Shown here piece by piece: positions 1 to 64,000 of a DNA stretch of 64,000 bases (within the stretch, counting starts at the first letter, position 1; the number at the start of each line of letters is the position of its first letter). The position numbers and the translations under genes are program-made. Location: the NCBI GenBank assembly GCA_002269645.1, contig NIVC01001392.1, forward strand, positions 62,001 through 126,000. Direction: 5' to 3'. The notes under the pieces are model-generated. The model had not been told where the DNA came from and did not search any database. It was given only the letters and a program-made list of their open reading frames with translations. Origin of the DNA: Macrostomum lignano (lineage: Eukaryota).

Positions 1-625
1 AGCAATCCCCCTTGATCCCTTGACCACCTGTGCATTCCCCCTTGTGATCCCTTGACCACCCGTACAATCCCCCTTGTGATCCCTTGACCACCTGTGCAAT
101 CCCCCTTGATCCCTTGACCACCTGTGCATTCCCCCTTGTGATCCCTTGACCACCTGTGCATTCCCCTTGTGATCCCTTGACCACCCGTACAATCCCCTTG
201 TGATCCCTTGACCACCCGTACAATCCCCTTGTGATCCCTTGACCACCCGTGCAATCTCCCTTGTGATCCCTTGACCACCCGTGCAATCCCCTTGTGATCC
301 CTTGACCACCCGTGCAATCTCCCTTGTGATCCCTTGACCACCCGTACAATCCCCTTGTGATCCCTTGACCACCCGTGCAATCCCCTTGTGATCCCTTGAC
401 CACCCGTGCAATCCCCCTTGTGATCCCTTGACCACCCGTGCAATCCCCCTTGTGATCCCTTGACCACCCGTGCTATCCCCCTTGATCCCTTGACCACCCG
501 TGCTATCCCCCTTGATCCCTTGACCACCCATGCAATCCCCCTTGTGATCCCTTGACCACCCGTGCATTCCCCCTTGTGATCCCTTGACCACCCATGCAAT
601 CCCCCTTGTGATCCCTTGACCACCT
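1..625. repeat. Minisatellite, ~30-32 bp unit (GTGCAATCCCCCTTGTGATCCCTTGACCACCC), truncated by window start
   Basis: Direct tandem repetition of GATCCCTTGACCACC at ~30-32 bp period; units vary mainly in C-run length. Confidence 0.97.
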
Positions 626-3609
626 GAGTGATTCAACTTGAACTTTCCCAGCAATTGGACTATTAAAGCTTAAAGCCAGAGACCATTATAAAGCACTACT
701 CTACGATAAGCCAATAATTCTACAGCTCGCTCATTTGGCATCCGGGCCCCTCGCAGATTGGATGCTGATCGAATGTCTCGTTAGTGGGAGTACCCGCACC
801 TCATCACCATCGCCTATGGCCAGCCCTAAAGTTTGAACTGCTCCCCTCCCTAGCCACTGGGCATTAGACCTTTCTTCTTAGTTCCCTATAGGAATTGGCG
901 GTCTGCCCTGCCTAGAGATTTCCTCTGATCGATGGTAAATCTCCGGCTTCAACTTCCCCTGGCCTGCTTCCCAATGCTCCTGTTTCACTTCTCAAGCTCC
1001 TCTCCCGCACTACTGCCTTTATTAGATAGATATATGGAATAGTTCACTGGGCCTGCTACTTTCATAATAGTAATGAAGAAATATATATAGCAGCAATTGA
1101 TTAAGAATTACTCTTATATTGTACTTTTAGTTATTATGATTGCAAGAATCTGACATTATACGCAGTAGTCTTAATCCCAAACTTTAACTTTACGAGTTCA
1201 AGTTTTGAAATTGGAAAGTTTTCTCACTTCTAAAGTCCTGTCTCTGTTAGGGCCTACATTTGCATACAAAGACAACTAATGCTGTCTATTCAGACTTGTT
1301 GCTGTTGTTAACCGGGGTTGCCTAATGCTGGCATGGATCAGTCTTAGTTATGCTCTGCAGCGGGAGTGATGGGTCCTCCCGCATATAAGTAATTGGAGGG
1401 CAAGACTCAAGGCTTGACCAGTGGGGGTTGGTTTACTGCGAACAACTAAACATTTTTGGCTTGACTCGCCGACTTAACGGTGAAACTGCGGTCTCAAATC
1501 AGGGTACTTCCGGCAGCCAGTGAGAGCCATTCCACAGGAGAAAAGCGAACACTACACCAAACTCCCTGTGCAGTGAGTCTCACTGGTAGGGTATCAACTT
1601 CTGGGGCTCATGCCTTACCAGCTTCTGTGGCTTAAAGCCTTCGAGATAGTCCTCTGACCAGCTCTCTTCACAGTTAGGTTCATCTAACGCAGAGGCAGCT
1701 CAAGCTCAATACTTGCGGTAATCTTCCAAAACGTAGACAGCTCGTTTGTGGGGTCATCTGCTGGATTGACTACATGGACACGCGCACACACCGGGTGATT
1801 AGTGCACCCACGATCTTGAAAAAGGGTGCTCCAAAACTTGCCTATCTGTTGTGTGATATATTACTTGACCAAAGGTATTGATATATAAAATTTGTTCTGA
1901 GACAGCCGCCAGCGTCGCTTCCTGGGATGCGAAAGGACCATATATTGAATTTCTTGAATAACCCGCCACAACTATACAATTCGTTTGCAATGCGCTTGTA
2001 CACGCCTGCGATTCTTATAAACCTGCCCGGACTTTCAACCCGATGAAAGATTCTGAGCTATCAGCAGCTATGTTTAACGCCGCGTCTGCTACTGTCGACT
2101 TCTTGCTTTACTCTCTGCGCCAATTTTTTCTCTCCATGCCGGCAAACAAGTTGGTTGGCCTGCCTTAGCGCGCGCACAGTTCCGCTGATTTAGGAGAGCC
2201 GCCAGCCGTCCTCCATCCTATTCGGTCGTCCCAAGTCCTGCCACGTTCGCATGATTAAATTTGCTCGCGCTTTTTTTTCCTGGCTTTCTACCAAAGCCTG
2301 CGGGATGACGAGGGGGGGGGGTGTAGAGACGTGGCAAGAAGGACAGGGACATGGAGAGAGAGTCTGACATGCTGAAGCAGCGTGCTTGTGGTCCAGCGCA
2401 CCCAGAAGTGGCTAGGCTCCCGCTACTGTCTATTGTGCCCGTCTCTTTCGCTCTTTTAAAGTGCTCGTCTGCTCTGCCTTCACTTGCTTCACATCATATT
2501 TCGTCTGACTTGCAGCTACGCACATTGACCCAGTGGGACTAGCCCTGGATTGAGATGCATTGCTAGCGCACAACTTAAATATTATACTTACTATGCAATT
2601 GCTTATCACACAGGAGCTACATACTGTACTGCGATATTTTTAGGTCAAATCTTCGTTGCGTCTGGCCTATAGAGACAAGTCTGATGGATTTACCGATTTA
2701 GCTTCCATTGAGCTTATGTGTTATATAAATAAAAGATGGTTGTGTCGATAAAACGATGCAAGATGATGGATGTCTTATGTGATGTACATCCATTATGAGA
2801 TCGTGAATCGCTTGAAGCCCCTTCAGTGTTCTCTAGTGTAGTTTGTATAGTCAGAGCTATCTCTCGGTGGTTTACAGCATTGAGGGTTCTGTAGTGTGTT
2901 ATCAGGGCTATCTGTTAGTGGTTTACAGCCTTGAGCATTCTGTAGTATGTAATCAGTGCTTTCTGTCAGTGGTTTACAGCTTTGAGCATTCGGTAGTATG
3001 TAATCAGTGCTTTCTGTCAGAAGTTTACAGCTGTCCTTTCCAAGATGTAGCTTCATTCAGAAATAAAGTTCTATTGTGCTCAATCTTAGCTTTCCCGGTT
3101 TCTGTGCCAGTGACTAACGGCATCTTGAAGAGATTGGCAGGTGTATTAAGTGGTTCATGCAGTTTAACTAAAGGAGTGCGCTTGGCCTGAAACCTCTGCA
3201 GCAATTTCGAAGAAAATCGTCTTTTCCCCCAGTCAGTCAGTCCTTCGGTGTTTCTCCAACCAACCGCAGTTCTGCAGCCTCTTAATCCTTTCCCCAACAC
3301 ACGTGCCGTCTCTCCCTCTCCCTTCCGCCCGTCTCTCTGTCCTCAATACCAAAGCTTCCAATGAGCCGCATGAAGGCGCATTTTCCTTCTCCATACATGC
3401 CTAATCTCCCTATCTCTCTAAGGCACTCATCCCAGTGTACCTATATTATCTTTTCTTTTGCGCACAGAGGATAGACTTGTGCCGAAAAGGTCATCCGATT
3501 TTATCTTGGCCCATTTATCCCCCTCGTGCCCTCTTATTGAATCGGATTGAGCATTAGCCAAGCTGAGTGAGTTAGCCGCGTCCAGTCAGTCGCTGCAGAA
3601 GATTAAAAA

Positions 3610-10749
<7,140 letters not shown>

Positions 10750-13455
10750 GTTGATCTACTTAAGCTGCTATAGATAACTTGACTATAAATTATTAATATC
10801 AAATTTCAATCAAACATTTTGTATGCACAATCAGCGTCATTTCAGTGTCTGATTTTTCTAGAATGTATTCAAGTTTACATATGAAACACTAAATAGGTCG
10901 CTATTATAATTGTGTGTACTGTTGATTTTTTGCAAATTTATCCAAAAAACTCCAAACAGACGCTGAATTATAAGTAGCTCACATTTCTATTTAAACATAA
11001 ACTTCGGGAAATGCTCATCCAGTATTTTTAGTACCGTTTCAACTTAACTACAATTACAATACATCGCAACAGATTCCCTAGATTCCCAATCAATTTTTAA
11101 TAATGTTATTCACCACACTTGGATTTCTGCTCCATCAGATTTAATTTAAATTATATTGTTTTGTGTCGATCTCTCTAGCTAGTTAGTTAACTATTTGGTT
11201 GTAAATCGTGAAACTTGTCAAGGCAAATCCTATTCGTTAATTATTAGTCTTTGCTTCTGTAGTGTACTTTTCGCTGTTTTAATCCCGTAGAAGACGAAAA
11301 GTTTTCGTTTATTATTTTTTTCTGTCAGTATGGATCTGCTGCTTACTATTGCGCAGCACCCGTGTAGATTGAACAGTTTTTTCAGTTGACCTTGTTAGTA
11401 ACTTCTTACTCTATTGTTAATTAAATCTGATCATCTAAATCCATCTTCAGTAAACGAGTAGTTTGGTTTCCTTTTTGTTTCGTGTGATTTTGCTCAGGCG
11501 TTGGTCACTGGGACTGTTGACTCTTGCCCCAACAACTTATTTTTTTCACCCGAATATTCTGCTCAAAGGACACTACGATACTTTGAGAAGCTTGACACAA
11601 GTGGCTGGTATTAGTGCGTTTGATTAAATGCATGTATGTCAAAAATCGTCTCTAAATTAACTTACTGTTATCTAGCAGAAAAGCGAAGTAGATTCGCTTT
11701 TCCCCTACTATTAGTAGGTCAGGCTTGGGAAGTGTTATTACTGGGGAGAAATAAGGGGCTTGAGAGTTAATAAAAGTATAGAGCAGATGTGATTCTGGGG
11801 AAAAACTCCTGCTGGTTTTGTCTCGCATAGAGACGCCGAACCGCAGTACCCCTGTGACACTTGTCTCTGCCTGGCCGAAAGCTTTTAATGAGTTAGTAGG
11901 CTGGGTTGGAGGGTAATAGTCGATTAGGAAGGGCTGTGGGTAGCTGTATAGGAAGGCAGGCCTATACCTGTTCCAGTTGATGCTCTGACGGTCTCCCTCG
12001 GAGTGTCCTCTGAGCGAACAGCCAGCGACTCTATTAAAGCTGGAGTGTGCCAGGACCAGGACTGAGTCTGACCAGGACGGGGCCGTTGGCACGGCCTAAT
12101 AGAAATGGCGGGTTGGCAAAGCAAAGGGTGAAATAGTCCCGGCGATTAGCCCTCCTGCCGCTTCAAAGATAAGAGACTGTCTGGCAAGAGTACCCGGGGT
12201 TTAGTGGGTGGGGAGGCTCCTTCGGGTTGCCACGGCCGTGGGGGCGGTCTTTTGACCGGTATTTTGGCATTCCTAACCCCGGAGAAGGCACGGGCTTCCC
12301 TGATTGGTTCACTCAAACCCCTCTAGCCCCGGGGAGGTTTTGATTTGAGTTTGGAGTAGGTGCGACGGCCCGACGGTAGGGGGTAGGCCCCGCCCTCAGC
12401 CCGACTGGTGTCGCCTGCTCGGCTTGATGGCCACAGTTTCTTTTAGCCTAGCTTAGAAACCTAGTGTACATTAGTACACTCCCAACTTGGATCCTAATTC
12501 ATTCCTAGTGGCGTAAGAGCCTGTTCAATGGCTGAGGCGCCTTATTACTTATTTAGTAGTAGTAGTAGTGATTCTTTGAAAAAAAGAAACTAGGGTCAAC
12601 CTAGGATACTAAATACAGGTATTCAGTAAAGTGACGTCACCTAAGAGTAAGCGAGCTGAGATAAGGCCATGGATAGGGAATGTGTAGACTTTTATCGGTG
12701 GTCTTTGCCAGTAAACAGTGCGCAGTGGTATAGTAATTGCCTAATTGCTTATTGCATCCAGGAACTAAAACCTTTTAAAATCGTTGCATTTTTTTGTTTA
12801 AACATCTTTCGAATTAATATCTTGAAATCTTGAATTTCTGTCTTCCTTCTTTAATCTTACATAAAAAGATTAAAAACATCAGCATCAGGGGAACATTGTG
12901 ACAGCAACTATTAAATTCGAATCAGTATGAAACCACCAGTAGCCTAGACCGGGTAGCCAGAATCTACTATTACGAGCTAGTAGCTAATGAAACTGTTGGT
13001 TTGTTGGGACTCTATTAGGCGGTCATAGTTTTGGCATATTAAATTTCTGAGCTACTTAGAACACGGCACTGCTAGCAATGTATTCAAATAAATAATGTAC
13101 AAAATTGTTTTAGTGAAATTCGAATGGTTTGAATGACGTAATCATTTTATCAAATACAGATTAGCACACGCACACTTTGTAAAGAGGCATCTGAAACAAA
13201 ATTTGAATTATCACTTTTCTTAAAGCCTATTTTTGGTCCAAGGTTGTCTGAGTCCTGACCGCTTGTCACGTTTATTGGGCCATGCAGAACCGATTTAACT
13301 TAAATATAAGCTCCTTACAACCCTGATATATCATTAAATAAACTTTTTATTTCAAGAAAGTTACAAAGTTATTTTAACTCAACTTTACATCAGTTGCTGC
13401 CTTGGTTTTTAATTTCCTTATTTTAAGGCCTTCGATTATTTAAGTTATAGTTTTT

Positions 13456-14470
13456 GTTTATTCAAGCAGTTGTCTGTCCGTTCACTCAGTTCAATCAAGC
13501 AGTTGTCTGTCCGTTCACTCAGTTCAATCAAGCAGTTGTCTGTCCGTTCATTCAGTTCAATCAATCAAGCAATTGTCTGTCCGTTCATTCAGTTCAATCA
13601 ATCAAGCAATTGTCTGTCCGTTCATTCAGTTCAATCAATCAAGCAATTGTCTGTCCGTTCATTCAGTTCAATCAATCAAGCAATTGTCTGTCCGTTCATT
13701 CAGTTCAATCAATCAAGCAATTGTCTGTCCGTTCATTCAGTTCAATCAATCAAGCAATTGTCTGTCCGTTCACTCAGTTCAATCAAGCAATTGTCTGTCC
13801 GTTCACTCAGTTCAATCAATCAAGCAATTGTCTGTCCGTTCACTCAGTTCAATCAAGCAGTTGTCTGTCCGTTCATTCAGTTTAATCAATCAAGCAATTG
13901 TCTGTCCGTTCATTCAGTTCAATCAAGCAGTTGTCTGTCCGTTCACTCAGTTCAATCAATCAAGCAATTGTCTGTCCGTTCATTCAGTTCAATCAATCAA
14001 GCAATTGTCTGTCCGTTCATTCAGTTCAATCAAGCAGTTGTCTGTCCGTTCACTCAGTTCAATCAAGAAATTGTCTGTCCGTTCACTCAGTTCAATCAAT
14101 CAAGCAATTGTCTGTCCGTTCACTCAGTTCAATCAATCAAGAAATTGTCTGTCCGTTCACTCAGTTAAATCAAGAAATTGTCTGTCCGTTCACTCAGTTT
14201 AATCAATCAAGCAATTGTCTGTCCGTTCACTCATTTCAATCAAGCAATTGTCTGTCCGTTCACTCAGTTCAATCAAGCAGTTGTCTGTCCGTTCACTCAG
14301 TTCAATCAAGAAATTGTCTGTCCGTTCACTCAGTTCAATCAAGCAGTTGTCTGTCCGTTCACTCAGTTCAATCAAGAAATTGTCTGTCCGTTCACTCAGT
14401 TCAATCAAGAAATTGTCTGTCCGTTCACTCAGTTCAATCAATCAAGCAGTTGTCTGTCCGTTCATTCAGT
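13456..14470. repeat. Minisatellite, 32/36 bp units
   Basis: TTGTCTGTCCGTTCA(C/T)TCAGTTCAATC(AATC)AAG(C/A)A(G/A) repeated; the two length classes differ by one AATC. Confidence 0.97.
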
Positions 14471-17400
14471 CTGCGTTGCCACATATGCAGAACGATTCAC
14501 AATGGAAATGCTCGTAGAAAATCAGAGAAATTAAGAGAAACGCTGGCTAATCGGATAATCCTATATAATTATCTGCTTAGCTTATGTTCAGTGTAGCACG
14601 TATGATATATTGTTTGGATAACATAAGCTCTAATTGCGGCACATAATAAACAAACTGGGCTAAATCACACGATTTAGAGGGACAAGATAAGGACTACTAA
14701 AGTAACGTAATCTTCTAGTGGTCCTTGGTACATGATTTACGAGTACTGGCTTGCACAGTATTAATGGCCGAACTGCGTCTGCAAACTATTCACTGCTGCT
14801 TACTCTCTCTCTCTCCCTTTCTTGTCCAGGAAACGTGTAACATTAACGTGGCATATCGCATACCATCCCCACAATTGTTAAACAGGATCGCTGTAACCAC
14901 AAGCCAATTGATTCATTCTTATTAAGCAAAATAATCGCATTACACGTGTATCCGTTTACGAGTATGTGAAGCGTGATTTATTATTTTGCGATCTGTGTAT
15001 AGCCGTCGTATCTGGCAGTGCTGGCTAACTCACAGTTACGAAGTACTACCGCAGCTACCAAAGGCCATTTAACCTTCCTGCTTACTAATATCTTAGTTTA
15101 ATGTCTCTTTTACGTGCATTTCTCCTCTTTACAATGTCGCAAGCAATTATGGCACAAAATTCACAATCTCCAATTTTTATACTAAGCGCGATTTGCTTAC
15201 TGTATGCAAGCAGTTAGGCTTCTCTTTTTGGGAAATTCGCCTCCTTTTGAGAGTTTTTGAGAGCCGGAAACTTATCGTGATTCTGTTAATGTTGAAGTCA
15301 ATAATTTAGCCCTGTCTCCCATATATACACGCTGCCTATAGTAAACTTGGGATATCCAGCCAAACTGTCAATGTTTTAATAAAAACAACTCGTTTTCTGT
15401 GCATAATCGAAGAAGTAGTGGAATAGCTCGTACAGCCATATGCTCTGTCAGGAAGAAATTTCATTTCCTAGCAGCTGAATACAAGCTGAATTATTAGAAA
15501 ACAAACTTTGCGCTTAAGAGGCGAAAGTCTTGCAGGTACTTTTTGCCACGGGTGTGCTTTCTTAATTCACTCGATCCAAATGTTATTTCTTAAGTCGCAT
15601 TTAGAGTTCGCAATCCCAATGCTTCATATACATATGTATCTCCAAACGTTACACTCCCAAATTTTTAGCTGTTATACTAAAACAAAAACTTAGCTCTTAC
15701 AACAGCCCATGCAGAGAAAAGGCCAGAGACTCGGTGAAGCATTATATGAGAGGAACCCGATTGCATTAGTGGCAGAGTGGCGTACGTCCCGCATACATGG
15801 TCCATGCGGTGCAGCATCCCCCTGATCTTCGCCATGCAGTACCGCTTTAATTGGCTCTGTGGGGTCGATGCCTCGCAGCTTTTCCCATTTCCCACGTCTT
15901 CCGCATTGCTAAGCAGCCGCTGGCCCGGCGCGGATATAAAGCCAAAAGTTTGCAGCTTAGCAGCTCAGGTTTGCCTCGGGTCATGCCGCGGCTTGGGTGT
16001 TGAGGTCACTCGAGTTTGGAGCAATTACATCTCATGTATACTGGCTCAGATTTGATTATTAGCGCAGTCAACTGAAGTTTCATAGGGAAAGTGGAGCTGA
16101 TGCTTATGCATAGGCAGCAGTAGATATTTCAAATAAGTTGCCCTTTTTAACGTCAGCAGCTCCTTTATCAGAACGCATACAGTCAACATCAATTTTGAAC
16201 GTCTCGTACATGTACTGCTGGTACATATTGTCTTGAATAAAAAATTAATAAGTCGATCTTGTATAGCTCAGGCCCACTAACCTTGCACTTACATTACCCC
16301 ATTTATAAAAGGTTGCCATGTGTTTATAGAAAGAATCTAATCTTTTTGAGCATTTTTCGATTTTGAATTTCAACCCATTCCGATTATTTCAGAAATGTAT
16401 GATTACAATAATTAAATATTGGCCTGAATTGATTAAAAATATAGCATCAATTATTTATAGAAAAACATCCACTAAGCATGGCATCGGCTTTGCACTCGAG
16501 ATGTCTCTTTCTCTATATATTATTTTTGTGCGAGATAAAACAGCTGCTTTGCAGGAAAGTGTTTTAATTGTCTCAAAAGAGGTTATATTGGCTCGATTGC
16601 GTGCATTTCGAAGTATTTGAAGCAAATTTTAAATTGATACTCCGCATTTCTCTGAAGAAATTGCGTGTTTACAGATACAATTTTTTGGGAAATTTCAAAA
16701 GATATCGCTAATAAAAACTGATTTAGTGCATCAGTGGACACTGCGAATACAGTAAAACATGCAAATATACATGCCATTGGCAAATCAAATTTGAGCGTTA
16801 AACACAAAAATATAGACTCTCGATGCTCGTGATGTGATAAACATGCATAGTCTTTTTCCCGAGAATTGGTTCTGGAACCAGAATGTGTAAAAAATGAAAA
16901 TCATTGGATTTATTTCAAAATTTTCTCAGCCAGTAAACGTGACAGTGACAAGGATAAATCTTACCGGAAAGTCTGGCACGAAAACTATACGAGGTGTGGT
17001 TTCCTGGAAAGATGGATGTAGCACTTGGTCTTCTAATGATTAAGTTTTGTGTCGATTTAAAAGAAAAAAGCCTGTCGTTTCGCTTATCGAAAAAATATGA
17101 CTAATGCCTAATAGCCCATTAAATTATAACTGATCAGACTTAAGGAAGTTGATGACTATTACTATGTCATATGAAAAACAGTGTTTTCATAACTCAGACT
17201 TTACTCAGTGAGTCAGTCATTTACATACAACATATATACATATTCGTATATCAAAGGAATAAGCCTACTTTTACTGATTTTCAGTTATATTATCATTTAA
17301 TTTTTATTTTGATTACTGGACTTTTTGACCTCTGGCTCTGGCTATTGCCTATTGTATTACATAGTATAAATGTATAATTAAGGCTTAGGCAGCTAGGCCT

Positions 17401-17717
17401 AGTCCTATTCAGTATCTTATCTTTTCATCGTGATAGAGAGGCGATAAACTGGTAAGTGATCTATTTTAGTTTGTTGCTAGGTTGTGTAATAGTCATGATA
17501 TGATTGTTAATAATATTAGTTAGCCTAATCATATTTTTAGCTATTAATTTATATCTATGAATATTTGCAAGGTAGATTTAAATTAATTAGGCTATTATTA
17601 TCAACTAATCAATATAATAATTCTATCAGAATTTAGTTAAAATGGGTAAAAAATACAGGCTTAGACTATTAAAAATGAAAGTCTATAATATTAGTTATCA
17701 AATTTTAAATAATTTAA

Positions 17718-18154
17718 GGCAGTTGTTATTGTTATGGTAACCATATAAATAGCAAAAATTAATGGTTGTTTTATGGTCAACAAATAAAACAAATATCATC
17801 TAAATTTAGTAACTAATATTAAGTGTTTAGTTTTTTAATTTTAGAAAAATTATATGCTTTTAATGTATTGATACAAAGGTAATTTCTAATAGTTAATGTA
17901 TTGATACAAAGGTAATTTCTAATAGTTCTTGTTATCAGCATTAGTTAGGCTTAAAATGTCTTCTTATAATTTTAAAAATAGCCATTCTATTTCTTACAAA
18001 TGGAGACCATAAAAATAATAGCTTCATTATTTATGTAGCACAATTATTTATTTTATTTCTAATATTAAAATCTTATGCAAACATATTAGTTTTATGCATT
18101 CATAAAAATAACAGTTTTGTTATTTATATGGTCACCATGATAATAACAATTGCC
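17718..18154. repeat. Degenerate inverted repeat (possible old MITE) in AT-rich DNA, enclosing a 33-bp tandem duplication
   Basis: 17718-17757 matches the reverse complement of 18115-18154 at 35/40. TTAATGTATTGATACAAAGGTAATTTCTAATAG is duplicated at 17860-17925. Confidence 0.6.
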
Positions 18155-19194
18155 ATAATTTAAATTAAATTTTAGATTAATAATTATATTCAAGGTCCTC
18201 ATTATTTCTAATTTTATTAATTAAAATGGTCAATATATCATATCAGTTTTGAATTAGGCCTAGTTCATAGTTGCAAATATATATTATATATATTATGCAA
18301 TGCATATGCTATATGCCAATGTATGCTAATAGACTTTTATTGTATACAAAAATATATCAAAACAAAATTATAAATGATGATCTTTATATGCCAAGCTATA
18401 TACCAAAGGGTATGCCAGGCCCTTTTATATGCCAATTTGTATACCAATAGCGTGGTATAGGGCCTATACCAGATCTCTTTATACTTGTATACTAGAAAAT
18501 ATACATTATCTAGAGTCTGACATGTACATATAGGAATTTTGTGCCTTATAGGCATAGTTGATTGTATGCTATATATGGGAAGTTAGATTATATCCTAACT
18601 ATAAATGCCAATGCTAATGGACTTGAAAGGTCCATTGATAGATAGTGTCAATATGCAATGATTTTGTCTATTGTCTTTTTATTTGCTAGTAGGTCCTGGC
18701 TAGACAAAATAACTTTTTTGTAATATACAAAAAATGCAAATCTTATCATATTATGTATTTATCTCTCAATTCTATATTCAATTTATATATTTAATTATTT
18801 AATTTTATCTATATTATCTCTCAATTTTATATATAATACTTTTAATATTTTCATATTATGCACATTCAAACAAACTATTAAAATTAAAAACAAGCTTTCA
18901 GGGGCAAATGAAAGGGGACTGGGGGATTCATTTTCCTTCCCTTGAGATGGCCTACCCCCCTCCCCCCAAAGAAAATTTCTGGATCTGGGCCTAGCTATAT
19001 TGTAATTTGTAACCATATATTAGATCATTGTAGTAACCATATTGGCTATCTTTATCAAATTTGAAGTATTGGTTATAGTACATAAAAGTAAAGGTTGTCA
19101 AATTTATAGTGTATTGAGTTAGCTTGAACAACAATAAACATATCTGTATTGAAAAAAAATGAAATTTGCTCACAGGTAGAGCTGCGGCTTATTG

Positions 19195-20523
19195 ATGCAG
19201 GGTGCGGATGCTGGCGGCAGTGGCGCCTGGCTCAGCTCAGTTCTAACCAAGGCAGTGCACCGCTGCGCCCAGGAGAAACTCGACCGCAATCGGGACAGCC
19301 GCAGCCGGGGCTGGCTTCGTTATAACGAGTGGGAGCAGAAGAAGTGGAAACAGCAGCACTATGAATATTACGATGACGAGCTATTCCGCTGTTGCTACGC
19401 CATCAACAAGCTGCCCTGGTCTGTTGGCATCTCAGCGAAATCTCTAGAGGCGGTCTCCAATGTTGAAGCTGTCAATCGGGTGTTGCTAAGCAGCCAAACT
19501 GGCGTCTGCGTCGGCTGCGGCCCCGGCTCCGATGCTATCGCTCTGTTGGCTAGGCGGCACCACCACAGCGCCGGGCCAGCCGAGCCTCTCGTCATGTTCC
19601 TGGTAGACCGGTGCGGCGGCTGGCAGCCGCTAATCTCGAGTATAGATGAGCAGCTAAGAGAGCAGCGACTGCCATACAGCCTATGGTTCAAAGCTGGCTG
19701 TGTTAAAAATGCCGCCGACGCTGCCAAACTGCTGCCAGATGCTGACCTGGTGGTGCTGAGCTTTGCCCACTCAGTCAACGCCGAGCCAGACCTGTGGCCT
19801 CACCTGGCTGCCCGGTACAAGCTTGTACTGGTGATTGACATCACTTCCGAGGCACTGGCTGATGCACTTCAGCGGGTCGGCTTTACCGCCTGTCAGATTG
19901 AAAGCCAATCCGCTGTGTCTATCTTTTACTGCTTGGCCGGCAGCCAGCCAGTGTCAGCAGCTGGAGATGCCGGCAGCCAGCCAGTGTCAGCAGCTGGAGA
20001 TGCCGGCAGCCAGCCAGTGTCAGAAGCTGGAGATGCCGGCAGCCAGCCAGTGTCAGCAGCTGGAGATGCCGGCAGCCAGCCAGTGTCAGCAGCTGGAGAT
20101 GCCGGCAGCCAGCCAGTGTCAGAAGCTGGAGATGCCGGCAGCCAGCCAGTGTCAGCAGCTGGAGATGCCGGCAGCCAGCCAGTGTCAGAAGCTGGAGATG
20201 CCGGCAGCCAGCCAGTGTCAGAAGCTGGAGATGCCGGCAGCCAGCCAGTGTCAGCAGCTGGAGATGCCGGCAGCCAGCCAGTGTCAGAAGCTGGAGATGC
20301 CGGCAGCCAGCCAGTGTCAGCAGCTGGAGATGCCGGCAGCCAGCCAGTGTCAGCAGCTGGAGATGCCGGCAGCCAGCCAGTGTCAGAAGCTGGAGATGCC
20401 GGCAGCCAGCCAGTGTCAGCAGCTGGAGATGCCGGCAGCCAGCCAGTGTCAGCAGCCGAGGAGGCAGTCAACGACTCCAATCTCAGCGGACTATCAAAGC
20501 TGTGCGTGTGTGCGGAAGTCTAA
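19195..20523 (+). CDS. Putative class I SAM-dependent methyltransferase with C-terminal 11-aa tandem repeat; single exon as seen
   Basis: ATG at 19195 (ORF track starts at TTG 19192; a possible splice acceptor at 19200 could instead join an upstream exon). GC-rich ORF in AT-rich flanks. Motif-I-like VCVGCGPGSD, acidic end of strand 2 (MFLVDRCGGW), and motif-IV-like DADLVVLSF. The tail is 16 copies of GSQPVS(A/E)AGDA. Confidence 0.65.
   Translation: MQGADAGGSGAWLSSVLTKAVHRCAQEKLDRNRDSRSRGWLRYNEWEQKKWKQQHYEYYDDELFRCCYAINKLPWSVGISAKSLEAVSNVEAVNRVLLSSQTGVCVGCGPGSDAIALLARRHHHSAGPAEPLVMFLVDRCGGWQPLISSIDEQLREQRLPYSLWFKAGCVKNAADAAKLLPDADLVVLSFAHSVNAEPDLWPHLAARYKLVLVIDITSEALADALQRVGFTACQIESQSAVSIFYCLAGSQPVSAAGDAGSQPVSAAGDAGSQPVSEAGDAGSQPVSAAGDAGSQPVSAAGDAGSQPVSEAGDAGSQPVSAAGDAGSQPVSEAGDAGSQPVSEAGDAGSQPVSAAGDAGSQPVSEAGDAGSQPVSAAGDAGSQPVSAAGDAGSQPVSEAGDAGSQPVSAAGDAGSQPVSAAEEAVNDSNLSGLSKLCVCAEV
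19939..20460 (+). repeat. 33-bp coding minisatellite, 16 copies
   Basis: GGCAGCCAGCCAGTGTCAG(C/A)AGCTGGAGATGCC; a single C/A polymorphism gives Ala/Glu. Confidence 0.97.
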
Positions 20524-22362
20524 ATAACTAAGAGTTTTTGCAAGTGCTGTCTATGCATGAGATTTACGATTAAATGTTTTATTTTCTATGGAAAAATAAA
20601 GAAAATTGATGCATTCATTCCATTAAACTTTTATTCACCATCTTATTAATTCCGTTTTGTGACGAGATGTATGTATTTTACCTATGAGGAGTTTTCTTTT
20701 TTATAAAATTGCCAATTGCTCATTTTATTTAGGACAGTGTCTTGTGCCAGCTACTGACTGCTAGGGCGCCACGAATTACTTAAACTAATTGTTATTTATC
20801 TGCTTTCTGTCAATACCTAGATATTGCGAGTAACGAAAATATATCGTGAGTGGCGTTTGCAGTTGATTTAACAATGATCTTCTCTAATCTCCTGTAATAA
20901 ATGAATTGCAGTTTAATTTTTTTCTTTTACATTATTTTTAACTGATTAAGATGTAGAAAGACTTCCAGAAAGTTTTAAAGAAGATAAGGGAAATTTATGT
21001 TTATTCATAATTTACGTGACACAAATTTAGTATTTCAAAATGGATCAACGGAATTTGCTTGTTATGTACTTTTTGCGAGTCTTCCTGAGGTAGCTACTTG
21101 GTTCTATTTTTCATAGGATGAAGCAACCTCATCCTACGAGTGTAAATTCCTTCCAACGGTCCTCAGCGCACAAGTCATGCGACCTCTACTATCAATCAGC
21201 TGGTTGGCAACACCGGGGCAATCGATGATTACCTGACCTGCGCAAATCTTGCAGGCTAAAAAAAGAAGTTAGTTCACATTTTGTGTAGAAAGAAAAGCCT
21301 ATGTCAATTCGCTTGCAAGCCATTGCTATAAAAATTGCATATCGAGGTGACGAGATCCGTGTTTACTCTTGGCAAACTTGCACCGAGGCCGTGCAATCGA
21401 GGCCGGTGATTATTAATATTGTTTTTAGTCCACCCCTGACGCAATTGTCATTCGGGCAAATTGCTAATCAAACGATTTCTCTATGAAGCTTGCTGTTTCC
21501 CTAACGGGGCTTGTATGGTCTCTGCATACACTAATTTGCTAGCCGAAGCGTGCTTAGATAAACTGACTCTGGCCAGCGCGCGTTCACCTGCTTGATCCCG
21601 AGCTAAAAATCTATTTGAGGCTCTGCAGCTAATATCCTATAGAAGTTTTCACTGTGGCACAACAAACGCAATTTGCCTAAAAAAACCCCATACAAAACGC
21701 CATCAATGCAGCAGGCCTGAGCATGTGCGGTCTATTTGCTCACTAACATGCATACAAGACCTGTGTGTGTTAGCTTTGCGTGTATACTCTACAACTCCCG
21801 TATGCTATATAGAGAGTAAAGGCTTATACAGTGGACACCCTGCGGTGCTTGTGGTTACAGCTTCTTATTAATTTTCTGACGTCGACATCCCAAGCGGAGG
21901 AGCTGCAGGCCAGCTACCAGAAGATGGAGGGCCTCGCCCGTCAAGATCGATATATTCATGCGTTTAAAAGCTTACACGCCAAATCTGAAGCACTCTCTCC
22001 ACTTCTCTGTTCCTCTGTTTCTCAGCTCTCTTAAGTCTGGAACCAAGAAAAAATTAAGAAAGCATGCAAAGCCGGGCGCTTGAAATTCGATTATCTAATA
22101 TTACTACTATATGGACTAGGCTATAAACAACAGGGTCCATAATGCATTTTAAATTCGACCGCCTGTTTGTCGAAACATGTAGCTATATAAGAGCCGTAGC
22201 TAACTGCAGGCGTTGCATATTTCATTTAAACGCTCCGCCCTTGTCTGTAGCTTAGCTTAGCTTAGCGGAGTCGACGGGACTATTTTTGGACACGTTTATA
22301 TACATGTAGCTATGATAATTCAACCGCGCAGGATGTGCCACATGTGAGCTGCCGTCATTCTA

Positions 22363-23066
22363 CGAGGGTTGTCCCAGAAATAGCGGCAAAAACTGGTACA
22401 GAGGCTGATTGTGATATTCGAATTTGATGCAACTTGCGTCATAAGTAGAAAAAAATCCAACGGTTGTTTTGCTTTTTAAATGCGGTAAAAATGCCAATTC
22501 ATTAAAAAGTTATGCCTATAATTAGAACAAGGGGTAGGGGGTAGAGTTACACCAAGTCGAGGGGTCTGCAAAGTCGGTCACGCAGCATCGCCATCGCCCT
22601 TGACTGATGACTTTTCGACGAAGTCAACCCTCAGCCTGTAGCCTGCAGCTGTTCTGCTTCTGCTTCTGCTTCAGATTAGCTCCTGCTTTTTTCGAGGGCT
22701 TATGTGCTCTTTTGTTTCTCTTCAGCTTCTTTGTTTGCTTCTGTTTTCGAATCGATGGTTCTGACCATAGATATTATATAACTGTATAGTTATATACGAG
22801 CGTAGTTATATAGTATCTATGGTTCTGACTAAGCATCAAAAGTTTAGTCTATGGCCAGCATAGTAGGCTCGACTTGGTGTAACTCTACCCCCTACCCCTT
22901 GTTCTAATTATAGGCACAACTTTTTAATGAATTGACATTTTTACCTCATTTAAAAAGCAAAACAATCATTGGATTTTTTTCTACTTATGACGCAAGTTGC
23001 ATCAAATTTGAATATTACAGTCAGCTTCTATACCGGTTTTTCCCGCTATTTCTGGGACAAGCCTCG
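22363..23066. mobile_element. Tc1/mariner-like non-autonomous foldback element with ~199-bp TIRs
   Basis: 22363-22561 is the reverse complement of 22868-23066 with scattered substitutions. It starts TA|CGAGGG as in many mariner TIRs; the right flank is CA (possibly a mutated TA TSD). No transposase ORF. Confidence 0.8.
22766..22821. mobile_element. 56-bp hAT-type mini-MITE nested in the foldback element
   Basis: Ends CATAGATA...TATCTATG with near-perfect ~18-bp TIRs; perfect 8-bp direct flanks GTTCTGAC at 22758-22765 and 22822-22829. Confidence 0.75.
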
Positions 23067-24936
23067 CACTACTGTAAATTTGTATGTAGAAATCATGTAA
23101 ATATTCTACATGTGTACTCGTCCGATATAAAAAACAGGTGTTCAAGTATGATTAGATGCACACATGGCTATATATGAAGCTCGCAAAGTCACGGACTTGT
23201 GCGGCTTTGTGAGCATCCTTCTCGTGCATTCACTTGCAATATTCTCGTCATTCGACACTGGGATAAACAATATTCGGTAGGAAAGTCATGCATTCATGAA
23301 CTGTGAAGACAAGAAAATTGCCCCCCTTGATCATGCACGCCTTTCTGCCTGAATTTACACATTCTCCACGGACTGCATTGAGGTGGAAGACTGGGAGATG
23401 GACCTGCTCATTGTGGAGCTTGAATGGTTGAGCAGATTGCCATCAGCCTGCACTGCAGTATCTTGAGCATTCATCTGCTTGCCTCATGAATTTCATCGGG
23501 CTCGGATCTGGCTCATTCCCTCTTCCTACACCGACCGGACCGCAATTTTATGATCTCAAGCAGACTCGAGTAGGGCTGGCTGTCGTATTCGACATGGGAC
23601 CCGCGGCGCCCGGGTGAATGAAAAGCATAAAAAAGCAGCGTTCGTGCTCTCTTGTTCCGCCGCCCGATCCCGGCCATTCTCGGACCGTCCCTTGCTTCCT
23701 CCCGACGGAAGGGGCTCTGTGAGCTGCACCCGATTTCATAATTCAGATGGCTGCATTGCAAGGCTATCAGATTGATTTTTATAACAATGCCATCTTTGTA
23801 GAATAAACTATCCCATGGGAGTTTGGTCCTGGATTTTCGATCGCAATATTTTTCTGATGCATAGTTCTTGGAGATTAATTAACAACAAAGGAATTACTTC
23901 TGGGAATGACGATTGCTTTAACACACCGATGTTCTTTTATGTGAGGCAATTTGGACTGTTCCACAGCTTTACCAGAGGGTTGAAGACCACTATAGAGGAC
24001 TTTGGCTGTGCCAGTAAGTATAAAGATGATGTTGTACTGGGCTGGACTCTGCTCCGATTGACTAAACTCTCAAACCTAGCAAGTAAGAAAACGCTCTAAG
24101 GTAAGTCCAATATGCGCGTTGCACCCTGTGTCATCTGCCAAACAGACCACTTTTTACTGGCTTAGTCTCCCAATCAGAGGCTCTGAATTTATCAATCTGA
24201 AAAAATATCAGCCAGTTTTTTTCAGACAGACTAAAACTCGAACGTGTGCAGCCCCTGCCAGTGCCTGCAGCTACTCGTATATAATCTGTGGCATTGGCTT
24301 CCATCCTCATTCCTGCTGCAGCAGCAACTTCGGGCTTTCGTCAACTGGATACAAAAACTCCCACTGTATGCGTCCACGGCGAGGCCCTTCGGGGCATGTC
24401 AATCATTCTGCACTGCAGACCACTACAATGCCCATGCAGTATTCTCCCGTAGCTACGAGTAAGTAATTGAAGTAGAAAATAGGGATGCTCCTTTTGTTAC
24501 CATTTAGCTAGTTGAATTGATTTTTTTTATTGATAGTTATGTATTTCTGCATTAAATGAACCTGCGTGAGCAAAAAAATTAGAATTAGACTTTTTCAAAA
24601 CACAATATGATTTTACAACTTGCTGCTTCCACTTCACTGCAGTTTTGCCATTAGCTTTAGCCAGTTGTCCGTGACACACCAACTCAGTTGAGTACCGTAC
24701 AGGCATCAAACCGTCACCGAGAGCCAATCAAGCCGCTGTTTCGCCTGCCATTGGCCGTCTAGGGCTAGGCTTCCAAACTATCCGCGTATAGTCTTGCTAC
24801 CTCTCTTCCCGTTTTTAAAATATCCCCACTGCCCACCCGACGCCAGCATTCCCTCTCGCGGACTTCTAATCCATTTCCTTCGCGATCGCGCCATACAGAG
24901 AATCACCAGAACCGAAGAGCTGCCGGCCTCTGTTGA

Positions 24937-26934
24937 ATGAAACGCAGAAGTCGACAGGACGCGGAACTCGCTGTCGCAATTGCAGCGCCCGACAGTGCGG
25001 CAATGAACAGCGCCGTAACTCTCCCGCTGCACAAGTACACCGTCCAGACCAATAATCGGGCCGTCGAGGCCGACGCTGACCCCACGGATGCCGACGCGGA
25101 AGCCTCTGCTGTAGCTTCTTTTGGAGCGGCGACTGCCGGGCAGTCGGACTTGGCCCCAGTCCGCAGCGCCCTGCACCGCCAGTTCATCTGCTTCTGCGAG
25201 AACACCACTATCCGAGGAATTCCGCGCATCATCAAATCGGAGAGCCGGCGCATCCGGTTGCTCTGGATCTTCTTCGTGGTAGCCCTGTTCGTCGCTTGCA
25301 TCCTCTGTCTGTCCTTCTTGACGCTGCAGTTCATCGAGTACGACGTGATGCACCCGCCCAGGGTGTTGAAGGACTACAGCTCGCCGTTTCCCTCCGTAAC
25401 GCTCTGCAATATGCGACCGCTGTCCTCTGAGGGCCGGCAGCAGCTGAGCCAGCAGGGCTGGAAATATCCGCGCGACTTCTCCGAATCGTTGGAACTGTTC
25501 GCCAGGAACCTATACTTCTATAACGAGTCAACGAAGTACGTTTACTACAACTTCTCCGGCTCGATGGGTTTCCCAGCCTACCTGGAGAGCCTGCCAAGAA
25601 GCGCCAGCCGCGACATCGGGCACACTCTCCAGGATTTTATTCTCGACTGTCGGGCGGTCATCCGGAACGGCAGTGCCCGCAACCTGAAATTCTGCAGTCC
25701 CGAGTACGTCTGGGGCGGCAAAGGCTCCGACATGTTCGCCGGTAACTTTCACGCCTTCCTGCACGGAAACTACATGAATTGCTACACCTTGGACTTGCAC
25801 GAGGAGTTGAGGGACAACACCACCATGGTAGAGATGGCCGTCTACCTAGACAACGAATGGAACCTCGACAATTTCAACTGCGTAGACTGTTACACCATGG
25901 ACATCAGCACGCAGCTGTCTGGAGCCGTGCTCACCATCCACTCGGGCGACACCTACCCGGACGTGAATCACGAGGCCATCCACCTGAAAGCTGGCTCCCT
26001 GACCGAGGTGAAGCTCAAACACGTGTTGAACGTTCAGAAGCAGGCGCCCTACGGCCGGTGCTCGCAGGACACGCAGAGGAACCTTAACCTATTCGGTCGG
26101 GAGTACAAATACAGCGAGGACGCCTGCCGACAGGCCACAATCCAGCGGGACATTCTCAATACCTGCGGCTGCCAGGCCATCGAGTATCCGCTGGTGCGCG
26201 AATCGAATTTCACCTACTGCACCGGCCTGGAGGAGTTTCTGCGCAGCGACGGCTGCAACTGGGCCACGGCCGAGAACGATCAGAAACGGCTGGCCGACTG
26301 CAGTGCCACCCTGCAGAAAGTCTACGGCTATATCCGCTGCAAGAATGACGTCATTTCCAAGTACTCCAAGGACGTGGTGGAGAGCTGCACGCTGCCCTGC
26401 TCGTTTTACAGCTACCAGACCGAGCGGTCGACATCCGACTGGCCGACCAGGTCGTTCCAGCTGCGCCTGCTCAACAGCCGGGTCTACAGCCGCCTGCTGA
26501 ACAGGAAGGAGATGAAGGCCTACAGGAAGGCTATAGAAAAGCTGAATAATAACGGCAGCATCCAGGAGGCCTACGAGATGCTGAAGCACGAGAACCTGCT
26601 GGAACGGAACCTGCTGTCTATCCAGCTGATCCGGCCGAACTTCGATCTGCACAAGGTTGAGGAAAAAGAGGTCCTGTCTCTGACCTCCTTCCTGAGCCAG
26701 ATTGGCGGCTTGTTCTCTATATTCGTCGGCCTGACAATGATCTCCGTGGTAGAGCTAATCGACTTTTTCATCCACTGCTACGAAATTTGCACCAGGCAGA
26801 GCCGCGGCGTTGGCAGAGCCTCCGCCGTCAGGAGGTGCGATGGAGCGGCCAGCCGCTCGGAGGCGGACGTCCTGCTGCCGGCTGTGGCCGCCGGGCCGCG
26901 ACCGCATCAGAAGCTGCCGAATGCTGACAGCTGA
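24937..26934 (+). CDS. DEG/ENaC (amiloride-sensitive sodium channel family) subunit, 665 aa, intronless
   Basis: Continuous ORF with FCENTT-x-RG pre-TM1, hydrophobic TM1, FPSVTLCN, NCYT, GAVLTIH, PYGRC, a Cys-rich thumb (YSEDAC...CGC...C..PC), and TM2 FLSQIGGLFSIFVGLTMISVVELIDF. Confidence 0.95.
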   Translation: MKRRSRQDAELAVAIAAPDSAAMNSAVTLPLHKYTVQTNNRAVEADADPTDADAEASAVASFGAATAGQSDLAPVRSALHRQFICFCENTTIRGIPRIIKSESRRIRLLWIFFVVALFVACILCLSFLTLQFIEYDVMHPPRVLKDYSSPFPSVTLCNMRPLSSEGRQQLSQQGWKYPRDFSESLELFARNLYFYNESTKYVYYNFSGSMGFPAYLESLPRSASRDIGHTLQDFILDCRAVIRNGSARNLKFCSPEYVWGGKGSDMFAGNFHAFLHGNYMNCYTLDLHEELRDNTTMVEMAVYLDNEWNLDNFNCVDCYTMDISTQLSGAVLTIHSGDTYPDVNHEAIHLKAGSLTEVKLKHVLNVQKQAPYGRCSQDTQRNLNLFGREYKYSEDACRQATIQRDILNTCGCQAIEYPLVRESNFTYCTGLEEFLRSDGCNWATAENDQKRLADCSATLQKVYGYIRCKNDVISKYSKDVVESCTLPCSFYSYQTERSTSDWPTRSFQLRLLNSRVYSRLLNRKEMKAYRKAIEKLNNNGSIQEAYEMLKHENLLERNLLSIQLIRPNFDLHKVEEKEVLSLTSFLSQIGGLFSIFVGLTMISVVELIDFFIHCYEICTRQSRGVGRASAVRRCDGAASRSEADVLLPAVAAGPRPHQKLPNADS

Positions 26935-28039
26935 CGGGAAATCCGATTCACTCTTGGCGACTCTTGACTGGTTGAGCAGAGGATTGGGACTTTGAGATAC
27001 ATGGTGAAGGGTCGGCAAGGGCCTCAAAGGAGGAGTTTCTCTCGTCCGAGCATGCCGGACACTGGAAACATTTTCCAGTTTTTGCTGATAGATCCCGAAG
27101 GTCCTTCAATCTGCTGATAGAAAAGAAGTCCACCGGGACATTGGGTCAGTGAAAAGACAGTAGATGTACATTTATTCTCCCGCTGTTAGCTGTTGCTGTT
27201 GAGGACAGGCGGTTCCCCATCTCTAGATACTATAATTCAGTAATTCATTGTTGTAACTCACTGTTGCCATGGTTGCAGTATCCTCATTTTTGGTATGAAT
27301 CAAAATCAACTTTTTTGTGTTCGTGCTTATATAGTTTTTTGTCTGGTCTCTCTGGCTGTCTCTATGGAGGCCTCGCCTGTTTTAGCGTCGTCAAATATCT
27401 AGCTAGAAGAGCCGAGTCCGGCTGGCTGATGCAGTGCTGCTCTCTATAAAAATCAATCGATAGCTTATTAGCAGAAATAAAACCTGAGGAAGAAACTGAG
27501 CGATTCGGGAGCTTAGCATTGGACTCGAAGCTGTCTGTTTTTTTCGTTTTTACGCTACATATCGGTAACTGACCCTTCAGTTTATTTTGCTTGCTGGGGT
27601 GGGGGATTTGTGGACTGCTAGGCTTTCTCTCAAAATGCAGTTATTTAAATTCTAATACCTGAAATATTCAGAGTCGGCTATAAAAACCAATAAGGTTTTT
27701 TAACGAAAGCATGGAGTGGAATTGTTAGGTAGCTAATTAACTATGCGTTTAAAGGCTGCTGTCGCGAGCAATACCCAAAAAATGCTAGGAATAATAAATC
27801 AAAGCAACGAACCCATTCGCCGGGGGAGAGTAGAGGGGACGACAGAAAGAGAAAGCAACGATTTAATCCGTTTGCTTCATACTGAAGCAGCCAATTCCCA
27901 AATGACTTGCACTAATGGGGCGGATCTGAACGGGCCTTAGAAGTCGCCTCTGCTTTTTATCTGTTTCAATGCCTGCCTTTTTAATTTACTGAGGGTTGCC
28001 TTATTTTTTAGTAATTAATAAAAGAAGTAATGAGGCAGA

Positions 28040-28552
28040 AATGAGGGAGAGGTGAGGGAGAGGAGCGGGAGAGGTGAGGGAGAGATGAGGGAGAGGTGAG
28101 GGAGAGGTGAGGGAGAGGTGAGGGAGAGATGAGGGAGAGGTGAGGGAGAGGTGAGGGAGAGGTGAGGGAGAGGTGAGGGAGAGGTGAGGGAGAGGTGAGG
28201 GAGAGAAGCGGGAGAGGAGCGGGAGAGGTGAGGGAGAGGTGAGGGAGAGGTGAAGGAGAGGTGAGGGAGAGGTGAGGGAGAGGTGAGGGAGAGGAGCGGG
28301 AGAGATGAGGGAGAGGTGAGGGAGAGGTGAGGGAGAGGTGAGGGAGAGGAGCGGGAGAGGTGAGGGAGAGGTGAGGGAGAGGTGAGGGAGAGGTGAGGGA
28401 GAGGTGAGGGAGAGGTGAGGGAGAGGTGAGGGAGAGGAGCGGGAGAGGTGAGGGAGAGGTGAGGGAGAGGTGAGGGAGAGGTGAGGGAGAGGAGCGGGAG
28501 AGGTGAGGGAGAGGTGAGGGAGAGGTGAGGGAGAGGTGAAGGAGAGGTAGGA
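28040..28552. repeat. 11-bp purine-rich minisatellite (GAGGGAGAGGT)n
   Basis: Direct repeats with occasional GAGCGG/GATG variants. Confidence 0.97.
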
Positions 28553-29525
28553 GATAATTGACGGACATGATAGGCATTGGAGTAGACTAAGGAAACAGAT
28601 GGAGAAGACGGAAAGAGGCTATTAGGAGACAGGCCGGTGAGGCAGTGGCAAGAGAAGCTGCTAGCAGCGACCGCCGGTTCAGCGTCAGACGTGCTGAATT
28701 CGCCGCTGCCAGCTCGGCAATGTCTGGCAAACTGCTGCTTGAGCAGCTCGGCAGTTTGACTAATCCAGCAGCAGCTCTCCCCAACCAGCATAGGGATTTC
28801 GTGGGTATCGGGGAAGAGGACTGCTGCCCCCCCCCAGGTCCAACCCCCCACCACTGAGATCCCTTCCCCAATCCCCGGCCTAGAATCCACGCGCACAGAG
28901 AGATCAATGCTGCACCTCGCTGGCCGAATCCCAGAGGACTGTGGGGCAATCAATTTGTTGTAAAACAGGACTGTCCGGGATATACTTGTGCGCGCGGAGT
29001 TATCCCAGGAAAATCCTGCAGCCAGATAATAGTGGAAACAGAGAGGCGAACGACAATCTGAACTGTGGAAGGCTCGGAGACAAACGACGGCATAAATTGT
29101 AGATTTTATTGCAATCGCAGTTGTGTGCAGGAGGGCCTGCTCAGGCAAAGTGGATTTTATAATTACTGCTCAAGCGGCTTGGCTTGGCTGCTGAAAAGTG
29201 ATTTTTTATTATTCGGCGACACGGCAGTTTTATTAGCTTAGCTGTGGCCAAATGCTGTCCTGATGGGGTCTGTGACAGTGGCCTCGCTTGTCCGGTCGGC
29301 TGGACTGTAAAATTGCTTAATTGAGTCTGTAAGCCTGACCCTCGGTGGAGGGCTTAATGAATGACCAGAAGTGGTAAACGAGTTACAGCAGCATTTATAA
29401 TGTAGAGAAAACAAAGCGATTAATAAAATAACCGATGTGAGATAAAAATAACCGATTTTTTTCCAAATAGAATCTGTGAGAACAATGAGCACGAGGGAGC
29501 GAGGACAATGGAAAAGATGCAAAGG

Positions 29526-29528
<3 letters not shown>

Positions 29529-29575
<47 letters not shown>

Positions 29576-30465
29576 ATTGAGGGAGACAAGAGAGAGGAGA
29601 GAGAATTGAGGGAGACAAGAGAGAGGAGAGAGAATTGAGGGAGACAAGAGAGAGGAGAGAGAATTGAGGGAGACAAGAGAGAAGAGAGAGAATTGAGGGA
29701 GACAAGAGAGAGGAGAGAGAATTGAGGGAGACAAGAGAGAGGAGAGAGAATTGAGGGAGACAAGAGAGAGGAGAGAGAATTGAGGGAGACAAGAGAGAAG
29801 AGAGAGAATTGAGGGAGACAAGAGAGAAGAGAGAGAATTGAGGGAGACAAGAGAGAGGAGAGAGAATTAAGGGAGACAAGAGAGAGAATTGAGGGAGACA
29901 AGAGAGAGGAGAGAGAATTGAGGGAGACAAGAGAGAGGAGAGAGAATTGAGGGAGACAAGAGAGAGGAGAGAGAATTGAGGGAGACAAGAGAGAGGAGAG
30001 AGAATTGAGGGAGACAAGAGAGAAGAGAGAGAATTGAGGGAGACAAGAGAGAGGAGAGAGAATTGAGGGAGACAAGAGAGAGAATTGAGGGAGACAAGAG
30101 AGAGGAGAGAGAATTGAGGGAGACAAGAGAGAGAATTGAGGGAGACAAGAGAGAGGAGAGAGAATTGAGGGAGACAAGAGAGAAGAGAGAGAATTGAGGG
30201 AGACAAGAGAGAGGAGAGAGAATTGAGGGAGACAAGAGAGAGAATTGAGGGAGACAAGAGAGAGGAGAGAGAATTGAGGGAGACAAGAGAGAGGAGAGAG
30301 AATTGAGGGAGACAAGAGAGAGGAGAGAGAATTGAGGGAGACAAGAGAGAGGAGAGAGAATTGAGGGAGACAAGAGAGAAGAGAGAGAATTGAGGGAGAC
30401 AAGAGAGAAGAGAGAGAATTGAGGGAGACAAGAGAGAGGAGAGAGAATTGAGGGAGACAAGAGAG
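29529..30465. repeat. (GA)n microsatellite followed by a 29-bp purine-rich minisatellite
   Basis: (GA)n at ~29529-29566, then GAGAGAATTGAGGGAGACAAGAGAGAGGA repeats with some 22-bp shortened units. Confidence 0.97.
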
Positions 30466-30954
30466 GGAGAGGATTATATTCCGGTTTTCCATTTCACGCG
30501 CCCAAACTTGTATCAAAGTCCATGAGCGCGAGAATTCGTCCAGTTTTGTAAAAGAATCCGGGAAATACGAGGTAAATGCGAATTCGGAAACCGGCACCGA
30601 TCCTGATTGAGGAAGATAAAATGCAGATGGGAGCCGAGGATTATCTGTGCTGGTGCAGCGTTTCCAAGCATCGAATTACTGTGTCTGTATAGATATTATT
30701 TATTTAATACTCCGAATCAGTGGAGATAAAAGAATCGGGGGAGGGGGGCCGAGGGTTCCAGTTGCTATGCAGACCGGCTTTTGGTAATAATCGAGCGTTT
30801 TTTATGGCTGTAATTCACCCGCGCGTGGGAAACTTGGCCGAAGAAATCGAATAAAGTTTCGGTTTTCTTTCCTAGAACAAATTGTGCTGGACTTGCTGCT
30901 TTTGCACTGGGAATCTGTTTATTTGTTCGGCCATTTCTGGCACGTTTTAACCTC

Positions 30955-31470
30955 ATCTAGCAATGTTTGTTTATCGTCTAGCAATGTTTGTTTCTTGTCT
31001 AGCAATGTTTGTTTAGCATCTGTTTATCGTCTTGCTATGTTTATTTCTTGTCTAGCAATGTTTGTTTAGCATCTGTTTATCGTCTTGCTATGTTTATTTC
31101 TTGTCTAGCAATGTTTGTTTAGCATCTGTTTATCGTCTTGCAATGTTTGTTTAGCATCTGCTTATCGTCTAGCAATGTTTGTTGATAGCATCATTTTAGC
31201 ATCTTGCAATGTTTGTTAAGCATCTGTTTATGAACTTTTTAGCATCTGTTTATAATCTGTTTAGCATCTGTTTATAGTGTGTTTAGCATCTGTTTATAAT
31301 CTGCTTAGCATCTCTTTACAATCTGTTTAGCTTTTGTTTATAATCTGTTTAGCTTTCGTTTATAGTCTGTTTATAGATTATATTATTATATTATATTATC
31401 TGTTTATAATCTGTTTAGCGTCTGTTTATAATTTGTTGAGTACTGATGTTGCACCTCTATAATCTGTTTA
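30955..31470. repeat. Degenerate AT-rich tandem repeat (TAGCAATGTTTGTT / TAGCATCTGTTTAT motifs)
   Basis: Recurrent ~14-18 bp motifs plus an exact ~55-bp duplication near 31005-31140. Confidence 0.8.
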
Positions 31471-32019
31471 GCATTGATTTACCATTGGTTTATCATCTAA
31501 ATGTATTTGATTTATTGTTTCTCTACCTCCAATATCTGACTTTCCTCTCTCCGCGGAAGAAAGTTAGTTTTTAAGTCGCAGTGAGTTCTCAACTTATATC
31601 CGTTTTCCCCATGGCCACAGTTATATGCATATATCGATTTAATACAACGGGCCAAACCCGTGAACAGGTTCGAGGCTGGCTGTTGATGGAGGCGAGAGAA
31701 CGGGGAATAAGTTCAGGAAAACTGCCGGTCAGTTGCGGATGCAACTTAATCTGTCAATAAAAATGCTTTGTATCAGGAGAAATAGAAGACTTTTGCAAGA
31801 GGAGGACTGATTGACTATGACGGAAGCCCGGGCGCTGTCATCGTTGCTGTCCTGATTGGACCTGAAATGAATTTCCAACAGTTGCCCATGATCTTTCAGG
31901 TATTGACAAAAAAGGGGCCATGCAGGGAAGAGGCTAAAGAGTTCGAGTCGCATTCAGCAAGGCTCGTTAGGCCTGTCCGATTTGATTAAAATATACCAGG
32001 ACGGTCAAGACATGCATGC

Positions 32020-32904
32020 AAGCTCTTGCGTACAACGTGTGTACAACGTGCCAGAGGCAGCTGATTTCCGCCATCATGGCGCTGTATCATGGCACGAACG
32101 CTGCTGTGTTGACACCGGACGGCCTGTCGGAATTCTTTGAGACATCCTCTGGGGCGCTTCAGGGAGATACACGATTGCACCGATTGCACGATTCCTGGTG
32201 CTTGACTGGGTGCTGCGGACTGCTCTCCCTTCTAACGATGACGGCTTCCTGCTGCAGCGACGCGTGGGTCGACGCCAACCGAAAAAGCGGCTCAGCGTGC
32301 GGGGCTACGCCGACGATCTCGCCCTGCTGTCCTCGACCGTCGAGGGCGCCCAACGCCAGCTGGACCGGCTGGTGACCGTTGCGGTGAGTGTCGGCCTGGT
32401 ACGTCGTGCTCTGCTCGCCGGACGACATTGAGGCTGCAATTTTCTGCCGAGGCGCCGACCGGCAGGTGACGAAGCTTCCGTGCTGTCAGCAGTTCGTCTA
32501 CTTCGGAGGTCTGGTGACTGACGTTCGCGAGGGATGTCCTGCAGTCCGAGGCCCTGCCCGACAGCCAGAGGGCGGCGTTGTTCCAGGCGGTGATCAAGAC
32601 CGTCCTGTTGAAGAATGCCGAGACCGGGACGCTGACAGGTTCGCTCGAACAACAGGTCGATGCGGCGCACGCTGGCCTGCTGCGCGCCGCCTTCAAGATC
32701 GGCTACGAGCGAGTCACCAATGCGGCAACTCTATCGCCGCACCGGCCTGTCCCGTCCCAGCGAACTGTTGCGCCGTCGGTGACTCCAGCTGGTAGGCCTT
32801 TTCATCCGAGCCGAGTCGTACTGCCCACAGCCGGTGCAGGAGGTGCTGCTGCTGACGCTGCAGGCACCCTACCGGCGGGGCAGGCGCGTACTCTGCGTTT
32901 CGTC

Positions 32905-32907
<3 letters not shown>
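32020..32907 (+). mobile_element. 5'-truncated, frameshifted non-LTR retrotransposon RT fragment (RTE-like)
   Basis: Fragments across frames: LISAIMALY..T.A.V.TPDG.S.FF...SG.LQGDT, LDWVLR, GYADDLALLS, FVYFGG, FQAVIKTVLL.NAETGTLT. Clade assignment is inference. Confidence 0.85.
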
Positions 32908-33402
<495 letters not shown>

Positions 33403-33756
33403 CACGGATATGATGGCTGCCTGAAGTCCTTGGCATCCAGGTCAAGAGCGCGCCCTCGATGGCCCGAATTTCCAGTGCAGGTCCTCAGCTCGCAATCTTT
33501 GAAGAAGAAAGTCGGTAAGTACTGATTTTTTCAATATTCTTTTGCCACACATTAGCGGCAGTTCTTTGCTATCATACGAATTTCATCGAGCTATTAATTA
33601 TTCTATTTGGCTGAGGCAGTCTTCTATTCAATGCGCCGCTTATTCAAAAGGCTCGGCGAATGCAGTGAACAGCATACTGGATAAAATATATAAATATATT
33701 GCTAAAATCAAGCTGCAGGATCCAGCCTGTAGAGAGAAGAAGGAGAAGGGGGAATC

Positions 33757-34010
<254 letters not shown>

Positions 34011-34760
34011 GAGAGTCAGAGAAAGGCGAGAGGGACAGCCGGCAGTGAACCTGGGGTCAGAAGAGAACAGTTCAAGTCAGAAAAGAGAAGCCGTACGACA
34101 CGAGCAGAGGCCAGAACTGCTGCGGCCAGAACAGTCCATAAACCAAAGTCGGGGGGCCACCAGCGAATCGGTTTGAATTTTTTAAAACTTACAAAATCGA
34201 GGCTGATTTGGTTACCAGGCGGATCCGAGCGCCAGCTGTTTACTCAGCATGGAACGCCTGGCATTTCAGGGTCAAAGAAAATAAGCAAGAGAGACCGCTG
34301 CCATGCACTCATTTTTGCTGCTTTTAGAAGCAGAGAGAAGGCGTCGGCAGCGGCAGCCTGGGCAAACACCGAAGGGCTAAGGTTGGGAAACTTCAGAGCC
34401 GCTGTTTCTCAGCCATGGAGATCGGGGATTCTAGAATCCGGCTTAGCATCTCAAGGGTCTGTATATAGATTAACAGGTAATGTAATACGCTCGTAACCAT
34501 TGATTGAAAGTTGAAAGTGCAGAGCTCAAAACGGCAGTTCTCAAAGAAGCGAGCGATGCGTCGGGTCTGCTCACGCTGAAGTGTAGAAATGATGAGGGCC
34601 ATTTTTAATAGGCTTTAAAATAGAACTGCTGGGGTCTAAGGCCACTGAGGTCTCTCTCTCGACTCTCTCTGTTTTCCTAGCTAGAGCCTTCAGCTCCATC
34701 TCCTTTTTGCCCCGCCGTTGTCCATCAGTTTCGTCTATGGCCCAGCCCTACCAGTGCCTT

Positions 34761-37700
34761 GCACGCGAAGGCGTATTCAGCATGCCAGTGAAGTATGAGA
34801 CAGACCAGGCCTATGGGCCTGGTAAAGGCTGGTGGGAGGTCTGCACCCTCTATTTGCCGCTGGCAGCCGCAGACCCCCCCCCCCCCAGGCTGTCTCGCAA
34901 GCCGACCCAGGGGTACCCGTCCCCGCGTGTGTTCAAGGCAGACCCTAGGGCTGCTGGACTGACTGGGCTCCGGCGCTGGGGACCCATCCAGTGGCTTGGG
35001 CCGAATTTGGGTATGCGGGTCTGGCTCACCAGCCTGCAGGCCGTGGTACTGCTCAACGTACCCTCTAATGCCTAAGGTGTTTGACCGTGCCGATGGGCTG
35101 GAAGGCCGGGGAGTAGTCCGGTCGCTAGCGGTCCCTTTTTCAAACCGGTTGGCTTGGGGTGTCGGCCAGTCGGGTACTCAACTCGCGTAACGAGTAGCCC
35201 TCCCCCGCTTTTCAGCTATGGCCACTAACGCCACCATCCCAAAAGAAACTGGCCCACCGAAATCAGCCGCTCCGGTAGCTACCACTGGTAGCTCCAACGC
35301 CCAACCTGGTCCAACCGGGCCAGCTGACGCTGCCGCCGAGCACCCTGGCCGCCAGTCTAGCCGACCGCGCACGGCCGAGTCCCGACGGCAGCAAAACATC
35401 TGCCGCAACCGTAAGCGGCAGGAGAAGCGGGCTGCTGCTGCGTCCGCGGAGGGCGGGCAAGCCGCGGTGAGGCCTTTGGGAGCCACCGCGGCGGGGAAGC
35501 CCTCTGGGGAGTCCGGTGGCGCGGCTGGGCCGTCAGGAACCGCCGTGTCCTCGGACTCTCAGGGGGGCAACCCTGCCGGCCTACCGCCTTCCAAGGACAA
35601 AGCGGCCCCGCTCAAGACCTCCGAGCCCTACGCCTCCAAGGTCAAGCAGCCGCTGCAACCCGCCGTGATGATCCTCGGTGGAGACTTCGATCTGACGCCC
35701 GAGCAGCTCGACGTCGCGCGCACTATGGCGCACCATCGACGAGGGCCTGCTCAATCTAACACTGGAGGGCGTCTTCGTGGACATCTTTAAGTCCACCAAG
35801 GCGAACGGGTGCATCCTACTGTGGTGCAAATCCGAGGAGAGCACCCAGCTCCTGCGGGATCAGCTGCCCAAGTTCGACTGGCACAGCGACCTGGGCCAGC
35901 TGACCTTCGCCTTGGAGAGCGAGCGGCCGAAGACCATCCGCCATCGGATTTGGGTCCCGGCCGACAGTGCGATCAAGTCCAGGGAGCACCTGCGGCAGCT
36001 CCTGCTCAAGCGGCACCCGGATCTTGACGCCAGTGGTCTTGTGTACCACAACACGGTCCGCAAGGCTCAAACCTCCACTTTGGTCTCCACCAACTGACCA
36101 TCCTCCGCTGTCAGGAGGGCAAGGTGGAGTCTAAGAACGACGGGAAGCGTGCCGCTCCCGGAGCTGGGGCTCAGGCTCCGCCGGCCAAGCGGCAGCAGCA
36201 ACCCGATCCCGAGCCTAATAAGGCTATTCGCGCTGCTGAGTCTGCCTCGCGCGGACGTAGACCCGCCCGCAGTAACCGGCGGTCCGGGCTAATCCAGCGC
36301 GCACTTGACGAAGCTCAGTCTATGAGACTTCACCTCGAGCAGACTCATGCCGCTCGTAAAACCACACAAAGCCAGCCGAAGGAGCTGGACGACGGCACGG
36401 CTCAACCATCCAACTGGTGGATTGCCACCAGGAGGATGCTGCCGGCCGAGCTCAGACTCCCGACGGCGGGGCGCAAGGCAAAGGCAGCAGCCGTACCCCA
36501 GTCGCTGGGGAGGAGGGCGGTGTAGCGCGGCTAGGTGACTCACCTGCCGTGGGCGCCGTGTCCGCCTCCGCGGCGGCTGGGGAGGCGGCTGAGCCTGAGC
36601 CAATGGAAATTGGCGACTCAACTCTCACCGATGAGGCTGAAAATGGGTTGCCTTTCTCCTCCCCTGGACAGTAGACATGACTGTCTCCCAGGGCATTCAC
36701 TGCTTGCAGGTCAACCTGCAGCATAGCATTGCTGCTTCAGTCAACCTCTTGAAGCACACTGACCAATACGCACCAGGGATTATCCTTATCCAGGAACCGT
36801 GGATGCTAAGGGGCAGGCAGCCCCCAACATGTCCCCACCGGCTGCCAGTGTTTAACCGCAGGCACCCGGAGGGAAACCTGACACCAAGATCCTGCATCAT
36901 GGTGTCCAGTTCTATTAACGCATGGCTCAGATCGGACCTGTCCACCAGGGAAATCTGCGTCATCCAATCTGAAGACATACTCCCTGGGAGGACTACCCTC
37001 ATCACTTCGGTTTACCTACCGGGCGACGGCGAGATGATCCCAGGTCGAGCTTTGCTCCACCAGAAATTATGAGCTGCTTGTGGCAGGCGATATCAATGCC
37101 CACCACACCCACTGGGGCAGTTCTGATATTAACCAGAGAGGTAAAGACTTCCTGGCTTATATAACTATTACTAGCCTTAAGTTCTGTAACTCGGGTAGCA
37201 CCCCTACCTTCAATGACGGACGCCGATCGGAGGTGCTGGATGCCACCCTTGCCACGCCCAGGCTCTTCCGGAGCACTAGAGAGTGGCGGGTGCTTCCTAA
37301 GGCGTCCCTCTCCGATCACAAGTTCATCTCTTTCACGCTGGCCGGCGCCCGAAACGGAACGGAAACGGAATGCTAGGAATACCGATTGGACCGCCTTCAG
37401 GCTTGCCTTGGAGGAGACCTATCGTTGCACTAGCGCTCCAGTCTCCATCAACACCTGCGAGGAAGCAGGTGAATTTTGCGGCCGTACTCACGGACTCGCT
37501 CACTGCTGCCTTCGAAGCCTCATGCCCACTAAAGGCATATAAAGGCAAACAGTCGGCCCCATGGTGGAACCCGCAGCTTGGCGACCTCCGTCGCAGAGCT
37601 AAAAGACTTCACAGTATGGCCCAAAAAACTAAAAACCCGGCCGACCAAACCGCCTACCTGAACTCTATCCACGAGTTCAAGAGGCAGGTTAGGAACACAA

Positions 37701-40649
37701 AAACCAATAAGTGGCGCGAATACTGTGAGGAACTTGAGGGCTCCCGCCCCACCTCCAGAATCGTTAAAGCCCTCACTCTGGACAAAATGTCCAAACTCTC
37801 ATCAGTAAAGAGAGCCGACGGCTCGCTCACTGAGAACCCAGGAGAAACGCTGGAGGCGATGCTAACAGCGTTTTTCCCGAACGAGCCAGCCAGGCCCGAC
37901 CCCCCTGACCACTCAGTGGGCCGACATGTTTCGGCTGACTCAATCATTACGCAGGACCGCGTCACTAAAGCAGTCTCCTCCTTCAAACCCTTCAAATCCC
38001 CAGGACCGGACGGCGTTGTGCCAATCTTCCTGTGTGAGGCGGTGAAATGCACCGGTTTCCTGCGGAACCTTTGCCGGCTCCTGGAAGCTTGCATTGTACT
38101 CGGCTTTGTTCCGAAAACGTGAACCGAGGCCAGGGTGGTTTTTATCCCCAAGCCCGGCCGACCGGACTACCGGTCCATTAAATCCTTCAGACCAATTAGC
38201 CTCACCTCCTCACTGGTGAAGCTGTTAGACTTAGAGACTGGTGCTTTGGCGCCTCCTCTCTGTGGAACTGAAGAACAAGCCGCTCAAAGAGAACCAGCAC
38301 TCCTTTAGGGCAGGCAGGTCCACGGATAGCGCGCTTCACGTCTTGGTCGACATGCTGGAGAAAGCCGTTCTTGATAATGGCTACGCTCTCGCTGTCTTCC
38401 TCGACATTGTTGGAGCCTTCGATAATGTCCTCTTTGAGGCTTCTGACAGAGCTCTACGTGCTAGAGGAACCCACTCGCACCTCACCCGGTGGATCATGTA
38501 AGTGATCAGCCACCGTTACTGCCACCGCACACCTGTTGGGCCACCAACGGACGGTAACCGTCTGCAAAGGCAGCCCCCAAGGCGGTGTCCTCTCTCCAGT
38601 TCTCTGAAACATGGTCATCGATGAGCTCCTTCAGGACAGCCATCTTGACCCCATCCTTAAGGTCGGTTACGCCGATGACGTCACAGCTGTAGCATCCGAA
38701 CCGTCACCCGAAACCCTTAGGGATCTTCTGCAAAAGATTTTTCGCTCTGCTGAACAATGGGCGGACTGGTGCGGCCTCAGGCTCTCCGAGACCAAAACTG
38801 TCGCGATCATGTTCACCAGCGGGGTCAACTGGCGTATTCGCCCACTAAAGCTTTACGCGTGGAAATCCCATCCTGCAAGCGAACCAAGTGTCTCGGCGTT
38901 ACACTGTGATCAAATCTGTGATCAAACGAATAATGGGTAATGGCGCATATATGGTACACATACGAGCTAGCTGGGACATTATTTCAGCACAGTGAATGTG
39001 CGCAGATTAAGCCATTGACGAAATCGCAAGATGTAGAATGAGTGAAATAGTGGAGTTGAAGGCACTGGTAGGCTTTGACTTACTTGACTTAGCTGCAGGG
39101 CGGTCTGAAGACGCAGCGGGGAGGCGAGCGTCGCCCATTCCGCTACTCCCTGAGAAGCCCGCATAGGCTAGGGCGCGTTCAGACCAAAACCAAAAAAGCC
39201 CTCGCGATTCTTGCGCAGCTGCGCAGGGCCGTCGGCACCACCTGGGGCCTCACCCCGAAGCGGCTCTGGTGGATCTATACCGCAATGGTCCGACCGGCCG
39301 TTACTTACGCCGGCCTGGTCTGGACCTGCGCCTTGCAGATTAAAACATGCCACGAAGCCCTCAAAAAGGTGCAGGGACGCGCGTGCCGCATGATCTTGAA
39401 TGCCCCGCTCTCTGCTCCCTTTGACGGCCTCAACGCCTTCCTCTGCCTCCCGCCTCTGGACATCTTCGTCCGTCGCGAGGCTGCTAAAACCACCCGCCGG
39501 CTCATCGAAGCTGGTGTTAACTTCAAGCCACAAAGAGCGATGGCGAAGCGCAAGCTCCTGCCGCACTCTGACCTGTGCCTTAAAGTTCTGGAGGAGAGTG
39601 GGAGTGCGGCTGTCCTTTCGGACGCTGAGCCGCGCTTTCTCAATCTCTACCAACGCTTCAAGGTCACGATCCCCTCTAGGGAGAACGCCAACAACAGCCG
39701 GGCCCCTCAGGAGGTTCACTGCTTCACTGACGGATCCTCCAAAGACGGTTTATCCGGCTTTGGAGTCTGCATCCTTAATGGCCGCGTGATCGCCACTCTC
39801 GCCCAACACACTGGCAGACTCTCCAGCGTCTTCCAGAACGAAGTCCTTGCCATCAGCTCCTGTGCAGCTGAGCTCCACTCCAGGGACTTCAAAGACAGAA
39901 GAATCTTCTTCCACTCTGACAGCCAGGCCGCTTTGCAGGCCCTGTGTCACACCACTACGAACTCCCGATCAGTCCGCGACTGTATCGGGCAGCTCAACAA
40001 GCTGGCTCGGAGAAACACCGTCCGGCTTACGTGGATCCCAGGTCACGCCGGTTTCAAAGGTCAAGGCGGGTAGCTCCAGCTCGCTACTTGACCCCGTGCC
40101 TCTGGCCCCCATCCCCGCCACGGTCATTAATCGTCAAATTAACGACTGGGCGGACATCCTGCACTTGCGCAGATGGGATGGCATTTCCAATGCCGCCAAT
40201 CCCATGCGGCAGTGCCCAATCCGTCCATCAAGCTGCGGAGAATCATTCTGAATCAAAATCGAAAAGATATCCGCGCTCTCACTATGACCTTCACAGGTCA
40301 CGGTTGCTTTGCCAGGCACTGTTTCCTCCGAAGTGTTCACCGGAGCGAACTCTGCTCTTTCTGCAGCCTCGAGAACGAAGATGCCAAGCCGAGACCGGCT
40401 CAGCCAGCTCGGGCCCAACCCGTCCCTGGACGACGCTTGCCGGCCCGAGAACATCCCACGGCTCATCCGGTTCCTCAGGGCCACCAAACGAGCCTCTGTC
40501 TTTCCCACCGAAGACAACGCTGCAGACAGGACCGGCAGACCTCCCTGACCGGCCCCGCGCCCTAGCCTATGCGGGCCTTTCAGGGATTAGCGGAATGGGC
40601 GACTGCGCTGCGTCTTCGGACCGCCCTGCAGCTAAGTCAAGTAAGTCAA
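34761..40649 (+). mobile_element. Full-length, decayed non-LTR retrotransposon of the LOA/R1 (I-group) type: ORF1 plus APE-RT-RNase H ORF2
   Basis: TSD CCTACCAGTGCCTT at 34747-34760 and 40652-40665. ORF1 ~35218-36100, frameshifted. APE from 36677 (QVNLQHS, LIQEPW, GDINAHH..WGS, N.GSTPTF, SDHKFISF). RT 37370-38900 (PWWNPQL, KSPGPDG, FIPKPG, RPISLTS, HSFRAGRST, FLDIVGAFD, GSPQGGVLSP, GYADD, LGVTL). RNase H ~39720-40070 (FTDGS, VFQNEV.AI, SDSQAAL, WIPGHAG), then a TGH/Cys tail. Short AAGTC-type tandem 3' tail. Multiple stops and frameshifts. Confidence 0.93.
38905..39177 (-). repeat. Inverted copy of 40556-40816 inserted into the LINE RT region
   Basis: The reverse complement matches the LINE 3' UTR, tail, TSD and ~150 bp of downstream flank. 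Confidence 0.92.
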
Positions 40650-41714
40650 AGCCTACCAGTGCCTTCAACTCCACTATTTCACTCATTCTACATCTTGCGA
40701 TTTCGTCAATGGCTTAATCTGCGCACATTCACTGTGCTGAAATAATGTCCCAGCTAGCTCGTATGTGTACCATATACAATGCGCCATTACCCATTATTAG
40801 TTTGATCACAGATTTGCTTTACTTCACAGAATTAAAGAATCATCATTAAAAAACAATTCCTAAAACTGGAATCCTCAAAGTCCTAAAACTGGCCTAACTG
40901 GCCTAGCTCGCGAGGGGCTAACAGCATAAACTGATCAACAGCATAGGGGAAAGTGCAACTCTACAGTTCTAGAAACTTCCATGCACCACGCATTCACCGC
41001 GACGGAATCCAACGAAAAAGAGCAATAAATTATTTACAGCCGATGCTTTATGATCGCATGAGCTTCTGCCTTTTACGGCAAAAAAATTTGGTGCGCGTTT
41101 CGAATACCGAGCATGCGCAGGATTGGCGGCGCCTCTTAATTATCATAATTTATTCAGAGCTGAATATTTGCCCAGCCGCAGCTTCCAGGCCGCGGCAAAC
41201 AGTATTCACCAGCTGGGACGCTTTCTCCATCTCTTTCAGCTGCAGCTTTGCCACCCTTCCACCCTTTAAATGATGGTGAATAATGATTTGGCAAAAGTCA
41301 ACCGCGGGCCTGCCAAGCCTCCAGCAGCAGTAGCCATTGGATTTCTTTTTAGAGCTGGAGATCTGCTGCAAACTGCGGCCTCTACCCCCCCCCCCCAATG
41401 GGATTCTCACGGTGGAGCAGGCCGCTGATTGAGAAGCGGTCTCCGGGGCCCCTCATTTAATATTCTATGCGCCTGCACGTTGTGGCTTCATCAAGTCGTA
41501 GGCAGCCAATCCATAATTACTCCACTCGCTCAGTCTCTGTGTCATAATTAATTGCCAGGGGGGGCTGGCAGTGAAATTTAATGCATAGCCAACAATTGGC
41601 GCGCACGAAACTTACTGACAGGGTCATAAATTAATGATGACCGATTGAAGCACTTCAGATTTCCGATTTCTGGGGAGGATTGATTCATTGGTTGCCAACT
41701 TGTGAGGCTCTGGA

Positions 41715-43795
41715 ATGTGGAGAAACATGAAGAATTGTGGAGCAATGTAGAGAATTGTAGAGAATTGTAGAGAATTGTAGAGAATTGTAGAGAATTGTAG
41801 AGAATTGTAGAGAATTGTAGAGAATTGTAGAGAATTGTAGAGAAATGTGGAGAATTGTAGAGAATTGTGGAGAAATGTGGAGAATTGTGGAGAAATGTGG
41901 AGAATTGTGGAGAAATGTGGAGAATTGTAGAGAATTGTGGAGAAATGTGGAGAATTGTGGAGAAATGTAGAGAATTGTAGAGAATTGTAGAGAATTGTAG
42001 AGAATTGTGGAGAAATGTGGAGAATTGTGGAGAAATGTAGAGAATTGTAGAGAATTGTAGAGAATTGTAGAGAATTGTGGAGAAATGTGGAGAATTGTGG
42101 AGAAATGTGGAGAATTGTGGAGAAATGTGGAGAATTGTAGAGAATTGTGGAGAAATGTGGAGAATTGTAGAGAATTGTGGAGAAATGTGGAGAATTGTGG
42201 AGAAATGTGGAGAATTGTGGAGAAATGTGGAGAATTGTAGAGAATTGTGGAGAAATGTGGAGAATTGTGGAGAAATGTGGAGAATTGTAGAGAATTGTGG
42301 AGAAATGTGGAGAAATGTGGAGAAATGTGGAGAAATGTGGAGAACTGTGGAGAACTGTGGAGAATTGTGGAGAATTGTAGAGAAATGTGGAGAATTGTGG
42401 AGAATTGTGGAGAATTGTGGAGAAATGTGGAGAATTGTGGAGAAATGTGGAGAATTGTAGAGAAATGTGGAGAATTGTAGAGAAATGTGGAGAATTGCGG
42501 AGAAATGTGGAGAATGTGGAGAAACACGGAGAATGTGGAGAAACATGGAGAATGTGGAGATACATGGAGAATGTGGAAAAACACGGAGAATGTGGAGAAA
42601 CATGGAGAATGTGGAGATACATGGAGAATGTGGAAAAACACGGAGAATGTGGAGAAACATGGAGAATGTGGAGATACATGGAGAATGTGGAGAAACATGG
42701 AGAATGTGGAGAAACATGGAGAATGTGGAGAAACATGGAGAATGTGGAGAAACATGGAGAATGTGGAGAAACATGGAGAATGTGGAGAAACATGGAGAAT
42801 GTGGAGAAACATGGAGAATGTGGAGAAACATGGAGAATGTGGAGAAACATGGAGAATGTGGAGAAACATGGAGAATGTGGAGAAACATGGAGAATGTGGA
42901 GAAACATGGAGAATGTGGAGAAACATGGAGAATGTGGAGAAACATGGAGAATGTGGAGAAACATGGAGAATGTGGAGATACATAGAGAATGTGGAGAAAC
43001 ATGGAGAATGTGGAGAAACATGGAGAATGTGGAGAAACATGGAGAATGTGGAGAAACATGGAGAATGTGGAGAAACATGGAGAATGTGGAGAAACATGGA
43101 GAATGTGGAGAAACATGGAGAATGTGGAGAAACATGGAGAATGTGGAGAAACATGGAGAATGTGGAGAAACATGGAGAATGTGGAGATACATAGAGAATG
43201 TGGAGAAACATGGAGAATGTGGAGAAACATGGAGAATGTGGAGAAACATGGAGAATGTGGAGAAACATGGAGAATGTGGAGAAACATGGAGAATGTGGAG
43301 AAACATGGAGAATGTGGAGAAACATGGAGAATGTGGAGAAACATGGAGAATGTGGAGAAACATGGAGAATGTGGAGAAACATGGAGAATGTGGAGAAACA
43401 TGGAGAATGTGGAGAAACATGGAGAATGTGGAGAAACATGGAGAATGTGGAGAAACATGGAGAATGTGGAGAAACATGGAGAATGTGGAGATACATAGAG
43501 AATGTGGAGAAACATGGAGAATGTGGAGAAACATGGAGAATGTGGAGAAACATGGAGAATGTGGAGAAACATGGAGAATGTGGAGAAACATAGAGAATGT
43601 GGAGAAACATGGAGAATGTGGAGAAACATGGAGAATGTGGAGATACATAGAGAATGTGGAGAAACATGGAGAATGTGGAGAAACATGGAGAATGTGGAGA
43701 AACATGGAGAATGTGGAGAAACATGGAGAATGTGGAGAAACATGGAGAATGTGGAGAAATGTGGAGAATTGTGGAGAATTGTGGAGAAACATGGA
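41715..43795. repeat. Bipartite satellite: 10-bp units (GAGAATTGTA/GAGAATTGTG/GAGAAATGTG), then 19-bp units (GAGAATGTGGAGAAACATG)
   Basis: 10-mer domain ~41744-42510; 19-mer domain ~42510-43760. Confidence 0.98.
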
Positions 43796-44290
43796 GGAAA
43801 ATGAACAAAAAACCAAGCAGTACAAACTGTATTTTAACTTTCAAAGAAAGAATTTTATTTCTTATTTAAGCAAAACTTCTCAGCAGCGGTCAGGGAGGGA
43901 ACTGCATGGTACGTAAGCAACAGACACCTCACTTGAGATACTTGAGTTCATCTTAATCCATATTGGGTCTTATATCCACCTGATCTGGTTTATTGATCTG
44001 AAACTTAATATTTAGCAACAATTCCGCAAGGCCAATCCGTGAAGTCGCTCATCAGAAGCAGGGGGCACTCAAATCAGGTAAGGTCGCAATTATAGATAAC
44101 TTACGCATCTATATATAGAAAACCAAATAGCAGTATTAGAGCAGTTATTAAACAGATGCATGCAAGCATATAGGTAAACACCTCAGATCAGTTTTACGTC
44201 GTACGATCTACTGAATTTACAATACAAAAAATCCCATCTTAAAATATTGTCCGCCTGTCTTCTGGTTTCAGGGACAGACCTGCAGACGAC

Positions 44291-46949
44291 TTAGCACAGC
44301 ACATCCGCGATGGCTTTGCGCTGCTCCGCGCTCAATTTGGTTGGGAACTGGACGTTGAAGCGAATGTGCAGGTCGCCCTTCTGTGCCGGGTTCTCCGGCA
44401 GTGGCATTCCCTCGCCTGGCACCGTCTTCACGAAGGTCGGGCTGAAGAGGGAAAAGAGTTAGTGGCGAATGCATATGTTCACCAATTGGATAACGTGACT
44501 ACTCTGTAGCCAATCTGATGTAACCTCAGTTTGCAATGTACAGTGAACATCTCTTACTCCTCCTATCCCCTGTCTCGCACAGCCAACCTCCCGACCAGAT
44601 TACAAATGTACATTCAACATCTCCCCCTGCCGCGCACAGCCAACCTCACGACCAGATTACAAATGTACATTCAACATCTCCCCCTGCCGCGCACAGCCAA
44701 CCTCACGACCAGATTACAGATGTACATTCAACATCTCCCCCTGCCGGGCACAGCAAACCTCACGACCAGACTACAGATGTACATTCAACATCTCCTGCCG
44801 CGCACAGCCAACCTCACGACCAGATTACAGATGTACATTCAACATCTCCCCCTGCCGCGCACAGCCAACCTCACGACCAGATTACAAATGTACATTCAAC
44901 ATCTCCCCCTGCCGCGCACAGCCAACCTCCCGACCAGATTACAGATGTACATTCAACATCTCCCCTGCCGCGCACAGCCAACCTCACGACCAGATTACAA
45001 ATTTCATTAAAAATCTACGGACCAAGTATTCAAATAAGCAGCAAATCTATACAACTGTGAACGCGTACAAGCGAGTAAGATCATCAAAGCAATTGAGCAA
45101 CTCACTGCACAATGTCGGTGATGGGAATATGCAGAACACGATCATCCAGAGTTGTAATATTAACCGTGTAAGATGTGAGAGCCCTACCCAGGGGGATGTC
45201 AGCCGTGTAGATGAGGTCCGAGCCCTCACGACGGAACCTCGGGTGCGGCTTGTCCTTCACGACAAACACGATGTCAGCTGAAAGAAATAGTTTAAATTTC
45301 AAGTTAGAAAATAAAACCTTAGCTTAAAAAATGACTACCGCTATGTTCATCTTACCTGGAACATTGTTCGGCCCCTGGTCGCCCTCCTCGGGAAAGGTGA
45401 TCTTGGTGCCCTGCCGCCAGCCGCGCTTCACAACTATTGTCAGAATCTTCTCCCTCACGCTGCTCGTGTGTCCGTCCTCGTTCATCACCTGCGACAGGGT
45501 CGGGAGAAAAATTAACAATAATTCTTCTCATAACTAAATCTGTGGCTAGTGTCAGCTATACGAGGTAGTTTTCCATCACAGGCCGTGCTTCGAAACCATG
45601 AAATTCTAGTCTGTTGCGCTATTGGATCAAACTGACTCGCTCACTACTAACAGTAGCAAAACTCACCCGTCTCGCAATTTTCATTTTCTTAACGCAGCCG
45701 TGGAAAATTTCCTCTAGCGACACGACCAGGTCGCGCTCGATCGGCTCGTCCTTCTTCTTCTGGCCACGGCCGTGCAGGCCGCCGAAGCTCATGTGCATGT
45801 CGCCGTCGACGCGGTCGAAGAACTCGCGGAACGGATTGTCATTGCCGAAGAATTCCAAGAAAACGCGCAGAGGGTCGCCGTGGAATGTGTAGCCCTCCGT
45901 GTGCGCTCCGCTCCGGTTGAAGCCGTGCGGCACGCCGGCTTTCAAGCCCTCCTCGCCGAACTGGTCGTAGACAGCGCGCTTCCGGTTGTCTGACAGGACA
46001 TCGTAGGCCTCGGCGATTTGTAGAAATTTCTCTTTGGCCGACTCTTCTGCATTCTTCTGCGGGTGGTACTTCAGGGCGAGCTTGCGGTACCTGCGGGAGG
46101 CAAGACGAAGCACCAATAGTTGAGAAATTCCAAGTTATATTTAGTATCTTTTAGATATATCTCTGGAGTAGAAGAAATTGAAAATGAAAGCTTCAGTCAG
46201 GCTTAGTAATTATGCAAATATTTTTATAAGGTTTTTATTTAAACACCAATTTGACAATCTACAATACACACAAACTAAAGATACCTCTGGAGTGCAACTA
46301 ATAATAACTGTCATTAAAGTTATTACGAGTTGTATTCACTTAATTTCTAAGCTCTGTTTCTAACGACAATTCTATTTAAAGATGTTGAAATTGGATATAA
46401 ATAGGAATTACAATTTAATATTTTCTAGCTGAGGTCACCAATTTTTTTACTTAATAATTAAAAGTATAACAATTCACTGGAAAGACAAATCGATTTAAAA
46501 AGCATCTCTGAAAGTAAAAATATAAAATTCAGGCGTTATTTTTTCTACTTGAGACTAAATAAGAATAAATTAAAAGAATAATTTAACTTTGAATTTCACA
46601 CATATTTTTGATTTTCACATTTTTCAAATTTTTAAATAAAAATGGAACAAATAGCTACAACTACAAGAGCTTTTTACATAATACCCTAACCCTAAATACA
46701 AAAGTCCAAATTAATCATCAAGCTTTTTGCACATGGACATGGGGCCCATTTATTAAAGATTAAATTTTAAAATAAGCAGAAAATAATATATTTAAAATAT
46801 TTCCCACATTAATAAATAGCAAAGTAATCCTTCATAAGTATGCTATGAAACAGAGAACATAATTGTATAAGCAGCACTTACGCTCGCTTTACATCATCAA
46901 CTGTGCAGTTCGCAGATAGATTTAGGGTTTTGTAGTAGTCTCTGCCCAT
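44291..46949 (-). CDS. DNAJB13: DnaJ homolog subfamily B member 13 (radial spoke RSP16-like Hsp40), 5 exons, 315 aa
   Basis: Exons (minus): 46949-46882, 46090-45667, 45488-45356, 45277-45106, 44441-44291; all GT-AG with compatible phases, 948 nt in total. MGRDYY...[12 protein letters not shown] (HPQ in place of HPD, as expected for DNAJB13/RSP16), AEAYDVLSD...[60 protein letters not shown]. Confidence 0.95.
44570..45000. repeat. 57-bp minisatellite, ~7.5 copies, in DNAJB13 intron 4
   Basis: GCGCACAGCCAACCTCACGACCAGATTACA(A/G)ATGTACATTCAACATCTCCCCCTGCC repeats. Confidence 0.96.
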
Positions 46950-47084
46950 AGCTGTGCTTTTATTCTACCGAATTAATTCACCTCTGAAAACTTTAAGATT
47001 TTAAGACTAATACTACGATTATTCAGACTGCTAACTGCTAAGAAGTAGATTAAAGTTAAACGTTTCTCTATCGAACTCACATTA

Positions 47085-47099
47085 GTTGCTGCTGGCAAC
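47085..47099. promoter_or_regulatory. Candidate RFX X-box upstream of DNAJB13
   Basis: GTTGCT-GCT-GGCAAC fits GTNRCY-N(0-3)-RGYAAC and lies 136-150 bp upstream of the ATG of a motile-cilia gene. Confidence 0.6.
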
Positions 47100-48373
47100 C
47101 ACGACTGCATATTCTTTTAAACAAAAATAATGTTCATAAAAATTAATTTATTTGAAAAAACATGTGGTTTAATAATTTTTCCTCCTATTTGGGGAGACAA
47201 CAAAAATAATTTGTTTTGTTACTTAACATGATATCGATCTGTTTAACTGTCACGTTAGAAAAAGTAAAAATTTCTATCGTTCATCGTTTCATTGTTGCGC
47301 ATTTTGCAGCCAAAATACACTAACACTAAAATCCCGATCATAATAACTTAAGCATTTAGTATTAGTTGTTAAAATATTATTAAGAGCGCATAGTAATGAA
47401 ACTGATCAATGGAACTATGATACATCGCTAGCTCTCCTGAAATATGAGGATCCTTAGCTTGCCGCAAATTGTACATGTTCATGTACAATTTTACATACAA
47501 CAAATTAAAATATCTTTTATGTACTCAAGATATAGTTTAAATAACGAGATTAAGGAAATTTGGGTTGTTATTCTGAATTTATCTGCCGTAGAAGGCTGGC
47601 TATACATATACTCAGCAGCATTGAAAAGTCCCCACTCTATGCGTTAGAGAGCAATTCTCTTGGACTATTCTGAAATAAAAGATGCGAGAAAACTGAGGGG
47701 TAGCTTAATCCGTCCAACCCTTGTACGTACTGTATATTCATGTACATGTGCCGCGCCGATCCCCCGATCTCTTCATTCCTCAACCCATGTCCGTCGCGGA
47801 CATGTAGCTAAGCTGCGTCACTCACAAAGATTGAGAGACTTTACCTGCACTCTCAAAAGTGGTGACCACAGGCAGAGAAACTACTTTGATGCAGCCTTTT
47901 AAATGTTGCTGAGTATAAGAGTATAATTCTTGGCTGAGTGAGGAAGACGAGTAGCAGAGAATAATGTGGTTGCACGCATATGGCTCTCAGGCATGCAGGA
48001 AGCAAGTACTACTATACTCAGGCAGATGCGCAGCCTGTGGAATATCAGCCTTCAATTATTTCCTGTTACCTGGGTGCCCGAGTCCTTCGATTCTACTATT
48101 ACAGTGGTCCTTGCATGGGCTTATATACATGTACATGTACAATTGCAACTCTGTGTATAAAACGGTTGCATGAAGGAAATGCTTGCGTCTAATTAGAGCA
48201 AGGCAAGTATTTATTTTATCAGTACAAGTTCTAACGCTGACGAAAGCGCCAGCGCAGAATTCGCGGCAATTATTAAGTCGAATGCATTAAATGATACGCC
48301 ATTTGAAAGCACAACACAATAGCTCGTACCAACCAGACCTAGAGCACCCACGATATTTGCATTTTCTCTATAT

Positions 48374-48838
48374 CAGGGGTCGGCAAACTGCGGCCCGCGG
48401 GCCAGATCCGGCCCGCGTCATCTTCAAGTCCGGCCCGCAGCACTCTTACTATCTGACAATGTAAAAGTGGCCCGCGAACCAATTTTGTGTTGAAACATTC
48501 AACTTTTCAAGCAAAATTAGCTTTCACCTCGGCATTCCTATCACAATACTGTGTCAATTTCAATTGTCGTGATTTACCCTCGTGTCGTGATTTGGCAATT
48601 AACTATAACAAACAATTTAGCTGCCAGTACATGTTAAACTGTTGGATCGTTCACTTGTTTACATTTTTACTCTAAAATTAGAAATGAATTAAATTCAAGC
48701 GAAAAAATAATTTAACAAACGATTCTATAGGATACCAAATTGTCATTTATAGCCTCAATTTGTTGTGCATTTTTTTGGCCCGCCACCTCAGCCAGTCGTC
48801 CAATCCGGCCCGCACTGAAAAAAGTTTGCCGACCCCTG
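48374..48838. mobile_element. hAT (Charlie-like) MITE, 465 bp
   Basis: Perfect 16-bp TIRs CAGGGGTCGGCAAACT / AGTTTGCCGACCCCTG, perfect 8-bp TSD CTCTATAT (48366-48373, 48839-48846), and subterminal GGCCCGC repeats. Confidence 0.95.
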
Positions 48839-50204
48839 CTCTATATGCTAATTGTACTGTACTCCTACATGTACGTCAATCATATACTTCTGGCTCCTTA
48901 CCTCTGCTCCAGATAGGCGGACAACTAAGAATGTCACTAGTTGGCACTGGCTAAACTACAGCACATGTACAAAATAAACAAAAATAGACATGACAACAAA
49001 ACAGAGACAACAGTTTGACTGTTCTAAGAGATTTATTAATAATATAATTCAGAACGAAGCGCTTACTATAAATAACATAATAGGTAGCAAAGCATATTCG
49101 AGTGCTTTTTATTAAATTGCTTTATATAAAGATGACTTAAAAAAGTTATCATAATTTTTTTCAGATAAAAGGAATATACCAATAATAATAATAATTATTA
49201 TTATCATGCGCCAAGTTCGTAGCAAAGCAGCATAAGGAAGACAAACTGCGTTACGCCAACAGTTTCAGACAGAGCTACAGTGTGTCATTTCATTTATTAA
49301 AAGTACATTGAGGTCCTAACTTCTGTTAGCGATTATCTAAGTAACGATTATTAAATAATAATAAAAAGGAGAGAAGTTTGGTTGTGAATAGATTATAGAG
49401 TCAGAGCAGGTATCAATCGTGTATCCGTGCATCTGTAAACAGTATTATAAGCATATAACACGCATCATTACAGCAAAACAAAATAGAGTTTTTCCCCCAA
49501 AAAATCACCACTTTCAAAGTTCACCAGGAGTCAGGCAAATGAGAAACATGTTTGTGAGAAGGAATCTCTACTAAAATTAATTTTAAACAAAAAACACGGC
49601 CACTCGCGGCAGTAGGCCAGTGCGATCAAGCAGTCAATTATCAAAATACTTAATTATACTCAAATGGACCTCGCAAATAAAAAACACAAATTAAAAATTG
49701 GTACCCTTTAATAGCAGCTGGACTGCAGCAGAACATTGGTTAGAAAAACATTGCGCAGTAAATAGAACTACAAATTAAAATGATATATATATTATATATA
49801 GTAACACGGCAGTTCCATCAGTTAAAACACATGACAGGTTATTAAACGCATTGAAGACGCTAAGTAGGAGGACATTGGTCAGCACTTCAGCTCAACAAGA
49901 GTTTATTGCTATTCGATGTAATGCGGAACCTAGCTTAAGCTTAATATAAGCCCCTGGCAAAATGGGTAAGGGGGGGTGGAACTTGAAATCCTCACCAATA
50001 GGAATAAACTATATTTCAGAGACTTACAGGCACATCATTCAAATAATACATTATCGATAGAACGACACAACGGCAGTACCAAGTAATTATTAAAAGAAAG
50101 TTCAAATACTACAGGCAGTTTATCTTCATCAAGCATTAAAAGTGGGTCTCAAAGATTTTTTTGATTGTAAATTTTAAATAAAGTCGGAAACCCGTTCTTA
50201 ATGT

Positions 50205-50740
50205 CGGTATCGGTAACCCAAACTTAATGTCGGAAACCTGTTTTCTAAATGTCGGAAACCCGTTTTCTAAATGTCGGAAACCCGTTTTTTAAATGTCGGA
50301 AACCTGTTTTCTAAATGTCGGAAACCCGTTTTCTAAATGTCGGAAACCTGTTTTCTAAATGTCGGAAACCCGTTTTCTAAATGTCGGAAACCCGTTTTCT
50401 AAAAGTCGGAAATCCGTTTTCTAAATGTCGGAAACCCGTTTTCTAAATGTCGGAAACCTGTTTTCCAAATGTCGGAAACCTGTTTTCTAAATGTCGGAAA
50501 CCTGTTTTCTAAATGTCGGAAACCTGTTTTCTAAATGTCGGAAACCTGTTTTCTAAATGTCGGAAACCTGTTTTCTAAATGTCGGAAACCCGTTTTCTAA
50601 ATGTCGGAAACCCGTTTTCTAAAAGTCGGAAATCCGTTTTCTAAATGTCGGAAACCCGTTTTCTAAATGTCGGAAACCCGTTTTCTAAATGTCGGAAACC
50701 CGTTTTCTAAATGTCGGAAACCCGTTTTCTAAATGTCGGA
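50205..50740. repeat. 22-bp minisatellite (AAATGTCGGAAACC(C/T)GTTTTCT)
   Basis: About 24 direct repeats located downstream (3') of WAVE. Confidence 0.97.
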
Positions 50741-51022
50741 AGAGAAACAAGTTTTCGATGACCAGCCGGTTTTCAAAAGTATTTTTGAGGGCTCACAGGA
50801 TTTCCCATATTGTTTCTTGGTTGTCCCACCTCATACTAATTAAAATTTCATTTTCCAATATTGGACACCCAATATAGGCTGGGTGTAAAATAAACATGTA
50901 GAGCAGTAACTAATAGCTGAATAACAATATTTAATAATAATAATACTCTGGAAAAGAATATTTAACACCAAACAGGAGAACACAACACGCAACTAGCTAG
51001 CAAATAGTTAGCAATAAATTTT

Positions 51023-52744
51023 TTAGTCCTCTTCAGAGCCCCAGTCCTCGGAGCCGCCAGACTCAGAGTCAGATTCTGGCTGAATATTCGGCCTGATAGC
51101 GTTCAGGGCATCGAATATGGCCTGCACATCGCAGTGCTGCTTGGCCCGGCTCCGTATGGTATTATAGCCGCTAGTGATCTGCGGCACGGCTGACACTTTC
51201 TTCAATTCGATTCCTTTGCGAATCTGATCCAACAGGTTGCCGCCCTGCTGCACTGGTGGCGCTGGCGGCGGCGGCGCGGGCGGCGGAGGCGGCGGAGCAG
51301 CCGCTGCAACAGCTGCCGGCGGCCGGGCACCAGCTGCCTGAGACGTCGGCGGCGCTGGCGGCGGCGGCGGCGGTGGCGGGGGAGGCGGCGGCGGCGGAGG
51401 CGGAGGCGGCGGAGTCACAGCTGGCAAGCCGGCGCCAAACACTGAGTCGGGCGGCGGCGGCGGCAGCATGTCGATACTGGCGCCTAAATCGGTCGTGGCC
51501 GCGCCCTGCTGAGCCAATGGCAGCGGCGGCGGCGGCAGAGCCGAGTCGCCTGGCGACGCTGACAGGCCGTGCATCGCCTGCTGCCTGTCGGCGTAGATAG
51601 CCTGATCGTCAACGTACTGGCGCATCGGGTGGCGCTGGCTCAGGCCTGGAGCAGGCGGTTTCGGCGGCCCCGGTTGCTGCTGCTGCTGCTGCTGTTGCTG
51701 CTGCGAAGCCGGGGTGGCGTAGCCATAGCCTTGAAGACTGGGCATCGGCGGCGGTGGCCGCAGGTCGTCCTCCTCCGAATTGAGAACAGGCGGAGGCGGC
51801 GGTGGGGCCTGACGATAGCCACCATCCTGCTGCTGTTGATAGTGCTGCTTTTCAGCATCTGATGGCGAAGCTTGAGCAGGAGCCGGGGGCGGCGGCGGAG
51901 ACACCTGCGGTTGCTGCTGCTGCTGCGTCGGCTGCGGTGGCGGCGGCGGAGACGGATAAGAGGTCTGCAGCTGCTGCTGGGTGCTGCTAGCAGAGACATA
52001 ATGGTTGCCAGCCGAGACAGGCGGCACAGAGCCATTGGCAGCAGCAGCTGGCGGAGGAGCCGCGGCCGGAATGAACTCAACGCCCTTCTTCATGTGCTCA
52101 TAGTCTGGCCTGGCTGGCTGGGCCCGAGTTCGCTTCTTTCTCTTGTGCTTGCCGGCGCTTTTGTGCCCGCCGCCGCCGGCTCCGCCAGCGTGGGCCGCCG
52201 GCCGCAGCGACTTCTGCGCCTCCTCGAGCATCTGCTTGGCCCACAGGTCGAAGAAGAACTCGGGATCCGAGTAGATCTTCATGCTCTTACGCCCGTCATC
52301 GCGCAGCGGGTCCAGCTTGTACAGATCCGGCGGTGTCTCGCAGGCTTTGTACAGGCTGGCCACCGAGGCGGGCATGGAGTCCGGCCGCACCAGACCCGAC
52401 TGGACAGTCTGGTCCGACTCGAACCGGTCGGCGCCGGACACGGTGACAAAAGTGTCCGAATCTGAGTTGAGCAGATCGGATTTATCGTGCAGCCGTTTAA
52501 CCCGCTGGCTGACCGCGGCAGTTCGAGCGGCTAAAGCCGACATTTCGGAGGTTAATTCGCGAAATATGTCGCTAGTGTGCCGGCTGAATGAGCTCATCTG
52601 CTCGATGAGGCGGCTGAGGGTCAGGTTGTTAGTGTACTGCAGCTCGTCCGCTACTTTGGGCCGCTGCTGTTGGCCGCCGGCCGCTTCGGCCGTTTCAACC
52701 CGACTGATTGCGGTCGGCTCGACAAGACGCTTGACAAACGGCAT
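51023..52744 (-). CDS. WASF: WAVE/SCAR family actin nucleation-promoting factor, 573 aa, intronless CDS
   Basis: N-terminal WHD (MPFVKRLVEP, LS.LIEQMSSFSRH.SDIF.EL, PPDLYKLDPLRDDG..SMKIYSDPEFFFDLW), basic KHKRKKR, long poly-Pro region, WH2 (NLLDQIRKGIELKKV), central helix, and acidic Trp tail (SEDWGSEED). Confidence 0.95.
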   Translation of the reverse strand: MPFVKRLVEPTAISRVETAEAAGGQQQRPKVADELQYTNNLTLSRLIEQMSSFSRHTSDIFRELTSEMSALAARTAAVSQRVKRLHDKSDLLNSDSDTFVTVSGADRFESDQTVQSGLVRPDSMPASVASLYKACETPPDLYKLDPLRDDGRKSMKIYSDPEFFFDLWAKQMLEEAQKSLRPAAHAGGAGGGGHKSAGKHKRKKRTRAQPARPDYEHMKKGVEFIPAAAPPPAAAANGSVPPVSAGNHYVSASSTQQQLQTSYPSPPPPPQPTQQQQQPQVSPPPPPAPAQASPSDAEKQHYQQQQDGGYRQAPPPPPPVLNSEEDDLRPPPPMPSLQGYGYATPASQQQQQQQQQQPGPPKPPAPGLSQRHPMRQYVDDQAIYADRQQAMHGLSASPGDSALPPPPLPLAQQGAATTDLGASIDMLPPPPPDSVFGAGLPAVTPPPPPPPPPPPPPPPPPPPAPPTSQAAGARPPAAVAAAAPPPPPPAPPPPAPPVQQGGNLLDQIRKGIELKKVSAVPQITSGYNTIRSRAKQHCDVQAIFDALNAIRPNIQPESDSESGGSEDWGSEED

Positions 52745-53060
52745 TGCCAGGCGGTGTGGCGACTGGGATAAGTGAGATGACCGAGCAAGACTGCCTGTGC
52801 TGCACTGCGATTTTACTGGCCAACTGTGCGCATCAGTTTGTGAGCCAGTTGTGTGTCATAAGTTGAGAAAATTAGATAAATAAAATACATTTTCAATGCA
52901 GTTTTACCCACCTCTTACCCATCTCTACCCTACCTTAAGTCTGCATACTTCATGTTTACAGATTACTCAAAGTTTGCAATTGAAAGAAGTATTTAAATTC
53001 CAAGAACCTCAATTCTACCTAACATAAGTTAAAAGTAATAATTTATTAAAGTATAAGAGT

Positions 53061-53228
53061 CTCTAAAAATAATAATTCCCATGTTTTTGTTTCTAATTTT
53101 AATAACCTACTTAGTTATTTGTCAATTATATATATTAATTAGTATTTAATTATTTAGATATAATTGACAAATAACTAAGTAGGTTATTAAAATTAGAAAC
53201 AAAAACATGGGAATTATTATTTTTAGAG
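53061..53228. repeat. Perfect 70-bp inverted repeat with 28-nt spacer
   Basis: 53061-53130 is the exact reverse complement of 53159-53228 (checked base by base). Confidence 0.97.
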
Positions 53229-54728
53229 ATAATATTTTATTTTATAGATAATTATAATTATATAATTATATTTTATAGATAAACCAGAAATCATAAACCA
53301 TCCAATTAACAAAATGCAGTCATGCTGACTGGAAAGATGGTTAAAACTTTAACTGTCTTACTATTAGATGTTTAAATATTAAAGCTAGGTTATCAATTAT
53401 TGCATTTCCCTAAAATATTATACAAAATAAAATTATACCAACAAAAATGATATCTTACTATAAGTTTTCATATAACTGACAAATTTTGGTTATGAAAAAG
53501 CAGCTTTACAATATATATAACTGAATTTAATTTCTTTTTTTCTCAAAAAGTTATTTAGTAAAGGTACACAAAAAAGTACTTGGTAAAATATAGAATTTGT
53601 AGCAGAATTGTAAATTGTAGAATAAACTGCAGATTCCATTAACTTCAAATAAAGTGTGAATGTAGGATGGCTAAAGTACACTATGACCATAGTCAGGAAG
53701 ATGGCCTTTTTCATGGAAAATTCCAAAGCAAAAATGGTTGGATGTGTGCCATGTTGACACATTCCAGTACAATAGCAAGCAAGGGGGAAAATCTAGCACA
53801 GTATTGTGCAAGACAAAAAATTGGTACAATTTGTTGCAAAACAAAATTTTTGGTAAGACAATATTTTTGCACACAGAAAATTAGTATACAATTGGCAAAA
53901 ACGCGATCAAAATCGGTGAAGAATTGCAGTCTCTAGAGCGTTATGGACAAGCATACAAACAAACAAATATTAGAGATTTAGTATATTTAGATTTCTTTTT
54001 ATTAGCACTTTTTTGTTTGCTGGTTATGATGGCTTTTTTAATTAAAATATAATAACATTGCAGTTTCTATGAAACAGATTCAAATACAAGTTTTACTAAA
54101 ATTTATTCTAGTGCAGGTGTGCCATGATCTTAACTATGACACTATTAACTATATATAGCTCGTATATAATCTTATAACAATAAAACCTTTAAAAAATGAC
54201 CAAACTGCTAAAGAAAAAATATTAAAATGTTTTTAATACTTATTAGCTATAGTATTCATAAAAACCTATATTTATTACTTTGAGTAGGCCTACTAATAGA
54301 TGCTACTGTTTCTAGTTCAGTTTTCCTTAATATAGAATCATTTCATATTATAAATTTCTTTTTATATAGGCCTATGCATATATATCTTTTTCATATAGTT
54401 ACATTACTATAATATAGCTATATATATTTTATAAAAAATATTAAGAATTGATACATGTGATATTTTATATATATTAGTAGCTTATCAATTCCAAAAATTA
54501 TAATTTTTGGATTCCTATATTAAATTTAGCATTTTATACTTCTATTTTTAAGTAAGTAGAATCTAAAATATTTTTAAACAAAAAATGTGTCCCATTTCTA
54601 TGTCATTCTATAATTTACCATTCTACTATAGATTCCATATTTTACTATGCTATTCCATTCTAATTTTGCTGTAGATTCTACATTTTACTAGGTACAAACT
54701 CAAGATAGTAGACAAAATGACTCTAGAT

Positions 54729-54904
54729 CATGCTTGGGTGCAACCTAGGGATTCACCTGGCCATTTCTATTGGTAACACACACATGTAAGTTGCTATTGG
54801 ACAGAATAGTAGTCACATGACTGCTCTTAGCCAATAGTGACTTGCATGTGTGTGTTGCTAATAGAAATGGCTGAGTGATTACCAAGGTTGTGCATGTATA
54901 TATG
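54729..54904. mobile_element. Degenerate hairpin MITE flanked by 8-bp direct repeat CTCTAGAT
   Basis: CTCTAGAT at 54721-54728 and 54905-54912; CAT...ATG ends; internal ~40-bp imperfect inverted repeat (CCATTTCTATTGGTAACACACACATG... / ...CATGTGTGTGTTGCTAATAGAAATGG). Confidence 0.6.
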
Positions 54905-55021
54905 CTCTAGATCTAGGGATACCTGGATTTGCCTATGAATAAAAAATCAATTCTGTATTTTTTAGAATTTTATATGTCTTTTGAAGTTTTGCTCTTTATT
55001 ATTTTTTATATTGATTTCAAA

Positions 55022-55317
55022 CATACATGCGCAACAGTCGGCCGAGTCGGCCGATCCGGCCGACTGATTTGGCAGCCAACCAAGGAAGTCGCAAAAATGC
55101 CCACCCAAAAAATACCCACGCAGTAGTACTAAGTAGCTGACGAGGCATTTTTGCCTGATAAGACAGTCATAGTTACTCCCGCCGTTTACCCAAAGTTGCG
55201 TTAATTTGCTTTAGGGTTTTTTTACATGTAAGTCGCATTTTTGGCCAAAAACTACGTCGCATTTTTGTTAAAACTAAGTCGCACGGCCGACCGAATTTTG
55301 GACGTTGCGCATGTATG
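55022..55317. mobile_element. hAT-type MITE, 296 bp
   Basis: Perfect 14-bp TIRs CATACATGCGCAAC / GTTGCGCATGTATG, 8-bp TSD ATTTCAAA (55014-55021, 55318-55325), and subterminal CGGCCGA repeats. Confidence 0.92.
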
Positions 55318-55740
55318 ATTTCAAAACTGACTAAAATTTAGTGCATAGGCTGCATACATAAAGGCAGGCTGTTGTGCTAATACTAACTAAGGGGCTAATA
55401 TTAGCTAGGGGGCTAACTATCAACTCTTTTTTGACTTCCTCAAGGCCTTTGACTTGGTGGCACGTGGCGGCTGCCTTATGTGCTCCATGCCTACAACTGG
55501 GTTTTTTTTGCCAGAGACAAGGTGCGAAATCGCACCTTGTGCCAAATTTCAAGGTGCAATTTTAAGGCTCAGAGTGCAATTTCTCTTGAGTCTTGTTTCA
55601 GACAACTGGGAATATATATTTTAATATCTTACATAAGGCTATAGCCATAGGCTATATCGCTTATATGACTTAATAGGATTTAAAGAGTTATTTTGTTTCA
55701 CATTTTAAGGCAGTGCATGAAAAATAGCTTAAGCATGGTT

Positions 55741-58700
55741 AAGCCTTTAAAGAAAAATGGTTATAAGACCGCACCTAAACCGCACCAACTTTTTTAATGT
55801 CAGGGTGCGATTTTAAAATTTAGGGTGCATACTAGCAATCTTCGCCCCCGATGGGGGACATCTGGATAGAATCCTTGTTCTTTACAAATAACAAATAGAC
55901 AGCAAAATAAAGCCTTCATAAAAAACAACAGACATTCCCTCTAAAAACAAAACATCCCAAGACAGCAAGCATCCTCAGAAAGCATTCAAGCATCGATCCC
56001 CAAATAGCAAAATCCTCCAGACTGCAAGCATCCCCCAGATAGCAAGCATCTCCCCGATAGCAAGCAACCCCAGATAGCAAGCATCCCCCAGATAGCAAGC
56101 ATCCCCCAGACCCCAGATAGTAAGCATCCCCCAGACTGCAAGCAACCCCTGATAGCAAGCATCCCCCAGATAGCAAGCATCCCCCAGACCGCAAGCAACC
56201 CCGGATGGCAAGCATTAACCTGGATACAAAGAGACCTTATAGATATCTAGCAGCCCCCTCTTAGATAGCAAGTACCCTCCACCCCCAAGAGCAAGCATCT
56301 CCCAATAGCAAGTTACCCCAGTAGCAAGCATCCTTCCGATAGCAAGCATCCCCTTGATAGCAAGTATCCATCCTTAAATAGCAAGCATCCACCAGAGAAA
56401 GTAGCTAGTGCAACAATTTCCTTAGATTTATAGTGGCTAAATTTTGTTTGGCATGAAACTTCTTTTATGTTTGAAACGGTGTCTCTTTTATGTTTAAAAA
56501 GGTGGCTCTTTAATGTTGACATAGTGGCTCTTTTATGTTTACCATGGCGGCCCTTTTACGTTTGAAATGTTGTCTCTGTTATGTTTAACATGATGGCTCT
56601 TCTATGTTTGACATGGTGTCTCTTCTTTGTTTGACATGGTGGCTTAGTTGTTTGACATGGTGGCTCTTTTATGTTTGACATGCAGTCACATATATGTTTG
56701 ACATGATGGCGCTTTAATGTTTGACATGGAGTCACGTATATGTTTGACATGGTGGCTCTTTTATGTTTGGCATGGTGGCTCTTTTATGTTTAACATGGTG
56801 GCTCTTTAATGTTCGACATGGTGGCTCTTTAATGTTTGACATTGAGTCACGTAAATGTTTGACATGATGGCCCTTTTATATTTTACATGGTAGCTCTTTT
56901 ATATTTTACATGGTGGCTCTTTATGTTTGACATGGTGTCTCTTCTATGTTTGACATGGTGGTTCTTTAATGTTCGCCATGGTGGCTCTTTTATGTTTGAC
57001 ATGGTGTCTCTTCTTTGTTTGACATGGTGGCTAAGTTGTTTGACATTTGGCTCTTTAATGTTTGACATTGAGTCACGTATACGTTTGACATGATGGCGCT
57101 TTAATGTTTGACATGGAGTCACATATATGTTTAAAATGGTGGCTCTTTTATGTTTGGCATGGTGACTCTTTTATGTTTGACATGGTGGCTCTTTAATGTT
57201 CGACATGGTGGCTCTTTAACGTTTGACATTGAGTCACGTACACGTTTGACATGATGGCTCTTTTATATTTTACATGGTAGCTCTTTTGTATTTTACATGG
57301 TGGCTCTTTAATGTTCGACATGGTGGCTCTTTAATGTTTGACATGGTGGCTCCTTAAGGTTTGACATTAAGTCACGTATATGTGGCTGTTTTATGTTTGA
57401 CATGATGGCTTTTGTAAATTTGACATGGTGGCTCTTTTATGTCTGACATGGTAGTTCTTTTATGTTTGACATAGTGGCTCTTTACTATTTGAGATTGAGT
57501 CACGTGTATGTTTCACATGGTGGCTCTTTTATGTTCGACATGGTGGCTCTTTAATGTTTGACGTGGTGGCTCTTTAATGTTTGACATGATGGCTCTTTAA
57601 TGTTTGACATAGTGGCTCTTTAATGTTTGACATGGTGGCTCTTTAATGTTTGACATGATGGCTCTTTAATGTTTGACATAGTGGCTCTTTAATGTTCGAC
57701 ATGGTGGCTCTTTAATGTTTGACGTAGTGGCTCTTTAATTTTTGACATGGTGGCTCTTTAATGTTTGACATGGTGGCTCTTTAATGTTTGTCATGGTTGC
57801 TCTTTAATGTTTGACATGCTGGCTCTTTAATGTTCGACATGGTGGCTCTTTAATGTTCGACATGGTTGCTCTTTTATGTTTGACATGGTGGCTCTTTAAT
57901 GTTTGACTTGGTGGCTCTTTAATGTTCGAAATGGTGGCTCTTTAATGTTCGAAATGGTGGTTTTTTAATGTTTGACATAAAAACACCTATATGTTTGACA
58001 TAAAGTCACTGATATGTTTGACATAAAGTCACTTTTACGTTTGACATAGTGGCTCTTTAAAGTTTGACATGGTGGCTCTTTAATATTCTACATGGTGGCT
58101 CTTTAATGTTCGACATGGTGGCTCTTTTATGTTTGACATGGTGGCTATTTAATGTTCGAAATAGTGGCTCTTTAGTGTTTGACACGGTGGCTTTTTAATG
58201 TTCGACATAGTGGCTCTTTAATATTCTACATTCTGGCTCTTTTATGTTCGATATGGTGATTCTTTAATTTTCCTTTAAAGAAAGCCTTTAAAGAAAAATG
58301 GTTATAAGACCGCACCTAAACCGCACCAACTTTTTTAATGTCAGGGTGCGATTTTAAAATTTAGGGTGCATACTAGCAATCTTCGCCCCCCGATGGGGGA
58401 CATCTGGATAGAATCCTTGTTCTTTACAAATAACAAATAGACAGCAAAATAAAGCCTTCATAAAAAACAACAGACATTCCCTCTAAAAACAAAACATCCC
58501 AAGACAGCAAGCATCCTCAGAAAGCATTCAAGCATCGATCCCCAAATAGCAAAATCCTCCAGACTGCAAGCATCCCCCAGATAGCAAGCATCTCCCCGAT
58601 AGCAAGCAACCCCAGATAGCAAGCATCCCCCAGATAGCAAGCATCCCCCAGACCCCAGATAGTAAGCATCCCCCAGACTGCAAGCAACCCCTGATAGCAA

Positions 58701-61700
58701 GCATCCCCCAGATAGCAAGCATCCCCAGACCGCAAGCAACCCCGGATGGCAAGCATTAACCTGGATACAAAGAGACCTTATAGATATCTAGCAGCCCCCT
58801 CTTAGATAGCAAGTACCCTCCACCCCCAAGAGCAAGCATCTCCCAATAGCAAGTTACCCCAGTAGCAAGCATCCTTCCGATAGCAAGCATCCCCTTGATA
58901 GCAAGTATCCATCCTTAAATAGCAAGCATCCACCAGAGAAAGTAGCTAGTGCAACAATTTCCTTAGATTTATAGTGGCTAAATTTTGTTTGGCATGAAAC
59001 TTCTTTTATGTTTGAAACGGTGTCTCTTTTATGTTTAAAAAGGTGGCTCTTTAATGTTGACATAGTGGCTCTTTTATGTTTACCATGGCGGCCCTTTTAC
59101 GTTTGAAATGTTGTCTCTGTTATGTTTAACATGATGGCTCTTCTATGTTTGACATGGTGTCTCTTCTTTGTTTGACATGGTGGCTTAGTTGTTTGACATG
59201 GTGGCTCTTTTATGTTTGACATGCAGTCACATATATGTTTGACATGATGGCGCTTTAATGTTTGACATGGAGTCACGTATATGTTTGACATGGTGGCTCT
59301 TTTATGTTTGGCATGGTGGCTCTTTTATGTTTAACATGGTGGCTCTTTAATGTTCGACATGGTGGCTCTTTAATGTTTGACATTGAGTCACGTAAATGTT
59401 TGACATGATGGCCCTTTTATATTTTACATGGTAGCTCTTTTATATTTTACATGGTGGCTCTTTATGTTTGACATGGTGTCTCTTCTATGTTTGACATGGT
59501 GGCTCTTTAATGTTCGCCATGGTGGCTCTTTTATGTTTGACATGGTGTCTCTTCTTTGTTTGACATGGTGGCTAAGTTGTTTGACATTTGGCTCTTTAAT
59601 GTTTGACATTGAGTCACGTATACGTTTGACATGATGGCGCTTTAATGTTTGACATGGAGTCACGTATATGTTTAAAATGGTGGCTCTTTTATGTTTGGCA
59701 TGGTGACTCTTTTATGTTTGACATGGTGGCTCTTTAATGTTCGACATGGTGGCTCTTTAACGTTTGACATTGAGTCACGTACACGTTTGACATGATGGCT
59801 CTTTATTATTTTACATGGTAGCTCTTTTGTATTTTACATGGTGGCTCTTTAATGTTCGACATGGTGGCTCTTTAATGTTTGACATGGTGGCTCCTTAAGG
59901 TTTGACATTAAGTCACGTATATGTGGCTGTTTTATGTTTGACATGATGGCTTTTGTAAATTTGACATGGTGGCTCTTTTATGTCTGACATGGTAGTTCTT
60001 TTATGTTTGACATAGTGGCTCTTTACTATTTGAGATTGAGTCACGTGTATGTTTCACATGGTGGCTCTTTTATGTTCGACATGGTGGCTCTTTAATGTTT
60101 GACGTGGTGGCTCTTTAATGTTTGACATGATGGCTCTTTAATGTTTGACATAGTGGCTCTTTAATGTTTGACGTGGTGGCTCTTTAATGTTTGACATGAT
60201 GGCTCTTTAATGTTTGACATAGTGGCTCTTTAATGTTCGACATGGTGGCTCTTTAATGTTTGACGTAGTGGCTCTTTAATTTTTGACATGGTGGCTCTTT
60301 AATGTTTGACATGGTGGCTCTTTAATGTTTGTCATGGTTGCTCTTTAATGTTTGACATGCTGGCTCTTTAATGTTCGACATGGTGGCTCTTTAATGTTCG
60401 ACATGGTTGCTCTTTTATGTTTGACATGGTGGCTCTTTAATGTTTGACTTGGTGGCTCTTTAATGTTCGAAATGGTGGCTCTTTAATGTTCGAAATGGTG
60501 GTTTTTTAATGTTTGACATAAAAACACCTATATGTTTGACATAAAGTCACTGATATGTTTGACATAAAGTCACTTTTACGTTTGACATAGTGGCTCTTTA
60601 AAGTTTGACATGGTGGCTCTTTAATATTCTACATGGTGGCTCTTTAATGTTCGACATGGTGGCTCTTTTATGTTTGACATGGTGGCTATTTAATGTTCGA
60701 AATAGTGGCTCTTTAGTGTTTGACACGGTGGCTTTTTAATGTTCGACATAGTGGCTCTTTAATATTCTACATTCTGGCTCTTTTATGTTCGATATGGTGA
60801 TTCTTTAATTTTCTTCATGGTGGCTCTTTAATATTCGAAATGGTGGCTCTTTCATGTTCGAAATGGTGGCTCTTTAATGTTCCACATGGTGGCTCTTTAA
60901 TGTTTGACATGCTAGCTCTTTAATGTTCGACATAGTGACTCTTTTACGTTTGACATGGTGGCACTTTAATGTTCGACGTGGTGGCTCTTTAATGTTAGAC
61001 ATGGTGGCTCTTTAATGTTAGACATGGTGGCTCTTTAATGTTCGACATGGTGGCTCTTTAATGTTCCACATGGTGGCTCTTCTATGTTTGACATGGTGGC
61101 TCTTCTATTTTTGACATGGTGGCTCTTTAATGTTCTACATGGTGGTTCTTTAATGTTCGACATGGTGGTTATTTAATGTTTGACATGGTGGCTCTTTAAT
61201 GTTTGACATGGTGGCTCTTTAATGTTCTACATGGTGGCCCTTTAATGTTCGACATGGTGGCTCTTTACTGTTAGACATGGTGGCTCTTTAATGTTCGATA
61301 TGGTGGCACTTTAATGTTTGACATCATGCCAGATTTATGTTTAACATGGTGACTCTTTAATGTTCTTCATGATGTAGCTCTTTTATGTTACACATGGTGG
61401 CACTTTAACGTTCGACATGGTGGCTCTTTAATGTTTGACATAAAGTCACATATATGTTTGACATGGTGGCTCTTTTATGTTCGACATGGTGGCTCTTTTA
61501 TGTTCGACATGGTGGCTCTTTAATGTTTGACATGGTGGCTCCTAATTGTTTGACATGGTGGCTCTTTAATGTTCAAAATGATAGCAAGATAGCAATGATA
61601 GCAAGCATCCCCTTGATAGCAAGTATCCATCCTTAAATAGCAAGCATCCACCAGAGAAAGTAGCTAGTGCAACAATTTCCTTAGATTTATAGTGGCTAAA

Positions 61701-64000
61701 TTTTGTTTGGCATGAAACTTCTTTTATGTTTGAAACGGTGTCTCTTTTATGTTTAAAAAGGTGGCTCTTTAATGTTGACATAGTGGCTCTTTTATGTTTA
61801 CCATGGCGGCCCTTTTACGTTTGAAATGTTGTCTCTGTTATGTTTAACATGATGGCTCTTCTATGTTTGACATGGTGTCTCTTCTTTGTTTGACATGGTG
61901 GCTTAGTTGTTTGACATGGTGGCTCTTTTATGTTTGACATGCAGTCACATATATGTTTGACATGATGGCGCTTTAATGTTTGACATGGAGTCACGTATAT
62001 GTTTGACATGGTGGCTCTTTTATGTTTGGCATGGTGGCTCTTTTATGTTTAACATGGTGGCTCTTTAATGTTCGACATGGTGGCTCTTTAATGTTTGACA
62101 TTGAGTCACGTAAATGTTTGACATGATGGCCCTTTTATATTTTACATGGTAGCTCTTTTATATTTTACATGGTGGCTCTTTATGTTTGACATGGTGTCTC
62201 TTCTATGTTTGACATGGTGGCTCTTTAATGTTCGCCATGGTGGCTCTTTTATGTTTGACATGGTGTCTCTTCTTTGTTTGACATGGTGGCTAAGTTGTTT
62301 GACATTTGGCTCTTTAATGTTTGACATTGAGTCACGTATACGTTTGACATGATGGCGCTTTAATGTTTGACATGGAGTCACGTATATGTTTAAAATGGTG
62401 GCTCTTTTATGTTTGGCATGGTGACTCTTTTATGTTTGACATGGTGGCTCTTTAATGTTCGACATGGTGGCTCTTTAATGTTTGACATTGAGTCACGTAC
62501 ACGTTTGACATGATGGCTCTTTTATATTTTACATGGTAGCTCTTTTGTATTTTACATGGTGGCTCTTTAATGTTCGACATGGTGGCTCTTTAATGTTTGA
62601 CATGGTGGCTCCTTAAGGTTTGACATTAAGTCACGTATATGTGGCTGTTTTATGTTTGACATGATGGCTTTTGTAAATTTGACATGGTGGCTCTTTTATG
62701 TCTGACATGGTAGTTCTTTTATGTTTGACATAGTGGCTCTTTACTATTTGAGATTGAGTCACGTGTATGTTTCACATGGTGGCTCTTTTATGTTCGACAT
62801 GGTGGCTCTTTAATGTTTGACGTGGTGGCTCTTTAATGTTTGACATGATGGCTCTTTAATGTTTGACATGGTGGCTCTTTAATGTTTGACGTGGTGGCTC
62901 TTTAATGTTTGACATGATGGCTCTTTAATGTTTGACATAGTGGCTCTTTAATGTTCGACATGGTGGCTCTTTAATGTTTGACGTAGTGGCTCTTTAATTT
63001 TTGACATGGTGGCTCTTTAATGTTTGACATGGTGGCTCTTTAATGTTTGTCATGGTTGCTCTTTAATGTTTGACATGCTGGCTCTTTAATGTTCGACATG
63101 GTGGCTCTTTAATGTTCGACATGGTTGCTCTTTTATGTTTGACATGGTGGCTCTTTAATGTTTGACTTGGTGGCTCTTTAATGTTCGAAATGGTGGCTCT
63201 TTAATGTTCGAAATGGTGGTTTTTTAATGTTTGACATAAAAACACCTATATGTTTGACATAAAGTCACTGATATGTTTGACATAAAGTCACTTTTACGTT
63301 TGACATAGTGGCTCTTTAAAGTTTGACATGGTGGCTCTTTAATATTCTACATGGTGGCTCTTTAATGTTCGACATGGTGGCTCTTTTATGTTTGACATGG
63401 TGGCTATTTAATGTTCGAAATAGTGGCTCTTTAGTGTTTGACACGGTGGCTTTTTAATGTTCGACATAGTGGCTCTTTAATATTCTACATTCTGGCTCTT
63501 TTATGTTCGATATGGTGATTCTTTAATTTTCTTCATGGTGGCTCTTTAATATTCGAAATGGTGGCTCTTTCATGTTCGAAATGGTGGCTCTTTAATGTTC
63601 CACATGGTGGCTCTTTAATGTTTGACATGCTAGCTCTTTAATGTTCGACATAGTGACTCTTTTACGTTTGACATGGTGGCACTTTAATGTTCGACGTGGT
63701 GGCTCTTTAATGTTAGACATGGTGGCTCTTTAATGTTAGACATGGTGGCTCTTTAATGTTCGACATGGTGGCTCTTTAATGTTAGAAATGGTGGCTCTTC
63801 TATGTTTGACATGGTGGCTCTTCTATTTTTGACATGGTGGCTCTTTAATGTTCTACATGGTGGTTCTTTAATGTTCGACATGGTGGTTATTTAATGTTTG
63901 ACATGGTGGCTCTTTAATGTTTGACATGGTGGCTCTTTAATGTTCTACATGGTGGCCCTTTAATGTTCGACATGGTGGCTCTTTACTGTTAGACATGGTG
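55741..64000. repeat. Higher-order satellite: ~21-bp monomer (ATGTTTGACATGGTGGCTCTTTA) plus an 18-bp GATAGCAAGCATCCCCCA block, duplicated at 2541-bp and 2718-bp periods; runs off window
   Basis: Near-identical ORF translations recur at offsets 2541 (56313/58854, 56556/59097) and 2718 (59097/61815, 59424/62142). 55741-58272 corresponds to 58282-60812, and 58879-61282 corresponds to 61597-64000. Confidence 0.97.

What the first reader, a model, noticed from the sequence alone, without database searches (positions are those of the whole stretch)
19195..19940. Orphan intronless SAM-dependent methyltransferase-like gene
Seen: a compact GC-rich ORF abruptly embedded in very AT-rich DNA, with GCGPGSD, an acidic residue ending the next strand (LVD) followed by W, and DADLVVLSF. 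Established: this is the motif order of class I Rossmann methyltransferases. I do not recognise it as any named DNA, RNA or protein methyltransferase orthologue. Inference: an uncharacterised small-molecule or RNA methyltransferase, possibly retrocopied or horizontally acquired. This is the best candidate in the window for an undescribed activity.
Basis: partly seen in the sequence, partly recalled or inferred. Interest (0 to 1): 0.7.

Follow-up and report, generated by a model that had tools for sequence, protein, structure and literature searches.

The report
Flatworm-specific methyltransferase-like gene with repeat tail
This is a real, probably expressed gene of the flatworm Macrostomum lignano that encodes a SAM-dependent methyltransferase fold with an acidic repeat tail; it is a divergent member of an uncharacterised family seen here only in flatworms, and it does not look like a bacterial import or a retrocopy.

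Summary
The ORF does not stop at 19940, though. It runs from 19195 to 20523 (442 aa): a 248-aa methyltransferase-like domain, then 15.8 in-frame copies of a 33-bp repeat (GDAGSQPVS[A/E]A), then a short tail.

The window is Macrostomum lignano scaffold NIVC01001392.1. An AlphaFold model built from a 9-sequence family alignment is confident (pLDDT 89.5). All 50 listed PDB matches are class I SAM methyltransferases or close relatives, with TM only 0.35-0.5.

The gene is not an orphan. An exhaustive HMMER search and a profile search find a family of about 300-aa proteins in trematodes, cestodes, monogeneans and M. lignano. None has a functional name, and no Pfam family passes its cut-off. This copy is a divergent paralogue: it keeps 42 of 77 family-conserved positions, including every SAM-motif residue.

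Horizontal transfer and retrocopy are not supported. The nearest relatives are flatworm proteins, neighbouring coding ORFs are equally GC-rich, a paralogue and the adjacent channel gene are also single-exon, and there is no poly(A) tract.

Three collinear copies exist in the assembly. Their methyltransferase domain is 3-13 times less diverged than the flanks. The substrate is unknown.

The parts
19177..19179 (+). In-frame TAG stop that closes the reading frame 16 nt upstream of the ATG. The preceding 'cacag' (19171-19175) is a possible splice acceptor, untested.
   Evidence: Sequence read. The ORF list shows the frame opening at 19192.
19195..20523 (+). Complete ORF of 442 codons plus a TAA stop. 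It corresponds to the M. lignano gene models of the Mlig033321/Mlig028439 type.
   Evidence: P0002 (441 aa, starting at codon 2) is 100% identical. The start position agrees with the orthodox paralogue: query residues 11-238 align to residues 9-241 of P0009.
19195..19491 (+). N-terminal all-helical cap, residues 1-99. It carries family-conserved aromatic and basic residues: Y43, W46, K52, Y59, F64, R65 and Y68.
   Evidence: AlphaFold model secondary structure shows helices H9-29, H33-47, H56-60, H62-87 and H91-99. Conservation count.
19498..19938 (+). Rossmann-type methyltransferase core, residues 102-248, with seven strands alternating with helices and ending in a beta6/beta7 hairpin.
   Evidence: Strands E102-106, E132-138, E161-167, E185-189, E210-215, E231-235 and E241-247. 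Foldseek gives 130 PDB matches at E<=1e-3, and all 50 listed are methyltransferases or close relatives.
19504..19533 (+). Motif I, the glycine-rich SAM loop: V104-CVGCGPGS-D113. G107, G109 and P110 are invariant in the family.
19600..19623 (+). End of strand beta2 with the invariant acidic residue D138 (the expected ligand of the SAM ribose hydroxyls), followed by the invariant W143.
   Evidence: The role of D138 is inferred from the general class I methyltransferase architecture.
19684..19692 (+). W164-F165-K166 on strand beta3. It is conserved in the family, and W164 is invariant.
19735..19764 (+). Motif II on strand beta4: P181-DADLVVLS-F190. P181, A183, D184 and S189 are invariant.
   Evidence: My own comparison with the classical P-x-(F/Y/A)-D motif II consensus is from memory.
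19936..20456 (+). In-frame 33-bp tandem repeat, 15.8 copies of only two unit variants (GCA or GAA at one codon). It encodes GDAGSQPVS[A/E]A. Copy number differs between the three genomic copies of the gene.
   Evidence: The tail (residues 249-442) has pI 4.05 and net charge -24.
20457..20523 (+). Non-repeat C-terminal tail (…EEAVNDSNLSGLSKLCVCAEV) and the TAA stop. It is conserved in all three copies with one N/S change.
20595..20600 (+). AATAAA candidate polyadenylation signal 72 nt after the stop. ATTAAA also occurs at 20569 and 20622. No encoded poly(A) tract follows.
   Evidence: Its function is not tested.

Best explanation
Window 19195-20523 is a single-exon, native M. lignano gene. It is one of three collinear genomic copies.

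Architecture:
- An N-terminal helical cap (residues ~9-99).
- A seven-stranded Rossmann core (residues ~102-248).
- A C-terminal, strongly acidic, very likely disordered tail built from a young in-frame 33-bp minisatellite.

Shown: the fold, the conserved motifs, membership of a family seen here only in flatworms, and the syntenic triplication.

Inferred mechanism: the enzyme binds S-adenosylmethionine through the G107-x-G109-P-G111 loop. D138 at the end of beta2 would contact the ribose hydroxyls, and P181/A183/D184 on beta4 would lie near the methionine moiety. The conserved aromatic and basic residues of the helical cap would close over the cofactor and form the acceptor pocket. A methyl group would be transferred to an acceptor that is still unidentified.

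Place in the family: this copy is a fast-evolving Macrostomum paralogue of the 'orthodox' gene Mlig019032. It keeps the cofactor-binding residues but has changed about 45% of the other family-conserved positions, so its acceptor specificity may have shifted.

Substrate guess (weak): a small molecule or a protein side chain rather than nucleic acid. The family is acidic (pI 5.2-6.1), I recognise no known RNA-binding module and Pfam detects none, and many of the top structural matches, including the best one, are cap-bearing small-molecule O-, C- or N-methyltransferases.
For: Identity and expression:
- The window is M. lignano NIVC01001392.1, and the encoded protein is 100% identical to P0002.
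- GenBank gene models for this assembly were derived from RNA-seq transcript assemblies (PMC5730564). A named model at the two sister copies therefore implies transcription.

Fold:
- The AlphaFold model from the 9-sequence alignment has pLDDT 89.5 and pTM 0.88, with the class I strand/helix order.
- Foldseek against the PDB gives 130 hits at E<=1e-3. The top ones are 3mcz, Coq5 (4obw), DnrK, SibL, NNMT, Trm5a and METTL21D.

Family:
- Exhaustive phmmer gives E-values from 5.8e-27 to 3e-07 to flatworm proteins.
- The profile search returns 26 clusters. Every cluster that carries an organism name is from Platyhelminthes.
- Invariant residues are G107, G109, P110, D138, W143, W164, L180, P181, A183, D184, S189, W201, V213 and D215.
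- This copy keeps 42 of 77 conserved positions, against 67 of 74 for Mlig019032. It sits on a long branch outside the orthodox clade.

Constraint:
- All three collinear copies have an intact ORF. Repeat-number differences are multiples of 33 bp.
- The MTase domain is 0.13-0.54% diverged with no indels. The flanks are about 1.75% diverged with 7-12 gap blocks (P = 0.004 and 2e-5).

Native origin: GC and GC3 resemble neighbouring genes.

Charge: acidic pI across the family.
Against: - No biochemical evidence exists for any family member.
- Differences among the three copies are 2 synonymous and 3 non-synonymous. Protein-level purifying selection on this paralogue is therefore not demonstrated, and gene conversion could also explain the low divergence.
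- Loss of 35 of 77 conserved positions is compatible with relaxed constraint or a non-catalytic role.
- The only Pfam signal is sub-threshold and points to an rRNA methyltransferase family: Methyltransf_34 (Bmt6), E 0.02-0.03.
- A third paralogue, Mlig009940, carries an RS/RD-rich tail typical of nuclear RNA-processing proteins.
- Both of the last two points argue against my small-molecule/protein guess.
- I saw no read-level expression data, and the 5' end is unresolved because the models are '5'-partial' from codon 2.
Confidence: 0.72

Rival explanations
1. It is an RNA methyltransferase, for example a distant Bmt6-like rRNA base methyltransferase or an enzyme linked to mRNA or snRNA processing, rather than a small-molecule or protein methyltransferase.
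For: - The best Pfam family for two family members is Methyltransf_34 (PF11312). Both match the same profile segment, 85-145, at E 0.018-0.033.
- PF11312 is the family of the 25S rRNA U2843-N3 methyltransferase (PMC5307852).
- tRNA and rRNA methyltransferases (Trm5a, TrmR, RumA, GidB, an m4(2)C synthase) are among the top Foldseek matches.
- Paralogue Mlig009940 fuses the domain to an RS/RD-rich tail.
Against: - The Pfam scores are 12-15 bits against a 26-bit cut-off and cover only the generic SAM-binding segment.
- The family is acidic, with pI 5.2-6.1. This copy is -25 net overall, although its MTase domain alone is near neutral (pI 6.65).
- I recognise no known RNA-binding module, and Pfam detects none.
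- Many of the top structural matches, including the best one, are small-molecule methyltransferases.
Confidence: 0.25
2. It is a decaying or non-catalytic duplicate. The gene would be a redundant paralogue under relaxed constraint, possibly a pseudoenzyme, whose 3' half has been invaded by one of the many minisatellites of this genome.
For: - Only 42 of 77 family-conserved positions are kept, and the gene sits on a long branch.
- Differences among the copies are 2 synonymous and 3 non-synonymous.
- The repeat units are nearly identical, so the array is very young, and the window is full of unrelated tandem arrays.
- The repeat is open in three frames, so its openness alone proves nothing.
Against: - Every SAM-motif residue that is invariant in the family is retained.
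- All three copies keep an intact 386-441-aa frame, with repeat changes only in multiples of 33 bp and a conserved post-repeat tail.
- The domain is 3-13 times less diverged than the flanks and has no indels.
- Gene models are transcript-derived.
Confidence: 0.2
3. One reading: the gene was acquired horizontally from bacteria, or is a recent retrocopy dropped into AT-rich DNA.
For: - It is single-exon, and there is a sharp GC step against the upstream flank.
- The Hymenolepis orthologue has introns: 312 aa spread over 6.75 kb. The family was therefore intron-bearing somewhere in flatworm history.
Against: - All identifiable relatives are flatworm proteins. There is no bacterial hit at E<=1e-3 among 1.84 billion representatives; the one other hit, P0016, is a short low-complexity match.
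- GC and GC3 are like neighbouring native genes.
- There is no poly(A) tract after the 3' end.
- Upstream similarity to the spliced leader is not significant: 19% of random windows score as well.
- The orthodox paralogue and the adjacent ASC gene are also single-exon.
- The only copies are three collinear ones in the same AdoHcyase-X-ASC context. That fits the known redundancy of this assembly and not dispersal.
Confidence: 0.04

Closest known systems
Uncharacterised flatworm protein family (for example M. lignano Mlig019032/PAA88952.1, Hymenolepis diminuta VDL19351.1, Clonorchis sinensis CSKR_107643, Fasciola gigantica FGIG_10362, and unnamed Schistosoma and Taenia products)
   Same: - Same two-part domain (helical cap plus Rossmann core) over about 230 residues.
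- 25-34% identity, with E-values down to 6e-27.
- Identical invariant motif residues.
- Several full-length members examined, including Mlig019032, also have a short acidic or Ser/Pro-rich C-terminal tail.
   Different: - This copy is a divergent paralogue that keeps 55% of conserved positions, against about 90% for orthodox members.
- Its tail has been expanded into 15.8 copies of an 11-aa repeat.
- The parasite orthologue that was checked (Hymenolepis) has introns.
Class I (Rossmann-fold) SAM-dependent methyltransferases with a helical cap, such as the Burkholderia O-methyltransferase-family protein 3mcz, yeast Coq5 (4obw), DnrK (1tw2), SibL (4qvg) and human NNMT (7wmc)
   Same: - Same core topology and the same motif I / acidic beta2 / motif II order.
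- Foldseek probability 1.00, with E-values from 1e-7 to 1e-5.
   Different: - Only 11-18% identity, and TM-scores of 0.35-0.5.
- No sequence-level hit in the PDB.
- The catalytic residues of those enzymes cannot be mapped with these tools, and the N-terminal cap is not specifically matched.
Pfam Methyltransf_34 (PF11312; family of the yeast 25S rRNA U2843-N3 methyltransferase Bmt6)
   Same: It is the best-scoring Pfam family for this protein and for Mlig019032, and both match the same profile segment covering motif I to helix B.
   Different: - Scores are 12-15 bits against a 26-bit cut-off, and only about 60 of 304 profile positions are matched.
- Seven of the nine members scanned do not hit it at all.
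- This is a lead, not evidence of membership.
N2227 / carnosine N-methyltransferase family (the automatic UniRef name given to several cestode orthologues)
   Same: UniRef labels the Hymenolepis, Taenia, Mesocestoides and Rodentolepis orthologues 'N2227 domain-containing protein'. Both are class I methyltransferases.
   Different: - The Pfam scan of those orthologues and of this protein reports no N2227 family even at E<=10.
- No carnosine methyltransferase chain appears in the PDB sequence searches or among the top 50 fold matches.

Membership tests
Class I SAM-dependent methyltransferase superfamily | Seven-stranded Rossmann-like sheet with alternating helices and a C-terminal beta6/beta7 hairpin | tested here: met
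   The AlphaFold model (pLDDT 89.5) has seven strands in the expected order. Foldseek finds 130 PDB matches at E<=1e-3, and all 50 listed are methyltransferases or close relatives.
Class I SAM-dependent methyltransferase superfamily | Glycine-rich motif I (GxGxG) after strand beta1 | tested here: met
   V-G107-C-G109-P-G111-S-D113. G107, G109 and P110 are invariant across the family.
Class I SAM-dependent methyltransferase superfamily | Acidic residue at the C-terminal end of beta2 (ribose ligand) | tested here: met
   D138 ends strand E132-138 and is invariant.
Class I SAM-dependent methyltransferase superfamily | Motif II on beta4 (P-x-(F/Y/A)-D followed by hydrophobic residues) | tested here: met
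   P181-D-A183-D184-LVVL lies on strand E185-189, and P181, A183 and D184 are invariant. The consensus motif is recalled from memory.
Class I SAM-dependent methyltransferase superfamily | Binds SAM and transfers a methyl group | not testable with these tools
   This needs binding and turnover assays.
Flatworm-restricted uncharacterised methyltransferase-like family (unnamed) | Significant full-domain sequence similarity and shared invariant residues | tested here: met
   phmmer E-values from 5.8e-27 to 3e-07 over query residues ~11-246. There are 14 invariant columns. The profile search returns the family from trematodes, cestodes and monogeneans.
Flatworm-restricted uncharacterised methyltransferase-like family (unnamed) | Orthology to the single-copy gene of parasitic flatworms | tested here: not met
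   In the NJ tree, Mlig019032/012833/030803 group with the parasite genes, while the window gene branches outside on a long branch. It is a paralogue, not the orthologue.
Pfam Methyltransf_34 (PF11312, Bmt6-type rRNA methyltransferase) | Score at or above the Pfam gathering cut-off (26 bits) | tested here: not met
   12.3-14.7 bits, E 0.018-0.095, partial match only.
N2227 / carnosine N-methyltransferase | Detectable match to the family profile or to solved members | tested here: not met
   No such Pfam hit at E<=10 for this protein or the cestode orthologues, and none in the PDB searches.
Processed retrocopy | Encoded poly(A) tract at the 3' end, an intron-bearing parent gene, and a dispersed location | tested here: not met
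   There is no A-run after the AATAAA. The nearest paralogue is only 34% identical and is itself single-exon. The three copies are collinear duplicates, not dispersed. Target-site duplications were not searched for.
Horizontally transferred bacterial gene | Nearest relatives are bacterial, and composition is foreign to the host genome | tested here: not met
   All named relatives are Platyhelminthes. GC and GC3 are similar to neighbouring genes.

The most novel reading that the evidence does not exclude
The window gene and its relatives define a previously undescribed methyltransferase family confined to Platyhelminthes. It is present in schistosomes, liver flukes and tapeworms and is undetectable by sequence in other organisms. 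Its acceptor would be lineage-specific, either a metabolite or a protein/RNP target. In Macrostomum the family has radiated into three lineages. One has an RS-rich tail. This one has a rapidly expanding acidic repeat tail, and its changed cap and pocket residues may reflect a new specificity.
Probability: 0.3. Interest if true: 0.55.

Novelty: new member of a known kind. Interest (0 to 1): 0.35.

Why it matters
On its own this is one more uncharacterised Rossmann methyltransferase, already deposited as a 'hypothetical protein'.

Its value is in what it points to. It belongs to a compact enzyme-like family that is conserved across all major parasitic flatworm groups and was not detected outside flatworms in a single-sequence search of 1.84 billion representative proteins. 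The family has no Pfam model, no solved structure and no known substrate.

M. lignano is transgenic- and RNAi-tractable, which makes it a convenient place to find out what the family does.

The in-frame minisatellite that varies between the three homeologous copies is also a clear small example of how this repeat-rich genome builds disordered protein tails.

Tried and rejected
- **NCBIfam scan:** no hit.
- **PDB sequence searches:** the single protein found nothing, and two family profiles returned only noise such as RIG-I, NDRG and an RxLR effector at E>0.03.
- **Single-sequence AlphaFold:** too poor to use, pLDDT 47. It was replaced by the alignment-based model.
- **First word-indexed profile search:** the untrimmed alignment returned only the query's own cluster, probably because low-complexity words swamped the candidates. 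A trimmed core alignment worked.
- **Cluster members P0004-P0007:** these 50-57-aa ENA peptides are unrelated AT-rich ORFs, a clustering artefact, and were ignored.
- **P0016:** this 1162-aa cysteine-rich repeat protein matches only residues 34-82 and was dismissed as compositional.
- **Spliced-leader remnant idea:** upstream 'TTATTG-ATG' resembles the end of the M. lignano spliced leader, but 19% of random windows score as well.
- **Functional link to the upstream AdoHcyase-family gene:** the adjacency is kept only in the three recent duplicates. It is absent at the paralogue locus and at the Hymenolepis orthologue, so I treat it as coincidence.
- **Literature and supplement searches:** searches for the gene identifiers and for N2227 in flatworms found nothing.
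Full report
**What is in the sequence.** Its first ATG is at 19195, and it runs uninterrupted to a TAA at 20521-20523, giving 442 codons. All the quoted motifs are there:
- GCGPGSD at residues 107-113.
- LVD at 136-138, with W at 143.
- DADLVVLSF at 182-190.

It is where a perfect in-frame 33-bp tandem array begins (19936-20456, 15.8 copies, 97% matches). The array encodes GDAGSQPVS[A/E]A about 16 times. Only two unit variants exist, differing at one base. A 21-residue unique tail ending CVCAEV follows. The tail half of the protein has pI 4.05 and net charge -24.

**Source and copies.** The protein is 99-100% identical to three Macrostomum lignano proteins: PAA48315.1, PAA66068.1 and an unnamed 441-aa product. 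The window maps to GCA_002269645.1 scaffold NIVC01001392.1, at about 62001-126000.

All three copies lie in the same context, which is an AdoHcyase-family gene, then about 8.5 kb, then this gene, then about 4.4 kb, then an ASC/DEG-ENaC channel gene. The loci are collinear over more than 18 kb at 93-98% identity. This fits the known redundancy of this assembly, which comes from a line with extra large chromosomes (PMC5730564). The copies differ in repeat number (386, 397 and 441 aa), always by whole 33-bp units.

GenBank models for this assembly come from a genome-guided RNA-seq transcriptome that was filtered for coding potential (PMC5730564). Transcription is therefore implied, but I did not see reads.

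The models are flagged 5'-partial and begin at codon 2. The ATG at 19195 is still the likely start, because the orthodox paralogue's N-terminus aligns within two residues of it. A spliced-leader junction at AG 19199-19200 would also place the leader's AUG in frame. This is untested.

**Fold.**
- Pfam gives only a sub-threshold hit to Methyltransf_34 (12-15 bits against a 26-bit cut-off).
- NCBIfam and PDB sequence searches give nothing useful.
- A single-sequence AlphaFold model was poor (pLDDT 47).
- With a 9-sequence family alignment the model became confident (pLDDT 89.5, pTM 0.88). It shows a helical cap (residues 9-99) followed by seven strands alternating with helices and ending in a hairpin.
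- Foldseek against the PDB gave 130 matches at E<=1e-3. All 50 listed are class I SAM-dependent methyltransferases or close relatives, including 3mcz, Coq5, DnrK, SibL, NNMT, Trm5a and METTL21D. Identity is 9-18% and TM-scores are 0.35-0.5.

The methyltransferase fold is therefore well supported, but no solved enzyme is a close relative.

**Not an orphan.** An exhaustive phmmer search of 1.84 billion representatives found eight real relatives, with E-values from 5.8e-27 to 3e-07. Cluster look-up shows them to be:
- M. lignano paralogues: Mlig019032/012833/030803 (about 304 aa) and Mlig009940 (1217 aa).
- Hymenolepis, Protopolystoma, Trichobilharzia and Heterobilharzia proteins.
- One Logan contig and one JGI contig of unknown origin.

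A trimmed core profile then retrieved 26 clusters from Schistosoma, Trichobilharzia, Clonorchis, Paragonimus, Fasciola, Echinostoma, Taenia, Hymenolepis, Rodentolepis, Mesocestoides, Spirometra and Cichlidogyrus. All are unnamed, 'hypothetical', or carry automatic UniRef labels. The 'N2227 domain' label on some cestode entries is not reproduced by a Pfam scan.

Fourteen residues are invariant across the first alignment: G107, G109, P110, D138, W143, W164, L180, P181, A183, D184, S189, W201, V213 and D215. These cover the classical motif I, the acidic beta2 end and motif II.

**Position within the family.** In a neighbour-joining tree the Mlig019032 group sits at the base of a clade that follows the expected order (Macrostomum, then monogenean, then cestodes plus trematodes). 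The window gene and Mlig009940 are long separate branches. The window protein keeps 42 of 77 positions that are at least 85% conserved in the other members. The figures are 67 of 74 for Mlig019032 and 29 of 74 for Mlig009940. The retained positions include all cofactor-motif residues. The changes cluster in the cap and around beta4/beta5: FSFANT becomes LSFAHS, and VLDG-KE becomes VIDITSE. This is what one expects from a duplicate that keeps SAM binding while its acceptor side drifts or adapts.

**Constraint.** Between the three copies the 741-bp domain differs at 1-4 sites (0.13-0.54%) with no indels. In contrast, 3.7 kb of flanks differ at about 1.75% with 7-12 gap blocks (binomial P = 0.004 and 2e-5). 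The few coding differences are 2 synonymous and 3 non-synonymous. Protein-level selection on this paralogue is therefore not demonstrated, and gene conversion cannot be excluded.

**Horizontal transfer and retrocopy.**
- No bacterial relative was found.
- The GC step is the normal contrast between coding and intergenic DNA here. The ASC ORF is 58.5% GC, ORF 51023-52744(-) is 65%, and the paralogue CDS is 52% GC in 33-44% GC flanks.
- The ASC neighbour and the orthodox paralogue are also single-exon. The Hymenolepis orthologue, in contrast, spans 6.75 kb with introns.
- Downstream there are AATAAA/ATTAAA signals (20569, 20595, 20622) but no poly(A) tract.
- The upstream resemblance to the spliced-leader 3' end is not significant (leader sequence from PMC8629364).

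**Function.** Shown so far are the fold, the motifs and the family. I infer a SAM-dependent methyl transfer, with the helical cap forming the acceptor pocket.

The acceptor is unknown. I lean weakly towards a small molecule or a protein, for three reasons. The family is acidic (pI 5.2-6.1). I recognise no known RNA-binding module, and Pfam detects none. Many of the top structural matches, including the best one, are cap-bearing small-molecule methyltransferases.

Two observations point the other way. The only Pfam signal is to the Bmt6 rRNA m3U family (PF11312; identity of the family from PMC5307852). Paralogue Mlig009940 carries an RS/RD-rich tail.

The AdoHcyase-family neighbour is tempting, but the adjacency is not conserved at the paralogue locus or at the Hymenolepis locus.

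**Verdict.** The gene is a native, divergent member of an uncharacterised methyltransferase-like family seen here only in flatworms, extended by a young coding minisatellite. It is not an orphan, a retrocopy or a horizontal acquisition. It is of modest interest by itself. The family behind it is the more interesting object.

Noticed in passing
window ~1-10749 (+), with tRNA at 9240-9314 (+): The upstream neighbour is an AdoHcyase-family gene; ORF 9718-10188 matches AdoHcyase_NAD at 1.8e-32. Its products in the sister loci are 518-586 aa, longer than I recall for a canonical SAH hydrolase, so it may be an AHCYL/IRBIT-like form. A tRNA-Arg(TCT) gene (70 bits) lies within the span of this gene, presumably in an intron.
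   Followed up: partly
window 24937-26934 (+): A single-exon 665-aa ORF encodes an amiloride-sensitive sodium channel (ASC/DEG-ENaC) protein, Pfam E 1.1e-58. The sister loci carry shorter models of 507 and 383 aa.
   Followed up: partly
window 56461-64000: A satellite array of a 23-bp unit (GTGGCTCTTTAATGTTTGACATG) covers more than 7.5 kb and runs off the window end. It has strong AT skew and is interrupted by short 18-bp-unit arrays at 55998-56215 and 58540-58756.
   Followed up: no
window 41713-43788; also 2-624, 5835-6540, 7051-7825, 13462-14470, 28031-28548, 29527-30471, 32908-33402, 44567-45016, 50226-50741: The window is dense in unrelated minisatellites, several with extreme strand skew (GC skew up to 0.84 at 42-43 kb). 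Long 'ORFs' in these arrays, such as 41578-43743(-), are repeat artefacts. The coding 33-bp array in the methyltransferase gene is one instance of a genome-wide tendency.
   Followed up: partly
window 39285-40073 (+), inside the GC-rich block ~35000-41000: An ORF matches RNase H (2.2e-07) and RVT_3. It is probably a retroelement remnant.
   Followed up: no
window 51023-52744 (-): A 573-aa, 65% GC ORF has only a weak WH2-motif hit (E 8.4e-04, below the cut-off). It is probably another single-exon gene of unknown function.
   Followed up: no
P0015 / P0023 (M. lignano Mlig009940, other scaffolds): A third paralogue carries the same methyltransferase-like domain at about residues 68-296 of a 1217-aa protein. 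The rest is low-complexity and includes an RD/RS-rich stretch and a KE-rich C-terminus, as seen in nuclear RNA-processing proteins.
   Followed up: partly
window 20503-20520: The protein ends in CVCAEV. Its last four residues have the outline of a CaaX box, with a second cysteine two residues upstream. The motif is conserved in all three copies but absent from the paralogues. Lipidation is speculative.
   Followed up: no
cluster of P0001 (members P0004-P0007): Four 50-57-aa ENA peptides (MNKFEKNYNHIELV...) are filed in the same 90% cluster as the M. lignano protein but are unrelated to it. This is a database clustering artefact.
   Followed up: yes
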